From positions 3,626 to 67,625 of IMG/VR virus record IMGVR_UViG_3300049988_000034: a DNA stretch of 64,000 bases; one strand, given 5' to 3'. Numbering within the stretch: the stretch's first letter is position 1; each line of letters opens with the position of its first letter. The translations under genes were made by a program, and so were the position numbers. The notes below the pieces were generated by a model that saw only the letters and a program-made list of their open reading frames with translations, had not been told where the DNA came from and did not search any database. Source of the stretch: a virus. This document shows positions 1 to 64,000 of this stretch, one piece after another.

Positions 1-279
1 CGCGCGAACCAGCGCGTCACCCGCGAGCGGATCAAGCGCGGGCGCGACAAGCGTATGACCGAGGAGAAGGCGCTGGACGCCGCCCGGCTGGACGACATCG
101 AATTGCTGGCCGACATGACGACCGACTGGTTCGGCATCTTGAACACCAAGGGCGAGCCGATCCCCTTCAGCCGCGACGGCGCCATTGCGCTCTACAAGAG
201 CTATCCGGTGGCGCGTGACCAGGCCGACCGCTTTATGGCGGATCGCACGAATTTTACGAAGGCATCGTCGGAAGCCTAA
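1..279 (+). CDS. Tail assembly chaperone (5'-truncated by window edge)
   Basis: Open frame from the window start, two genes upstream of the tape measure; C-terminal ...FMADRTNF is typical of siphovirus tail chaperones. Confidence 0.7.
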   Translation, partial: RANQRVTRERIKRGRDKRMTEEKALDAARLDDIELLADMTTDWFGILNTKGEPIPFSRDGAIALYKSYPVARDQADRFMADRTNFTKASSEA

Positions 280-635
280 TCGCCTATGCTGAATACTATT
301 TCTCCGGTGATGAAGAAATCGCCGGAGGAACGGTATCAGACCATGAACGGGCCTTGGTGGCGCAGGGCTTCGTGTTTGAGGCGGCCGATGATGCCGAGGT
401 GCCCGAGTTCCCGGATGAGATAGAATACGTTTGGGACTGGTTCGTCGAACTGCACGAGGCCCGAACGGGGAACGGCTTTGGGCCGAACCCGCTGTCATTC
501 ACCGAACTGGCGCACTGGCAGGCGCTATGCGATACTCGCATTCAACCATGGGAGGTCCGCGCAATCAGGGCCATCGACAACGCCTACATCGCATCGCGAC
601 GGCCATCTAAGCCGCCGGTGTCGGGGGACGAATAG
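249..635 (+). CDS. Tail chaperone extension (gpGT-like), probably reached by a -1 frameshift
   Basis: The -1 frame is open from GAATTTT (249-255) to TAG 635; WDWFVEL..R..NGFGPNPLSFTE..W..WEVRAIRAID is typical of pre-tape-measure proteins. Confidence 0.7.
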   Translation, partial: EFYEGIVGSLIAYAEYYFSGDEEIAGGTVSDHERALVAQGFVFEAADDAEVPEFPDEIEYVWDWFVELHEARTGNGFGPNPLSFTELAHWQALCDTRIQPWEVRAIRAIDNAYIASRRPSKPPVSGDE

Positions 636-3600
636 ATGGACATTGCACCGCTTGGCTTCGCAGTCGACGCCACCCCGCTCGACAAGGCGGCGACCACCGC
701 GCAGGACGCCGCGAAGAAAATTATCGCCGTTGCCGATGCCGCTGACGCGGTAGGCAAAGCCACGCGCGAGAGCGGCAAGGCCCAAGCGGACAACACCAAA
801 AAGGTCGAGGAGGGTACGAAGGCCGTCGACAAGGCGAAGCGCGCCACCGACGAACTCACCGCCGCGACCAAAAAGCGCTCCGAAACGACCACCGCGACCG
901 GCAAGATCGTGGAGACGGTCAACCGCATCACGCAGGATGCCGTGAAGGCGGCCGAGGATTACGCCAAGGCGGCGCGCGGCGAGGAGGTGGCTATCACTGC
1001 CACCGGCAAGGCGATCACCTCCCTGTCCGGCTCCATGCGCGCCACGCAGGGCGCCATGAGCGGGCTCGCCGCCAGCACGATCAAGACCACCACCACGTTC
1101 AACGCGCTGGGCACCGCGGCCGACCAGGCCACCGAGGAGGTCAACGACGCCGCGGATGCGATCGACGGCGTGGGTGGCAGCGGGGAGAAGGCCACCGGGC
1201 TCCTCACGCGGCTGTGGAACACGCTTGTCGTGGGCAAGGGGCTCCTCAACGTCGTGGGCGGGGAGGCGCAGCGCGCCGGGCTCAATATCGGCGGAGCGGG
1301 CGGTATCGGCAATGCCGCTGCCGGCGCCACGCGCGTGATGCAGGGGTTCGAGACGGTCATTGGCACCACCGCCGGCCGGCTCGGGCTGATCGGCGCCGCA
1401 GCGGCTGTCGCGACGATCGCGTTCATCAAAATGCTCGGGCCGCTCGCGGAGGCGCAGGATCGGTACGCGGCCTATGAAAGCCGCCTCACGAGCGCGCTGA
1501 AGTCGCAGCAGGCCGCCGCCCTGTCGATGCAGGAGTTGACCAAAATATCGAACGATGTCGGCGTCGGGCTCAACGGCACGATCGACAGCTTCGCCCGGCT
1601 CGCGCAGAACTCCGAAGCGCTGGGCGCGTCGCGCGGCGAAATGCTCCAATTCGTCGAGACGGTGCAGAAGCTGGGCGCGGCCGGCAATATCTCCTCCTTC
1701 GACATCGAAGGGGCCATGACGCAGCTTGGCCAGTCGCTCGCCAGCGGCAAGCTGAATGGCGACGAACTCCGCTCGATCCTGGAGCGCATGCCACCCCTCG
1801 CCAAGGCGATTGCCGAGGGCATGGGGAAGACGACGGGCGAGTTGCGCGCGATGGGCGCGGCCGGCGAGTTGACCGCCGACAAGGTGTTCGCCGCCATCCT
1901 TTCGCAGACCGAGAAGGCGCGCAAGGGCTTCGAAACGATGCCCGACACCGTGGAGAAGGCGAACACCCGCCTGTCGAACTCCTACGACAGCCTGAAGGCC
2001 CATATCGGCGAACTGTTCATGGCGTCCGAGATCGAGCGCGCCCTTGTGAACGCCGCCGCCAGCGCGACCGCGTGGATCGACGGATGGGTGGCTGACAAGC
2101 CGGCCAACCTCACCAGCGCGCAGCAGGCCAAGGAAAAGCAGCAGGCCGACGAGATCAAGCGCGTGAAGGAAATTCAACGCCTCGCTGCCGATGCCGAGGA
2201 TAAGTATTCCGGCCAGCGCAAAAAGGAGGAGGAGCGCAAAAAGGACATCGACAACTACACCAAGGCACTCGTCGATGCCAAAAAGCGCTATCAGGAACTG
2301 GAGGACCAGGCCGTCAAGTCTGCCGCCAAGGAAGGCGCCATGCTGATCGCGCTCGCCAGCGCGCGGCGCCTGGCCATGGAAGGCATCGCCACCGGCAATG
2401 TCATCATGGAAGCCCGCGGCCGGTCCGAATATGGCAAGCTGGTGACGGCCATTGCCGGCGGCGACCGCAAGCGCGACGGCAAGGGCGGTATCAATGAGCA
2501 GGCGCGCAACGCGCGCGGCGAGGCCGATGCCGCGCTCGCGGAGATGCGCAAGCTGGAGTTCGGCCTGAAGGATGCCCGCGAGGAGCAGGCTGCGTCCGAC
2601 AAAAAGCGCAACAAAAAGGGTGGCGGCGGATCGAAGGCGGATAGCCCGCTGACGGCGTTGAACAAGGACAACGCCGCGCTCGCGGCGGCGCTGGCGGGCA
2701 ACTTGGGTGGCGGCGTCGACATCGCTACGCAGGCGGCCGGCATGAAGGGCGCAGGGCAGGCGACGGCCATGGCCGCAATCGTGCAGCAGCGGTCCCTGGA
2801 GGCGCAAAAGGCCATTGCCGACATGAAGCAAGCGGCGACCAGCGCCACGCAGCTAAGTGCCGCCATGGCCGACTTTGCGGGCGACCAGATCGACATGGAG
2901 GCGGGCGCCGAGGCCCTGACGTGGAAGTACAAGACCTTCGGCAACACCATGGCCGACAACGCGCAGATCGTGATCGATTACACGAAGGCGCTTGCCGACC
3001 AGAAGCGCGCAGAGCAGCAGCTTGCCGACACGCGGACGATGAAGTCGCTCGACGACGAGGCGATCGTGCGTCGCGGGCAGATCGAGGCCCTGGAGGGCGG
3101 CGGAGGCGCCTACGAGACGCGCCGCGCGGAAGCCGCGGAGCGCGCCAACCTCCTGCGCAAGCAAGGGCGTGACCCGCTCGCCAACGCGCAGATGAAGGAC
3201 TTTGACAGCAAGGAGAGCCTGACCACCGCGAACGCCGTCGCCAAAAGCGCGCAGGTGATCGCGCAATTCCGCGCGCAGGCCGCCGCATCGAGTAGCGCCG
3301 AACTGCGCAATCTCCAGCTTCAGGTGAAGGTGGACGAGGCGCGCGCCAATGCCGGCCCGAAAGACAAGGACAACGCGGAGAAGCGCGTGCGCGACGAGGA
3401 TGCGGCCAGCCGCACCGCGGGCGTGAAGGCGACGACGATCGGCATGCGCGAGCAGGTGGACGCCATGTCCGACCAGTACGCGCTGTCGCGCCTCGCGGGC
3501 ATCGAACTGAAGGTGCAAACCGCGCTGATGGAGCGCAAGCGCGCCATGATGGCCATGGGCGTCGACCTAGCATCCGCGGAGGCGCAAGAGCAGTTCAAGA

Positions 3601-4352
3601 TCACGGAGCAACTGGTGCTCGCGCAGGCGGCCCTGGATGGCCACCTGGAGCGCGTCGATGCGCTGAAGTCGGCGTGGGTTGATATGGTGGAGGACACCAA
3701 GGGCGCGATCGGCGACGGCTTTATCGCAGCGTTCCGCGATGGCGAGGATGCCGGCAAGGCGATGTTCGTCGGGCTCGAACGGGCGGGCTTCGAATGGGTC
3801 AACAAGATGGTGCAGAAGTTGGCCATCTCGCCGCTGTTGAACATCCTGGAGCAATTCGGCGAGAGCGCGATCGGAAGCGTGTTCGGCGCGAAGGGCGGCG
3901 GCGCGACCAGCGCGGGCGCGACTTCGAAGGCGGCGAATTGGGGGCCAGCAAGCGCCAACGGCAACGTGTTCTCGGGCGGGTCGCATATCCCGTTCGCCAA
4001 TGGCGGCATCGTCGATCGGCCAACGTCGTTCGATATGTCCGGCGGGCGCAAGGGGTTGATGGGCGAGGCTGGCACCGAGGGCATTTTCCCGCTCGCGCGC
4101 GGCGGCGACGGCAAGCTGGGGCTGAAGGTCATGGGCGGCGGGGGCGGCGCGAACGTGTCCGTCCAGGTGATCGACATGCGGACCAGCAAGGGCACGGAGA
4201 CGCCGCAGGTGCAGGAGCGCCGTGGGTCGAACGGGGAGCGCCAGTTTGCCGTGATGATCCGCGACAGCGTCAAAAGCGGCATCCGCAACGGAAACTATGA
4301 TACCGACCTGCAAGCGCAGTATGGTTTGGGGCGCACCGTTTCCGAGAAGTAG
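636..4352 (+). CDS. Tail tape measure protein
   Basis: 1238 aa, Ala-rich and helical; tape-measure core (QLGQSLASGKLNGDELRSILE) and lambda-type C-terminus (FANGGIV..PT.F...GLMGEAGTEGIFPL). Confidence 0.95.
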   Translation: MDIAPLGFAVDATPLDKAATTAQDAAKKIIAVADAADAVGKATRESGKAQADNTKKVEEGTKAVDKAKRATDELTAATKKRSETTTATGKIVETVNRITQDAVKAAEDYAKAARGEEVAITATGKAITSLSGSMRATQGAMSGLAASTIKTTTTFNALGTAADQATEEVNDAADAIDGVGGSGEKATGLLTRLWNTLVVGKGLLNVVGGEAQRAGLNIGGAGGIGNAAAGATRVMQGFETVIGTTAGRLGLIGAAAAVATIAFIKMLGPLAEAQDRYAAYESRLTSALKSQQAAALSMQELTKISNDVGVGLNGTIDSFARLAQNSEALGASRGEMLQFVETVQKLGAAGNISSFDIEGAMTQLGQSLASGKLNGDELRSILERMPPLAKAIAEGMGKTTGELRAMGAAGELTADKVFAAILSQTEKARKGFETMPDTVEKANTRLSNSYDSLKAHIGELFMASEIERALVNAAASATAWIDGWVADKPANLTSAQQAKEKQQADEIKRVKEIQRLAADAEDKYSGQRKKEEERKKDIDNYTKALVDAKKRYQELEDQAVKSAAKEGAMLIALASARRLAMEGIATGNVIMEARGRSEYGKLVTAIAGGDRKRDGKGGINEQARNARGEADAALAEMRKLEFGLKDAREEQAASDKKRNKKGGGGSKADSPLTALNKDNAALAAALAGNLGGGVDIATQAAGMKGAGQATAMAAIVQQRSLEAQKAIADMKQAATSATQLSAAMADFAGDQIDMEAGAEALTWKYKTFGNTMADNAQIVIDYTKALADQKRAEQQLADTRTMKSLDDEAIVRRGQIEALEGGGGAYETRRAEAAERANLLRKQGRDPLANAQMKDFDSKESLTTANAVAKSAQVIAQFRAQAAASSSAELRNLQLQVKVDEARANAGPKDKDNAEKRVRDEDAASRTAGVKATTIGMREQVDAMSDQYALSRLAGIELKVQTALMERKRAMMAMGVDLASAEAQEQFKITEQLVLAQAALDGHLERVDALKSAWVDMVEDTKGAIGDGFIAAFRDGEDAGKAMFVGLERAGFEWVNKMVQKLAISPLLNILEQFGESAIGSVFGAKGGGATSAGATSKAANWGPASANGNVFSGGSHIPFANGGIVDRPTSFDMSGGRKGLMGEAGTEGIFPLARGGDGKLGLKVMGGGGGANVSVQVIDMRTSKGTETPQVQERRGSNGERQFAVMIRDSVKSGIRNGNYDTDLQAQYGLGRTVSEK

Positions 4353-4379
4353 GAAGCGGCGCGGGGTGGGGGAATTATT

Positions 4380-4736
4380 ATGGCGAACGCGAGTTGGCCG
4401 GCGTCGCTGCCGGCCTTTGTTGACCAGCAGGGCTACAGCGAAACCCTGCCGGACGTGAACATCGAAAGCCCGATGGAGGCGGGGCCGCCGAAGGTGCGCC
4501 CCCGCACCACTGTGAACTGGACGCCATTTACCATGTCCATGCGCCTCACGCGGGCGCAGTACGACGTGTTCGTGGGGTTTTTCAACGGCACCCTTAGCTA
4601 TGGCTCGCGCCGCTTCGATTGGGTGCATCCGTACACCCGCCTGCCGGTCACGATGCGCTTCCGCAAGCCGCCTCCGAAGTTCACGCCCGCCGGCGCGGAC
4701 ATGATCGCCACGTTCCAGGTGGATCGGCTTTTCTGA
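4380..4736 (+). CDS. Distal tail protein (lambda gpM-like)
   Basis: Follows the tape measure; WP.SLP...MEAGPPKVRPR...L.YG...FDW.HP pattern. Confidence 0.8.
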   Translation: MANASWPASLPAFVDQQGYSETLPDVNIESPMEAGPPKVRPRTTVNWTPFTMSMRLTRAQYDVFVGFFNGTLSYGSRRFDWVHPYTRLPVTMRFRKPPPKFTPAGADMIATFQVDRLF

Positions 4737-5221
4737 TGGTACAGCGCACGCTATCGCCGGCCGCACTCGCGTCGGCAAACGCATCCGAAACGGATGAGGT
4801 TTGGCTTGTCTGTGTCACGATCAAGCACGCCACGCTCACCAATCCGATCCGGCTGGTGAATGATTTTCAGGACATGGCGCGCAACGACGGCACGGGTCCA
4901 CTGTGGTATATCGGCCTGCCGTTCTCGATCGAACTTCCCGGAGAAGACGCGGAAAACGCGACCACCGCGAAGCTGAAGGTGGACAACATCGATCGGCAGA
5001 TAACGGCCGCGCTCCGCATGATGGTCGAGCCACCCCTATGCGACATCGAAGTGGTGCTCGCGTCGCAGCCTGACATCGTGGAGGTGGGCCTGTACGACTT
5101 CACGCTCCGCACCGGCAGTTGGGATATGAACTACGTCGAGGGGAGCCTTCAGATCGAGCAGATTTTCCAGGAGCCGGTATCGCTCACGATGACGCCGCAG
5201 CGCTTCCCGGGGCTGTTCTGA
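4736..5221 (+). CDS. Minor tail protein (DUF1833-like)
   Basis: TGATG overlap; ITH....PIRLVND...PF.IELP..DN.DR and C-terminal TPQRFPGLF. Confidence 0.8.
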   Translation: MVQRTLSPAALASANASETDEVWLVCVTIKHATLTNPIRLVNDFQDMARNDGTGPLWYIGLPFSIELPGEDAENATTAKLKVDNIDRQITAALRMMVEPPLCDIEVVLASQPDIVEVGLYDFTLRTGSWDMNYVEGSLQIEQIFQEPVSLTMTPQRFPGLF

Positions 5222-5670
5222 TGCTGCCCGGGTGGGTGGAGCCGTACATCGGCTTGCCGCACGTCATGGGCGGCCGGAGCAAGGATGGGTGCGACTGTTG
5301 GGGGCTCGCCTGGATCGTGCTGGCGGAGGTGTTCGGCAAGGAACCGCCGTCCTACGAGGGTGTGACATGGAACAAGGGCGATGCTGGCGCGGCGCGCGCG
5401 CAGGTGGGCGCGATCGTGAACCAGGCGGCGCACCACCACTTCCGCGAGATCGAGCCCGGCAAAGAGGAGCCCGGCGACGTGATCGTGCTCCGCATCGCCG
5501 GCAATCCGCTGCACGTTGGCATTGTTGCCGGGGGGTGTTGGATGCTACACAGCGCGGAGGACGCAGATAGCGCTGGGGAGCGCTACGACGGCATGGTGTG
5601 GAAGCATCGGGTTGTCGGGTTCTGGCGTTTCAGGGGTGGTGCCGGCGAGGAGATCGCCCGCACCGACTAA
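5221..5670 (+). CDS. NlpC/P60 tail assembly protein (gpK-like)
   Basis: YIGLP..GGR...GCDCWGL catalytic Cys motif, HVGI and LH motifs. Confidence 0.9.
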   Translation: MLPGWVEPYIGLPHVMGGRSKDGCDCWGLAWIVLAEVFGKEPPSYEGVTWNKGDAGAARAQVGAIVNQAAHHHFREIEPGKEEPGDVIVLRIAGNPLHVGIVAGGCWMLHSAEDADSAGERYDGMVWKHRVVGFWRFRGGAGEEIARTD

Positions 5671-5681
5671 GGGGAAAACGG

Positions 5682-8600
5682 GTGGGGGCACTCGCGACGA
5701 TCGAGAACAAGCCGTGCGTCGAGGTGTTGCCGCCGCTTCCGCCGGAGGTTTATCTTCAGCGCTCGCCGTTTGCGGCAGCACAGCCGGTTCACGTCGAGGT
5801 GCCCGAAGGGGCGACCGTGGCCGAATACGTGGCCGCCGTCGCCAAGGGGATGCCGCCGGCATATCACCCGCATCTGCACGCCATGATCGGCGAGATGACG
5901 ATCGCGCGCGAGAATTGGAGCAAGGTTCGCCCCAAGGCCGGGTACGTGGTCACGGTCCGCGTCCTGCCCGCCGGCAAGGGCGGAAAGAACATCCTCCGTA
6001 TCGTGGTGATGGTGGCCGTCGTCGCTGCCGCCGCATACTTCCTGGGGCCGGGCTCCGGGCTCGTGGCCGGGCTGGCCGGGGGCAGCGCGACCGCCGCGGC
6101 CGGCATCTCCGCCGCGCTGGTGGCGACGGCGACCACCGTTGCCACGCTCGCGCTCAACGCGCTGATCCCGCCGCCGGGGCTCACCTCGTCGGACAGCGCC
6201 AAGCCGCGCTACCAGTTGACCGGCACGTCGAACCGCATGGAGCCCTATGCGCAAATCCCGCGCGTGTTCGGCAAGATGCGCCTGTTCCCGATGCTGGCCG
6301 CCCGGCCGTACACCGAAGTGCAGGGCAGCGACCAGTATATCCGCATGCTCCTGATCGCCGGTTTTGGGCCGCTGCGCATCTCCGACTTGCGGATCGGTGA
6401 CACCGACTTCGACCTGTTCGCCAACGCTGAATACGAGGTCCACGAGGGCGGCCCCGACGGGTGGGCCGGCAACAAGGAACTGACGCTGTTTTCGCGGCAG
6501 GTGCGCGAGGAGAGCCTTGGCATCGTGCTCGCACCGAATGCCGAGGTGCAGCAGACCACGCGCCCCAACACGACCGAAGTGCAGGTGGACGTGGCGTTCC
6601 CGCAGGGCCTGATCGGCTACACCAAAAAGGGGGCGAAGGAGAGCCGCACCGTCAACATACTGGTGCAGTACCGCGCGACCGGCACAACGGGCACCTGGCA
6701 GCAGGCGCGGTGGGTGTCGAACTACGACGGCGTGACCGGCTCCAATGGCCGGATCACCGCCAAGGCGCAGTCGCAGGAGGCCGCCCGGTTCACCGGCGCG
6801 TTCAAGGTGCCCAAGGGCCAGTACGACATCCAGTTGATCCGCACGACCGCGGCCGGCGTGCGCAACAGCGACGGCTCCGCGCAGATCGACGACAGCGCAT
6901 GGACCGCGCTGCGATCGGTGATCGATGACAAGCCCGTCGACATGGAGGGCGTGACCCTGATCGCCGTGCGCCTGAAGGCGTCGGACCAGTTGAACGGCGT
7001 GCCCAACACCATCAACTGCATCGCGGAAAGCTATCTGCCCGTCCGCGCCGGGGGTGCCTGGAGTTACCAGATCACGCGCAGCCCGGCATGGGCATACGCC
7101 GACACCCTGCGCCGCCGAGGCCGTGAAACCCTGATCCCTGATAGCCGGATTGACCTAGATTACATCCAGCAATGGGCGGTTGATTGCGATCCAAAGTGGG
7201 AGTTCAACGGGGTGTTCGAGGGCGGCAGCGTCTTCAATGTCCTGCGACAAATCGCCGCGGTAGGCCGGGCAAGCTACACCATGCGCGACGGCCTATTCTC
7301 GGTTGTCCGCGATGTCGCGCAGCCAACTCCAGTGCAGCATATCACCCCGCGCAACTCGTGGGGATATTCTGGCAACAAGACGTTCGTAAAGCGCCCGCAT
7401 TGCCTGCGCGTTCGCTTCAAGAATGCCGAGAAGGATTACGCCGAGGATGAAGTGCCTGTCTATGATGATGGGTACAACGAGGCCAATTCTACCGAGTTCG
7501 AAACGCTGGACTTGACGCTGGGATGCACCAGTAGGGCGCAGGCGTGGCGCGAGGGCCGCTACCACCTGGCCGTCGCCATCCTCCGGCCGGAGGAGCATCG
7601 CGTGTCGATGGATGTCGAGGCCCTGCGCTGCGCCATGGGGAGCCGCGTGCAGCTTACGCACGACGTGATCCTGGCCGGGCTCGGGTTCGGCCGCGTGATC
7701 GGCCGCATCTTCGGCGGCGGGCAGGTGATCGGCGTCCAACTCGACAGCGAGATCGAGATGCTGGCCGGCAAAACCTACGCCCTGCGCACCCGCGGATCGG
7801 ACGGCGCCAGCGCGGTCTATTCGCTCCAGGTGGTCGACGGCATCGCGCGGCAGGCCATGTTCCGCGCGCCGGTGTCGCCATCGGTCGCGCCGGAGGAGGA
7901 CGACCTGTTCATGTTCGGCGAAACGGGGCTCGAAAGCGCGCCCATGATCGTCAAGCGGATCGATGCCGGCGAAGACCTGTCCTGTACGCTGTCGCTGGTG
8001 GCATACGATCCAGCCATCCACGCGAGCGACACGCAGCCGATCCCGGCATTCTCCAGCTTCATCACGCAGCCCTATCCCGATCGCATGGTGCGCCCCGCGG
8101 CCCCGCGCTCGATCAAGCTGCGATCCGACGACAGCGTGATCGACGTTCTCCAGGATGGCACCACCACCGTGCGCATCGCCGTGGACATCACGCCGCCGGG
8201 CTCCAGCCCGGTCCTGATCGCGGGATGGGAGGTGCAGTTTCGCGAGGGGGATGGCCTGTGGATGCCGAACCCCAACGGAACGGCCCTGGCGTCGCTCCTT
8301 ACGGTGTTTTCGCCTCCCGTGCGGCCCGAGGCCGTGTGGTCCGCGCGCGTGCGCTCCGTGACCGAATTTGGCGCCTCCTCCGAATGGGTGACGGAGGACA
8401 ATCACGCCATCGTCGGCAAGACCGAGGCGCCCGGCGTGCCGTCGCCTGTCTCGACAGTCGGCGCGTACCGCTCGATCCGCCTGTCGTGGTTCAACCCGAT
8501 CGACAGCGACCTTGCGTTCGTCGAGGTGCTGGCCGCGTCGACCAGCTCACTCGCGAACGCCGCGCTAATCGGCTCCGCGGCGAACGGCGCCTTCGTGATC

Positions 8601-9710
8601 GAAGGGCTCAACCCCGGCGACCGCCGGTGGGTGTGGCTGCGCAGCGTTGACCTGTCCGGCAATCGGTCCGACCCGATCCTGGCGGGCAATGCCACGGCGC
8701 TCGCGCTCGACGATGCCGATGGCGACGTGGCGGCGAACAACGCCAAGACCTTGCTGGAGATCGCGGACGCCGAAGTGCGCCGGCTGCGCGATCGTGGCCT
8801 GTATCTCGCCGGCCCCGACGCCGCGACGCCGATGACCCTGTTCCAGCGCGCGGAGGAGAACCGGATCGAGGCGGATAGCGCGCTGCGCTCGATCATCGAA
8901 ATAATGGTCGCGGTCGCGCCGGGCGGCAAGGCTGTGGTGCTGCGCGGCGAAAGCGTGTTCGTGACCAAGGAAGTCGCGGGCGTCGTGGAAGTTGTCGAAT
9001 TGAGCGCCCGTTTCGGAGAGAACGAAGGGGCCATCGAGCAGATCAACACAGTGCTCGCCAATGAGAACGGCACCGTGTCGCGCGCCCTGTTGCGGGTTAG
9101 GGCCGATGGCAAGATCATCGGATACGATGCCTACAACGACGGCAAGACCGGCATCTTCGACTTTACCGCGGATGCCTTCAGCATAACGGACCCTGACACC
9201 GGGGAAGCCCTGTTTTACGTGGATGAACAAGGCGCAATCCTTAACAACGTGCGCGTCAACACGCTAACGGCAAATGCTGTCAAGTCGGCCAATATTGAGT
9301 CCGGCGCCGTAATGAGCATCAACTTTCAGGAAACGCAATCCGACTATTCGGTTGCGCGCGGCAATGTTGACACGGTTGCATCCGTCACGTTCGTTAAATC
9401 GCAAGCCAATACGGCCTTGAAAGTCACTTTCTTTGGTTCATTCTGGAGCCAAGACGATCTTCAGTATAATTGCAGCATCGTCGTGGATGGCAATGTTTCG
9501 TATCCGGCCGGACAGCAAAACAACGTATTTGACCAGCAAAACAGTAACGCCAGATCGACGGTTACTCCGTTCAAATACATAACCGGCCTTGCCGCCGGAC
9601 AGCACACTATCGCGTTCAATGTATATAACACCGAAACGGACAACATACCCCTCACGATCAAGATGGGTTCCGTTTTGGAGGTTATCGAGTTCAAGCAGGG
9701 GGCTATGTAA
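5682..9710 (+). CDS. Tail tip / central fibre protein (gpI-like N-terminus fused to gpJ-like host specificity protein)
   Basis: ~1340 aa; [15 protein letters not shown] motifs, FN3-like segments; GTG start after GGGG. Confidence 0.9.
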
Positions 9711-10219
9711 TGTCGGAACTATCGGACGCCACCGCGGCACTCGTCCAACTCACGACCATGTATGCCGAAACCCGCGACAACATCGTGGACCTGATGACCG
9801 CGCCGGCCGATGGCGGGCCGAACGCGGATGGGTTCTATGACGTGCCGCTTCCCGATGGCTCGGGCACGATCCGCATACCGAGTTTCCGCAAGATCATGCG
9901 CCTGGCCACCACGCCGTCGCTTGTCCTGTTGAATGGCGCCGGCCCCTTCACGCTCACGGCCGAACAGGCGGGTTCGCGCATCTCGATCGCCAATGGGGCA
10001 GCAACATCCTCGATCATCGTCAACGTGCCGCCCGTGGATGGCCTCGTGTGGTTCCTGCGCCAGCGCGGTGCAGCGCCATTGCTGATCCGCAGGAGTGACG
10101 GCACCGCGCCGTTGAACACCGCAAACCACAACGGCACCGGCGGGGTTTCGTCGGGTGTCGCGGTGTCGATCGAGGGCGGCGTCCTGTACCTGGACGGCAA
10201 CACGGCGGTGGTGTCGTGA
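9710..10219 (+). CDS. Tail-associated hypothetical protein (possible adaptor or short fibre)
   Basis: Translationally coupled between the tail tip and spike genes. Confidence 0.55.
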   Translation: MSELSDATAALVQLTTMYAETRDNIVDLMTAPADGGPNADGFYDVPLPDGSGTIRIPSFRKIMRLATTPSLVLLNGAGPFTLTAEQAGSRISIANGAATSSIIVNVPPVDGLVWFLRQRGAAPLLIRRSDGTAPLNTANHNGTGGVSSGVAVSIEGGVLYLDGNTAVVS

Positions 10220-12492
10220 CTTACGCTGCGCTCACCTACGGGTGCCTGTCGACGCCCCGGTTCCGCCCCACGGCCATCCGATACATCGCGCCAACGGCGA
10301 AGGGCTCGGGCAACGGATCAAGCTGGGAAAATGCCGGAACCCTGGCCAGCCTCAACACCTTCGCCGCAGCCCTTCCGCCCGGCGGCGAGATATGGCTTCG
10401 CGCCGACGCGGGAAACTACATCCAGGACACGACCCGCACCCTCACGAATGGCAATGTCGTGATCCGGGGCGTCGATGTCGCCGGCAACAACAAGATGGCC
10501 GTGCTTGTCGGCAGTCGCATGGTGGACACCGCGGGCACCCATAAGTGGGACGCCAAGGCCGACACCGCGGCCGGAGTTTACGGCAAAGAGGTGTTCCGCC
10601 TAAATGCCGGCTGCGACAACATGACGTTCATGTTTATCGAGTTTCGGAACCAAGGGCGCGGATGTATCCGTGCGCGACAAGCCATCTCGAACCTAATCGT
10701 TTCACACTGCGATGCCATCAACGTCGCTGCATTCATAACGAACGATGCGGCGAGCGGCGCGGGAGTTCCTACTGTCACGGGCCTTACCGTGGACAATATC
10801 AACGTAAAGGGATTTTCTAAGTTCGGCGTTAAGCTGGAAACTGGTGACAGCAATAATATCCTAATCGAGGATTTTTACATCGACGGCGAAAGGCAGGATA
10901 ACGACAATTTTGCCAGTGGCATCGTCTTTGATGGAACCGCGCACGACATCATCATACGCCGTGGCACCATACGCAATATCATCGACAGCAAGAACGTCTA
11001 TCAGAATGGCGACGGTATCGCTGGAGAGAAGCGCAATCATAGTATTCTAGTGCAGGATGTATTGCTGGAATATATCACCGATGGTGGTGTTGACTTTAAG
11101 GGTGATAACATCGTCCTAGAGCGGGTGACATCCAGATATTGCCATAGGAATTTCCGCCTATGGGGATATTGCATTATGAAAGATTGCGTCGGAATTGAGC
11201 CCGGCGACAATGCTGGATTTAACAAGTACGCCAAGGCCAACATATCGGTATTCGATTTTGGCATGGTCCGCATCATCGGCGGCAGGTTCGAACAAGACCT
11301 GACTACCAGCGCCGTTATTCGCGTTGAAAAGGGCGGCATGGCGTCGCTATCCCCATCCACGGTAATCGTGTCGAAGGGACCGACTTCGTATGTTGAGCCG
11401 GTGACGGGGAATAATCCTCCCGGCGCCTTTATCAACATGAACCCGAGCGACTTTTCGCCGCCCATCATCACGTCATCACTCGAACTTTCCCAAAACGAAA
11501 ACAAGTTCGGCATCCACTCCATAACAAGCAATAAACCTGCGCAGCTTAGGATCGTTGGCGGGCCGGCGGCTAAGTATTTTGCTACATACGGGACGCAGTT
11601 GCGACTTGCAGCTAGGGACTTTGAAAAACCCCCCATCGAGGCGCCGGATAATATTTACCGCGTTGATATTCAGATGATGGATGGAAACGGGAACCTTTCT
11701 GCAATTCGTCGCGTGAACCTGACTTTGGGCAATGTCGATGATGACCCGATAACGCCATCCGAACTCGTGACACAATACGGTGTAACGAAGGGGGCGTGGA
11801 GCCAAGTTTCACCGGCAACATGCTGGCAGGACATCGCAAGGACCATCCCGGCCGAGACTGACACAAAGGTCGCCTTGATTGACGACCAGTTCGGCTTCGG
11901 CACGTATGCCTACCAGGACGACCCCGACAAGCAGGCTTACATGCGCCAACTAGGCGGGGTGTATTTTCTGGAGATGAACGGGGAGGAGCGGTACGCGATC
12001 GGCGCACCGGGATATTTCAACTTCCCGCAGGCAACCGGCGTGTTCATGCTTCGCCGTGAAAGTGTAGAAACATCGCTACAAGTTGTATTTGCAAACCCTC
12101 GAAATATAGCGATCGACACAAGAACAAATTACGCATGGGGCTTCGGTGTTGATGGCGGTCAGAATTACTATGTATATGTAAGCGGTAGTTCATATACGCC
12201 TGGCAGTAGTTCCGGGCTTGCTGGTGGCGTTGACAAGGTGGCGAGCATGCAGACCGCGCCAACGACGGGGCGTGCAAATGGCATTCAAACGCTAAACGCA
12301 ACAGATCACCCTACCATAACATACGGCGCATCAATTCAGGCAATTCTAGGCGGTCATCACGACGGTACGAAAAACTTTGTAGGAAGGCTTTATGGGTGGG
12401 TTATTACCAACAACACCCTCGACGCCGATACTACGCTTTTCCGGGTTGAGCGACAGTTGGCAGATGGGGCTGGCCTCAACCTTGCGACCTGA
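10216..12492 (+). CDS. Tail spike / receptor-binding depolymerase (parallel beta-helix plus C-terminal lectin/LamG-like domain)
   Basis: GSGNGSSWENA start, Asn/Ile-rich beta-helix repeats (NGDGI, DGGVDFKG); visibly lower GC than flanks. Confidence 0.75.
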   Translation: MTYAALTYGCLSTPRFRPTAIRYIAPTAKGSGNGSSWENAGTLASLNTFAAALPPGGEIWLRADAGNYIQDTTRTLTNGNVVIRGVDVAGNNKMAVLVGSRMVDTAGTHKWDAKADTAAGVYGKEVFRLNAGCDNMTFMFIEFRNQGRGCIRARQAISNLIVSHCDAINVAAFITNDAASGAGVPTVTGLTVDNINVKGFSKFGVKLETGDSNNILIEDFYIDGERQDNDNFASGIVFDGTAHDIIIRRGTIRNIIDSKNVYQNGDGIAGEKRNHSILVQDVLLEYITDGGVDFKGDNIVLERVTSRYCHRNFRLWGYCIMKDCVGIEPGDNAGFNKYAKANISVFDFGMVRIIGGRFEQDLTTSAVIRVEKGGMASLSPSTVIVSKGPTSYVEPVTGNNPPGAFINMNPSDFSPPIITSSLELSQNENKFGIHSITSNKPAQLRIVGGPAAKYFATYGTQLRLAARDFEKPPIEAPDNIYRVDIQMMDGNGNLSAIRRVNLTLGNVDDDPITPSELVTQYGVTKGAWSQVSPATCWQDIARTIPAETDTKVALIDDQFGFGTYAYQDDPDKQAYMRQLGGVYFLEMNGEERYAIGAPGYFNFPQATGVFMLRRESVETSLQVVFANPRNIAIDTRTNYAWGFGVDGGQNYYVYVSGSSYTPGSSSGLAGGVDKVASMQTAPTTGRANGIQTLNATDHPTITYGASIQAILGGHHDGTKNFVGRLYGWVITNNTLDADTTLFRVERQLADGAGLNLAT

Positions 12493-12582
12493 TGACGCTG
12501 TTGCATAATTGTCCCGGATGCGTCATTAGGAACTCACCGTCGCGCGGGGGCGCGGGTGGCGATCATCCGGGGGGATTGAGCC

Positions 12583-13137
12583 GTGAGTAGCGCGAAGGCG
12601 AAAGTAATCGCGCTCCTGGGAGTTTCCGGTAGCGGCAAATCGATCGTCACCCGTCGTCTGTTGAACGACCATGGGTTCCAAAGGCTTCGTTTCACCGACC
12701 CCGTGCGCGACATGCTGCACGCGGGCTTCGGCTTGACCGAGGACGAGATTGCAGGCGAGCCGGGCAAGCGCCCGCAGGACCGTTTCGGCAACTTCAGCGC
12801 CATGCACCTGCACCGCTCGCTTTGCGAGGATTGGGCGCGCATGACAGTCCATTCCGACCTGTTGGTGAACGAGTGGGAGCGCCGCCTGGCGCCCCTCGAC
12901 GGCTTCGTGCTGGTGGACGACCTTCAGCGGCCGAACGAGGCCGCAGCGGTGCGCCGTGCCGGCGGCATCGTGATCCACGTCGACCGCCCGGGCTGGGCGC
13001 CGAAGGGCGGGAGCCGCAAGGGGATGTCGGCCACGGTCCATATCCCGCACGACCTTCAGCTTGTGAACCTCGGCACCGACGCGCTCGCGTCCGAGACTGA
13101 TCGCCTGGCACTCCAGCTTCGACAGGTGGTGGCCTGA
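12583..13137 (+). CDS. Deoxynucleoside monophosphate kinase
   Basis: Walker A GVSGSGKS, F.DPVRDML, DD..R.NEA..VRRAGG.VIHVDR. Confidence 0.8.
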   Translation: MSSAKAKVIALLGVSGSGKSIVTRRLLNDHGFQRLRFTDPVRDMLHAGFGLTEDEIAGEPGKRPQDRFGNFSAMHLHRSLCEDWARMTVHSDLLVNEWERRLAPLDGFVLVDDLQRPNEAAAVRRAGGIVIHVDRPGWAPKGGSRKGMSATVHIPHDLQLVNLGTDALASETDRLALQLRQVVA

Positions 13138-13334
13138 TGGACGAAATTCTCAAATCCCTGGCAGCAGGTGGCCCCGGCTACTGCATGGCAGCGTATCTCC
13201 TTTGGAGCGGTCGCGTCGAGCGGGAGGCATGGCTTGCCAACTCCCTGAAGACCGCCACGGTTCTTGCTAGTATTCGCGCTTTGTTCGCGGCGCGCTATGG
13301 CGTACCCGACCCAGGCGCGGAGGAAGAAAAGTGA
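13137..13334 (+). CDS. Small membrane protein, possible holin component
   Basis: Hydrophobic N-terminus; start of the lysis cassette. Confidence 0.4.
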   Translation: MDEILKSLAAGGPGYCMAAYLLWSGRVEREAWLANSLKTATVLASIRALFAARYGVPDPGAEEEK

Positions 13335-13486
13335 AAGTGACCGACGCTATCAGCATCGGAATGAAGGCGCTGGTGGACCTGATCCGTCCAACGCCTCCAC
13401 AAGCTATCTCCGAAGCCAGCCGGGAGGCAGATCATACTATCGAGATGATGCGGCGTATCACTGAAGGAATGAAGACCCATGTTTGA
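13331..13486 (+). CDS. Small hypothetical protein (MKVTDAISIGMKALVDLIRP...)
   Basis: GTGA overlap with the upstream gene; 51 codons, not in the ORF track. Confidence 0.45.
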   Translation: MKVTDAISIGMKALVDLIRPTPPQAISEASREADHTIEMMRRITEGMKTHV

Positions 13487-13886
13487 CCTCGCTGGGATGC
13501 CGCAAGGGTTCTTCGTGCAACTCTTGATCCTGTGGACCGCGGCCTGGACGCTGTTCACCATGAAGACCGTCGTGATCGATGCCGGCCGCCACGCCGTGAA
13601 GTCGAAGGGGCCGACGGCATACGCCATGGGCGCCTTCAGCCTCGCGCTCGTATGGGTTGGCGCGGTCATCATCACCAGCGCCCGGCTCGACTATATGTAC
13701 CGCGGCGTGCCCGTCGTGACGGTCAATTCGGTGCTCGGGAACATCGCCTTCGTGTGCTTTATCGTGTCGGGGTGGCTCGCATGCCGCGTCGGTCTGCCGG
13801 GCGTCCTGTGGCACCGCCAGCCGTGGGCCTGGCGCATCTACAACATCGGCGCCGTGTCGTTCCTCCTGATCGAAGCCCTCAACTGA
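13479..13886 (+). CDS. Multi-TM membrane protein, possible holin
   Basis: About 4 hydrophobic segments; upstream of the endolysin. Confidence 0.5.
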   Translation: MFDLAGMPQGFFVQLLILWTAAWTLFTMKTVVIDAGRHAVKSKGPTAYAMGAFSLALVWVGAVIITSARLDYMYRGVPVVTVNSVLGNIAFVCFIVSGWLACRVGLPGVLWHRQPWAWRIYNIGAVSFLLIEALN

Positions 13887-14077
13887 TGGCATCGGTGGTC
13901 GAGCAGCGCTTGAAGGCGATTTACGGGGCAGTGGTAAGCGAAGCTGTCCCGGAGGATATGCTGTCGCTACTTAGCGCGCTCGACACGCCTGGAGCGGATG
14001 CGGGGGCATCCGGGGCGTGTCCCATGGGGGATACGGAAAATGGACGTACGGACATTCATTGCGGGGTTCATCGATAA
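13886..14077 (+). CDS. NepR-like anti-sigma factor peptide
   Basis: TGATG-coupled start; VEQRLKAIYGAVVSEAVPEDMLSLLSALD fits the NepR core L+..Y...V.E.VP..h..LL..L. Confidence 0.65.
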   Translation: MASVVEQRLKAIYGAVVSEAVPEDMLSLLSALDTPGADAGASGACPMGDTENGRTDIHCGVHR

Positions 14078-14660
14078 CCACGAGGGCGGCCTTTCGCTGG
14101 ACGCGAAGGACGCTGGAAACTGGTTCGATGCCGGCCGCTGGGCGCGCGGGGAGCGCATGGTGCGCGGCGCGGGTGCGCTGGTGGGATCGAAGTTCGGGAT
14201 CACCGGCGGAGCGCTCGCCACCTACCTGAAGACGCCGGCCGCAGTCACCGCGACGCGCATCGCCGCCATCACGCGGATCGAGGCGATCGATATTGGCGTC
14301 GAACTCTACTATCGCCGGCCGGGCCTTTCGAAGCTACCCTGGAACCGCGTCACCGCGGCGGTGCTCGACATGGGGTTCAACGCCGGCAGCGGGACGGCCA
14401 ACAAGCTACTCCAGCGCGCGATCGGCGCCGTGGACGACGGCAGGATCGGCCCCGTGACTGTGGCGGTGTTCCGTGACCAGGTGGACCGCTTCGGGGAGGA
14501 GAAGGTCATGTCCGCGTTCACCCTTCAGCGCGAGCGCTACTATTCGGAGATCGCGTCCAACGAAGGGCCGAACGATCCCGACAAGAGGTTCCTGAAGGGG
14601 TGGCTCAACCGCGCTCGCTCCTTCCTGAAGGGCACTGCGTGGTGGGGGAAGTGGAAGTGA
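14040..14660 (+). CDS. Endolysin, glycoside hydrolase family 108 with C-terminal peptidoglycan-binding domain
   Basis: HEGG catalytic motif, KFGIT, D.GFNAG, LQRAIG..DDG.IGP.T, FLKGWLNR. Confidence 0.9.
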   Translation: MDVRTFIAGFIDNHEGGLSLDAKDAGNWFDAGRWARGERMVRGAGALVGSKFGITGGALATYLKTPAAVTATRIAAITRIEAIDIGVELYYRRPGLSKLPWNRVTAAVLDMGFNAGSGTANKLLQRAIGAVDDGRIGPVTVAVFRDQVDRFGEEKVMSAFTLQRERYYSEIASNEGPNDPDKRFLKGWLNRARSFLKGTAWWGKWK

Positions 14661-14983
14661 AGCGGATCGTTCTATTGCTGGCGTGTGCCAGCCTATCGCT
14701 GGCGGCATGCACGGGGGGCGCCGTGATGACACCCTCCAATGTCGCTGTGGTGTCGACGAGGCTCGATATGGTGCAGGAGGCATACGACGGCACCAAGGCG
14801 TTCGTTGCGCTGTTCCTGCCCTATCTGCCGGCCGCGCAGGCGGCGCGCATTCGACTGGCGGGAGCGCTGGTGGATAAGGCGTTGCTCGCGGCGCACGTCG
14901 CGACCGATATGGCGGAGCGGAAGGTGGCAATCAGCGAGGCCGAGGCCGCGATTGCGCAGTTCAAGCTGGTGTCGGGAAGCTAG
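14657..14983 (+). CDS. Lipoprotein, possible spanin
   Basis: Signal peptide with lipobox LAAC; immediately after the endolysin. Confidence 0.6.
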   Translation: MKRIVLLLACASLSLAACTGGAVMTPSNVAVVSTRLDMVQEAYDGTKAFVALFLPYLPAAQAARIRLAGALVDKALLAAHVATDMAERKVAISEAEAAIAQFKLVSGS

Positions 14984-14989
14984 ACGAAC

Positions 14990-15170
14990 GAAAGGCTCGA
15001 TACAGAGGCGGGGGGGGTGCCTTGTGTATCGAGCCTTTCACGGGGCTGGAGGCGAAGCGGGGGGGTGCTTCGCATCCGTCTTCCGATCGACCGCGGGTGA
15101 AACCCTATGCGGTGGTCCGGCTTCGCATATTGGCCGATCGTTCAATGGTAAAACCACGATCGACCAACAT
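14990..15170. other. Cluster of four hairpins between convergent operons (bidirectional terminator and/or sRNA)
   Basis: 15-bp perfect stem 14990-15004/15025-15039; second stem 15052-58/15067-73; both loops are G7-8T; two further stems downstream. Confidence 0.6.
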
Positions 15171-15188
15171 GGTTCCCCGATCCCTGAA

Positions 15189-15800
15189 TTATTTTTCCTG
15201 GACGTGAAGTTTTCCATCCGCGCCGACCACCTTGCGCAGGCCGCCGCCGATCACGACGGTGCCCGGGGTACGATCGCCGGGTTCCCAGCGCGGCGGATGT
15301 CGTTGCGCCTCCACGCACTGCCGCGCCCCAATCTCGTTACCTTCGGCCTTGAAGCGCAGATAGGCGCCATACATCCGCTCCAGGACAAACCCGTCGTCGG
15401 TATGGAAGCCCCAATCGCGCGTCTTCGGCCCGGTGGCGAACAGCGTAACGGTGCCGGGCTCGACCGACACGATAGCGTGCCGATCCGTCGCGGACTTGAA
15501 GGCGTAATCGCCGGCATTGCGGACCACCTCGCCTTCAGGCGACCATTCGGTGTAAGAGCCCTTCAGGACCAGCGTTGCCCATGCCCAAGGGTGATCGTGC
15601 AAATCCTCCCGATCCGACCGCAGGAACTGGTGCAGATACAGGTTCTCGATCGGCCCGGTTTCCTGTTTGCGCATGAGATACCAGCGCTCCATGTACGGCA
15701 CGTCTTCGGTGCCGCGACCGATGACCTGATCCGGGGCGCGGCTTGCCATTATGGTTGAGGCAACGCCCCGCATGAAGGGCAGGATCGCAGCAGTAAACAT
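15189..15800 (-). CDS. Cupin-fold hypothetical protein
   Basis: YLHQFLRSD..LHDHPW...L.GSY.E...H.I cupin-like His motif. Confidence 0.65.
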   Translation of the reverse strand: MFTAAILPFMRGVASTIMASRAPDQVIGRGTEDVPYMERWYLMRKQETGPIENLYLHQFLRSDREDLHDHPWAWATLVLKGSYTEWSPEGEVVRNAGDYAFKSATDRHAIVSVEPGTVTLFATGPKTRDWGFHTDDGFVLERMYGAYLRFKAEGNEIGARQCVEAQRHPPRWEPGDRTPGTVVIGGGLRKVVGADGKLHVQEK

Positions 15801-15856
15801 CAAATTGAACTCCGTTGCTTGGCAAGAGCACGCATAACGTGACTACTGAAGCAATG

Positions 15857-16246
15857 TCAATGCCTGGGTTGATCTTTTCCTTCGTCGGCCACGCGCTGAA
15901 GGTGATCCTCGATCGCTTGGCGCCCCTCGATCGCCGCCTCCTCGATCACGGGCGCGAAGTGCGCGCGGAAGGTGGCTTTGACCGCATCGGCGTCGGGCAG
16001 CGGCGCTTCGCCATGCGCCGGGCGCCCGGCAAGGGAATTGGCGCAGCACGACATCACAAACTCCGCCATGAGGGTCATTACGGCAAGCCCCTCCTCGTCG
16101 GTCATTCGTCCGGCCTCGACCGAACTGCCGATAGTGCCGACCAGGTGGGTTGTCATGTCCATCGCCCCGGCCACTGCGCCCTTGGCGAAGCCGGACATTG
16201 CCGATCCATCGCGGAGTAGGGGGTATTTTTCGGCGTCACGCTGCAT
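15857..16246 (-). CDS. Hypothetical protein
   Basis: GGAG SD and GCCAAGCA leader before the ATG. Confidence 0.6.
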   Translation of the reverse strand: MQRDAEKYPLLRDGSAMSGFAKGAVAGAMDMTTHLVGTIGSSVEAGRMTDEEGLAVMTLMAEFVMSCCANSLAGRPAHGEAPLPDADAVKATFRAHFAPVIEEAAIEGRQAIEDHLQRVADEGKDQPRH

Positions 16247-16820
16247 TGTTCGTCTCCGTGCTTGGCATGGGTGGGTATGGCTCCGCCTTGGTCGCGTAGC
16301 CGAGATAGAGGGGGTGCTGGGGGTGTCCGGCCTTCGTGACCTTATAGGCCATCGGGGAGGCTCCAGCGGCGCGGATGATGTCGAGGACCGCGGCCCCGCG
16401 GCCGGGGTGGTACTTTTCGGCGTTGACGCCCCATCCGCAGGTGAAGATGCCGCCGCGCTCGACCGCCTCGCGCGCCGCCTTGTCGATATGAGTGTCGTTG
16501 TCGGCGCCGATCCGCTCCGCGTCCGTGAGGGGCGCCAGCCCCTTCGGTGAGGTGGACCGGAAGGCAAAGAGGTTCACGATGATGAAACTCCCCTGCCCGC
16601 CGTTGCGCGCCCGCTGCACCATGCGGTTCACGGTAGGATCGCCGCTCCACTCGTCGGCGGTCGACGGGTTCAAGGCGCACATCACCAGGGGAGGAAGGGT
16701 GGCGTCCCATTCCGCCTGCCACCAGTATCGATGCTTGCGGTTCGGCGAAAACACAGTCGCGACATTGGTGAACAAGTCGCGCCCGCCGTCCGGTATCTTG
16801 GTCATGTCAAACATCCCCAT
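16236..16820 (-). CDS. DUF1643 family protein
   Basis: LNPSTAD...DPT, VNLFAFRSTSP, GWG, GHPQHPLY motifs. Confidence 0.85.
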   Translation of the reverse strand: MGMFDMTKIPDGGRDLFTNVATVFSPNRKHRYWWQAEWDATLPPLVMCALNPSTADEWSGDPTVNRMVQRARNGGQGSFIIVNLFAFRSTSPKGLAPLTDAERIGADNDTHIDKAAREAVERGGIFTCGWGVNAEKYHPGRGAAVLDIIRAAGASPMAYKVTKAGHPQHPLYLGYATKAEPYPPMPSTETNNAA

Positions 16821-17260
16821 CTGCGAAGCACGGCCTCGCCTTCGTCTGCGCTGTAAATCACCTCGTACGGCACGTCGTTCATGGCGCACCACTTCTGGAA
16901 CATCACCTGATCCGGGTTCAACTTGCCGGCCGCAGCGGGCTTGCCCGTCCTGGACAAGCCCTTCGGCCGCTTGACCTCGATCCAGCCCGACCCGTCGCTC
17001 CAGGTGAACACGAGATCGCCGGAACCAGCCACCAGCCCGAGGGCGTTGGCGAGCGCGTAGCGGGCCTGTGACAGCCGCCCCTTGCCGCCCCCGACCTCGT
17101 GGGGGATATGCGTCCAGCACGCCCGCAGGCGCCCTTCCATCGACCATGCGCGGCATCTGTCCGCGAAGGTGATGTTGACGACATCCTCCGGCCCGACCTT
17201 CAGCCAACTCGACAGGACGGTCCGATCGAGCAGCTTGTAAAGCCACAAGGGGGTGTTCAC
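16802..17260 (-). CDS. VRR-NUC domain nuclease (resolvase-like)
   Basis: HIPHE, GLVAGSGDL, WIEVK, QVMFQ PD-(D/E)xK pattern. Confidence 0.8.
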   Translation of the reverse strand: MNTPLWLYKLLDRTVLSSWLKVGPEDVVNITFADRCRAWSMEGRLRACWTHIPHEVGGGKGRLSQARYALANALGLVAGSGDLVFTWSDGSGWIEVKRPKGLSRTGKPAAAGKLNPDQVMFQKWCAMNDVPYEVIYSADEGEAVLRRWGCLT

Positions 17261-17832
17261 TTCGCGCGCTCGTACGCGACGGTGCCCTTGCAGCGCAGGC
17301 ACGTCACGCCCCGCTTATTCTCCGCCGGCACCAGCGCCGCGCGCGCCGCGGCCGACCGCATCCGGCGGTGCGCCCCGCAGGCAACCTTGCCCTCGCCGGT
17401 GGACAGGTGAAACGACGTGGCCGATGCGTCCGGCGCCGCCTTCAGCGCCGGGGCTTCGGCGTGCGTAATCAGGGATCGCCAGATGGTGCGATAGCCGGCG
17501 TGCGCGGGGCGAACCTTGCTCCACGCCTTGCGGCCGGTATCCTCGATCGTGCCCGCTTTGACCGCCGCCCGGACGATGCCGCCCCATGCGCGCGGGTGGA
17601 TCGCTTCGGAGGTGACGAGGGGCGGCTTGGCGTGCTCGCGTGCCCAAACCCGCACCTCCTCCGTGGTGAACTCGCTATTGTCCCGCGCGTAATCCGTCAG
17701 ATAGGCACGGGCTCGATCCGGCCAGTGCTCCGATTGGAGGCTGGCATTGCGCACTGCCGTCGCGATCCCGGCCGCAGCCGCGGCGCGCGCGGACTGGTGG
17801 CCGGGGAACAATTCAGTCTGATCGTCCATCAT
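17257..17832 (-). CDS. Hypothetical protein (wHTH-like region plus C-terminal Cys pair)
   Basis: Coupled ORF; PRAWGG motif; C..C near the end. Confidence 0.6.
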   Translation of the reverse strand: MMDDQTELFPGHQSARAAAAAGIATAVRNASLQSEHWPDRARAYLTDYARDNSEFTTEEVRVWAREHAKPPLVTSEAIHPRAWGGIVRAAVKAGTIEDTGRKAWSKVRPAHAGYRTIWRSLITHAEAPALKAAPDASATSFHLSTGEGKVACGAHRRMRSAAARAALVPAENKRGVTCLRCKGTVAYERAK

Positions 17833-18118
17833 CGCCTCCCTTGAATGCTTCCGCCTCCATCGTGGCGAGCATGAGCGTGCGCGGCGCGACGCCCATCGCG
17901 ATCGCCGCCCGCGTGAGATCGTCGGCGCGCATGAGCCGGAAACCGGCTTCGTGGAACCGGATCACGTTCATGCGGCGCCCGATCGCATCGGACAGTTGCT
18001 GGAGCGTCACGCCGCGCTCCTCGCGGACACCTCGAAACAGGCGCCCGATCGCGCCAGACAGTTCGTCCTGGGGCTCAATCTTCGTACGATTGCCACCCCA
18101 CACCTTCGGCTCCTTCAC
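17813..18118 (-). CDS. XRE-family HTH regulator
   Basis: IG..FR.VREERGVTLQQLSDAIG.....IRFHEAG. Confidence 0.8.
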   Translation of the reverse strand: MKEPKVWGGNRTKIEPQDELSGAIGRLFRGVREERGVTLQQLSDAIGRRMNVIRFHEAGFRLMRADDLTRAAIAMGVAPRTLMLATMEAEAFKGGDDGRSD

Positions 18119-19338
18119 GCGGCGTCGCCCCCTTCAGCAGCCGCCGGAACGGTGACGCCCATATTCTGCACGAACTCGGTGGCGGCCTTTTTGTACGCCG
18201 CATTGGTCCCGTAAACGGCGCGCAGCAGGGGTGCATGCGCCTCGCAAAGCGCCTGCCGATCCTTCGGGCCGAGCGTCGGCATCACCTCGTTGATCCAGCG
18301 CCAGCCCTTCGACCACTTCTGCGTCTCGATCCACGCCTTCATGGCGTCGGCGGGCATTGGCAAAATCTCGCCGGTGTCGGCATCGGGACCGGGCAGTTCG
18401 ACCTTGCCGGCCTGTTGTTCGTCCTTGTCGAAGGCGTCGTTGGCGTTGTCTTGGGTATGGTCACGACCACTGGTGCTCGATTGGTCCGAAACATCGGACT
18501 TCGCAGCATTGTTCGTTGTCGCACCCGACGCCGCAGGGCCGTTTCCCCCCGCGCCTCGCGCCGCGGTCTTCGCCTGTTTCATCGGCGCCGCGCCGCCGGC
18601 AAAGGCGTCGAGATTGGAGTTCGCAGCCGCCGTCGGCTTGGTTGCAGGATCGGCGCGGTGCGTGCCGTCAGCGTCGCGCACCAAGTCGATCACCTTGCCC
18701 TCCATCTCCTCCGCAGTGTAATCGCCGAGTTCCGGGAACGCCTTACGCAGCGCCTGCGCTTCGACGGTCTTTGCCAACTGCCCACGGGCGCGCTTCGCCC
18801 ACATCGCGTTCGGCTCTTTGCTGTCGCGCGCCTTGGTCGCGTAGCATTCCATCCAGTATTCTTCGGCCCAAAACTCTACGATGTCGTCGCCAACGCGGAC
18901 CTTGGCAGCAACCCGTGCGAACTCGGGAACCTCGAAATCTTTGATGCCGATGGCGGGCTTAATGATCGGACCCCATTCAATCTGTGTGAGGCCAAGATAG
19001 CGCTGCGTCCGAGCCGCCTGGACACGGTAGTGATTGATGCCGGGCATGATGACATCGCGCATGCCGCCGGGGATCGTGCGCTTGGTGCCATCGGCGGCCT
19101 CGACGGTCTTGGCCGGAACGTACATCGGCACAATATGCACCGGGCGCAGCATCACGTTGAGGCCGGCGGCCTTGCAGTAATCCATCACCGCGATAATCAT
19201 AAGATCGGTGGCGCCGGGGTATAGCGACTGGCGCAGCGTCGCCAGCATATCCTCACGAGGAACAGTCATCCACCGCATCTCGTCGGACTGGACTACCAGC
19301 GACTGCGTGCGGCCGGCGGTTTCAATTACGTCGGACAT
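18115..19338 (-). CDS. bet: Single-strand annealing recombinase (Bet/RecT family)
   Basis: YCKAAGLN..LRPVHIVP, GIN.YR..A.RT, MWAKR.RGQLAK..EAQALRKAFPE...YTAEEM. Confidence 0.85.
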   Translation of the reverse strand: MSDVIETAGRTQSLVVQSDEMRWMTVPREDMLATLRQSLYPGATDLMIIAVMDYCKAAGLNVMLRPVHIVPMYVPAKTVEAADGTKRTIPGGMRDVIMPGINHYRVQAARTQRYLGLTQIEWGPIIKPAIGIKDFEVPEFARVAAKVRVGDDIVEFWAEEYWMECYATKARDSKEPNAMWAKRARGQLAKTVEAQALRKAFPELGDYTAEEMEGKVIDLVRDADGTHRADPATKPTAAANSNLDAFAGGAAPMKQAKTAARGAGGNGPAASGATTNNAAKSDVSDQSSTSGRDHTQDNANDAFDKDEQQAGKVELPGPDADTGEILPMPADAMKAWIETQKWSKGWRWINEVMPTLGPKDRQALCEAHAPLLRAVYGTNAAYKKAATEFVQNMGVTVPAAAEGGDAA

Positions 19339-19583
19339 TGGTTCTCCGTTTCGGGAAGTGGAAGGTAGCGCGTCGCGCACCATGGGCAGAAAGTGGGGGT
19401 GAATAACACTGGCCTGTCGGTCCGACTTTCCAGTTTGCCATTGTCGAGCCGATAGACTTCAAGAGCCGGCATCTCGACAATGGTTTGAGCGCCGTTGATC
19501 TTGGTGATGACGGGCGAGGTTTTAATCCTCCCGCCCGTCACCTTCAGAACTTCCCGCACCTGATCGATGCAGGAACACGTCAC
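19326..19583 (-). CDS. Small Cys-containing hypothetical protein
   Basis: CxC...FCPWC; GTGA overlap. Confidence 0.55.
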   Translation of the reverse strand: MTCSCIDQVREVLKVTGGRIKTSPVITKINGAQTIVEMPALEVYRLDNGKLESRTDRPVLFTPTFCPWCATRYLPLPETENQCPT

Positions 19584-20662
19584 TCCGCGGCGGCCTTTTT
19601 CTTCGACGCCTTGGGGGGCTTCGGAACCGGCACGGGCTTGACCGTCAGGCCCATGCGCCACGACTTTTCATCCTGCCACTTGGCGGGGATCATCTTGGCC
19701 GCCCGGCCGCTGATCGGCCAGACGATCGTGAGATCGCCGGGCTCCTCGCCGAACTTGGCGCGGGTAAATTCGAGCATCGACATTCCGAGCCGCGCCTTCA
19801 TGCGATCGAGGTGGCCCTTCACGTAGGCGGCATGCTTGTTCCAGCGCATATACCGCGCCGCATCGACGCGCGCCGCTTCGTTGCCGGACAGATCGATAGC
19901 CGGCGCCATGTCGTTCACGTTGAGGACGGCCAGCTTCGAAACGGTGTCGTAATCGGCCAGCCATGCCGGGGGCGTCTGCGCCTCGACCGCGGACCAGAAC
20001 ATATCGATCGCCGCAGCGATGCGCGCCTGCGTCGGCTCGTGGCGCTCGACCCGCACGCGGTACAGCTTGTTGCCGCCGACGCAGACCACGATCCAGCCGT
20101 GATCCGCCTTCGTCACGCCAATCTGCGCCTGAAGCTGAAGTTGGATATGGATGGGCGGAATGAGATTGTCGAAGTCGCCGTCCGCATCCTCCTCGCTCGC
20201 GCCCCATTGATCCCGGAACACGAGGAAGTCGACGTTCTTGAACTCGACCGGCGGATGTCCGGCCTCGATCGCCTCGTAATCGAGGCTACAACCCCAGCCC
20301 GGCACCTTGTCGTGTTGAAGGTAGCGCGCCGTCTTGCGCAGCTTCCATTCGGGCCACTTCTGTTGCGCCCATGCCGCCAGCGCCGGCTCCAGGAACTTGC
20401 CTGCCGTGACGCGCTCGTTTTCCTTGAAGTCGCTCGCCAGCCGTCCCGCCTTGTTCATCCACAAGCCGAACGACGACATATAGCTGGACAGGCACTGATC
20501 GAACTCCGCGCCCTCCGGCGGCGCCTCGTATGCGTGCAGGACGGAGAACGATCCGTCGACCAGGCGCCACTGGTTGAACAGGCTCGCAATCTCCGATCCG
20601 CCCACGAATTTTTCGCGCAGGGCGAGCCATTCGGCTTCCCCGTTGAAACGAATAGATGGCAT
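19580..20662 (-). CDS. YqaJ / lambda-exonuclease family recombination nuclease
   Basis: EWLALR...VGGSE, G..LEP, SLD, VEFK, IQLQLQAQ. Confidence 0.9.
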   Translation of the reverse strand: MPSIRFNGEAEWLALREKFVGGSEIASLFNQWRLVDGSFSVLHAYEAPPEGAEFDQCLSSYMSSFGLWMNKAGRLASDFKENERVTAGKFLEPALAAWAQQKWPEWKLRKTARYLQHDKVPGWGCSLDYEAIEAGHPPVEFKNVDFLVFRDQWGASEEDADGDFDNLIPPIHIQLQLQAQIGVTKADHGWIVVCVGGNKLYRVRVERHEPTQARIAAAIDMFWSAVEAQTPPAWLADYDTVSKLAVLNVNDMAPAIDLSGNEAARVDAARYMRWNKHAAYVKGHLDRMKARLGMSMLEFTRAKFGEEPGDLTIVWPISGRAAKMIPAKWQDEKSWRMGLTVKPVPVPKPPKASKKKAAAE

Positions 20663-20943
20663 TTTCACTCCTCTTGCTTGGCTGCATCCTTTGTAACTGG
20701 TGTGATGATGAACGGCAAGCGGGATCATGCGTCGATCGGCGCAGACGCAGTTTGTCGGGCGCGCGGCGAAGCGTCGGGCTGGACAACGGCATGGCGGATG
20801 GCGGATATGGAAAGGCCCGACGCGGTGTAGCTACCGCGCCGGGCCAGGAATAACGGCTAAACAGGAGCCGCCCGCATGCAGAATACAGCGCCCGCCGGTG
20901 GTGGGCAACCGACTAAGCGCGTCCCGCACAAGGGATTGCGTTG

Positions 20944-21849
20944 ATGGCCGACATGATCCCCTACATGCGCCTCTACCCATCCGATTATCGCCGCGACACC
21001 ATGCACCTTTCGACCCTGGAGCACGGCGCGTACCTGTTGCTGATTATGGCCTATTGGGAGCGCCGCGAACCGCTGCCGGATGATGACCGCCGACTGGCCA
21101 AATTGACCGGCCTCGACACGCGGACATGGCGCAAAATGCGTGCTGACATGGAACGCTTTTTTGTGGTCGAGAACGGTACATGGATGCACAAAAGGATCGA
21201 CCGAGAAATTGCCTTGGTGGCCAATAAATCGCAGAAATCCGCCATTGCTGGCAAGGCATCGGGCAAGGCGAGGGCGAACGGACGTTCAACGGGCGTTCCC
21301 GTGGAGTTCGAACCCCAGGGGAACCATGTAAAGACGTCAGATGAAAGAGAGAGTTCTTTTCCTGCTAACGCAGAAAAAGAAACTCTACCGCGTGCTGCGC
21401 CCGCTCGATCGTTTGATGTTTGGTGGGAAGCCTACCCCAAAAAGACCGGCAAGGCCGACGCTGATCGGCGGTACGTGGCGGTGTGCAAAAAGCTGATGGG
21501 CGAGCGCGGGATGTCGAAACCGCAGGTGCAGGACTTCCTGTTGCGGGCGATCGGCGCGTGGAAACAGGCGAACAAGGGGCTCGAACCCAAGTTCGTCCCG
21601 AACCCGGCGACATGGCTAAATCAGGGCCGGTTCGATGACGGCCCGGTGGTGAAGATCATGGAGGGGCCGGGCACGCAGGAACCGGGCAAGCCGGCGACAG
21701 CGCGCAAGCCGCACCCCGACATCGTGCCGGACGTGGCGCGCTCGACACCGGAGCCGTTGACCAGCGCGGAGATCGAGCGGCGCCGGACGGAGGAGCGCGA
21801 AAAACAGGAGCGGCTGTATCGCGAGGAGATGGAGGATAGCGGGGGATGA
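20944..21849 (+). CDS. Replication initiator (DUF1376/YdaU N-terminal domain)
   Basis: Y..DY..DT.HLS..EHGAYLLL...YW; F..WW.AYPKK.GK; PNPATWLNQ.RF.D. Confidence 0.85.
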   Translation: MADMIPYMRLYPSDYRRDTMHLSTLEHGAYLLLIMAYWERREPLPDDDRRLAKLTGLDTRTWRKMRADMERFFVVENGTWMHKRIDREIALVANKSQKSAIAGKASGKARANGRSTGVPVEFEPQGNHVKTSDERESSFPANAEKETLPRAAPARSFDVWWEAYPKKTGKADADRRYVAVCKKLMGERGMSKPQVQDFLLRAIGAWKQANKGLEPKFVPNPATWLNQGRFDDGPVVKIMEGPGTQEPGKPATARKPHPDIVPDVARSTPEPLTSAEIERRRTEEREKQERLYREEMEDSGG

Positions 21850-22211
21850 ACGCCGTCGAGCAGGCCCGCAAGGCGGGTATCGAGATGAAGCAAACGCGGC
21901 CGGGGGTCCATTTTAAGACTGTCTGCCCGTGGTGCTCGCACACTCGAAAGAAAAAGAAAGACCCGTGCTTGTTCGTTTCCATAGTTGAGGAGCCGGACAA
22001 ATGGACGGGTGAGTACAAAGTGTCCGTGTTGTGGAAGTGTTACAATCACGGGCCGGGCTGTGATGGTACGGGGGGATTTAGAGATGGCGAAGATCAACGA
22101 CGGGATACTAACGCCGCACCTAATGGGCGTGCTGGAGGATCGCGGACTGGACGTGGACCTGCTGCAAAGCCTAGGGCTGCACGTTCAAAACCCAAGACAA
22201 GTTGGTATTGA
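21846..22211 (+). CDS. Stand-alone primase zinc-binding domain
   Basis: CPWCS..RKKK.DPCL.V...WKC...C..TGG, like the N-terminus of Twinkle/T7-gp4-type primases. Confidence 0.7.
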   Translation: MNAVEQARKAGIEMKQTRPGVHFKTVCPWCSHTRKKKKDPCLFVSIVEEPDKWTGEYKVSVLWKCYNHGPGCDGTGGFRDGEDQRRDTNAAPNGRAGGSRTGRGPAAKPRAARSKPKTSWY

Positions 22212-23676
22212 GCAAACGCTTGTCATGCCCTTCTATCGGGAGGGCGCGCTTGTTCATAAAAAGTACCGCAAATTCATCCCGAAGGGGATGGATTACGACA
22301 AACTCCGCCATTGGCAGGACAAGGATGGCGTCAAGTGCTTCTACAACGAGGATTGTCTTCGCAATCCGCAGTTGCGCGGCCTGCCGCTTATCATCACCGA
22401 GGGCGAGCCCGACACTTGGGCCGTTCTAACCGCCGCCCTCACGGAAGGCCCGTTCGAGGATGGCAATGGAGGCGAGATCGACCTTCGCCGGTGCGTCAGT
22501 GTGCCGGACGGCGCCCCGAACGCGATCATCACCGACGAGGATAGCCCGAAGTACAGCTACCTTGAAGGCGAGGCGGCGGCCCTCCTGAAGACCGACAACG
22601 TGCCGTACATCATCATCGCGGCCGATGGCGACGAGAACGGCGCCAATCTCCTCCACGACCTGTCGCACCGCCTGGGGCGCCCCCGGTGCCGGTTTGTGAC
22701 CTACCCGAAGTGTCGCCCCGATCGCGTGGCGGCGCGCGGCCGAAGCCACTGCAAAGACCTTGGCGAGGTGCTGGAGGATTACGGCCCCAAGGGGGTGCGC
22801 GAGGCCATCGCGCTCGCCAAATGGATCAAGGTGGATGGCGTCTACGCCATGTCCGAACTGCCGCCGATGCCGACGCCGGTCAGCTACGAGGTGGGGCATG
22901 GCGCGCTGGCCGACCACTACAAGATGCGCCTCGCGGATGTCACGTTCGTGACCGGCGTTCCGAGCCACGGAAAGACGACGGCGATGAACGCGATCGTGTG
23001 CGAGGTGGTCAAGCGGTACAAGGTGCGCGCCGGCTTCGCGTCGTTCGAGCAACACCCGCAGATGGACCACCGCCGCAACCTGCGCGCGTGGCACGCCCGG
23101 AAGCCGCATATCCACCAGAGTTGCGACGAGGAGGCCGAGGCGGATGCGTGGATCGATGATTATTTCCGCTTCATCGTCCCGAGTGAAGATGACGACGTGG
23201 ACATCGAATGGTTCCTGGAGAAAGCCGCCGCGGCTGCGATCCAGCACGGGGTCAAGATATTCGTGCTCGATCCGTGGAACGAGATGGACCATATGCGCCA
23301 CCGCGACGAGACGCAGACAGAATACACCGGCCGCGCGATCAAGATGGTTAAGAAGTTCGCACGCAAGTTCCACGTTCACGTCATCATCATCATGCACCCG
23401 GTCAAGATGCGCCGCGGTCCTGATGGCGAGTATCCGGTGCCTACACTGTACGACGGCGAAGGCTCCGCGCACTGGTACAACAAGGCCGACGCGGGGATCA
23501 TTATCTATCGCAAGAACGATCTAACGTATTTCTGGGTACAGAAAAGCCGATACCACGACGACATCGGCAAGCCCGGTGCTGTGTCCGCTTACTATTCGCC
23601 GGGCGACAAGCGCTTCGTGGGTGTCGAGGAAGTTTTTACGGGCCAACAGTCACTTCAGGAGATGCTACCAGTATGA
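22084..23676 (+). CDS. TOPRIM primase-helicase (T7 gp4/Twinkle-like), lacking its Zn domain
   Basis: IITEGEPD, SVPDGA, ADGDENG TOPRIM motifs; Walker A GVPSHGKT; VLDPWN; GSAHWYNKAD. Confidence 0.9.
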   Translation: MAKINDGILTPHLMGVLEDRGLDVDLLQSLGLHVQNPRQVGIEQTLVMPFYREGALVHKKYRKFIPKGMDYDKLRHWQDKDGVKCFYNEDCLRNPQLRGLPLIITEGEPDTWAVLTAALTEGPFEDGNGGEIDLRRCVSVPDGAPNAIITDEDSPKYSYLEGEAAALLKTDNVPYIIIAADGDENGANLLHDLSHRLGRPRCRFVTYPKCRPDRVAARGRSHCKDLGEVLEDYGPKGVREAIALAKWIKVDGVYAMSELPPMPTPVSYEVGHGALADHYKMRLADVTFVTGVPSHGKTTAMNAIVCEVVKRYKVRAGFASFEQHPQMDHRRNLRAWHARKPHIHQSCDEEAEADAWIDDYFRFIVPSEDDDVDIEWFLEKAAAAAIQHGVKIFVLDPWNEMDHMRHRDETQTEYTGRAIKMVKKFARKFHVHVIIIMHPVKMRRGPDGEYPVPTLYDGEGSAHWYNKADAGIIIYRKNDLTYFWVQKSRYHDDIGKPGAVSAYYSPGDKRFVGVEEVFTGQQSLQEMLPV

Positions 23677-24266
23677 GCAAGAGGTTTGGACGTAATCAGC
23701 GGCGCGCGATGCGTGCCATCATCGCCAGCAAGGATAGCGCGCTCGACGGGGCGTTCGAGGAGATCGACCGGCAGCGCGCATTGACCAAGCGGGCGTGGGA
23801 GCAAACGCATCGCCTGGAGCAACAGCTATCGAGGTGGGCGATGCGCATTCATGCGCTCGTCGGGCCGGGAAGCGCCTTCGCGCTCGATCCCGAAACGCAG
23901 GCGGTGGCGAACGACTATTTCGAGATGATCGCGGTGGGTGGGCGCCCGCACCACATCCGGCCGCCGCGCCCGCTGTCGATTGGCGACTTGCTGGAAAACC
24001 GGCCCATGCGCGTCGATACGGCGGAGATGATCGTCGAGGCGTTCGCATTCTTCGCGTCGCGTCACGATGATGCCCTGTGGTCGCGCCAGATCGTAGAACT
24101 GCGATCGAGGGACGGCAGGCAAGCGCTGATGATGGACGACCGTACCTATCACGACCTGAAGGCGCGCGATCCCGGCTACCTGGTGCGCTACTTCCACGAA
24201 CGCCTGATGGCCGCATTCCTTGCGCCCAAAAAAGAACCCGCCGGGCGCAGGGCCAAGCGGGCTTAG
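23673..24266 (+). CDS. Hypothetical protein
   Basis: Coupled ORF beginning MSKRFGRNQRR. Confidence 0.65.
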   Translation: MSKRFGRNQRRAMRAIIASKDSALDGAFEEIDRQRALTKRAWEQTHRLEQQLSRWAMRIHALVGPGSAFALDPETQAVANDYFEMIAVGGRPHHIRPPRPLSIGDLLENRPMRVDTAEMIVEAFAFFASRHDDALWSRQIVELRSRDGRQALMMDDRTYHDLKARDPGYLVRYFHERLMAAFLAPKKEPAGRRAKRA

Positions 24267-24288
24267 GTCATTAGGAGAGGATGCCTTT

Positions 24289-24320
24289 AAGGCCCGCCCG
24301 GTATCCCCGGTGCGGGCCTT
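24289..24320. terminator. Hairpin between convergent genes (probably a bidirectional terminator)
   Basis: AAGGCCCGC(C)CGG ... CCGGTGCGGGCCTT inverted repeat. Confidence 0.6.
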
Positions 24321-24324
24321 GGTG

Positions 24325-24894
24325 TCAACGGGCTTTCAAGTCGCTGAAGCCGTACAGATCGTCGTGCTCGCGATCGAGCGCGTCGATGTCGTGCTGCACC
24401 TTGGCGTTGTGGCTGGCGTTCTCCGCGTCGGTCATCGGCCGCGCCTTGATCCGCTTCGGCGCCGGCTTCACCGCCTGGGCGATCCGGCCGAAGCCGCCGC
24501 GCCCGTACTTATTCATCGCAGACCAGACCGCCATGTATGCGTCGTGGAGCGGATCGCTCTTTACGCTGTCCTTGAAGTTCTCGTACCCGATCCCGCGTAC
24601 GCTGGCGGCGATCATGTTGGCTACGTGGTCGCGGTGCAGGAAGATGCGAACCGGATAGTCGCGGCCAGGCCACTCGACCACCAGCGCTTCGGTCTTAGCG
24701 GCTGTCCAGTTCATCGCCTGGGCGATGATTGCCACCAGATCGGCGCGACTGCGCGACCGGATGCACAGGGTGTACTTGACCAATTCGGGCAATTCGTTTG
24801 CGCGCTGCACGGGCACGTCGCGGCAGTAGCGGGCATAGTCGGCCTTTTTGCCCTGTACGATCGACAGGAAGCCGGTGTTGGTAGCAATCCACAT
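24325..24894 (-). CDS. Conserved phage hypothetical protein
   Basis: MWI.T..GFLSIV ... DYPVR ... YENFK pattern; promoter and leader upstream. Confidence 0.7.
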   Translation of the reverse strand: MWIATNTGFLSIVQGKKADYARYCRDVPVQRANELPELVKYTLCIRSRSRADLVAIIAQAMNWTAAKTEALVVEWPGRDYPVRIFLHRDHVANMIAASVRGIGYENFKDSVKSDPLHDAYMAVWSAMNKYGRGGFGRIAQAVKPAPKRIKARPMTDAENASHNAKVQHDIDALDREHDDLYGFSDLKAR

Positions 24895-24902
24895 GGTAGG
24901 TA

Positions 24903-24951
24903 TCTCCGTTGCTTGGCATCATCTGTTTATCACAACGGAGATAATCGTCAA
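24903..24951 (-). promoter_or_regulatory. Sigma70-like promoter with GCCAAGCA leader and SD
   Basis: Minus strand TTGACG...TGTGATAAA...GCCAAGCAACGGAG; near-identical to the element at 31592-31634. Confidence 0.65.
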
Positions 24952-25391
24952 CCCCCTATGACGGGTACGCGCGAATAAGGTTCGGCGCAGCCGGGATCGC
25001 CGGGATAGAAGCCCTTGGGATCGGGCAGCAACACCTGCATGAGCCGGAACGGGGTGGCCAGGTGGTACTCCGCGATGCGCAGGGTGTGCAGGACTTCCGA
25101 CGCCCGGCCCACGTTGGCATCGACGACCTTCAGGCGCGTCGGCGCCTTCGCCTGGGGCTTGAACGTGTAGCCCGAGCGAGGGTCACGCGGCAGCATGCGC
25201 GAGACGTGGTGCAGGAGGTCGCGCACGCCCGCGTCGGCGCTGCCGATCAACAGGAGTTCCGGGCCGCCGTGGATCGCGTTGCCGATCGTGTAGGCGTAGG
25301 GCATCGCGTCCTCGACGATGAATACGGCGCGCAGGTGTTCCGCGCGCTCCGCGTCGACATAGGCGCGGAAGTCGTGGTCGGTGTTGAACAT
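24948..25391 (-). CDS. DUF4262-like protein
   Basis: YAYTIG....G.PELLLIG ... Q.LLPD..G.YP.D. Confidence 0.65.
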   Translation of the reverse strand: MFNTDHDFRAYVDAERAEHLRAVFIVEDAMPYAYTIGNAIHGGPELLLIGSADAGVRDLLHHVSRMLPRDPRSGYTFKPQAKAPTRLKVVDANVGRASEVLHTLRIAEYHLATPFRLMQVLLPDPKGFYPGDPGCAEPYSRVPVIGG

Positions 25392-25436
25392 GGTTCCTCC
25401 AATGAGAAACGGCGGAGCATCCAGCCCCGCCGTTGG

Positions 25437-25577
25437 TTAATACGAAAGTCGGCCGATCGTGCGCAGCGTCCGGCGGTGGCGCCGCTCGCGTCGGGCTCGC
25501 CGGGTGCTCCGCCAGCCGTAGCCGGCGAAGAACCCGCACAAGAGCCCGATCGCGAGGATCACGAACGGGCTTATCAC
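25437..25577 (-). CDS. Small single-TM peptide with Arg-rich tail (MISPFVILAIGLLCGFFAGYGWRSTRRARR...)
   Basis: GTGA overlap with the mucR stop; 46 aa. Confidence 0.45.
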   Translation of the reverse strand: MISPFVILAIGLLCGFFAGYGWRSTRRARRERRHRRTLRTIGRLSY

Positions 25578-26062
25578 CCCTTCGTGATGCCGGTTTCAAG
25601 GGCGCCCGGCTTGCGCCCGAGGCCGATCTTTTTGGCCATGGCGCGTCGCGCATCCGAATAGGATGGAGCGACCATCGGGTAATCTGCCTTCAGGCCATAA
25701 CGCTCGCGGTACTGGTGCGGGGTCATCCCATGCGTCGCGAGATGGCGGCGCAGCGTCTTGTACGGCTTGCCGTCGATCATGCTGATGATGACATCCGGGT
25801 TCGCCAGCGACTTGCGGGTGGTCACTGCCGGCGTGTAAACCGCGGGCTCGCCGTCGGTCGTCTCCGCGGGCGATGCCACGGTGTGCTCCCCGATATTGCC
25901 GACTGCGATCGAGACTTCCTTGATCGCCTGTATGGTTTCTGCGATCCCGCCTGGGATGAAGTTGGCCGACACCATGGCAGCAACGATGCTGGCGGTGGCG
26001 CCCATGATGACCTGCCGATGGGCGAGGGTGTCGGTGGTCACGAGATTGTCCGTACGTGTCAT
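25574..26062 (-). CDS. mucR: MucR/Ros-family transcriptional regulator
   Basis: PAV..RKSL.NPD.IISMIDGKPYKTLRRHL..HGMTP.QYRERYGL..DYPMVAP.YS..R...AKKIGLGRK. Confidence 0.93.
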   Translation of the reverse strand: MTRTDNLVTTDTLAHRQVIMGATASIVAAMVSANFIPGGIAETIQAIKEVSIAVGNIGEHTVASPAETTDGEPAVYTPAVTTRKSLANPDVIISMIDGKPYKTLRRHLATHGMTPHQYRERYGLKADYPMVAPSYSDARRAMAKKIGLGRKPGALETGITKG

Positions 26063-26118
26063 TCTATTCTCCGTTGCTTGGCAGGTATTAAATGAAAAGT
26101 GGTCACGTTAAGTGACAA

Positions 26119-26478
26119 CTAAGCCTTGATAGAGCCTTTTATCTGATTGAACAAGGCATCGGGGTCGGTGTGATGCGTCAGGAACTCGTGGGGCCACTGG
26201 AACACCGTTTCAGGGTCCGGCTTCACCTGTTCCCGCGCATCCCCATAATCGGGGTGCTGCGCGCTCTTGCAGCTATTGCGCATGAAGATTAGCGCGCCTG
26301 CGCACATCGAGCGCGCATCCCCTCCCCCGGTCGGGATCGTCTTGTGGCACGGCAGCGGGGGGCCGTCGTGCTGCACCTGCCCGATGAAGGCGTCGGCCGA
26401 ATATCCGCCGAGCCATCCCGCAGGGTGCTTGCGACGCCATGGGCATTCGTCGCAAGGCACCGTGTGGTTTAGCTTCAT
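26119..26478 (-). CDS. Cys-rich hypothetical protein (DUF6283-like)
   Basis: PC.ECPWR, CHK, CAGAL motifs. Confidence 0.6.
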   Translation of the reverse strand: MKLNHTVPCDECPWRRKHPAGWLGGYSADAFIGQVQHDGPPLPCHKTIPTGGGDARSMCAGALIFMRNSCKSAQHPDYGDAREQVKPDPETVFQWPHEFLTHHTDPDALFNQIKGSIKA

Positions 26479-26726
26479 CGGCCCCGCGCCTTCCGGTGCT
26501 CCACATAGGCGGCACGCGACAGTTCCCGAGCCGTCGCCGCCATGGCCGCGAGTTCGGGGGCGAGTTCGCAGTGTGCCTCCACCTTGCCGGCGATTGTGGC
26601 GCCCGCGAGCATGTAGGCCGCGGCCTTCTGTGCTGCGTCTGGTAGCGTGCCCACTACGCGGAGGATGGCCTTGTGAGCCTCCTCCGCTGCGTGGGCCGCA
26701 ACGTCGATTACGACCTTCTCGTTCAT
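26475..26726 (-). CDS. Hypothetical protein
   Basis: ATGA overlaps on both sides. Confidence 0.55.
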   Translation of the reverse strand: MNEKVVIDVAAHAAEEAHKAILRVVGTLPDAAQKAAAYMLAGATIAGKVEAHCELAPELAAMAATARELSRAAYVEHRKARGR

Positions 26727-27919
26727 GCTTCCACCGCAACCTTGTTGAGGAGGCGACCGGCGATGCCCTCCATCTTCACCCGTGCGTCCTGATGGGTTTC
26801 GCTGCGCGCCTGCGCGGTGATCGCCTGGGCATAGTCCCAAACGCTTTCCGGGGGCCGCCCCTCCTCGACGATCGATGTCAGAACCAAGTCCTGCGCGCGC
26901 TTGGTGCTGAAGCCGAGCGTCTTCAGGAACCCGAGCCGCTTCGCGCCAGCCTCGTCGCCGTCGCCGCCGGTCACGACTGCCGCCTTCGCCGCAGCCACGC
27001 CTGCCACCAGCTTTTTCGTGCCGGCTTCAGCGTACGACTGGAGCGCGGGCGCCGCGTCGAGCATGAACCGGCCCGGTGCGCCTGCCGTGTGGCGAAACGT
27101 GGTTTCCTGGAAACCCTCGACACCCCAGAGATTGCGGTTCATGCACACGCCGCGCAGATACATCGTCGCGATGCCGAACGTCTTGTCGCCGACTTCCGAG
27201 TTCCAGGTGTAGAAACCGCGGAACATGAGATCGGGATCGCCATTGGCCAGCTTGCCAACCTCGATCGGGTTCATGTCGTCCACGAGGAACAGAAAGAGAT
27301 CACGATCGCTCGCATAGAGCGTGGTGTTGTCCTTCGTGATGTCCACGTTGGGATTGTACGAAACGCCGTGCTCGCTACCCCAATCGATCGTGCCCGGAAC
27401 CTTCCACCGGGTGTCGCCGGTGCCCTGCCCGGCCAGCTTCATTACTTCGGCGACCACGCTGTGATCGTGGATGCGGCCGTACTTCGTGGAGGTGACAGCG
27501 CGGAGCACGTCGGCCTCGTCTTTCACGCCCATGAGATACGCCTGGATGGCCTTATCTTCGCGCTTGGCTTCAGCTTCGAAGCCGGCGTTGAGGCAGTCGG
27601 CCGCGATCGATGCGGGCAGCTTGCGCAGGTAGGAGGCGGGCGCCTTGGCGATGCCGGCAATCTCGCCGAACGCGAAGTTGGTCGGGTTCATCGGCTCGTC
27701 GCGCAGCCCGGCGAGCATCAACCCGCCTTCAGGGGTGGCGTGCGCACGGAGATCGGACACCTTCACGTCGCGGGCTTCGCTGGCGTTCGCCCAATCGAGC
27801 GTCTGTGCGTGGACATCACCGAGCGACAGGAAGCGCTGGTCATCGGTGCGGGTGAACCACTGTTCCGAAACGGTGCCGATGCACTGTCCCTTGGTGTGGT
27901 CGATTTTGTAGGCGGTCAT
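26723..27919 (-). CDS. DUF932-family protein
   Basis: RAVTS.KYGRI.D, LYASDRD.F.FLVD, RGFY.WNSEVG, CMNRNLWG. Confidence 0.75.
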   Translation of the reverse strand: MTAYKIDHTKGQCIGTVSEQWFTRTDDQRFLSLGDVHAQTLDWANASEARDVKVSDLRAHATPEGGLMLAGLRDEPMNPTNFAFGEIAGIAKAPASYLRKLPASIAADCLNAGFEAEAKREDKAIQAYLMGVKDEADVLRAVTSTKYGRIHDHSVVAEVMKLAGQGTGDTRWKVPGTIDWGSEHGVSYNPNVDITKDNTTLYASDRDLFLFLVDDMNPIEVGKLANGDPDLMFRGFYTWNSEVGDKTFGIATMYLRGVCMNRNLWGVEGFQETTFRHTAGAPGRFMLDAAPALQSYAEAGTKKLVAGVAAAKAAVVTGGDGDEAGAKRLGFLKTLGFSTKRAQDLVLTSIVEEGRPPESVWDYAQAITAQARSETHQDARVKMEGIAGRLLNKVAVEA

Positions 27920-28155
27920 CGCAATCTCCTCTTGCTTGGCGACGCTGTTATTATCACAGCCGGAATACATAGCAATAGGCAATCGCGTCTTTTTTCATGG
28001 TCCTTGGCGGCCGACGAACCATCCCGTATATGGAGGTGGTCTATCCCTCCCGAGGCCGGCGCTATCCGGGGGTGATTGCTTGGCAGGGCCGCCGATCCTA
28101 GGCCGGACGCGCATTGCGTTGGGGATCGGTGGTCACAGCATCACAAGGGGGGATT

Positions 28156-29454
28156 ATGGCAGTTTCGAACCTGGAGATCGTATATCGCGACCCGCGGACG
28201 CTGAAGGCGTATGCGCGGAACACGCGGACCCATACGGACGAACAGGTAGAGCTGATCCGATCCGCCATTGCCCGCGTCGGCTTCACCAATCCCATCCTCC
28301 TGAAGGAGGACGGCGAAACGATCGGCGCCGGCCATGCGCGGCAGCGCGCGGCCATCATGGAGGGCCTGTCGAAGGTTCCCACGATCACGCTGCACGGCCT
28401 CACGGAGGAGGAGTGGCGCGCGAACGTCATCATGGACAACCGGCTTGCCGAAGCGGGCTCCGGGTGGTCAATTCCCATGCTTACGCAGGAGATTGGCGAC
28501 CTGAAGGCCGATGGCTTCGACGTGGCGCTCCTGGGGTTCGACGCCGACTTCCTGAATGGCCTGTTTCCGGTCGAGAACGCGGGCGAGGGCGACGCGGACA
28601 GCGCGCCCGGGATCACCGAGAACCCCGTCCCCGTGCTGGGCGACGTGTGGCTCCTGGGCAATCACCGCCTGGTGTGCGGCGACAGCACGACCGTGGAGGC
28701 CGTCGACAAGGCCCTTGCCGGCGTAAAGCCGCTCCTGATGGTCACGGACCCGCCCTATGGCGTGAAGCTGGACCCGTCGAAGCGCGCGAAGGGCATGGAT
28801 GATGGCTCCACGCGCGCCGTCGGCAAGATTATGAACGACGATCGCGCGGACTGGCGCGAGGCGTGGGCGCTGTTCCCCGGCGATGTCGCCTATGTCTGGC
28901 ACGCCGACAAGACCTCTTACGAGGTGGAGGAGAGCCTTCGCGTCGCGGGGTTCGACAAGCGGGCGCAAATCATCTGGAAAAAGGGCCGCCCGGTGCAATC
29001 CGTCGGCAACATTTCCAAGCACTCCATGGGGTACAATTCGCAGCACGAGGCGTGCTTTTACGTCGTGCGCAAGGGCTCCAAGGTGGATTGGAAGGGCGAC
29101 CGCTCGCAGTCGACGGTATGGGACATCGACCATACGAAGTCGGACACCGGGCACGGCTCGCAGAAGCCCGTCGAGGCCATGGAGCGCCCCATTCGCAACA
29201 ACTCCTCGCCGGGGCAGGCGGTGTACGAGCCCTTCAGCGGATCGGGCACGACGATCATCGCGTGCGAGAAGTCGGGGCGCGTCTGTCACGCGATCGAACT
29301 CGATCCCGCCTATGTCGAGGTGGCGATCCTGCGCTGGCAGACCTTCGCCGGCCAAGGGGCGGTCCTGGAGGCTACGGGGCAGACCTTCACGGAGGTGATG
29401 GGCGACCGCGTGCCGGGCAAGGTGATCGTCGCCGGCAAGGCGCGCAAGGAATGA
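28156..29454 (+). CDS. ParB-like N-domain fused to an N6A/N4C DNA methyltransferase
   Basis: N.RTH...GFTNPIL..GH.R (ParB); TDPPY; QKPVE; EPFSGSGTT. Confidence 0.92.
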   Translation: MAVSNLEIVYRDPRTLKAYARNTRTHTDEQVELIRSAIARVGFTNPILLKEDGETIGAGHARQRAAIMEGLSKVPTITLHGLTEEEWRANVIMDNRLAEAGSGWSIPMLTQEIGDLKADGFDVALLGFDADFLNGLFPVENAGEGDADSAPGITENPVPVLGDVWLLGNHRLVCGDSTTVEAVDKALAGVKPLLMVTDPPYGVKLDPSKRAKGMDDGSTRAVGKIMNDDRADWREAWALFPGDVAYVWHADKTSYEVEESLRVAGFDKRAQIIWKKGRPVQSVGNISKHSMGYNSQHEACFYVVRKGSKVDWKGDRSQSTVWDIDHTKSDTGHGSQKPVEAMERPIRNNSSPGQAVYEPFSGSGTTIIACEKSGRVCHAIELDPAYVEVAILRWQTFAGQGAVLEATGQTFTEVMGDRVPGKVIVAGKARKE

Positions 29455-29687
29455 GCGTGCTATCCTGGTCGCATCCCGACGCGGACCCGCTCGCTGACAT
29501 CCAGGAGGCCATGCAGGCGTTCCAGGCGGCCAACGACGCAGGCTTCGCGCCGAACGTCCTCATCGTATCGCAGCGTGTCCATTTCCGGCTGATCCGCCGG
29601 ACCATGACCAAGCGCCAGTTCCGCCGCTACCGCGGCCGGATCAAAGAGGCGACGCGCGCCTGGATCAACGCAGGGAGGCCGGAATGA
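29451..29687 (+). CDS. Hypothetical protein
   Basis: ATGA overlap; ADPLADI motif. Confidence 0.5.
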   Translation: MSVLSWSHPDADPLADIQEAMQAFQAANDAGFAPNVLIVSQRVHFRLIRRTMTKRQFRRYRGRIKEATRAWINAGRPE

Positions 29688-29944
29688 CATTGGCGACGCA
29701 TTTGCTGCAAACGTACGTCGTTTCGCAGACCGTACGCGACCACCTCGCGAAGGCTGTAGCCGAACGCGGCGTTGAAGCGCTGCGCGAGCACGACCTCCCC
29801 GACGACATCATGGACCGCCTGGTGGTGCAGGAGGCCAAGCCACTGACTGCCGACGAACTGTTCCCGGTCAAAGGCGGCGAGGGCAACCGGAAGACCCGGC
29901 GCAAGATGGGCTCGCTCGATCGCAGGCGCCCGAAGCGCCGGTAA
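29684..29944 (+). CDS. Hypothetical protein
   Basis: ATGA overlap, GGAGG SD. Confidence 0.55.
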   Translation: MTLATHLLQTYVVSQTVRDHLAKAVAERGVEALREHDLPDDIMDRLVVQEAKPLTADELFPVKGGEGNRKTRRKMGSLDRRRPKRR

Positions 29945-30091
29945 CGGCCTCGCTGTGGATCACGATCAAGCCGCCCGACAGCTTCCATGCGGGGAGTTCG
30001 ACGGGCGGCGGGATGTCTCCGGTGTACTCCTGCCGCTCAACCGTGATGCCGTCGCACTCGACAATCTGCACCTTGCGTTCGTCGGTCATCA

Positions 30092-30463
30092 TCATCTTTT
30101 CCCTCCGCTTCGCTTGCGCGCGAGAGCCGCTTTCATGTCGGCCGCGTGCAAGTCGTCCCGGATGCGTTCGAACATCGCGGGTATCTGGTCCCGTGGGTGG
30201 ACCTCCCCGGCTAAATCGCGCTTCACCAGCGCAATGCAGCCTTCCAAAAATAGGCGCCCCTGGAGCCCCCGTTTTTTCTCAACCCCGCGCAGCACTGAAG
30301 ACGAGGTGCGGGCGACAGAGCCCCTAACGTGCTCCGCCGCCTCGCAATATGCCCGCCACGCCTCGCTGTAGGTATCGCAATTAGGCCAAGGTTGCAGCCC
30401 TAAAGTCGACGCCTTCCACGAGGGGCGGGGGTCTTCGTCCCGGTAGCCGAACAGATCATCCAT
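30092..30463 (-). CDS. Hypothetical protein
   Basis: ORF in a leftward mini-operon. Confidence 0.5.
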   Translation of the reverse strand: MDDLFGYRDEDPRPSWKASTLGLQPWPNCDTYSEAWRAYCEAAEHVRGSVARTSSSVLRGVEKKRGLQGRLFLEGCIALVKRDLAGEVHPRDQIPAMFERIRDDLHAADMKAALARKRSGGKR

Positions 30464-30788
30464 AAACGGCGCGTATCCGTTCCGCGAGCGCAACGGAGCC
30501 GTCTATGGCCCTTTGGCGCGCGCGGCTGGACTCGTAGAACAAGTCGCCCTCGTCGTCTTCGCGGATGCGGCTGGGTACGAACCGCCGGACCTCCCCGACG
30601 ACAAGGCGCCGGGCGATGGCCTCGATCCGCTCCAGCGGCATGCCGGTGTAATCGGCCACCTCCTGCCTCGTGAACCGCTTGCTGCCGTCGGTCCGTTCCC
30701 GGCGCAGCATGGCGCGCGCCTTTTCCGTATCCTCCGGCCCCCATCCGACCTCGCCGGAGAAGACGGACATCCTGATACCGTTGCTCAC
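30456..30788 (-). CDS. Hypothetical protein with possible HTH
   Basis: FTRQEVADYTGMPLERIEAI. Confidence 0.5.
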   Translation of the reverse strand: MSNGIRMSVFSGEVGWGPEDTEKARAMLRRERTDGSKRFTRQEVADYTGMPLERIEAIARRLVVGEVRRFVPSRIREDDEGDLFYESSRARQRAIDGSVALAERIRAVYG

Positions 30789-31066
30789 GCCTTCGCCCTC
30801 TTGGGTTGACCGGGCTCCGCCGCCGTCGGGGGCGTGTGGGGCTCGATGTAGCAGTACAGGTGCGTGACCGGCTTGCCGCACACGGTAAGGCCAAGGGTGG
30901 CCTCCATGGGCGTCCTGCCGAGCACTTCGTACCCGTTCAGCTTGGCGACCTCGTCGACATACGCGGGGAAGCGCTCGTGCGCCTTGACCGTAGCCAGCCC
31001 GCGCGCCGACCGGCGAAACCCGTTCGTCTTGTGCGCGCCGCGCCATTCCATGCAGATGCTTGCCAT
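30785..31066 (-). CDS. Hypothetical protein
   Basis: GGAGG SD, coupled stop/start. Confidence 0.5.
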   Translation of the reverse strand: MASICMEWRGAHKTNGFRRSARGLATVKAHERFPAYVDEVAKLNGYEVLGRTPMEATLGLTVCGKPVTHLYCYIEPHTPPTAAEPGQPKRAKA

Positions 31067-31192
31067 CTTACCACGCCTCCGAAGAACGATCGACCATTGC
31101 GGGGTCCGGCCCCATGGCGGCTGAAACCGCGCCGACCACAAGGACTAGGGCGAAAAGGAGCGCCAGCGTCCAGATAGTGTGCTCGCGCCGCT

Positions 31193-31558
31193 TCATGCCG
31201 CCTTCGCCTTCGCAGGAGCCTTGCGCGCACGCTTCGGCTTGGCGGTGCCCATCTTGATCGAGGGCTTGGCGAGTTCTGCCGCGAGCCCCGCCGCAGTTTC
31301 GTCCGACATCACCACGACATCCACCAGTTCGGGTGCGGGCGCACCCAGCGCAGCGATCACCGCGTCGGCGTAGCGCCGTACCATCTTGGCATAGGTGTTC
31401 GTGCCCTTCACGGTGTCACGAACGTGCGCGACCGCGACCGCGCCGTGCTTCGCCGCCATGCCGATCTTGGCCACGATCGTCGCATAGCTTGCGTTCGATG
31501 CAGGGATGTTCGGAGGTGTCGGAAGGCTGGCGGTGTCAAGTGGTTTCGTGCTAGTCAC
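31193..31558 (-). CDS. Hypothetical protein with basic C-terminal tail
   Basis: AGGAG SD before GTG; preceded by promoter and GCCAAGCA. Confidence 0.6.
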   Translation of the reverse strand: MTSTKPLDTASLPTPPNIPASNASYATIVAKIGMAAKHGAVAVAHVRDTVKGTNTYAKMVRRYADAVIAALGAPAPELVDVVVMSDETAAGLAAELAKPSIKMGTAKPKRARKAPAKAKAA

Positions 31559-31591
31559 GCTGTATCTCCTGTCGCCGTTGGGGAACGGCAT

Positions 31592-31634
31592 TGCTTGGCA
31601 GGGGTGTGTTTATCACAACGGGAATAAGCGTCAA
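31592..31634 (-). promoter_or_regulatory. Sigma70-like promoter with GCCAAGCA leader
   Basis: Minus strand TTGACGCTTATTCCCGTTGTGATAAAC...GCCAAGCA. Confidence 0.65.
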
Positions 31635-31664
31635 CAGGTTTTTTGACGCTGGGGGGCTGGGGGA

Positions 31665-32117
31665 ATGTCGGAACCGAAGAAGGCTGCGCCGAAAAAGCGC
31701 GCGTCGCGAGCAAAGCCGCCCGAGCAGCGGAAGCGCCGCGGGCCGCCGCTATGGGAGCCGACGGCGACCGATCGCAACCTGGTGAAGATGGGCATCGCCA
31801 TGGGCACGACGGAGGAGATGCTGGCGGCGATGCTGACGATCCCCGGCCGCGAGCCCGGTATCGATGTGAAGACCCTCCACAAATATTTCCCGCAGGAGAT
31901 CGCGCTGTCGAAGGCGCAACTCGAACTCCAGCTTGCCGGCTCGATGTGGCAGCGCGCCATGGGCAATTCGCAGGGCGCCGCGGTGACGGCGATATTCCTG
32001 TCGAAGGCGAAGTTCGGGTGGAAGGACCGCGAGGTGATCGAGTTGCGCCCGCCCGAGGGCGAGGCCGGCGCGGACGGCGCACCGCAGACCTTCACGCTGT
32101 CGATGGGCACCGCCTAA
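31665..32117 (+). CDS. terS: Terminase small subunit
   Basis: HTH-like segment (GIDVKTLHKYF..E), A.IFLSKAKFGWKD; directly upstream of TerL. Confidence 0.8.
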   Translation: MSEPKKAAPKKRASRAKPPEQRKRRGPPLWEPTATDRNLVKMGIAMGTTEEMLAAMLTIPGREPGIDVKTLHKYFPQEIALSKAQLELQLAGSMWQRAMGNSQGAAVTAIFLSKAKFGWKDREVIELRPPEGEAGADGAPQTFTLSMGTA

Positions 32118-33494
32118 GTGGTCAAGGCTCCTGTCCGGGGGCCGAAGGCTGCGCGCGCCAAGCGTGCGGTGGCGGCGGCGGCCGGCGCCGCGCTTGCCGT
32201 GGGCGCCGTCCCCGCGGGCGCGAAACCCAACAAGATCGAGTTCGTCCGGCCGGCGCTGTACCCGAAGCAGCTAGAGGCGATTTTCAACCCGAAGGACCAT
32301 GACGGCAATCCCGCTCGATACGCGGTGATCGAGGCGTCGACCAAGGCCGGCAAGACCCACGGGTGTATCTGTTGGCTTGCCGAGCAGGCGATCATCGACG
32401 GGAAGGAGGGGCGCAACTTCTGGTGGGTGGCGCCGGTCTATAATCAGGCGAAGATAGCGTGGTCGCGCATGAAGCGCGCCCTCCCGAAGTGGCTCTACAA
32501 GGCCACGCAATCGCCGCTTCAGATCGTGCTTATCAACGGCGGGACGATCGACTTCAAGAGCGCGGAGAAGCCGGACAACCTCTATGGTGAGGACGTTCAC
32601 GCCGTCGTAATCGACGAGGCCAGCCGCTGCCGCGAAGAAAGTTTCATCGCGATCCGCTCCACGCTCACGGCGACCAATGGGCCGGTGCGCGCGATCGGGA
32701 ACGTCAAGGGCCGCGCCAACTGGTTCTACAAGCTGGCGCGCAAGGCGGAGGCCGGCGAGCCCGGATATGCCCGCTACAAGATGACCGCGTACGATGCGGT
32801 CGAAGGCGGCGTGCTGAAGATCGAGGAGATCGAGGACGCCAAGCGCTTGCTGGCCGACCACGTTTTCCGCGAACTGTACCTTGCCGAGCCCGCGGACGAT
32901 GGCGGCAACCCGTTTGGGATCAAGCATATCGAGGCGTGCGTGCAGCCGATGTCGGGCGAGATGCCCGTCGCCGCCGGCACCGACCTTGCCAAGTCGCAGG
33001 ACTGGACGGTGGTGATCGGCCTCGACAAGCGCGGCGCGGTGTGCGGGTTCGAGCGCTGGCAGGCGAAGTGGGAGGTGACGACGCCGCGCCTGGTGGACCT
33101 GATCGGGAACCTGCCGACGCTGGTGGATGAAACCGGCGTCGGAAGCCCGATCGTCGAGCGCCTTCAGCGGAAGTGCCGCCGGGTGGAGGGGTTCATATTC
33201 TCCGCCAAGAGCAAGCAAATGCTGATGGAAGGCTTGGCCGCGGCGATCCAGGAGGGGCAGGTGTCCTTCCCGGACGGGCCGATCAAGGCCGAACTCCTCA
33301 ACTTCGAATATCAATATACCCGCACGGGTGTGCTATATTCAGCGCCGGAAGGCTATCACGACGACTGCGTGATGGCCTTGGCGCTGGCGGTAGAGCAATG
33401 GCGGCGGCTGGGGATGGGCCGCTCCGGCGTGGTGCCAGTGGGGAATGTTCGCGTGTCGCCCTTCCTGGGCGTGCATGGCAACGACGACGATTAA
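32118..33494 (+). CDS. terL: Terminase large subunit
   Basis: TKAGKT Walker A, WVAP, VIDEA Walker B, GTDLAK..D, DETGVG, HDDCVMALALA. Confidence 0.93.
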   Translation: MVKAPVRGPKAARAKRAVAAAAGAALAVGAVPAGAKPNKIEFVRPALYPKQLEAIFNPKDHDGNPARYAVIEASTKAGKTHGCICWLAEQAIIDGKEGRNFWWVAPVYNQAKIAWSRMKRALPKWLYKATQSPLQIVLINGGTIDFKSAEKPDNLYGEDVHAVVIDEASRCREESFIAIRSTLTATNGPVRAIGNVKGRANWFYKLARKAEAGEPGYARYKMTAYDAVEGGVLKIEEIEDAKRLLADHVFRELYLAEPADDGGNPFGIKHIEACVQPMSGEMPVAAGTDLAKSQDWTVVIGLDKRGAVCGFERWQAKWEVTTPRLVDLIGNLPTLVDETGVGSPIVERLQRKCRRVEGFIFSAKSKQMLMEGLAAAIQEGQVSFPDGPIKAELLNFEYQYTRTGVLYSAPEGYHDDCVMALALAVEQWRRLGMGRSGVVPVGNVRVSPFLGVHGNDDD

Positions 33495-33506
33495 GGGGCG
33501 GGGAAG

Positions 33507-34895
33507 ATGGCGGAAGGCGTGAACGTGGGCGGGGCGGCCAAAAAGGCTAACCTGTTGGCATCGGTGGGTTCGACGGGCCTTCGTGCGACCGGGGGGTTCG
33601 TCACGGAGGAGTTCCTGAAGGAACTGTCTGGCGTCCGTGGCGCGCGCACCTATCGCGAGATGGCCGACAACGACGGCACCGTGGGCGCCATCCTGTTCGC
33701 GTTCAACATGCTGATCCGGCAGGCCAAGTGGTCATTCCAGGCGGCCGGTGAGAGCCCCGAGGAGGAGGACGGCAAGGAATTTGCCGAGGGCGTGTTGCTG
33801 AAGGACATGGGCACCGCCCTGCGCAACGTGGTCGATGAAATTTGCACCATGTTCGTCCACGGCTACGCCCCGATGGAGGTAATCTGGAAGCGCCGCGCCG
33901 GCCCGAACGCCGACCCCCGCAAGACCAGCCGCTTCGACGATGGCATGATCGGCATTCAGTCGATCGTGCTGCGCTCGCAGCCAACGATCACCCGGTGGGA
34001 TTTGGACGAGGACGACGGCTCGATCCTGGGCGTGGACCAGCAGCCGCTGTCCGGCAACGCCGTCACGATCCCCGCGGAGCGCCTGTTGCTGTTCCGCACC
34101 ACGACGGTCCGGTCCAACCCGGAAGGCCGCTCGCTCCTGCGCAACGCCTATCGCTCGTGGTATTTCAAAAAGCGGATCGAGGAGGTGGAGGGCATCGGCG
34201 TCGAGCGCGAACTCGCCGGCCTGCCGATCGCATACATCCCGTCGGAGTTCATGTCGGCCGATGCCGACGCCGACCAAAAGGAGGTGTTCAAGGGCTGGCA
34301 GAAGCTGGTGATGAACATCCGGCGCGACAAGCAAGACGGCATCGTCATGCCATCCGACCGGGATGCAAACGGCAACCTCCTGTACGACTTCAAGCTGGTG
34401 AGTGCAGGCGGCGCGCGCAGCCTCGACACCACGAAGATCGTCGACCGCCACGATCGCGCCATCGCCACGTCCGTGCTCGCCGACTTCATCTTCCTGGGGC
34501 AGAATGCCGTGGGCAGCTTCGCGCTGTCGAGCGACAAGACCGCGCTGTTCGCGACCGCGCTGGGCGGGTTCCTGGACACGATCACCGACGTGTTCAACAC
34601 CGACCTGATGCCGCGGCTGTGGCGGTACAACAATCTCGATCCCGAGACGATGCCGACCCTTATTCACGGCGATGTCGAGACGCCGAACCTCACGGAATTG
34701 GGCGCGTACATCGGCGCGATGTCGGGCGCCGGTGCGCCACTGTTCCCGGATCGGGAACTGGAGAACCACCTTCGCGAGGTGGCTGGCCTGCCGCCCGCGC
34801 CGGAGGAGGGGGAAGACATGCGGACCCCCGCGCGTCCGGCCCCTGGGACCGCCGCAGGGGAGGACGAGGAGGAGCCGGAAGGGGCTGACGCCTAG
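33507..34895 (+). CDS. Portal protein (DUF935-like)
   Basis: NPEGRSLLRNAY..W.FK, IG.ER.LAG.P, GSFALS. Confidence 0.9.
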   Translation: MAEGVNVGGAAKKANLLASVGSTGLRATGGFVTEEFLKELSGVRGARTYREMADNDGTVGAILFAFNMLIRQAKWSFQAAGESPEEEDGKEFAEGVLLKDMGTALRNVVDEICTMFVHGYAPMEVIWKRRAGPNADPRKTSRFDDGMIGIQSIVLRSQPTITRWDLDEDDGSILGVDQQPLSGNAVTIPAERLLLFRTTTVRSNPEGRSLLRNAYRSWYFKKRIEEVEGIGVERELAGLPIAYIPSEFMSADADADQKEVFKGWQKLVMNIRRDKQDGIVMPSDRDANGNLLYDFKLVSAGGARSLDTTKIVDRHDRAIATSVLADFIFLGQNAVGSFALSSDKTALFATALGGFLDTITDVFNTDLMPRLWRYNNLDPETMPTLIHGDVETPNLTELGAYIGAMSGAGAPLFPDRELENHLREVAGLPPAPEEGEDMRTPARPAPGTAAGEDEEEPEGADA

Positions 34896-35128
34896 TCGCG
34901 GTTGAAACGGGCTGGGATGGGCGATTTTGCCGCCTTCAGCCACTCGATCAACTCGATCGCGGCCACGGCATATTCGGGCACAGGCACCGCACCGTTGAGC
35001 CAACGGTGGACGCTTTGTCCGCTGACGCCGAGGCCGCGGGCAAGGCGCATGATCCAGCCATAGCCGCCAAGCGCCGCATAGCCGCGGGCACGAAATTCCT
35101 TCGGGGTGATGGGCGTAGGGCTCGTCAT
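34892..35128 (-). CDS. Small HTH protein
   Basis: LARGLGVSGQSVHRWLNG..PVP. Confidence 0.7.
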   Translation of the reverse strand: MTSPTPITPKEFRARGYAALGGYGWIMRLARGLGVSGQSVHRWLNGAVPVPEYAVAAIELIEWLKAAKSPIPARFNRD

Positions 35129-35790
35129 GATGGATCGACAATCTCTAGTCGGTGGGTGGGATATACAACCGTGGAGGATGCAGTGGTTGACCAGTACACG
35201 CCGATCGCGAAGAACCCGTCGCCGCGCTTTTCAACCCGGTGGACAATCCCGAACGTGCCCGGCATCACCATGGCGAGCCCGGTGATGATGTCGCAGGACT
35301 TCACCATGTCGCCGCAGCCGGGGATCGTGCCGCGCTCGAACGCGCCGTTGAAACGATCCTCGACGAGATGACCGATGCGCTGCCCTTCGCGCTCCGCCAT
35401 GACCGCCGCGATCCGCGTATCGTTCACCGCGACCACGCGCTGCCGCTCGCGCGTCACCGGGTCAATATCGGCCTCGTCGGCATCAACCTTGTTGCCCTTG
35501 ACCAGCCGGTAATACGGCGTCGGCTTGCTGCCATCCTCGATCGCCGCGGCAAGGGCCTTGCGGTCGCGCGCGAGGGCGTGCAGTTCGGCAATCCGGGTGC
35601 GGGCGACCTTCAGGCTCCGCTCGATCGGCATCTCGCCGGCTCCGGGGCACGGCGCGTTGGGGTTGATGCCCGGCGCCGCGGTCGCATGATCGACCACCTT
35701 GCCATCGTGCATCGTCCACGTTTCGCCGCAGACCTGGCAGCGGCCGAGATATACAAGCTGGCGCTTGGGGCTTTTCAAATTCATAATCAT
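35125..35790 (-). CDS. Hypothetical protein (Zn-ribbon N-terminus)
   Basis: GRCQVCG...H...CPG. Confidence 0.6.
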   Translation of the reverse strand: MIMNLKSPKRQLVYLGRCQVCGETWTMHDGKVVDHATAAPGINPNAPCPGAGEMPIERSLKVARTRIAELHALARDRKALAAAIEDGSKPTPYYRLVKGNKVDADEADIDPVTRERQRVVAVNDTRIAAVMAEREGQRIGHLVEDRFNGAFERGTIPGCGDMVKSCDIITGLAMVMPGTFGIVHRVEKRGDGFFAIGVYWSTTASSTVVYPTHRLEIVDPS

Positions 35791-35845
35791 ATCACACGGG
35801 CTTTAGTCGCATGATGTGCCTAGTGTCCATAGTTGGGGCGAGATA

Positions 35846-36973
35846 ATGTGCTATTCACCGATCCCTAAAACCATCCGCAAGGCGCGGTCGACGCCGGCAG
35901 ACATCGAAGCGCTGGCCGACAAGCTGGTGCCCGGCCTGGCGAAGGCGATATTCGAAGCGCTCGACCAGATGGGCGACGACGTGGACCTGGACGACCTGGC
36001 CGCCGCGCTGGCGTCGGGCGACATCAACGCGGTGTTCTCGATCCTCGACGCCGTGGGCACCAAGGAACTAGGGATGGGGCTGGCCGGGCTCCAGGACGCG
36101 GCGTGGGCCGGCGGCGCGCTCGCCGCGGCAGGCATGACCCCGCGGGTGGGCGCCGTCGTGTTCGAGTTCGACAGGCTTAATCCGGCCCTCACGACGTGGC
36201 TGCGCGATTACCGGCTCAACCTAATCCGCGAGATCAACGAAACGACCAAGGAGGGCGTGCGGGGCGCCCTGTTGACCGGCATGGAGGCGGGAAAGAACCC
36301 CCGCGTGCAGGCGCGCGAGATCAAACAGGTGATCGGCCTCACGCGCCGGCAGTCGGCCGCCGTGGGCGCCTTCCGCAAGGAACTCGAAACCTTCCACCTG
36401 AAGCGATCGGCGAAGGGCTATGGCCTGGGGACGAAGATAGACCGCGCACCGGGCGGCGCGCAGGTGCTGAAGCCCGACGCCGATGGCAAGCCGAAGGACG
36501 GCATTCTGGAACGCCGCCTGCGCGACTTCCGGCACGACAAGGCGCTGTCGCGCGCGCTCGAAACCGGCAAGGCGCTGAAGCCCGAGCAGATCGACAAGAT
36601 GGTGGCCGCGTACCAGCGCAAATACCTGAAGTACCGCGCAGAGACGATCGCGCGCACGGAGGCGATGCGCGCGCTCAACATGGGCGTCGTGGATGCCTGG
36701 CACCAAGCGGTCGCGTCCGGCACGGTGCCCGAGGTGCAGGTGCGTCGTTTCTGGAAGGTGGGCAAGGACGAGCGCACCTGCGCGACCTGCAACGCCATCC
36801 CGAAGATGAACAAGCTGGGGGTGCCGCTGGCCAAGCCGTTTGCCACGCCCGTCGGCGCGCTGATGATGGGGCCGGTGCATCCCGATTGCCGATGCCACCA
36901 GTTCATCCGCATGATTGAACCGGAGGAGTTCGCGGCGTATGGGATTGGGCACAACGGCGGGCCTGTTTTGTAA
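35846..36973 (+). CDS. Head morphogenesis protein (MuF / SPP1 gp7-like)
   Basis: RAETIARTE, W....DERTC..C, HPDCRC. Confidence 0.9.
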   Translation: MCYSPIPKTIRKARSTPADIEALADKLVPGLAKAIFEALDQMGDDVDLDDLAAALASGDINAVFSILDAVGTKELGMGLAGLQDAAWAGGALAAAGMTPRVGAVVFEFDRLNPALTTWLRDYRLNLIREINETTKEGVRGALLTGMEAGKNPRVQAREIKQVIGLTRRQSAAVGAFRKELETFHLKRSAKGYGLGTKIDRAPGGAQVLKPDADGKPKDGILERRLRDFRHDKALSRALETGKALKPEQIDKMVAAYQRKYLKYRAETIARTEAMRALNMGVVDAWHQAVASGTVPEVQVRRFWKVGKDERTCATCNAIPKMNKLGVPLAKPFATPVGALMMGPVHPDCRCHQFIRMIEPEEFAAYGIGHNGGPVL

Positions 36974-37029
36974 AAAGTGCGTCACCCCTGCATTTTCCTG
37001 TTGAACTTATCGCAGGGTGAGTGCATTTA

Positions 37030-38650
37030 GTCATTGCCCGAGGACGCGGCGCACCACTAGGAACCACCCGCAAGGGCGAGGCTTAGTGGAGGTGAGGACT
37101 ATAGCAGTGGGGATCAAGAAACGCCTTGGGGCAATCGAACCCAAGGTTCCGCTACCTACGCAGCGAACTGGACGTTTGGGCAGGGCAGGTGCAGCCCCTA
37201 TCCAGTAGCACAAGTGGGGTGGTGCCAAGAGCCATAGGTGATGCAAAAGCCTTTGGTGCTGACGGGAAACCGGAGGCAAGCAACACCACCCTGCGCCGGT
37301 ATTCAAGAGATCGCGATGGTGCAGACGGTGTAGAGTGTTGGGGCTGGTACTTCGTACCTATCCGGCATCAATCCGACGACCTAGTGATGAACGGGGATTG
37401 GTTGGAACGGTTCGACCTTATGGGTTCATTTCCAGCCAATCCCTAAAGGTTTCCGAGTTTGTCGGCGGGATGTCACAAGCCGCGCGGGTTTTGTCAGTTC
37501 CGACCCGCCGACAATACCTATCCCCGGTCAAAGGCCGGGGAGTTCGGCCCGAGAAGCCCCCTTACGGGTCTGTTTCGAGGGTTCGTCCATGCCGACATAG
37601 GGGCATGGATACGGTTGCACGGTGGGGCCACGGTCTGCACCACGCAACCAAAGCATTCGCAAGCTGGCGCCCGCACGCGGTGGGAACCAGGCCCGTAATG
37701 TCTGCAATCCGGCAGGCAGGGCGAGGGGCTAAATATGACCGACCCGCCGACGTGGGGCCTTGTGCTGGCCATGCCGATCGGGAACCGGGAACAGGCCACG
37801 GATCGGCAGGTATAAAATCCTGTCCGGTAAGCGAGTGGCGGGAAACGAAGCGCTGCGGCCGGCTTGCCGGTGTCGCAACACACGCCCCGCTGGGACGGAG
37901 GATGAAAGAGCCTCCCGACCACTTATTCGGCTTCCGGCAAGACGGCGTATCGACGCTGATCGAGCCTACGCGGAGCATGCCCGCTTATGGAGGTGCGGCA
38001 CGGGGAGATGCGCAAGCACTCTATGATCCGTGCTCCAGGGATGGAACGACGGCTTCGGCCATCGGGAAGTCGACGCGAGGTGCCGGGTGGGGTTGAGGCC
38101 CCATGAAGCCCGGAGGACATTAGCGGCGAGGCGGGGAACCATACCCGCGGACCCCTCGACGGGTGGTATGTCGGGCGAGGGGCGCAGTTTTGGGCGGCAT
38201 ATCGCCCCGCGGGTCATATTTCCTTTGGGGATTATGAGCGAATGCCCACGGGGCGGTGCAAGAGGACTGTGGGCGAGGAGCCCATGTCGCCCGCCAAGAT
38301 CACCGCCGTAGCCTAACTCGATTGGTCTAAGGCGCCCGGACCCCGCAAGGGTCAGTACCACGGCATGAGAGGCCGTGAATACGATGACCGGGTAATGCGG
38401 GTTCGAGCCCCGCCGGAGGTGACAGAAGGCGCATTATATCCAGGGGGTGCGGGTAGCCTGAAGGTCCGGCGTGTAGTGGCGACGGGTAGCCTGATGGTGC
38501 TGCACTACCAGCCGAGGGCGGTGTCCCAATCCACCGCTTGAAGTGCTCCACCCCCGCGGTATGATGCGTTGCCCGGCGTAGGCGGCCCCTGATCCAATAG
38601 GTAGGGGCTTTGGACTACGGTTTCCAACGCTGCGCCGGGCGACGTTCGTA
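37030..38650 (+). ncRNA. Candidate giant structured non-coding RNA (or array of structured RNAs)
   Basis: No credible ORF over ~1.7 kb; many long stems with G-U pairs, GNRA and UUCG tetraloops; TTGAAC at 37001 upstream. Confidence 0.7.
38300..38422 (+). ncRNA. tRNA-like domain with a 48-nt insert replacing the anticodon loop
   Basis: Acceptor stem 38301-08/38414-21 (one mismatch), D-stem GCCT/AGGC, stem CCCGG/CCGGG, T-arm GCGGG-TTCGAGC-CCCGC; no encoded CCA. Confidence 0.7.
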
Positions 38651-38675
38651 AGGTTCAACAGGGGTGGAGTAAGTA

Positions 38676-39203
38676 GTGGCTGGTTCGGTCAACAAGGTTA
38701 TTATCGTCGGCAACCTGGGGCGCGACCCCGAAAGCAAGGCGTTTCAGAATGGCGGCAAGGTGGTCAACCTTCGCATCGCCACCAGCGAAAGCTGGAAAGA
38801 CAAGCACAGCGGCGAACGTAAAGAGAAGACGGAGTGGCATAGCGTCGCCATCTTCCACGAAGCGCTGGGCAACATCGCGGAGAAGTACCTTCGCAAGGGC
38901 TCCAAGGTCTATATCGAGGGCGCGCTTCAGACGCGTAAATGGCAGGATCAGACTGGCGCCGACAAGTACAGCACGGAGATCGTGCTTAACGGCTTCAACA
39001 GCGTGTTGACCATGCTCGACACCAAGCGCGACGACGATGGTGGCGGCTATGGCGGTGGGCGTGACAGCAACCGCGGCGACTTCGGTGGACGATCGAGCGG
39101 CGGCAGCGATCGGCAGCAGCAACGCGGCTCGCAGGGCGGGTTCGGCGGCGGCGGCTTCGGCGGTGGGTTCCCTGATGACCTGGACGACGACGTACCGTTC
39201 TAA
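38676..39203 (+). CDS. ssb: Single-stranded DNA-binding protein
   Basis: [39 protein letters not shown], acidic tail DDLDDDVPF. Confidence 0.97.
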
Positions 39204-39224
39204 TCATCACAGGAGAGATAAGCG

Positions 39225-39671
39225 ATGCCTATCGTTCATCAATGCCTCCTGCAACGCAAACACCTCCTCGCGAAGCCTGACACCCTGTTCGTGTACGGTG
39301 ACGTGCTGGAGGGCGAGGCGATCCTTGGCGCGCGCGAGTGCCGAGGAGAGCCGAACGCCGTTGCGATCCCGGCCATGCGCAATGACAAGCTGGAGGAGGG
39401 TTCGTATTTCAAGGACGCCGACCTGGAGGGGATCAAGCCCGCGATCCAGGAGGCATTCCGCCGGCTGTCCATGCACGCCATGGGCGGAGGCGAGGTGTGT
39501 TTCCCGAACAACGGGGTAGGGCACTCGATCGGTGGAGGGCTCCGACAGCGGGCACCGGCGATCGATGCCTATCTCACGAAGTGCTATCGCCACCTGATGT
39601 CGCTTGACATCCAGGCGATGAAAGAGCGCGGCGTCCTGAAGGATGATCCGACCGCGTTGCGGCGCTACTGA
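39225..39671 (+). CDS. Conserved phage hypothetical protein
   Basis: PDTLFVYGD ... RGEPNAVAIP motif; GGAG SD. Confidence 0.7.
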   Translation: MPIVHQCLLQRKHLLAKPDTLFVYGDVLEGEAILGARECRGEPNAVAIPAMRNDKLEEGSYFKDADLEGIKPAIQEAFRRLSMHAMGGGEVCFPNNGVGHSIGGGLRQRAPAIDAYLTKCYRHLMSLDIQAMKERGVLKDDPTALRRY

Positions 39672-39811
39672 TGGCCGAGTGTGACCACGAGTGGATCGAC
39701 GTGGAGAGCATGTTCAACAACGAGTATCGCACTGATGTGCGGTGCGCAAAGTGCCATGAAGCCGGAGAGAGAAACGAGGCCGATGGCGTCGTTTTCTGGC
39801 CTGCCACTTAG
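39671..39811 (+). CDS. Small Zn-finger-like protein
   Basis: CDHEW...CAKC; TGATG coupling. Confidence 0.5.
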   Translation: MAECDHEWIDVESMFNNEYRTDVRCAKCHEAGERNEADGVVFWPAT

Positions 39812-39821
39812 CCCTATTCGC

Positions 39822-39850
39822 TTGCCTAAAACCCGCAGAAAAGCTAGACT
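39822..39850 (+). promoter_or_regulatory. Sigma70-like promoter upstream of the polyvalent gene
   Basis: TTGCCT-17 nt-TAGACT. Confidence 0.5.
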
Positions 39851-40097
39851 TTCGGCTTAATCGACGGGTTCGGCGAGTGCGCGTCTGTATATTCCAGATG
39901 CAACAATCCGAACCAGCTTAGAAGCGGCCCGAAGTGCGGTCGCGGAGGTGGGCGACCAACACCTGTTCGCCATGGCGTCGAGTTCGGCGCATAGGGCGAG
40001 CAGGCGGCGGTAGGCCGCTAAGTCATCGATCCTTTCGGCGCCGTCCGTCACAGGGCCGCGTCGCATGGATCGTCGGGTGAAGCAACCGGGGGGTAGC

Positions 40098-43000
40098 ATG
40101 GGTATTATCGAGGCGAACATTGCGATCGTGAAGGCGAAGTTGGCCATCGCGAAAGAGCGCGAACCGCGGACCCTCTACATGCGGCGCGACCTGCACCCGG
40201 CGACGGCTGAAGCGGTGATCGAGCACTTCAAGGCGCAGGGCTTGCCGACCACGATGCCGGCCGACAGCCTGCATATCACGCAAATCTATTCGAAGGCGGC
40301 GGTGGACTGGTACACGGTCCCGTCGCCATGGACCGCGCCCCTCGTGATCCCCGAGGGTGGACCGCGCACGATCGAGCAGTTCGGCCATGGGGACGACGTG
40401 TGCATTGTGCAGTGCGTCCGGTGCCCGCCGATGGAGGAGCGCTATCACGAGTTGATCGCGTCGGGCTGCGCATCGAAGTACCCCGAACTCGCGGCGCACT
40501 TCACCCTGTCGTACAACGTGCCCGAGGGCTTCGACGTGTCGTCGCTCCAGCCATTCCAGGGGGAGATCGTCCTGGGGCCGGAGATATGGGAGGAGATCAA
40601 GGGCAGCGGGTGGACCCCGGCCGATGCGGTCGAGAAGGCCAAGGGCGCCAAGGGCAATCGCCAGTACCATCGCGAGCCATCGGGGACATCGAAGGGCGGG
40701 CAGTTCACGTCGAAGAACGGCGCGGATAGCTGGGGCGGATCGCACGGCGGTGGCTGGGGCAAGAAAGCGCCGGCACACACGATCGAGAAGCCGGGCAGCG
40801 CGCGCCACCCGCAGGACGACGACAAGGGCAACCCGGTGTTCGTGCATAAGCCGACCACGCCGATCGACCATGCCCGGTTCAAGGACAAGAACGCCATCGC
40901 CACCGTCGTGCCTGGGGATGCGAAGGCGCCCCCGACGATCGGCGGCATCCCGTTCACCTCGTGGAAGGGTGTTGATGACTGGACGAAGGTGCCTGGCACG
41001 AACGAGGCGCTGGAGAATGGCTTGCCCGACCTCGACGCGGGACACCTGCGCCCGGCGGCCGGCGTCATCATCCAGGAGAAGGATGGCCGGGTGTGGCTGA
41101 CGCGCCCGACCAACAGCTTCGGCGGGTACGAGCACACCTTCCCCAAGGGTGGGCAGGAGAAGGGGCTGACGCTCCAGCAAACGGCGGTCAAGGAGGCGTG
41201 GGAGGAGACGGGCCTTCAGGTGAAGATCACCGGCGTGTTCGGCGACTTCAAGCGCACGACCAGCGTGGGCCGGTACTATCTGGCAGAGCGCGTCGGCGGT
41301 GATCCGCGCGACATGGGATGGGAGAGCCAAGCGCTCCGCCTGTCGCCGGAGAAAGACCTGAAAAACCTGTTGAACACGAAGGCCGACCACGACATAGTGG
41401 ACGCCTGGGACGAAGAACAATCGATCGGCAAGGCCGTTCCTGTTCCGTTCCTTTCCGCTGAAGGGCTGGCGCATCTCGCCACCATCCTCGCGCCGCTCGA
41501 CAAGGCTAAGGCCGACCTCAACATCATTGGCAATGAAACGCTGGCCTTCGCGTCAGCGGACACACTCGCGCGCGTGGGCAGGCTCTACGACCTTGTGGAT
41601 AAGGCTAGAGGGGGGAAGGGCACCCAAGGGGCCGCATGGGCCAAGCAACCACGCTACGAGGCCGGTAGCAGCCTTGGGGGGCAGTGGAAGGCATACGACA
41701 GCAAGGGCGTGCTCCTGCCGCCTAAGATCGGCTCCGCGGCCAACCCTGCGTACGGGAAGAAAGCGGCGGCGTTGTACGGGCTGGCGTCGACAGACGGGCC
41801 GGGCATCGCGGCGGCTGCATTCCAGGCATCGGGCATCCCGGAGAAGGCAGCAGCGGTAAAGGCCAAGATCGCGTCGGGCGCTAAGGCGAACTCGAACGAC
41901 AAGTGGTGGATGCAGCTTCACCAGTATGGGAGCGAGTTGACCTCGACGCAGGCTGCGAAAACGATCGCGGATACGAAGGGGGGAGGGGCCGCAGTCTCGA
42001 AACTTTCCGACTATGAAAAAAAGGGGGCCAAGCCGGGCGGGTCCAATCCGGGCGCGCTCTACACCGACGGCAATGGCGCATCGGTGCTTATCAAGGGCTC
42101 GAACAACCCGACCAAGGACGGATCGCACGCGCACAACGAGGTGATGGCATCGAAGCTGTTGGCGGCGGCCGGCGTCGGCGTGCCCGACATGAAGGTGGTG
42201 GACCTACAGGGGCAGCATGGCGGCGGCATGGGCGTTGCCTCCACCATGTTGACGGGCGCGAGCGGGTATAGCCCGGCCGACAAGGCATCACTGAAGGCGG
42301 CGCAGCAGGACTTCGCCGTGCATGCGTGGCTGGCCAACTACGACGCCGTGGGCATGGGCAATGACAACCTGATGATGAAGGACGGCAAGGCGTTCAACAT
42401 CGATCCGGGCGGTGCCCTTATGTTCCGCGCGCAGGGCGCCCCGAAGTTCGCCGACGGCAAGCTGCCGCACACTGTGATCGAGTGGAAGTCGATGCGCGGG
42501 GCGGTGCCGGGCATCCCGAACAACGCCTATGCCCACGCCACCTATGGCAGCATGACCGCGGCCGACCTGAAGGCGAGCGCGCAGAAGCTGGCAGCGGTGA
42601 CGCCCGACCAGATCAAGGCGATCGTGGACGCCCATGCAGGGCCGATGGACAAGGCGATGTTGACCGAGGCGCTGGTAGCGCGCCGCGCGTTCATCCTGAA
42701 GGCGGCAGGGCTCGATACGGAGGCCGCGGCGCCCGTAGTGTCACAGCCGGCACCAATCCAAACGCCTAAGAGTACACAGAAAGGCCCCCTTAGTACCAGC
42801 GATCCGGTGAAAACGGCTCCGATCACGTCGGATGGGCCTGTTCCGCTGGGTAAGGATGCGTTCAACGAGGGGTACAAGAGCCCCGCGCAGTTCGCGACCT
42901 ATGCCATGGTGATCGACCAGGCGGCGAAGTCCGGCGACATCGGGTTGGTGAAGAAACTCGCGCAGGCGAACGCCGACCTGTCCGATACGCACTCGTCGCT

Positions 43001-45137
43001 CTACGGGTTCGGATCGGCGGGGCACACCAACTACGGGAAGCTGGCGGATCATGCCGAGGCGCATATCGCGTCGATGCAGATGGCGGCTGAAGCCAAAGCG
43101 ACCGTTCCGGGACAGGCGACGCCGGCAGCGCGCTCGACGGCGACCCTGCCCGCCCCTCCCGCGGAAAGCGCTTTGGGGGGCAAGGCCAGCTTCATCAATC
43201 TCGCAGCCGATGCCCATGCAGCTTTCAAGTCGGGTGACAGCAGCAAGATCACGGCAGCGATGCAGAATGTCGAGGATGCGACGTGGAAGGGCGATGCACC
43301 TGCCAAGGCGCTCAACGCCTACGTCGGATCGCTGGTAGCGGCGAAGTACCAGAAGCCGGACGGCGGCACCGCGCCCGTGGGATCGGTCAAGCCGCAGTTC
43401 GGCGTCGAGCACGGCACGCTGGCCTCGTCGGCGAACTTCTACAACGCCCTGGCGAGCAAGATGGAGGCGGCGTCGAAGGAGCCGCAGGGCTCGATCGCAG
43501 CGCTCCAGGCGGCAGCGCAGGGCAAGGGCGGCAAGGTCGTGTGGCCCACGAAGGAGGATGGCACCCCCAAGACAGCAGCGGCGGCCAAGATCGCGGCATA
43601 CCACAGCGCACTCCTCGCGCAGGCGCAGGCAGCGCAGGGGGCAGGGCAGCTTGCGGACCTGAAGGCGGCACCCACGGCGGTGAAGCCGACCACGCGCGCG
43701 GCCAAGGCGGCCATGGTGGCGGGCGTCGCATCGGAGCCGGTGCAGATTGCTATGCCGCAGAAGCCGATGAACATCGCCACCCCGGCCAACCCGAATAAGG
43801 GGCTGGTGGCCAAGGCCGACGCGATCGAGAAGGACGTTGCGGCGTTCAAGGCCGGCATCATCGACCAGGAAACGGCGCTGGCCTCGATCGGCGTCCACAC
43901 CTTCGGTACGAACTCGCAGAACGCCAAGGTGCTGAAGTACCAGACCGACGCCATCGCCTCGATCGTGAGTGCGAGCGGCGTGCAGACGGCGACCGCGGCG
44001 CATCCGGCCGTGATGCCGACCGCTGCACCCGCACCCAAGGCCAAGGCGAAGGACAAGACGCCGAAGTTCGACCCGGCCAAGGTGTCGGCGCCTCCGTCGT
44101 TCATCGCATGGGGTGAGACTGGCAAGCCGGGTCCGTCGGGCGTGGCCATGGTCAACGAGGTGAACCACGCGGCAGCGCAGGCCATCTTCGCGGCGGCCAA
44201 GACCGGCGATCCCAAGGCGGTCACGTCGCTCCAGGCGCCGCTGGTGGACAAGGCAACGGGCACCCTGACGGGCGTCACCAAGCCGGTGCTCGAACACCCC
44301 TCGCAGCATATCAAGGGGTACGCGACACAGACCCTCAACGAGATCGACGCACAGTTGAACCCGCCCAAGGTGTTCCGCTTCGGCGATGGGCACCCGCTGG
44401 CAGCGCTCGACAAGGCGTTCCCGGTGGCGTCGGTCAAGGAAGCGGCGGCCAAGATCGGGAAGTACGTGGACCTGGGCAAGGCGGGGATCGTGAACCCCGA
44501 CGCGGTCGGACTGCCGGCGCCCGCGACCTATGCCAACGGCAAGCTGACGACGCAGACCTATGCCAGTGCGGCGCAGGCGGCCATCGCCAAGATGCCGAAG
44601 ACGCAGCAGGCGGCGATCAAGTCCTACACCGGCGCCGGCTATGGGGCGATGAACAAGGGGATGTGGGAAGGCAACCCGACGGGCGCGGGCAAGGCGGCTG
44701 GCGAGGCCATCCAGACGCTCGGGCACGAGATCGCGCCGGGCACCATCCTGTCGCGCAAGGTGTCGCCGGACAGCGCGGCCATGAAGGCGCTGTTGGGATC
44801 GGTGGGCAAGGTGCTCCAGGAGCCGGCCATTCAGTCGACGGCGGTCGATCCGAACGTGTGGAGCGGCAATGTCCACCTGAAGATGGTGGTAGGCCCCGGT
44901 GTGAAGGGCTTGTACGTCGGTCCGGGCTCAATGCCGGGCGGCGGCGCGCTGTCCAATCACTCCGGGGAAAAGGAGTTGATATTGCCGCCAAATACCCGCA
45001 TGTTGGTACAGAAGGTCACAACCTCCCAATATGGGAAGGGTGATGCGGACGGTTTCGGGAAGTCCAGCACGCATATCATTGAGGTGCTGATCCTCCCGAA
45101 TGGTGCAGGCCATGACGGCAAAGGCAAGGTGAAGTAA
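40098..45137 (+). CDS. Polyvalent protein: 2H phosphoesterase (Acb1/gp57B-like), NUDIX, PI3K/HipA-like kinase, VIP2/Alt-like ADP-ribosyltransferase
   Basis: HIT and HFT motifs; PKGG..E.....TAVKEAWEETG; GGSNPG..K..NE..D..N..ID; SYTG..Y..MN, R, ST, ExE. Confidence 0.85.
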   Translation: MGIIEANIAIVKAKLAIAKEREPRTLYMRRDLHPATAEAVIEHFKAQGLPTTMPADSLHITQIYSKAAVDWYTVPSPWTAPLVIPEGGPRTIEQFGHGDDVCIVQCVRCPPMEERYHELIASGCASKYPELAAHFTLSYNVPEGFDVSSLQPFQGEIVLGPEIWEEIKGSGWTPADAVEKAKGAKGNRQYHREPSGTSKGGQFTSKNGADSWGGSHGGGWGKKAPAHTIEKPGSARHPQDDDKGNPVFVHKPTTPIDHARFKDKNAIATVVPGDAKAPPTIGGIPFTSWKGVDDWTKVPGTNEALENGLPDLDAGHLRPAAGVIIQEKDGRVWLTRPTNSFGGYEHTFPKGGQEKGLTLQQTAVKEAWEETGLQVKITGVFGDFKRTTSVGRYYLAERVGGDPRDMGWESQALRLSPEKDLKNLLNTKADHDIVDAWDEEQSIGKAVPVPFLSAEGLAHLATILAPLDKAKADLNIIGNETLAFASADTLARVGRLYDLVDKARGGKGTQGAAWAKQPRYEAGSSLGGQWKAYDSKGVLLPPKIGSAANPAYGKKAAALYGLASTDGPGIAAAAFQASGIPEKAAAVKAKIASGAKANSNDKWWMQLHQYGSELTSTQAAKTIADTKGGGAAVSKLSDYEKKGAKPGGSNPGALYTDGNGASVLIKGSNNPTKDGSHAHNEVMASKLLAAAGVGVPDMKVVDLQGQHGGGMGVASTMLTGASGYSPADKASLKAAQQDFAVHAWLANYDAVGMGNDNLMMKDGKAFNIDPGGALMFRAQGAPKFADGKLPHTVIEWKSMRGAVPGIPNNAYAHATYGSMTAADLKASAQKLAAVTPDQIKAIVDAHAGPMDKAMLTEALVARRAFILKAAGLDTEAAAPVVSQPAPIQTPKSTQKGPLSTSDPVKTAPITSDGPVPLGKDAFNEGYKSPAQFATYAMVIDQAAKSGDIGLVKKLAQANADLSDTHSSLYGFGSAGHTNYGKLADHAEAHIASMQMAAEAKATVPGQATPAARSTATLPAPPAESALGGKASFINLAADAHAAFKSGDSSKITAAMQNVEDATWKGDAPAKALNAYVGSLVAAKYQKPDGGTAPVGSVKPQFGVEHGTLASSANFYNALASKMEAASKEPQGSIAALQAAAQGKGGKVVWPTKEDGTPKTAAAAKIAAYHSALLAQAQAAQGAGQLADLKAAPTAVKPTTRAAKAAMVAGVASEPVQIAMPQKPMNIATPANPNKGLVAKADAIEKDVAAFKAGIIDQETALASIGVHTFGTNSQNAKVLKYQTDAIASIVSASGVQTATAAHPAVMPTAAPAPKAKAKDKTPKFDPAKVSAPPSFIAWGETGKPGPSGVAMVNEVNHAAAQAIFAAAKTGDPKAVTSLQAPLVDKATGTLTGVTKPVLEHPSQHIKGYATQTLNEIDAQLNPPKVFRFGDGHPLAALDKAFPVASVKEAAAKIGKYVDLGKAGIVNPDAVGLPAPATYANGKLTTQTYASAAQAAIAKMPKTQQAAIKSYTGAGYGAMNKGMWEGNPTGAGKAAGEAIQTLGHEIAPGTILSRKVSPDSAAMKALLGSVGKVLQEPAIQSTAVDPNVWSGNVHLKMVVGPGVKGLYVGPGSMPGGGALSNHSGEKELILPPNTRMLVQKVTTSQYGKGDADGFGKSSTHIIEVLILPNGAGHDGKGKVK

Positions 45138-45764
45138 ATGCCCAATCAACCCATACAGGACGGCAACTATCTCGGGGGACTGGCCGCCAAGGTGGGCGAG
45201 CACGAGGCGTATCTAGGCGACCCCGACACGGCAGACGGCATCGTGCGCGGGTTCATCGCGCAGGTGCTTGCCGCCCATGCGCGGGAGGATGACGCCGCGT
45301 TCGGCAAGACCCTCAATCGCGCCTGCATCGACACCGCCGACGTGTTCCTGGGCACGGTCACACAGGGCAGGCGGCCAACGGACCCGGCGATGGTCACGTT
45401 CCTTCCGGTCGCGGACTGGAACCGCGAGGGCGGCGGGCTCGGGCAGTGGGTGCGCCCGCGCTTCGCCGACCAGATCGACGGTATCGAGGCGATGACCGAT
45501 GCCGATATGCTGGCCAACGTGTTCGCCATCCTCGCGCTGGCGGTCACGGAGGTGATCGAGAAGGCGGCCGAGGACGATGACACGCAGGACGCGGTGCTGT
45601 CGCTCGACGCGATGGTCGATGACTGGCGCAACCTCGTGATGGGCATCCCGAACGAAGACGACACCACGGCATCAATGTTGCTGGTGGCAGAGCAGGCCCC
45701 GCCGACCGATTACGATGGAGGCGGTGATGCTGTCGATGACGTGGCCCCAACACCGGCGCCGTGA
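45138..45764 (+). CDS. Acidic hypothetical protein coupled to the polyvalent gene
   Basis: ATG directly after the TAA; Asp/Glu-rich. Confidence 0.7.
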   Translation: MPNQPIQDGNYLGGLAAKVGEHEAYLGDPDTADGIVRGFIAQVLAAHAREDDAAFGKTLNRACIDTADVFLGTVTQGRRPTDPAMVTFLPVADWNREGGGLGQWVRPRFADQIDGIEAMTDADMLANVFAILALAVTEVIEKAAEDDDTQDAVLSLDAMVDDWRNLVMGIPNEDDTTASMLLVAEQAPPTDYDGGGDAVDDVAPTPAP

Positions 45765-46020
45765 ATGCCAGTTCCGGGGGAGGATCGTGCATTTCTCCCC
45801 CATGGAGCACGTCGTGCTGACGAGCCTCCTGTTGCGGCGCGGCGAGGTGATCGGATACGGCGAGATGATCGAGTTGATGTATCCCAACCCTGACGAGGAG
45901 CCCGATTGGGCGCGCAGTTCATTGGGGGCTGTCATCTGCCGGATACGCGCCAAGCTACCGGGCGCCATCCATACGATAAGGGCATCCGGGTTCTATATCC
46001 CTGTTGCAATAGTCACGTAG
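45727..46020 (+). CDS. Stand-alone OmpR/PhoB-type winged-helix DNA-binding domain (CtrA-like)
   Basis: HFSPME..VL..L.LRRGEV.....IE.MY...DEEP.....ICRIRAKL...I.T.R..GF. Confidence 0.7.
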   Translation: MLSMTWPQHRRRECQFRGRIVHFSPMEHVVLTSLLLRRGEVIGYGEMIELMYPNPDEEPDWARSSLGAVICRIRAKLPGAIHTIRASGFYIPVAIVT

Positions 46021-46069
46021 CGCGAGTATCGCCGGGCTTCCACTGCCAAGCATAGGAGCCCGGCACCCC

Positions 46070-47368
46070 ATGACAACGATTACCCCACGAGGTGCGTTGC
46101 ACCTCGCGCGCGACCAGTTCGAACTGTACGCCACCGAACACGAGGCCAAGGCAAACCCCTCGTCGCCGAAGTTCACTGGCCACGTTCTCGCCAGCAGCGC
46201 CATGGCCAAGGCTGCGACCAACCGGCAGATGGTGTCGGCTATGGATGAAGCCCTGAAGGGGCTCGATGCCGAAAACCCGTCGTTCGGGCACGGCTTCGCC
46301 GACAGCTTCCGCACCATAGGCGAGGTGCGCACCGCAGCGTTCAGCCTGTCGGGCATGCAGGCGGATGGCACGCCCGCTGCACACCTCGCCACGCGCCTTC
46401 ACGACAGCATCTGCGCCATGCTCCGCGGCGACCGCTACATTACCGCGCAGCAGGTGCGCGACGCGCTCCAGGGGGCCGGCGACCTGGCGGAAACGGCATT
46501 CGGCCCTGCCGATGCGCCCGGCCTGCCCTTGGGCCTGCGCTATCATCCTCGATACGCCATCCGGTTCACGCAGCGCGCGGCGTCGGGGGAGATCGAAGAC
46601 CTGGGCGTGGTGTACGCGCACACGAGCCCGGCCACGCACGCGCTCCTGCGCATGCTTCCGAAGGGCGAGGTGGAGAGCGTCGAGAAGTGGGACGGCAAGG
46701 CGTGGATCGAACTGTTCGGTGTCCATGACGATGCCGTGCGCGGCGTTCCAGCGGTGGGAGAGGGTCCGTATCGCCAAGGCTCCATCTCGATCGGCTACGA
46801 TCACGGGCTCGACGAGGCGCTTGCCGACGTTGCCGAGTTCCACAAGGCGCTGGCACCCGACCTGATCGCGTCGCACCCGCGGATGCTCACCTTCGACGAG
46901 GCGACCCGGCGCGCGGAGTGGATGGATAGCGAGGTGCGCGAACTCCTGATCGACACGCCAAGCGATGCCGAGGTGTCGATGCGACACGCGATCGGGAACC
47001 ATATCGTCGACATCGACACCATGGCGCAGCAGATCGATGCGGCCATGGACGTGATCTACTTCGCCCTGGGTATCCCGATGGAGATGGGGCTGAATGCCGC
47101 TCCATTCTGGCGGCTCGCGCACGGCGCCAACATGGCCAAGCTGCACACCAAGGCCGACGGCACGAAGTACGCTGTCCGGCGCGAGGGCGACAACAAGGTG
47201 GTGAAGCCCGAGGGCTGGACCGACCCGCACGCCGCGATCGTCGAGGAGATCAAGCGGCAGGTGATGGCCGCGCCCATGGCGATCGACGAGGAGCACTACG
47301 CGCTGCGCTACGCCATCCGCCGCCTGGGGCCGCCGGAGGGCTATGTCGACGCCGAGGGGGAGGGCTGA
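46070..47368 (+). CDS. Multi-domain protein with a C-terminal MazG/PRA-PH-like NTP pyrophosphohydrolase
   Basis: V.EFH, E..E, DAAMDVIYFA.G, H.ANMAK, KVVKPEGW. Confidence 0.75.
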   Translation: MTTITPRGALHLARDQFELYATEHEAKANPSSPKFTGHVLASSAMAKAATNRQMVSAMDEALKGLDAENPSFGHGFADSFRTIGEVRTAAFSLSGMQADGTPAAHLATRLHDSICAMLRGDRYITAQQVRDALQGAGDLAETAFGPADAPGLPLGLRYHPRYAIRFTQRAASGEIEDLGVVYAHTSPATHALLRMLPKGEVESVEKWDGKAWIELFGVHDDAVRGVPAVGEGPYRQGSISIGYDHGLDEALADVAEFHKALAPDLIASHPRMLTFDEATRRAEWMDSEVRELLIDTPSDAEVSMRHAIGNHIVDIDTMAQQIDAAMDVIYFALGIPMEMGLNAAPFWRLAHGANMAKLHTKADGTKYAVRREGDNKVVKPEGWTDPHAAIVEEIKRQVMAAPMAIDEEHYALRYAIRRLGPPEGYVDAEGEG

Positions 47369-47595
47369 TGGCAGAGCCCTATTACAACCCGCCCTTGACC
47401 GGGCAGAATGGATTGCTTGGCGGCGTGACCCTGCGCGACGAGTTCGCAGGGCGCGTCGTAGCCGGCATGATGACCCGCATGGAAGACGAGGTGATCCAGG
47501 ACATCGCCAACGGCACTCGCGCAGGTGGGCCTATCGCACGGGTGGCCTACACGATCGCCGACGCCATGCTGCGCGAACGGGCGGTGCAGCGGTGA
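47368..47595 (+). CDS. Conserved small phage protein
   Basis: TLRDEFA ... AYTIADAML.ER motif. Confidence 0.7.
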   Translation: MAEPYYNPPLTGQNGLLGGVTLRDEFAGRVVAGMMTRMEDEVIQDIANGTRAGGPIARVAYTIADAMLRERAVQR

Positions 47596-47709
47596 CGCGC
47601 TGTACGCGATGCGATGGCATGGGGCGCATGACCGCGCATTCCGTGCCCTGCACACGGTGCCATGGGAGCGGCGACGAGCCCCGCAAGCCGACGCCGGAGG
47701 GCCAACCCA

Positions 47710-47880
47710 ATGCCCGGTGAACGCACACGCGAGGATTGCGGCAACTGCTACGGCAACGGGTGTGGATCGTGCGGCAATAAGGGCTGGATCGAGACGGAGG
47801 CGGGCCGCGAGGCGCGCGAGGCATGGGAGGACGGCGCGCATGATCGCGACCGGGACGCCCGCATGATGGGAGAGAAGTAA
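47710..47880 (+). CDS. Small CxxCxGxG protein
   Basis: CGNCYGNGCGSCGNKG; GGAGG SD. Confidence 0.55.
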   Translation: MPGERTREDCGNCYGNGCGSCGNKGWIETEAGREAREAWEDGAHDRDRDARMMGEK

Positions 47881-47983
47881 TGGGATGCGCTGTCTATCTC
47901 GCGATATTCCTGATGGCCGCCACCGGGCATTGGACTGAAGCCATCTTGTTGCTTGTCGGCTACGTGCTCGGGAGCATGGACTG

Positions 47984-48136
47984 ATGCCGGTCCTTCAGGT
48001 GTATGTGTCCGATGAAGACCTTGCGACGCTGGAGCGGGCGGCAAAGCGCCTGGAGCGCTCGATCGACGACCTGGCCGACAGCGCCGTGTCCGAGGCCGCC
48101 AGCAACGCACGCCGCAACGGCGACGACATCGAATAA
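47984..48136 (+). CDS. Ribbon-helix-helix-like small regulator
   Basis: LQVYVSDEDLATLERAAKRLERSIDDL. Confidence 0.55.
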   Translation: MPVLQVYVSDEDLATLERAAKRLERSIDDLADSAVSEAASNARRNGDDIE

Positions 48137-48202
48137 TCGCTTAGGCCCTTGCGCTGCATCACCCCTGTGATAGTGGAGCAAGGGCCAAGCATAGGAGATA
48201 CC

Positions 48203-48739
48203 ATGGCTGAAGACCGCAAATTCAAGTTCGAGAACGGGCAGTTCGTGAACCGCAAGTCGGGCGAGGCGATCCCGGTTGACGAACCCGTGATCCTGTTCCG
48301 CGCGCGCGACCGCCACGCATACGACGTGCTCCGCGCCTACCTCACGATGGCGTCCGACCCGCACCACCGCGAGGCGATCAAGGATATGATGGCGCTGTTC
48401 GCCGACTATCAGCAGCGGCACCCGGACCGGATGAAGGAACCCGGCATCACGCGCGACATCGACCTGTTGGCAGACGCGCAGCCGAAGACGCACCCGCTCG
48501 ACGCGGTGATCGTGGGCGACCTGCCCAATACGGTGATCGACGAGGAGGGGTTTAAGATCGCCGCGTTCCGGTTCTACCTGGATGCGGAGTCCTTCGTGAC
48601 CCGCGTCAACGCGCAGTTCCCGTGCGCGCTGTACGAGATCGAGCGGCGGGTGTCCCGCATATGGCCGGTGCCGGATAAGCCGAAGTCGCCGTGGAAGGCG
48701 TGGCTCGCCCGCGGTCACGCGCGCTTCCGGGGGCGCTGA
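48203..48739 (+). CDS. Hypothetical protein
   Basis: AGGAG SD; IP.DEPVILFRARD motif. Confidence 0.7.
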   Translation: MAEDRKFKFENGQFVNRKSGEAIPVDEPVILFRARDRHAYDVLRAYLTMASDPHHREAIKDMMALFADYQQRHPDRMKEPGITRDIDLLADAQPKTHPLDAVIVGDLPNTVIDEEGFKIAAFRFYLDAESFVTRVNAQFPCALYEIERRVSRIWPVPDKPKSPWKAWLARGHARFRGR

Positions 48740-50550
48740 TGTACCATCTCCGCAGGTTCGACGCCGACAACGGGGCGGTGCTGGAGGTGGATTGCACGAT
48801 CACCTCCGAAGGGCGCGGGTGCGGCATCTACGTTTCGGAATGCACGGCATGGCTATTCGCCGACCGGCACGACGAGCATGGGCCGGAAGTGAAGTTGTCC
48901 GACGACGAGTTCACCCGGCTCAACGAGGAAGTCGCGGATTGCGAAAAAGCAAACCAGGAATGGGCAGAGAGGGATTACTGATGGCCGGATCACTTAATCA
49001 TATCGCGGATGCCGGAGACGGCACGTTCAACATGGAGTTGATCGACAACATGGGCGACGCGCGCGAGGCGCTGGAGGAGTGCCACCAGGTAATTGCGCTC
49101 CTACTGTCAAAGTTGCCGCCGCGCACGCTGATAGAGACATGCAACGCGCTGGGGTATCCTACCCCCAAGCACGTTCCGGTGCTGGAGCCGAAGCGCTGGG
49201 GCCCCAGCGCAGGGATCACGATGGGCACTGACGTGCCGGCAACTGTCGAGGCGTTGAAGGCCAAGACGGAGGACAAACCCGTATCCGTGTCGGACATCCT
49301 CAAAGCCCTGTCGCAGGGGTTCGGGCAGGGAGGGATCAACAGCTTGACCATGGACCGGGTTAGCGGCGCCTTGCGCACCGCCTCGCGCATCATTGAAGGG
49401 GGGCGAGGCTGATGGACACGCCCGGCCGCTACCAGTTGCGCAGCACGATCGACGCAATCACGAACGCCGCATTGCCGCTGGCGACCGGCGTCGACAAAGA
49501 CCTCCATGCCGCCATCATCGAGCGCGCGCGCGTCCAGGTGGAGATCGCGGACGCCGTGGTGGCCTTGCTCGATACCAAGGCGCAGAACGGCTATACGGAT
49601 GCGTTCTACGCGGTGGCGTCTATGCTTGGCATGCCTGCCATGCCGACATCCCCGCGGAGCGCATGGGAGAATGAGATCGAGCCCCGCTTGCGCAAGCTGA
49701 TCGCCGAAGCGAAGGCGCCGCGCAGCGTGGAGGATGACCTGGCACTGTACGGCGTCGCGTACACGGTCGACGGCGAGGTGGTTCACCCCTCGCGCGTGAC
49801 GCACCACCACAAGAACTATTCGGCGGGTGTCACGGACGGCGGATATGATGGCAAGGCGGGCCGCGCGTACGTGTTCCGCACCGACGGCGGGCCGTTCCGG
49901 GCCGTGGGATGCGAGATCGTGAGTAAGCCGCGTTGACCGGGCACAAGCGGCCCATGGTCGAGCGCGCGGAGCATGCGCGCAAGGTGCTGGAGCAATGCAG
50001 CGCCGATCGCGTGGGGGCCATGCTGGCTTTTTCGGCGGAGGAGGCGAGCCTATCCGCGACCAATCAGGCGGGAGAGGTGGGGCGAGTCGCTGCCTCGTTG
50101 ACAGAAACCCAGCGCGAGGCGGTTCTTGCAGCGATGCTGTACGTCTCCGGCAAATGGCGGCTGCACTGGAAATATGCAGGTGAGGTCATGGAGGGACTGA
50201 CGACGCTTGGCGTGCTGGATGCCGATAGCTCGTACCTTAATGAGTTCGGCCTTGCCGTCCGTAATCATCTCCCCGCCCTCGCTACCCAGCCCGCAACGTC
50301 GCAGGAGGGGGAGGTGCTACGGCAGGCGTTCCTGCAAACTATGCAGGGTCTTTTCCTACTCGAAACAGCGGAAAAGCTGGCTGACAAGTTTATCGCAAGC
50401 CTCGCCGCCACCCCGACGCCTCCCACCCTATCGACAGAATTGCGCGCGGTGCTGGAGGGCGTGCTGGAGCGCTTGCCGGCACCGCTGGACGATCGGGACC
50501 AGAGCCGGTCCGCTGTCATCCATCGGTCCGTCGTGGAGGCGCTGAAGTGA
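48739..50550 (+). CDS. Run of coupled hypothetical genes (48739-48981, 48981-49412, 49412-49936, 49933-50550)
   Basis: Consecutive stop/start overlaps. Confidence 0.55.
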
Positions 50551-50951
50551 CCCTGCCACCACGCATCCGCGGCCCCCGCGGGAAGGCCGATCGCAAGGCC
50601 ATGGGGCTCGACGCCATGTACGGCGAACACACGGAGGCGCGCGAGGAGCGGGCACCCAAGGTGAAGCGCCGGAGCCCCAAGCACTGTGACTTCGTGCGCG
50701 ACCACGAATGCTGTGTGCAGGGGTGCCCTGGGCGGCCTATCGAGGTGATGCACGTCCGCAATGGGACCGACGGCGGCACGGGGCTGAAGCCATCGGATCG
50801 ATGGACCATCCCCGGCTGTCGGGCGCACCACGAGGAGCAACACCGGATCGGCGAACCCGAGTTCGAGCGCAAATACGGGCTCGACATGAAAGACCTGGCG
50901 CGCGCGCTGGTGAGGGCGTCGCCGGCCCGGCGCGTGGTAGAGGCGATGTGA
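50547..50951 (+). CDS. DUF968-like / HNH-like Zn-binding nuclease
   Basis: CC..C, HVR, G.G.KPSD.W.IPGC..HH.EQH. Confidence 0.75.
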   Translation: MTLPPRIRGPRGKADRKAMGLDAMYGEHTEAREERAPKVKRRSPKHCDFVRDHECCVQGCPGRPIEVMHVRNGTDGGTGLKPSDRWTIPGCRAHHEEQHRIGEPEFERKYGLDMKDLARALVRASPARRVVEAM

Positions 50952-51133
50952 AGCGCGAACCGCACCCGCTCGACGCCACGTACAAGATCAACACGGAGAT
51001 CGCTGGCGCGGGCGTAATCATCCAGACCAGCATCGACCTTCAAGGCCAATTCTACCAGCGCGTGATCGACACCCAAGAGGCGCAGGTGCGCGCCAAGTTG
51101 ATCGAGTTGGGGTGGACGCCTCCCGCCCCCTGA
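50948..51133 (+). CDS. Hypothetical protein
   Basis: GTGA overlap; LIELGWTPP ending. Confidence 0.55.
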   Translation: MKREPHPLDATYKINTEIAGAGVIIQTSIDLQGQFYQRVIDTQEAQVRAKLIELGWTPPAP

Positions 51134-51230
51134 ATACCGAGGTGCCCGGCTGTGACATTGCGGCAACACCCCCCGTCTGTTAGGTTCCGCCGCGATGGGC
51201 GCGGGGGCGCCCGACAGGTGGGGGCACCAA

Positions 51231-54200
51231 ATGGGTACGCAGAAGCAGATCACGCGCCAGCGTCGGCCGTTGATTATCAATCAGACGCTGGTGAAGCCAT
51301 CGGCAGTCGGGTTCGGCGGGGGTGCGTCGCTCACCGCGAGCAAGGGTGAATTTTCCACCAACGTCGCGGCCGGCGCCACTGTCGCCACGATCAACGATCC
51401 GTTCTCCGGGCTCGGGCTGGGCGCGACCAGCTATTCCACCTTCGGCAACACGCCTGCGCAGCTTGCCTTGTCCACGTCGAGCGCCGCGATCGTCGCCGGC
51501 CTGTCGGCATCGGTCGATAAGGCCGTGTACGAGATCGGCGTGCTCGCCACCTCCGGCGATGGCAAGCGCCGCGTCGGCGAAACCTTCGCCCTCACCGCCA
51601 AGAACCCGGATGTCGTAGCGCCCGTCTTGAACCTGGCGCTGTCGCCCGCGAACCCGACGATCGCCGCGAACGCCACGGCCGGATCGCTGGTATCGGTCAT
51701 CTCGAACGTGCCCGACGGCGTAACGCCAACGATCACGCCGAACGATGGCCGCCTGAAGGTCAATGGCAGTTCGCTTGCGGGCTGGACCGTCGTTGTCGGC
51801 AATTCGGCCATGTCGGCCGGCAACATCAATTTCTCGGTATCCGCAACCGGCGCGAACGGCGCGAGCGGCGTGGTGACGGTGGGCGCCGTTACGTTCTCGC
51901 TGCGCACCATGGCGGGCGGCGGCTTCCTCCCTGATGGCGTTTCGACGGTCACGGCGGGCGTGACCCGCGCTGTCGGCCGTGCGCAAATCCCGGTCTTCGC
52001 GACCACCACCGACATGAAGATCGCATTCCCGACCTTCTACATGCAGGACAGCGCGGGCGAGGTGGTGTTGACGCCACAGGCGGGGACCACGTTCGCGGCG
52101 CAGCTTGAAGACAGCAACGGAAGCGTGTTCGGCGCGATCACCTTCGACGGTGGGCAGTCGACGACCAGCACGTTCCCGGCAAGCGGCGTGTTCTGGAGCG
52201 ATGTCATCCTGCCGTCGGTCCTGGGCCGCACCACGTTCGCTGCCGGCACGACCACGCTGTTCGTCAAGATGGAATGGACGTTCCCGGCTTCGGGCACCAA
52301 CCGCATCTTCATCTCGGACGGCAGTGGCGGTTCGACCGGCACGACCGGCGAGGGCTGCGCCTATGGCGGCAACACGACCATGGGCGTCTACGGCGGCGCG
52401 CAGGCCGGCGGCGGCACCTCGCAGCCGACCCGTATCTTCCGTCCGTGGCTGGTGGTGGGCACGCATGCCGGCGTTGCCGTGGCAGGCGTTGGCGACAGCC
52501 TCACGTTCGGACAAGGCGACGCGAAGGCGGGCTCGATCGGCTCCGATGGCGCAGGTGGCGGCGCGTTCGCGCGCGCGGCCTATGCGGCGGCGGTCCCTTA
52601 CACCAAGATCGGCAAGCCGGCTGATCGCATCCAGTATTGGGCGGGCAACGGCGGCGCCAACAGCGCGAACCGTATCGAGGCGATGCGCTACCACACGCAT
52701 GCCTTTATGATGCTCGGGTTCAATGACATCGCAGGCGGCAGCAATTCGGCCGCGGCGGTGCTCACCAACCTGCGCGACGTATGGGCGCGGATGAAGGCGG
52801 TAAACCCGAACCTGAAAATCCACGAGGGCTTCATCACCTTGCGCACCTCGTCGCCTAGCGACCAGTGGGCGAGCGCAGCAGGGCAGACCCCGCAGGGCGG
52901 ATACGAGACGGGCGGCACCCGCACGGTCTTCAATAACAGCCTGGCGGCCGAGGTGGCGGCCGGCACGATCGCGGGCACCTTCGACTATGCGCCGTCCTGC
53001 TATGACCCAGCCTTCCCCGACAAGTGGCTGACTAACGGCACGGCCAACTATCCGACCACCGATGGCACGCATCCGCGCCCGACGTTCTATTCGTTTTGGG
53101 CCACGTATCTGCGCCCCATCCTCGCGGCCCTCACGGCCACGGCTCCAGCGCCGACCGAAACCTATTCGGCCACGCTGGTGAACGATACGTTCATCACCAA
53201 GCCGGCGACCATGACCAGCGCCGGCAAGGGGCCATACTGGCCATGCCTCGTCGACTATCGCAACTTCGCCGCCTTCCCGGCGGATTGGGCGACCTACTTT
53301 TCCGACGACCACGGCAGCGGGACGGAGGGTATTTGGCTATGGGTGGGCCGCGGCAGCGACGCGACCACCGCGCAGTGGCTGTCCTATGATGATGCGCTCC
53401 TGGCGGGCTGGTTCGACAGCATCGCGAGCAAGCCGACGGCGAACCCGATCATCGGCAGCGGTCAACCGCAGACCAATCCTGCCGGCTTTACAGAGATCGA
53501 GACGCCGGATGTCAATATCTACAACGGCAACGTGATCCTCACCTGCCAGACGAACAACGCGACCGGCTACCGCTACAACCAGGCAACCATCCGCACCGTA
53601 TCCACGGACGGGTTGAACTTCGTGCTGCCGGCGTCGCGCTCGACGATCCTGTTGAACAACCCGGACTTTGGCGCGGTGGGCGATGGGCACACCGGATACC
53701 TGCGCAGCGGTCCGAACCCGTATCCAGACCTTATCAATCCGGCGACGGGCGCTCCGTGGGTTTGGGTCTATTACAGCCTCGCCGCAGGCACGGACAAGAG
53801 CGGTTCGATGCAGTGGGCGTCCGACGATCCCATCGCAGGCACGGTCACGCGCCTGACGCCGCTGCGCGCCACCGCGGGCATCGTGACCGACGATCCCACC
53901 GTGCTCAACGGCAAGCGCATCGGCAATTTCCCGCCTGTCGCCGGCATGCGGAAAATCTCGAACGGGGTATATTCCGCGTTTGTCGGGGCGTCTTCGCCGT
54001 CGTCGGGTTCGGTGCAGGGCTCCAGCATCATCGCCGAAGCCTTCATGGACAGCAAAGGCCGGCTGCATAACCAAGGCAAGGTGCGCCCGATCCTGGGCGT
54101 CGGCGATGCCAACGTGCGCCCCATCGGCGCAGCCGTTGGCACGATCGTCCTGGACACCGTGAACAACAAGTGGGTGGCGACCTACCACTGGCGCGGTTCG

Positions 54201-54968
54201 GGCGACCTCAACCGCATCGGCATCATGTCCGGCCCGCTTCGCGCGCCCGTCGCGCCTACCCGGCTCACCCCGGACATCGGCGCATTGGTCGAGGAGCGTT
54301 ACGAACTCCGCAACGCGAGCGCGCGGCCCGCGGCCATCATCGTCGCCGGCTTCGGCACCCCAACGGGCAGCGGGACTATCAGCTTCAGTGCGCAGGGCAT
54401 GCAGTCGCGTGTCTATGGCGGGGCGACCGCGGACAGTGAGATCAACCTGATCTACGACGCCGGGATCGTGCCTTCGGACTTCAGTGTCGTGGACATTTAT
54501 TTCGAGGGCCTGAAGGAGGAGAACGGGAACGCCGCGCGCAAGCTGTTCGCCGGCTTCGCGACGCAAAAGAGCGTTCCACTCGCCTCGCAGACCGATGTAA
54601 TCTGCGTGTCCAACGTCGGCGCGGCCACGACCACCCTTCAGACCGGCACGTCGTCGGCCGCAACCGGCTACTCCCATGTGTTCCAGGGGGGCGTCGACAA
54701 GGCCAAGGCGTCGGTGGTTTACCCGGGCTTCGGCGTTGGCGCAGGGCTTGCGAACTTCACGCGATCGTTCGGTGTTCGCCTCTACCCCAAGTTGAACCGC
54801 ATCATGTGGCTCGACGAGGCTGGTGTTGAGATGGAGGAGTTCGATGCGCCCGTGGGTTGGGATTGGACCAAGCGCCTCTATCCGTTCATCAACTACATCA
54901 CGACCAGCACTGGAACCGTGAATAGTTACAGCCGAATGGGGGCGATCACCGTTCGCCGACTTCCCTAG
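51231..54968 (+). CDS. Large virion-type protein: Ig-like repeats, SGNH/GDSL esterase, glycoside-hydrolase-like C-terminal region
   Basis: GDSL (GVGDSLTFG), G.ND (LGFND) and DGTHP SGNH blocks; Thr/Gly/Ser-rich. Confidence 0.75.
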   Translation: MGTQKQITRQRRPLIINQTLVKPSAVGFGGGASLTASKGEFSTNVAAGATVATINDPFSGLGLGATSYSTFGNTPAQLALSTSSAAIVAGLSASVDKAVYEIGVLATSGDGKRRVGETFALTAKNPDVVAPVLNLALSPANPTIAANATAGSLVSVISNVPDGVTPTITPNDGRLKVNGSSLAGWTVVVGNSAMSAGNINFSVSATGANGASGVVTVGAVTFSLRTMAGGGFLPDGVSTVTAGVTRAVGRAQIPVFATTTDMKIAFPTFYMQDSAGEVVLTPQAGTTFAAQLEDSNGSVFGAITFDGGQSTTSTFPASGVFWSDVILPSVLGRTTFAAGTTTLFVKMEWTFPASGTNRIFISDGSGGSTGTTGEGCAYGGNTTMGVYGGAQAGGGTSQPTRIFRPWLVVGTHAGVAVAGVGDSLTFGQGDAKAGSIGSDGAGGGAFARAAYAAAVPYTKIGKPADRIQYWAGNGGANSANRIEAMRYHTHAFMMLGFNDIAGGSNSAAAVLTNLRDVWARMKAVNPNLKIHEGFITLRTSSPSDQWASAAGQTPQGGYETGGTRTVFNNSLAAEVAAGTIAGTFDYAPSCYDPAFPDKWLTNGTANYPTTDGTHPRPTFYSFWATYLRPILAALTATAPAPTETYSATLVNDTFITKPATMTSAGKGPYWPCLVDYRNFAAFPADWATYFSDDHGSGTEGIWLWVGRGSDATTAQWLSYDDALLAGWFDSIASKPTANPIIGSGQPQTNPAGFTEIETPDVNIYNGNVILTCQTNNATGYRYNQATIRTVSTDGLNFVLPASRSTILLNNPDFGAVGDGHTGYLRSGPNPYPDLINPATGAPWVWVYYSLAAGTDKSGSMQWASDDPIAGTVTRLTPLRATAGIVTDDPTVLNGKRIGNFPPVAGMRKISNGVYSAFVGASSPSSGSVQGSSIIAEAFMDSKGRLHNQGKVRPILGVGDANVRPIGAAVGTIVLDTVNNKWVATYHWRGSGDLNRIGIMSGPLRAPVAPTRLTPDIGALVEERYELRNASARPAAIIVAGFGTPTGSGTISFSAQGMQSRVYGGATADSEINLIYDAGIVPSDFSVVDIYFEGLKEENGNAARKLFAGFATQKSVPLASQTDVICVSNVGAATTTLQTGTSSAATGYSHVFQGGVDKAKASVVYPGFGVGAGLANFTRSFGVRLYPKLNRIMWLDEAGVEMEEFDAPVGWDWTKRLYPFINYITTSTGTVNSYSRMGAITVRRLP

Positions 54969-55002
54969 TTTGCGTAAAATTCAACAAGAGAAAGTATAGA
55001 CC

Positions 55003-56064
55003 ATGAGAATTACCGCACTGATTATCGCTTGCGCCGGGCTCCTTTGTAGCCCGGCGATTGCCGCATCGAGCGTCACGCCGCGGCCTGGCGCGCAGATCGG
55101 ATCGGCCGAAAGTCCGTACACCTCCGACGGCGCCTATAAGTGGTGGGACACGGCCAAGGGCGACGGCTCGGATACCGTGATGGATCACGTCACCGTGACC
55201 GCCGTACAGCGCGCCGTGAACATCGAGAAGCCGATCGACAACCTGCGCATCATCGACAGCGAGTTCATCGGCAAGGCGCCGCAGAAGAACACCCTCTACC
55301 CGGCCGGCATCTTCGCCAAGCAGGGCACCAATCTGCTCGTGGAAAACACGATCATCCGCGACTGGAAGACGATTGCGGATGACACGTATCGGCAGGGCGA
55401 TTGCTTCCTGGCGGAATGGGGCTTCGTCGGGATCACGCTGCGCAATGTCACGCTGTCGGGCTGCACCGATGGTGGCTATGATGGCAAGGCGCGCGACGTT
55501 GTGCTCGATCGGGTGGTGTCGGCCGAGAACAAGATCAACTATCGTTTCTGGTACGCGCCAGTGACCGCCACCAGCATCGTAAGCATCAACCCGACCGAGG
55601 CGCATATCCAGTTGAACACGCGCGCCGACGGTGCGTATGGGATGGGGCCTGCCAGCATCACGGCCGACAAGATCACGTTCATCTCAAAGGGCAAGCAACC
55701 GCTTTTCTGGGCGGGTCCGGGCTCGATCATCGCGCCGAAGGAATGCGCGATCGACGTTGCGCCGGGAACGCTGTTCGTTAAGTTCCGCGATGGCGGCAAG
55801 GCGTCGAATGTCACCATCTCGCTCGGGAAAAACTGCACGCGTGACGCGCAGGGCTTCGCGGTCAACACCCCGACCGAACTGCCCGGCTTCGACGTTGGCG
55901 AGAACCTGAACGACAAGGATGGCGACGGCCTCGTCGAGTTGCAGACCGCCACCACGATCGCGCGCATCAACGCCTATCTGAAGGCGAACGGCTCCACTGT
56001 CGTCGTCAAGGATGGCACGATCCTCCGCAAGGTGGGCGAGCATCGGTACGAGTTTGCGCAATAA
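55003..56064 (+). CDS. Secreted parallel beta-helix (pectate-lyase-like) protein
   Basis: Signal peptide MRITALIIACAGLLCSPAIA; QGDCF, DGGYDGK, NYRFW; Dx[DN]xDG loop DKDGDG. Confidence 0.7.
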   Translation: MRITALIIACAGLLCSPAIAASSVTPRPGAQIGSAESPYTSDGAYKWWDTAKGDGSDTVMDHVTVTAVQRAVNIEKPIDNLRIIDSEFIGKAPQKNTLYPAGIFAKQGTNLLVENTIIRDWKTIADDTYRQGDCFLAEWGFVGITLRNVTLSGCTDGGYDGKARDVVLDRVVSAENKINYRFWYAPVTATSIVSINPTEAHIQLNTRADGAYGMGPASITADKITFISKGKQPLFWAGPGSIIAPKECAIDVAPGTLFVKFRDGGKASNVTISLGKNCTRDAQGFAVNTPTELPGFDVGENLNDKDGDGLVELQTATTIARINAYLKANGSTVVVKDGTILRKVGEHRYEFAQ

Positions 56065-56131
56065 CCATCATCACTGTTGACATGATGGCAGAATGAGATA
56101 CATGGGGCGTCGCCAAGCAAGGAGACGCCCC

Positions 56132-59100
56132 ATGTACGTTATCAAGCCCTACACCGGATACGCCGCAATCGGTGGTATCAAGTTCCTCGCCAAGATGACG
56201 CTGATCTTCGGCGCCGCGATTGCCATCTGGGCCGCAGTGTTCGCCGCCTTCATCCTGTGACGACCCCCCGCAAGCCGGGGCCATACGACGACCTGATCGA
56301 GTGCCTGGAGCGCATGCGCGCCGAACTCGATAGCCCCGACGAACAGGTGTCCACCCATCGCGCGCGGCAGATCGCGCTGGCGATGCGCGCGACGATCGGC
56401 GTCCTTCAGGGTCGCTCGCCCCTCCCCATGCCCAAGCCCGTCGATAGCACGGAGCCGTTCGTGATGTCGCCGGTCAAATGGTACTCGCTGGGGCTGGCAA
56501 TCGGCCTGATGCTTGGCGCCATGGTTTCAGCACTGGTGCTGGCATGAAGCTGGGCACGGTCACAGACCGCGAGGGCCGCACGCTGGTGCCGCTCCACGAT
56601 CACGAGATGGGCGCGCTTATCCGCGTGAGCGACGGCAAGCTGGTGCCATGCGCGTTCGGCACCGGCGGGGCTGCGCTGATCGCCGCGGAGGCGCGGTGGG
56701 CGCTGCCCATCCTTGCCGAGTGGCGCGGTATCGCATTCAACGACGGGGCCGGGATATGAGTGCCCGCGCACGGTATGCCACCGTCGAGGAGGCTGTGGAG
56801 ATCGCATGGGCAACCGCTGTCTATCGCCAGCCCTTAATCCCCATCGGGGTCAAGTTGTCCGCGTACAACTTCGTGAACGATCGGATGTTCGCAATATCGC
56901 AGGGGCGGCCATGACCTACACCCTACAATATACCGCCTACGCGAAGGAGCAGGGCCGCGAGCCCGACGCGCAGTTGGCCGCCGACGTGATCGAGTGGCCG
57001 GGCGGCCGGATGACCGGGTTTATCCTGTGGTCGCGCGAGCGCGTCCAGGAGTTCGGCGCACTGCACCCCGACGCCGGGTTCTTCGTGAAAGGCCGCCTCA
57101 CCGCCGAGGGGCGTTCGGCGATGGATGTGTGGCTAGTGGAGCGCGGCGCGTGATCGTCGAAGACCTGACGGGGCCGCAGCAGCCGCGCTACGCCAATATG
57201 CCGCTGGAGGACTTGCTGGACGCCATGGCGCGCGTGAGCGCGTCGCCCTCCTTGTCGATGTCGAACCTCGACAACGCGGCGAGCCCGCATATCAAGGCGA
57301 TCGGCGGCCGGATATGGAAGATGGATGCCCGCCTGGACATCCGCGAGGGCGGCGACCTCTACCCCTACACCCTTGGCGAGCGCACGTTCCGGTATCCGAA
57401 CTATGTGACGTTCACCGGCCACGGACGGACGCACCACCAGGCCGCGGCGAACTGCATGGCGCGGATCGACCTGTACCTGGAAACCGGGTGGAACGAAATG
57501 TGGAGCGGGCACCAGGATGCGGAGCGGATCAAGCGCGAAAACAACATCCCGTGATTATCACTGTTGCAATGATAGAAACGTCCCGCTAACACGGTCGACG
57601 CCAAGCAATAGGAGATACCCCATGAACCGCCGCGATCCTGTGACAGGAATACGCCCGACCAAGGGCGCCAAGGGCATGACCGACACGCTGGAGCGTCAGC
57701 GCAAAATGGGCAAGTGGCGCGGTAAATACAAAACGACCGCGACAGCGGCGCTGGCGGTGCGCGGCACGCTTGATCCCCTGGGGACATCTATGCGCGCAGT
57801 CGCCAAGTCAAAGTGCCCGTGCTGCAACGGAACTGGCCGCGGCAAATATGAACTCACCGATGTAGGCAAGCGCCAGTTGATGAAGTTGCGCCGCACGCGG
57901 GGTGGGGCATGACCTTCGAACAGAACGTCGACCGCGACGCCGGGCTGGTGGTGATGTGCATGGCCGGCGCGCAGGTGCCGGCCGGCATCCGGTTTGGCCT
58001 CACCCCCGACGAGTTGCTGGCGCATGGCGAATGGCTCCGCGCGCAGCCCGGGGAGTACATTGATCGCGTGGTGCGCCGCGTCGAGGAGATGCAGTCGTGA
58101 CCGACACCCGCGGGAAAAAGACCTATCGCGTCGAGCCCCAGCATTCGCCGCCGTTCACCATGGAGGATACCGGGTTCAACCGCGTGGCCTGCATGGCCGG
58201 CAAGCAACTGGCAGGGAGCGAGATCACGGCCGAGGTGGTAGGTGTGGAGGGTCCGAGGGGCGTTTGCCGCTTCTACAAGCGCTCCGGCGCCGTGATGTAC
58301 CCTATCAGCGAGCGAGCCGCGGCGCTGGCCATATCCATGCCGGGTGTCGCATGATCGTGCCCCTGTCCGAGATCACCGACATGCGCCTGTGGAGTGCTGG
58401 CATAGTGTCCCTGTCAGACCTGGCGAGCAACGGCCCCGTCATGGGCGGCCCGGTGTCGCGCTGGTGCTACGACGACGCGCACGAGTTCGAGCGCGCGATC
58501 GAGGAGGATGGCGAGCGCTGGCGCGTGTGTGCGCGGTGCAACTATGTCGAGGAGCATCCTTACGTGGTGGTCAACGGCGTCGAGGTGTCGCGCCATCCGC
58601 AGGGCGAACCGCGCGAGCCGATGCCGATCGCATGGAAGGCGGCCCGCATGCTTGCGCTGGAGGCGCCGCGATGATCGCCACGCCGACCGACGCCGACATC
58701 CTGGAGGCATTCAGGACGCAGGCGCCAATCGTGATCGGCGCGCGCGGGCGCGTCATCATCACCTATGCGAAATACGAGTTCTACCGCGGCCGGCAGCGCC
58801 TGGACTTCAGGTGCTCGCCGGCCCCTATTACCGAAGGGGAAACCAATGGCCAGTGAAGCAACGGGCGGCCTGAATAACTACTATCTGGTGCGCGTGGAAT
58901 ATCCGCAGCGACCAGACCAGCAGCCATATACTGCCGAGTTCGAGGACATCGCCGAAGCGCTCCAGTTCACGCCCGACGAGTTCAATGCGGCGAAGGCCAT
59001 CTGGCGCTCCGCCGCGGCCCGGCTCGACAACGTGAAGCCCGGCCACAAGGCACTCTACGACGCCGAAAAGGTGGTGCATTCGGGGAGCCGGATGGTTCGC

Positions 59101-59178
59101 CGCCTGCGCCGCGCAGCAGAAAAGGAAGGGCGGGGCGCCATGAACCGCCCGATGCAAGAGGATGACCGCCGACCATGA
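56132..59178 (+). CDS. Cluster of short hypothetical genes (56132-56260, 56257-56547, 56544-56759, 56756-56914, 56911-57153, 57150-57554, 57622-57912, 57909-58100, 58097-58354, 58351-58674, 58671-58856, 58846-59178)
   Basis: Chains of ATGA/GTGA overlaps, each chain headed by a promoter plus GCCAAGCA-SD leader (56112, 57600). Confidence 0.6.
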
Positions 59179-60041
59179 CTATCGAAGCCACTGTAATTGC
59201 CGACAGCATCTCGGACGGCAACCGATTGACCACGCTGCAACTGCGCTATCCGCGCTTCATCCATGCCGAGTTCATGACGCACCGTATGTTCTCGCGTAAC
59301 GCGAGTAGTTCGCGTGCAATTCCGGTCGAAAGGATGATTGAAGACCTGAAGCGCGACCCCGCAACGCCGGTCTATTGGGGTGGTGCGCAGAAGGGTATGC
59401 AGGCCGGCGCCGAGTTGATCGGCAACGAACTCGCGTCGGCCAAGTGGCAGTGGTCGAATGCCATGTACCAGGCGATCCGCTCCGCGGAGATTATGATGGA
59501 GGCTGGCCTCCACAAACAAATCGCGAACCGCATCCTGGAGCCGTGGGCGCATATCAACGTGATCGTGACGGCGACCGATTGGGACAACTTTTTCGCGCTC
59601 CGCCGGCACCCCGACGCGCAGCCGGAGATCAAGGCGCTGGCCGATCGCATGCACGAGGCGATGGAGCGCTCCGTGCCCGACTTCCTCCTCCCCGGTGAAT
59701 GGCACCTGCCGTACACCGGGTTCGATACGAACGACCGCCTGCACGGCGACTTCCTGTTGTCCGACGAGGACCAGCGCAAGGTGTCGGTCGCGCGGTGCGC
59801 GCGGGTGTCGTACATGACCCACGACGGCAAGCGGCCCACGGTCGAGGCCGACATCGCCCTTCACGACAAGCTGGTGGGCGCCGTCCCGCTGCATGCGAGC
59901 CCGGCGGAACACCAGGCGACGCCGGATAGCCGGTATTCGTCCGGCATGGGCAATGGCCGATGGAAGCACGAACACGAACACGGCAACCTGCGCGGCTGGC
60001 GCCAGTACCGCAAGCAACTGGAGGCGACCGTTGGCGCGTGA
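59175..60041 (+). CDS. thyX: Flavin-dependent thymidylate synthase (ThyX/Thy1-like)
   Basis: THRMFSRNASSSRA motif, HKQ.ANR.LEP, AQPEI, SVARCARVSY, HASP.EH. Confidence 0.88.
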   Translation: MTIEATVIADSISDGNRLTTLQLRYPRFIHAEFMTHRMFSRNASSSRAIPVERMIEDLKRDPATPVYWGGAQKGMQAGAELIGNELASAKWQWSNAMYQAIRSAEIMMEAGLHKQIANRILEPWAHINVIVTATDWDNFFALRRHPDAQPEIKALADRMHEAMERSVPDFLLPGEWHLPYTGFDTNDRLHGDFLLSDEDQRKVSVARCARVSYMTHDGKRPTVEADIALHDKLVGAVPLHASPAEHQATPDSRYSSGMGNGRWKHEHEHGNLRGWRQYRKQLEATVGA

Positions 60042-60305
60042 TGATCCGAACCGCGGCGGGGGCGACCAGTACCCCCGCAAACCGACCCCGGAGGAAATTG
60101 CCGCAATGGCGACCCTGTGCAGCTTCACCATATGGGCGGCGGAGGACAATGCGATGTATGGCGCGCGGCGGGCGCAGGAGGCGGTGGAAGCGGTTTGCGT
60201 CATCACCGGCCTGACGCCAGCGCAGGTGCGCAAGATCGCCATGCCAAGCGAATAATTGGAACCTGTCGCGGTGCGTGTGTGTTCTCCGTGCGAACGGAGA
60301 TCACC

Positions 60306-60620
60306 ATGAGCCTTTTACTCGCAACCGCCCGCGACCAGGGCACCAGCGCATTCATCTACGGCACGCCACGGTGCGCCAATCCCCATCTGCCTGACACCGC
60401 AGAGCATACCGGCTGGGATGGTGGATGGCGCCAAGCCGAAAGCATCACCACTCGCCTGAAGGCGCCGCTCAACCCGCGCTCGATTGCCGAGGAGGTGGAG
60501 CAACACCTGGAGGGCGGCGCCACGGTCCACGTCATTGCGAGCGGTCGCGTCGTGGCGACCTATGCGCCCGGCCCGCATGGCCCCGTGCGCCTCACCGATA
60601 CCGTAGCCCTGCAACATTGA
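60306..60620 (+). CDS. Hypothetical protein
   Basis: GGAG SD; G..AF..G.....NP......W..GW motif. Confidence 0.55.
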   Translation: MSLLLATARDQGTSAFIYGTPRCANPHLPDTAEHTGWDGGWRQAESITTRLKAPLNPRSIAEEVEQHLEGGATVHVIASGRVVATYAPGPHGPVRLTDTVALQH

Positions 60621-60627
60621 TGGCGTC

Positions 60628-60656
60628 TTGCGCCGTGGCACGGCACGGCGTATAGA
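60628..60656 (+). promoter_or_regulatory. Sigma70-like promoter of the capsid operon
   Basis: TTGCGC-17 nt-TATAGA. Confidence 0.5.
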
Positions 60657-60766
60657 CGGACAAACGCGCATCAACGCGCAATCTCGGGCACTGGTTCCAT
60701 ATCAGCAGCGCTCGGGCCTGATATGGAAGCCCCAAGGGGCATCCGCCAGCCCCGAGAGAGCAGCCC

Positions 60767-61162
60767 GTGGACGTGAACCTCACCTTCAAGATCGATAAGT
60801 CCAAGTCCGAGGGGCGCTATGTCTCCGGCTGGGCTTACGTCTGCGAGAAGGGTTCGAGCCGCGTAGCGGACTATTCCGGCGACACCGCCACCCTTTCCGA
60901 GATCACCAAGGCCATGCACGGGTTCATGCTCAACGCGCGCGTCGCGAAGCATGCCCATAGCGGCGACCAGATGGGCGACATCGTGGAGATGGTGATCGTG
61001 GACGACGACTTCGCCAAGGCGATCGGCGCCACCACCGACAAGCGCGGCGCCTGGATCAAGATGGAAGTCCACAACACCGACGTGCGCAAGGCCGTCGTCG
61101 AGGGCCGCCTTCGGATGTTCTCGATCGGTGGCTCCGGCAAGCGGAAGGCGATTGCGGCATGA
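60767..61162 (+). CDS. Prohead protease (XkdF-like)
   Basis: V.GWA.V, D..GD, H, W, G.L..FSIGG.G; upstream of scaffold and capsid. Confidence 0.8.
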   Translation: MDVNLTFKIDKSKSEGRYVSGWAYVCEKGSSRVADYSGDTATLSEITKAMHGFMLNARVAKHAHSGDQMGDIVEMVIVDDDFAKAIGATTDKRGAWIKMEVHNTDVRKAVVEGRLRMFSIGGSGKRKAIAA

Positions 61163-62010
61163 GCGGCGCGACCCACGAATTGACCGATATGGTCATCAAG
61201 GAAATCAGCCTCGTGTTCGAGGGTGACAACCCCGACGCACACGTATTGATCGCCAAGAGCCGCGACATTCCCGCGCCTGGCAGTATCAGCGCGCGCCTCG
61301 ACGCCATCGCGAAAGCGATCGAAGGCGCAGCCGCATTGGGGGGTTCAAGTTCGGAGGCCAGTGTTGCCGCCGATTTTCTCAAAAGCCTGGGGGGCAACAT
61401 GAACGACATCGAACAGAAGCTGGCAGACATCGAAAAGTCGCTTGGCGAAGTCACCAAGCGCGCGACCGACGCCGAAGCCGCATTGGTCACGATGACCAAG
61501 GAGCGCGACGACGCGCTGGGCGTGATCGCCAAGGCGAAGGGCGACACCGACACCGAGGAGGAAATGCTGAAGGGCCTTCCCGCCCCGATGCGCGCCATCC
61601 TCGAAAAGGCCCGCGGCGACGCCGCGCTGGCGACCGCCGCGGTCGAGAAGATGACCAAGGACCGCGAGACGGCCGAGAACATCACCAAGGCCCGCGAGAT
61701 CGGCATCGGTGATGCAGATGCCGTCGGCGGCCTGTTCTATCGCATCGCCAAGGGCGCCACGACCGGCGACGACGTTGGCGTTCTCGAAGGCATCCTGAAG
61801 ACCGCAGCCGCGGTGCAGGCGCCGTTGTTCCAGCCCGTCGGCCGATCGACCAAGATCGCCAAGTCGGGTGATGCTGGCGCGATGCTCCAGGTGAAGGCCG
61901 ACGAGATCAAAAAGTCGAAGCCGGAACTTTCGGATGCGCAGGCATACGAGAAGGCGCTCGACGCCAATCCGAAACTGTACGACGACTATCTGGCCTCGCG
62001 TCGGGGCTGA
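61159..62010 (+). CDS. Capsid scaffolding protein
   Basis: EISLV..G.NP.A...IAK N-terminus, coiled coil, many hydrophobic-x-K-(S/A) motifs. Confidence 0.75.
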   Translation: MSGATHELTDMVIKEISLVFEGDNPDAHVLIAKSRDIPAPGSISARLDAIAKAIEGAAALGGSSSEASVAADFLKSLGGNMNDIEQKLADIEKSLGEVTKRATDAEAALVTMTKERDDALGVIAKAKGDTDTEEEMLKGLPAPMRAILEKARGDAALATAAVEKMTKDRETAENITKAREIGIGDADAVGGLFYRIAKGATTGDDVGVLEGILKTAAAVQAPLFQPVGRSTKIAKSGDAGAMLQVKADEIKKSKPELSDAQAYEKALDANPKLYDDYLASRRG

Positions 62011-62093
62011 TAGTCAAAGCCACGATCGCGGGGGCGGTCGGGGTTCGGGGAATTAGGGGCAGGTAATCCTGCCCCTTCAGGGGGGACTACAAA

Positions 62094-62456
62094 ATGAGCT
62101 TTCAGAGCAACGGCACGGACATCGGCCACCAGCCGGCCGCGCAGGACTTGTCGGGGCACCAGTTCCGGTTCGTCAAGCTGACGCCGACCGGCTGGGCGCC
62201 GTGCGTCGCGGGCGATCGGCCCGGCGGCATCCTTCAGAACAAGCCGTCGGTCGCAGGTCGCGCAGCCATCGTTCGCATCCTTGGTGTGTCGAAGCTGCGC
62301 GCATCGGCGGCAATCACCGGCGGTGCCTATGTCGGCCCATCGGCAGACGGTCGCGGTGTCACCGTCACGGGCGCCACGCCCTACGGTGCGCAGGCAGTCG
62401 AGGGCGCCGGTGCAGAGAACGCGCTGATCGCGGTCAATCTGCGCGTCGCCGGCTAA
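62094..62456 (+). CDS. Head decoration / capsid cement protein (DUF2190-like)
   Basis: FRFVKL, GILQNKP, G.SK..A...I..G..V...ADGR. Confidence 0.7.
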   Translation: MSFQSNGTDIGHQPAAQDLSGHQFRFVKLTPTGWAPCVAGDRPGGILQNKPSVAGRAAIVRILGVSKLRASAAITGGAYVGPSADGRGVTVTGATPYGAQAVEGAGAENALIAVNLRVAG

Positions 62457-62514
62457 CGCCACAGTTGAAATAAAGGGGGTGGCGGGGGCCGCCCCCTAAT
62501 CGGGGGGAACTACA

Positions 62515-63504
62515 ATGCAGCCGACGCAGGGCGACGTTCATGTCAACACGCCGCTAACCAATCTTTCGATCGCGTTTCTTCAGAACGCAAACAACTTCAT
62601 CGCGTCGCGGGTTTTCCCGAACGTCCCGGTGCAGAAGCGGTCGGATCGTTACTTCACCTATGACCGCGGCCAGTTCAACCGCGACGAGATGCAGCTTCGC
62701 GCGGCGGGCGCGGAGAGCGCTGGCGGTGGCTATGACATCGACAGCACGCCGACGTACTACTGCCAGAAGTACGCGCTCCACAAGGACATCGACGACGACA
62801 CCCGCGCGAATGCGGATGCCGCGTTGAACCTCGATCGCGAGGCAATGGCCTGGCTGTCGCACAAGGCGCTTATCAAGCGCGAGAAGGCGTGGGTGGGTTC
62901 GTATTTCAACGCAGGTGCATGGTCCTTCGGCCGTGCGGGCGTCGCGAGCAACCCTGCCGTCGGCACTTCGGTGCTGAAGTGGTCCGATCCGGCTTCGACG
63001 CCGATCGAGGACGTGCGCAACGCGAAGCGCATCGTCCTGGAGAGCACGGGATACGAGCCGAACAAGCTGACGCTTGGCAAGGCCGTGTACGACATCCTCC
63101 TGGATCACCCGGACATCATCGACCGCCTGAAGTATGGCCAGACGGCCGGATCGCCCGCAATGGCGAACCGCGAACGCCTGGCGCAGCTTTTCGAGGTCGA
63201 CGAAATTCTGGTTTCGAGCGCCATCGAGAACACCTCGCAGGAGGGCCTGGCCAACGTCCATTCGTTCATCATGGGTAAGGGCGCGCTCCTCACCTATTCG
63301 CCGGCCGCTGCCGGCCTGATGACGCCTTCGGCGGGCTACACGTTCTCGTGGACCGGCCGCTACGGCAACGGTGCCGAGGGCAACCGCGTCAAGTCGTACC
63401 GGATGGAGAACCTCGACAGCGACCGCGTCGAGATCGAAATCTGCTTCGACATGAAGAAGGTCGCAGCCGACCTTGGTTTCTTCTTCGACGCCATCGTCGC
63501 CTAA
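62515..63504 (+). CDS. Major capsid protein
   Basis: 329 aa; LTNLSIA, FP.VPV.K, W.D..S.PI.D, PN.L.LG, HP.I; follows scaffold and decoration. Confidence 0.9.
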   Translation: MQPTQGDVHVNTPLTNLSIAFLQNANNFIASRVFPNVPVQKRSDRYFTYDRGQFNRDEMQLRAAGAESAGGGYDIDSTPTYYCQKYALHKDIDDDTRANADAALNLDREAMAWLSHKALIKREKAWVGSYFNAGAWSFGRAGVASNPAVGTSVLKWSDPASTPIEDVRNAKRIVLESTGYEPNKLTLGKAVYDILLDHPDIIDRLKYGQTAGSPAMANRERLAQLFEVDEILVSSAIENTSQEGLANVHSFIMGKGALLTYSPAAAGLMTPSAGYTFSWTGRYGNGAEGNRVKSYRMENLDSDRVEIEICFDMKKVAADLGFFFDAIVA

Positions 63505-63516
63505 CCAGCGACACGG

Positions 63517-63547
63517 TGCGGGGGCTACGTGCCCCCGCATTTTTCCC
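63517..63547 (+). terminator. Rho-independent terminator after the capsid gene
   Basis: TGCGGGGC-TACGT-GCCCCCGCA stem followed by TTTTT. Confidence 0.7.
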
Positions 63548-63570
63548 TATTCAAATCAGGATTATCGCCC

Positions 63571-64000
63571 ATGTCGCGCCTCGCTGTCCGCATCCCGTTC
63601 AATGTCTCCGGCCCCTTCGTGGCGCTGAAGCCCGGCACCGTCGGCGGTGTCCCGGTCGAGCACGGCGAGGTGATCGAGGCGCAGCGGATCGAGCATATCG
63701 GCGAACGCAAGCTGCGCCTGATGTTCGACGGGCGCTGGATCGACATGGCCAGCGACGAGCAGATCACCCTTGCCGGGTTGATCGCAGGCGGCCACCTGGA
63801 CCCCGTTGCCACGCTGGCGGATGAAGCGAGCCGCGACGCTATCGCAGTCGCCGGTGCGCCGGTCGAACCCGCACCCGCCGCGCCGCGCGCGCCGGAGCAG
63901 GAATTGCAGGTTTTCCCGATCGGTGACGGCGAAGTGCTCAACGGCACCAACCGCCTGCCCGCCATGGTTCTGATCGGCGAAAACGAGATGGCGCTTGGCC
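63571..64000 (+). CDS. Hypothetical protein after the capsid gene (3'-truncated)
   Basis: ATG at 63571, open to the window end. Confidence 0.55.
   Translation, partial: MSRLAVRIPFNVSGPFVALKPGTVGGVPVEHGEVIEAQRIEHIGERKLRLMFDGRWIDMASDEQITLAGLIAGGHLDPVATLADEASRDAIAVAGAPVEPAPAAPRAPEQELQVFPIGDGEVLNGTNRLPAMVLIGENEMALG

Follow-up and report, generated by a model that had tools for sequence, protein, structure and literature searches.

A single phage polypeptide carrying Acb1-type 2H phosphoesterase, NUDIX, kinase-like and ADP-ribosyltransferase domains, encoded behind MuF in the head-gene region

The protein encoded at positions 40098..45137 (+ strand) of the window, i.e. the whole 64,000-nt stretch of phage DNA analysed, includes in this order an Acb1-type 2H phosphoesterase, a NUDIX, a kinase-like and an ADP-ribosyltransferase (ART) domain, and the presence of all four was confirmed. 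As judged by the conserved catalytic residues, each of the four domains is predicted to be catalytically intact. The association of four enzyme domains in one phage polypeptide is that which defines a polyvalent protein (Iyer et al. 2017), and the product is a rich example of this known strategy, with enzymes that are predicted ones. It is fairly probable that the protein is packed in the capsid and injected, and that its four enzymes act on the next host. Polyvalent effectors packaged in virions, with 2H, ART and kinase domains among them, are a general concept dating from 2017 (PMC5512222). Passages of PMC5512222 and of a 2022 NAD-ADPr survey (PMC9503650) likewise treat giant multi-enzyme phage polypeptides that are linked to MuF and portal genes, with packaging and injection predicted for them, and name 2H, ART, kinase and Nudix among the cargo types.

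The gene consists of one uninterrupted ORF, 40065..45137 (+), which encodes 1690 aa from the ATG at 40065 or 1679 aa from position 40098, corresponding to Met12, and the single protein of ~1,680 aa proposed in the original prediction is hence an intact reading frame. A run of G residues is located 5-10 nt upstream of 40098, and the same start is used for an entry of the public protein collection (P0002, 1679 aa). The GC3 of the gene is 0.85, like that of other genes of the same genome, which belongs to a 67.6-kb tailed phage. A megablast search of the region 38000-47500 against the phage collection returned no match, and relatives were obtained instead by tblastn; Rfam gave no match in the whole window at gathering thresholds. 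Every motif reported in the original prediction was found in the translation at the nucleotide position given for it, and the families and folds recovered, at levels far above chance, do match 2H/Acb1, NUDIX, kinase-like and R-S-E ART.

The Acb1-type 2H phosphoesterase domain (aa 35-179; 40167..40601, +) was identified by Pfam family PF23474 (E 2.7e-23, 82.8 bits against a cut-off of 27) and by matches to PDB sequences. The two HxT motifs that had suggested an Acb1-like 2H enzyme are H70-I-T72 (40272-40280, +) and H145-F-T147 (40497-40505, +). T4 Acb1 (gp57B; PDB 7t26/7t27) belongs to the same Pfam family, and both motifs and their flanking residues align with 7t26; the HxT motifs also align with those of the portal domain 8hds. 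However, Acb1, reportedly the subject of a 2022 study by Hobbs et al., is a small stand-alone protein, whereas the domain described here heads a 1680-aa protein at its N-terminus and resembles portal-fused domains much more closely. Its closest solved match is 8hds, the C-terminal domain of the Pam3 portal (E 3.6e-26), and the characterised Acb1 7t26 is far weaker (E 2.6e-5). The nearest relatives found by tblastn and in the PDB are located at the C-terminus of portal or head proteins from Pam3, Rhizobium, Sinorhizobium and Synechococcus phages.

These relationships bear on the substrate of the domain. It is possible, if doubtful, that the 2H domain has no anti-CBASS role and is instead a phosphodiesterase or RNase acting on RNA ends, 2',3'-cyclic phosphates or 2'-5' oligonucleotides in host or phage RNA. 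In section 20 of PMC5512222, an RNase role and the degradation of nucleotide signals are put forward as equal possibilities for 2H domains fused to MuF or portal proteins. The best PHROG for the domain, PHROG 755, is labelled ‘RNA ligase’, and the ranking of the portal appendage 8hds ahead of Acb1 points in the same direction. The score obtained with the Pfam Acb1 model and the alignment of the HxT motifs and surrounding residues with 7t26 argue against an RNA substrate, and an RNA ligase partner is missing from those parts of the genome that were annotated.

The NUDIX module (aa 248-448; 40806..41408, +), delimited using Pfam, PDB matches and conservation, includes a conserved N-terminal extension. 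PF00293 matches aa 328-439 (E 2.4e-14, 53.9 bits against a cut-off of 21.1), and the Ap4A hydrolase 3i7u is a match among PDB sequences (E 2.1e-9). The canonical Nudix box has the consensus GX5EX7REUXEEXGU. A box was found where one had been predicted, G362..L384 (41148-41216, +, from the translation and the family alignment), but it is non-canonical, as it keeps the core residues E377, E380, E381 and G383 while position 7 is L, not E, and position 15 is K, not R. The K at position 15 is found in 59 of the 60 rows displayed, out of 115 aligned, and the variant is therefore family-wide.

The third domain (aa 643-886; 41991..42722, +) is an atypical kinase-like domain of the HipA/CtkA/PI4K-II type, assigned from an AF2 model (pLDDT 84.6, pTM 0.84) that has a bilobal kinase fold. 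The best fold match of the model is Helicobacter pylori CtkA (Z 16.3, rmsd 3.4 over 210 aa), followed by PI4KII (~13) and by CotH, MavQ and HipA/HipT at Z 11-13, with 11-12 for the HipA/HipT toxins; Foldseek gave a TM of 0.56. The block G658..G783 (42036-42413, +, from the translation), which had been read as kinase-like from its motifs, is borne out by the CtkA match and by its catalytic K, E, D, N and D, since residues G659, G663, K677, E692, D760, N768 and D780 are invariant in all 11 aligned sequences. In the model, the Gly-rich loop, the beta3 Lys, the alphaC Glu, the catalytic Asp...Asn and the Mg-binding Asp occur in the right order and on the expected secondary-structure elements. The same succession, from the Gly loop through Lys, Glu and the catalytic Asp/Asn to the Mg-binding Asp, is shared with CtkA, the HipA/HipT toxins and type II PI4-kinases, though identity to these is only 10-17% and the domain here is part of a phage polyvalent protein. 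Given this type, proteins and small molecules are both conceivable as substrates.

At the sequence level the kinase-like domain had no match in the PDB and none in Pfam over aa 640-890 at E<=1 (e.g. to PF00454 or the HipA families). None of its 30 nearest ESM Atlas clusters had a common Pfam family, and clusters of HipA_2 and PI3_PI4_kinase surfaced only at a score of 0.91. The domain is represented by 3414 clusters at 50% identity. Among proteins of <929 aa it gave five matches, all without a name, and it was also found in a BFVD protein named portal protein. No relevant publication on a CtkA/PI4K-type kinase-like domain in phage was found; the kinase described in passages of PMC5512222 is a truncated Ser/Thr/Tyr kinase from phages of Verrucomicrobia and Bacteroidetes, and differs from the HipA/CtkA/PI4KII-like domain seen here.

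The region that follows (aa 890-1334; 42732..44066, +) is rich in Ala, Pro and Lys. Its composition agrees with the long linkers originally described, but part of it may consist of weakly repeated helical units and not of plain linker, as a helical unit of the pre-ART region had three weak in-register matches here (hmmsearch, i-E 0.043, 0.26 and 1). The repeats are graded weak because a BLASTP comparison of aa 441-1500 with itself gave no off-diagonal match and the profile matches are sub-threshold. A search of the ESM Atlas with aa 900-1340 gave no usable match. Next, a conserved pre-ART alpha/beta subdomain (aa 1335-1483; 44067..44513, +), defined by conservation and AF2, is confidently folded in the AF2 model and 50-58% identical in homologues.

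The C-terminal R-S-ExE ADP-ribosyltransferase domain (aa 1484-1679; 44514..45101, +) is C3/VIP2/SpvB-like, as established from profile, fold and conserved residues. The R, ST and ExE elements that had been predicted are R1564, S1591-T1592 and E1635-K-E1637 (GEKE from nt 44964); all 18 sequences aligned share R1564, E1635 and E1637, and at least 90% have S1591. With the single sequence, PF03496 scored 22.7 bits against a cut-off of 23.4, i.e. 0.7 bit short. A profile of 18 family members searched against the PDB matched Lmo0066 (E 2.2e-14) and also Vis, SpvB, VIP2 and CDTa, and Foldseek with the model of the domain gave C3, SpvB, CDTa and Lmo0066 at TM (target) 0.58-0.69. T4 Alt is a virion-packaged R-S-E ADP-ribosyltransferase. 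Like T4 Alt, the domain is a phage R-S-ExE ART, with a match to PHROG 802 ‘Alt-like’ (E 6.6e-8), and delivery with the DNA is likewise proposed for it. Unlike T4 Alt, it is fused to three other enzymes, and its best solved matches are the toxins C3, SpvB, Vis, VIP2, CDTa and Lmo0066.

As judged by sequence comparison, the NUDIX-kinase-ART core defines a large family, as yet without a name, of giant proteins from phages and prophages, in which the N-terminal module varies. Among 51 large homologues, a WGR domain was present in 13, MuF (PF04233) in five, where it is fused to the kinase domain, and Acb1 in two. The Acb1 head is a rare add-on, with one other case among 50 large homologues and one among the eight syntenic loci described below. 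A word-based search for large proteins with the same 2H subtype recovered 1 of 467 candidates, the query protein itself, the search being of limited sensitivity and missing divergent cases such as P0014. The latter protein, encoded by a Thalassobaculaceae prophage (locus L021), has the full Acb1-NUDIX-kinase-ART order. The four-enzyme combination had not been recognised as a characterised one in the original prediction. No description of the NUDIX-kinase-ART core was found in the passages of PMC5512222 and PMC9503650 that bear on it, although the supplementary architecture lists of PMC5512222 may hold it; the combination is not unique, since its order recurs in the prophage.

The core exists both fused and split into a kinase-ART gene, a small gene and a Nudix gene. 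In Yersinia phage fHe-Yen8-01, gp129 includes the kinase and ART (55% identity over aa 1324-1679) and gp131 is a stand-alone Nudix protein (51% identity to the NUDIX module). Taking fHe-Yen8-01 gp129-gp131 together with gp117-gp119 of Pseudomonas phage Dolphis, identity is 51-55% for kinase-ART and 46-51% for Nudix, but in these phages three genes encode a giant kinase-ART protein, a partner of 159-167 aa and the Nudix protein, and the Acb1 domain is absent. As split and fused forms both occur, the three core enzymes appear to be functionally linked, and their recurrent linkage suggests a shared chemistry on host targets. The trio is not obligatory, because in many family members the Nudix or the ART was not recognisable in a single-sequence search. 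The protein could provide a handle on this very large family, for which there is no curated model, as in each of the four domains the catalytic residues are evident targets for mutation and simple substrates are available for assays.

The genetic context of the gene was examined in the window. Genes for TerL, a Mu-like portal (33507..34895, +; PF06074, E 1.2e-27) and the MuF head-morphogenesis protein (35816..36973, +; PF04233, and PHROG 3517 with E 8e-64) are all found 5' of it on the same strand; downstream, the head module ends with the major head protein gene (62515..63504, +; PHROG 1005, E 1.4e-87). The 3.1 kb between MuF and the polyvalent protein gene includes genes for an SSB and a DUF7831 protein as well as a 1.7-kb ORF-poor stretch, and ~17 kb of mixed genes (MazG-like, HNH, GDSL, thymidylate synthase) separates the polyvalent protein gene from the capsid gene. 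The timing of expression is therefore not readable from position alone. A promoter and terminator scan of 36900-46200 gave no signal above shuffled expectation and delimited no transcription unit. For the ORF-poor stretch, no nucleotide similarity was found among 83 related loci, and Rfam gave no match over 36900-38700 at E<=1. A 208-aa ORF (45138-45764), the start codon of which abuts the stop codon of the polyvalent protein gene, had no Pfam or PHROG family; a role as partner or immunity protein was considered for it but is unsupported, as it is dissimilar to the small partners in fHe-Yen8-01, Dolphis and locus L004.

Eight related phage or prophage loci share the MuF of the studied phage, and the portal was also detected in five of them. 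A homologue of the polyvalent protein gene is located downstream of MuF in all eight, starting ~4 to 250 nt past the MuF ORF in five and 1.1-1.9 kb past it in the remaining three, and it is upstream of the capsid gene in every related locus where the capsid gene is in range. The slot portal, MuF, polyvalent protein gene, major capsid gene is thus conserved, and the link to MuF noted for such proteins in the original prediction is seen at 3.1 kb here and with MuF directly upstream in the five loci. Furthermore, GenBank annotates fHe-Yen8-01 gp129 and gp131 as ‘(phage) particle associated protein’; no publication on fHe-Yen8-01 was found behind this annotation. Given the head-gene synteny and the particle-associated homologues, packaging and injection of the protein are likely.

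T4 Acb1 is a soluble, non-virion protein, and the protein studied here could in the same way be made in the infected cell as a cytoplasmic anti-defence or takeover enzyme that is not packaged, like T4 Acb1, ModA and ModB, though we regard this as unlikely. It would be consistent with the finding, using Pfam and PHROG, of no MuF, portal or other capsid-anchoring domain in the polypeptide, and with the mixed neighbourhood of the gene, which has the SSB and other genes on its MuF side and nucleotide-metabolism genes (MazG-like, thymidylate synthase) after it. The position behind MuF in each of the eight loci and the annotation of the fHe-Yen8-01 homologues speak against it, as do the kinase and 2H domains that are elsewhere fused to MuF or portal proteins. 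In addition, great size and an abundance of linkers, both seen in the protein, are typical of polyvalent cargo (PMC5512222).

If the protein is indeed capsid cargo, it would be made late alongside the head proteins, loaded into the capsid and delivered to the next host along with the ejected DNA, where it would act whole or cleaved between domains. The Acb1-type 2H domain, from its family membership, may destroy cyclic oligonucleotide signals, e.g. those of CBASS, before effectors are triggered. The variant Nudix domain would hydrolyse an NDP-X compound, for which ADP-ribose-derived signals, NAD caps and protein-bound ADP-ribose are candidates. The HipA/CtkA/PI4KII-like kinase would phosphorylate a host target, and the C3/VIP2-type arginine ADP-ribosyltransferase would use NAD+ to modify host proteins in the manner of T4 Alt. 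Anti-CBASS activity would then arrive with the DNA, ahead of any phage gene expression, which would change the view of timing in the cyclic-nucleotide arms race.

The composition of the family raises a further question, namely whether the enzymes work separately. We consider it rather unlikely that NUDIX, kinase and ART act stepwise on a common target, as one modification pathway, with the Acb1 head as a separate add-on. For example, the ART would ADP-ribosylate an arginine, which the Nudix would trim to a phosphoribose that host ADP-ribosylhydrolases cannot remove, and the kinase would act on the target or the ribose, either to prime it or to add a further modification. Such a scheme is compatible with delivery as capsid cargo. 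Two precedents favour a pathway of this kind, namely the ability of Nudix enzymes to turn protein ADP-ribose into phosphoribose in vitro and the coupling of an ART with a phosphodiesterase in Legionella SidE. A further argument is that the trio is retained, as fusions or adjacent genes, throughout a very large family whose N-terminal module varies. However, this evidence comes from context, not chemistry, the Nudix or ART is not recognisable in many members, and the domain order and long linkers speak against a fixed assembly. Less probable still is that NUDIX-kinase-ART, a conserved trio present in thousands of proteins encoded in phage head slots, operates as a single machine, with the Acb1 head bolted on, that writes a compound modification which host erasers cannot remove. 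Carried by a host protein or nucleic acid, the mark could be, e.g., phosphoribosyl- or phospho-ADP-ribosyl-arginine, and one injected molecule would both silence cyclic-nucleotide alarms and rewrite the host. HopAG1, a type III effector of Pseudomonas syringae that also joins an ART to a NUDIX domain (as described in a passage of PMC9963460), adds to the case for a stepwise pathway and is perhaps an echo of such a machine. It is likened here by description only, as an injected ART and NUDIX effector, and differs in its reversed order, with the ART at the N-terminus and the NUDIX at the C-terminus, and in its delivery by type III secretion (same passage of PMC9963460).

The window covers bases 3626-67625 of one 67,625-bp contig, which is a tailed-phage genome encoding a tape measure protein, a gpJ-like tail tip protein, a DnaB-like helicase, a large terminase, a Mu-like portal protein, MuF and a major head protein (62515-63504); the initial 3.6 kb of this contig hold genes for adaptor, neck and minor tail proteins. 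The polyvalent gene is a single unbroken ORF of 1690 aa (40065..45137, plus strand), with a GC3 of 0.85 like that of the other genes of the genome. The original prediction placed the start at 40098, which corresponds to Met12 of this ORF and has a G-run just 5' of it, and an identical 1679-aa entry in the public protein collection (P0002) begins at the same residue. The predicted ORF at 40098-45137 is intact, with no interruption, and every sequence motif listed for it was found at its assigned position. The closest syntenic relatives come from genomes of Hyphomicrobiales, Thalassobaculaceae and Roseomonas; the host is probably an alphaproteobacterium.

The polyvalent protein, with its Acb1 head, is a rare form within a large and uncurated NUDIX-kinase-ART family found in a phage head slot. 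A full-length word-indexed search recovered 51 proteins of 929-2958 aa, the polyvalent protein itself included. As judged by precomputed Pfam assignments, NUDIX is present in 34 of the 51, PF03496 (ART) in 28, an N-terminal WGR domain in 13 and MuF in five, and Acb1 in two, namely the polyvalent protein itself and P0014 from a Thalassobaculaceae prophage. BLAST mapping defined a collinear core of a NUDIX module (aa ~190-450), the kinase (~650-890) and an ART module (~1335-1679), with N-termini and middle regions that differ among homologues. In Yersinia phage fHe-Yen8-01, Pseudomonas phage Dolphis and one IMG/VR contig, the system is split into a giant protein ending in kinase and ART, followed by a 159-169 aa protein and then a 272-286 aa Nudix protein. 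Hence, NUDIX, kinase and ART are tied together, being fused in some phages and adjacent in others.

Among 185,579 species genomes scanned by pattern, 135 loci encoding the kinase domain were identified, distributed among Alpha-, Beta- and Gammaproteobacteria, Actinomycetota, Chloroflexota and others. The kinase ORFs of 83 loci were checked for co-domains by single-sequence phmmer (E<=1e-3), and the resulting counts therefore represent a lower bound. Both NUDIX and ART were found in the kinase ORF at at least 6 of the 83 loci, one of which, L021 (on the same contig as P0014), also includes Acb1; NUDIX only was found at eight and ART only at seven, and neither was detectable at 62. All four domains of the proposed four-enzyme combination were confirmed, but the architecture is not unique, as it recurs in P0014/L021.

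The Acb1-type 2H phosphoesterase domain (aa 35-179) matches Pfam PF23474 at 82.8 bits against a cut-off of 27 (E 2.7e-23). Both 2H catalytic motifs expected for such a domain, H70-I-T72 and H145-F-T147, are present and line up with the equivalent motifs in Acb1 structures (7t26, E 2.6e-5; 9q2g). The match to the portal C-terminal domain of cyanophage Pam3 (8hds, E 3.6e-26) is far stronger than that to 7t26. A tblastn search of 50,697 phage records with the polyvalent protein returned 53 records in total, and in those with a match to aa 34-211 alone, from Rhizobium, Sinorhizobium, Synechococcus and Pseudanabaena phages, the matched genes carry a portal or head protein annotation. Together with 8hds, these annotations indicate recurrent tethering of this 2H subtype to head proteins. 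Section 20 of Iyer et al. (2017; PMC5512222) noted 2H domains fused to MuF and to portal proteins and proposed a role for the fused domains either as RNase or in the degradation of defence nucleotides.

The NUDIX module (aa 248-448; Pfam match aa 328-439, E 2.4e-14) has Ap4A hydrolase 3i7u as its closest solved structure (E 2.1e-9). The Nudix box lies where it was predicted, at G362..L384, and retains E377, E380, E381 and G383, though positions 7 and 15 are L and K, respectively. In the 60 displayed of 115 aligned family segments, position 15 is K in 59 rows and position 7 is mostly L, and the box is therefore a conserved variant rather than the product of decay.

No sequence match over aa 643-886, the kinase-like domain, was found in Pfam, NCBIfam or PDB, and the assignment comes from the predicted fold and invariant residues. 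A confident AF2 model computed from an alignment of 11 sequences (pLDDT 84.6, pTM 0.84) gave Helicobacter pylori CtkA as the best structural match (Foldseek E 1e-5, TM 0.56; Z 16.3, rmsd 3.4 over 210 residues by VIA), followed by type II PI4-kinases (Z ~13) and CotH, MavQ and HipA/HipT (Z 11-12). G659, G663, K677, E692, D760, N768 and D780 are invariant in all 11 sequences and map in the model to the glycine loop, beta3, alphaC, the catalytic loop and the DFG equivalent. The predicted kinase-like block is thus upheld, and the domain is read as an active atypical kinase that would act on either a protein or a small molecule. The nearest ESM Atlas clusters have no Pfam family, HipA_2 and PI3_PI4_kinase (score 0.91) being the closest with a name. 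In BFVD the same fold turns up in phage proteins, with the names portal protein, ADP-ribosyltransferase and Nudix hydrolase among them. By exhaustive HMMER search, there are 3414 clusters (50% identity) at E<=1e-3 and 185 at E<=1e-30, nearly all of them, among the matches listed, proteins of 1000-3000 aa. The literature searched held nothing relevant on this kinase type in phages.

The C-terminal domain (aa 1484-1679) is an R-S-ExE ADP-ribosyltransferase of the arginine type and follows a conserved alpha/beta unit at aa 1335-1483. The single sequence fell 0.7 bit under the PF03496 cut-off and matched PHROG 'Alt-like' at E 6.6e-8. An alignment of 18 sequences shows no variation at R1564, E1635 and E1637 and has S1591 in at least 90%, as anticipated from the R, ST and ExE residues recognised initially. 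The profile of these sequences matched solved Lmo0066 (E 2.2e-14), Vis, SpvB and VsdC (1e-8 to 1e-10), and further VIP2, CDTa and Tre1. The AF2 model (pLDDT 88.8) matches the folds of C3, SpvB, CDTa, VahC and Lmo0066 with target-normalised TM of 0.58-0.69 over ~200-220 columns.

Between the domains, a Gly-Gly-Gln-Phe/Trp linker motif occurs once each in aa 185-245 and aa 520-550, and is found also at the module borders of aligned homologues. In the extended form (H)PR/x...G-G/K-Q-F/W, it spans aa 201-214 and 527-541, recurs at module borders of many family members and could be a processing or docking site. The segment at aa 890-1334 is high in Ala, Pro and Lys. The pre-ART unit profile gave sub-threshold in-register matches at 947-971, 1127-1188 and 1256-1300 (i-E 0.043, 0.26 and 1, respectively); degenerate helical-unit repeats in this segment are possible but not established.

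The predicted MuF linkage extends beyond the window. MuF of the phage is common to eight related loci (E 1e-20 to 1e-116), as are portal and capsid genes where in range, and the order (portal)-MuF-polyvalent gene-capsid holds in 8/8 for genes in range, with a gap between MuF and the polyvalent ORF of ~4 to 250 nt in five and 1.1-1.9 kb in three. The window phage keeps this order, with extra DNA inserted into its head module: MuF is followed by 1.7 kb poor in ORFs and then by genes for SSB and a DUF7831 protein, and ~17 kb of mixed genes separate the polyvalent and capsid genes. In fHe-Yen8-01, gp129 (kinase and ART; 55% identity over aa 1324-1679) and gp131 (Nudix; 51% identity) are particle-associated according to the GenBank annotation, for which the literature search found no publication. 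Fusions of the kinase to MuF (5/51 homologues) and to portal (one BFVD portal protein), and of 2H to portal (Pam3 and the portal/head-annotated phage genes), also point toward virion cargo. Against this stand the absence of an anchoring domain, the lack of a defined promoter for the gene and the mixed gene neighbourhood. On balance, the evidence for virion cargo, though indirect, is consistent, and it is fairly likely that the polyvalent protein would be packaged and injected.

Phage polyvalent proteins are a published class, predicted to travel in the head and to enter the host by injection, and the cargo domains described for them in the text of PMC5512222 and PMC9503650 include ART, kinase, 2H and Nudix. 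However, the kinase described in PMC5512222 is a truncated Ser/Thr/Tyr kinase, different in type from that of the window protein, and the text examined of neither paper mentions a NUDIX-kinase-ART core. The plant-pathogen type III effector HopAG1, as described in the text of PMC9963460, likewise joins ART to a NUDIX domain. The original prediction of an enzyme toolkit holds at every point testable in silico, with injection and the activities themselves as predictions. Its two main draws are the prospect of a pre-delivered anti-CBASS activity and an unexplained, strongly conserved enzyme trio.

Other features of the window were noted as well. The 1.7 kb between MuF and the SSB gene (36974-38675; GC 0.62) has no ORF with coding-type GC3. 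Rfam gave no match to it, whether at gathering thresholds or at E<=1, and 83 related loci showed no nucleotide similarity to it. After the SSB gene, directly upstream of the polyvalent gene, the 148-aa product of 39225-39671 (plus strand) belongs to DUF7831 (E 9.3e-23), a family of unknown function. Downstream, the ATG of an acidic 208-aa ORF (45138-45764, plus strand) abuts the polyvalent stop codon (TAAATG). This ORF has no Pfam or PHROG family and shows no similarity to the small partners in the split systems of fHe-Yen8-01, Dolphis and locus L004; as a minus-strand ORF (45167-45667) overlaps it, its coding status is not certain. Two genes downstream of the polyvalent gene, 46070-47368 (plus strand) encodes a protein of 432 aa that ends in a nucleotide pyrophosphohydrolase domain of the MazG/PRA-PH type (Pfam E 2e-5; PHROG 671 E 1.2e-14), a predicted further nucleotide-directed enzyme in the block. 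Between the polyvalent and capsid genes, a GDSL/SGNH lipase-acylhydrolase domain (Pfam E 9e-9) marks a 1257-aa protein (51195-54968, plus strand) as a possible esterase, either virion-associated or directed at the envelope. Following the gpJ-like tail tip gene, a 758-aa ORF (10216-12492, plus strand) with no Pfam family lies in a low-GC patch (0.56 versus ~0.65); its product is likely a receptor-binding or spike protein gained by horizontal transfer.
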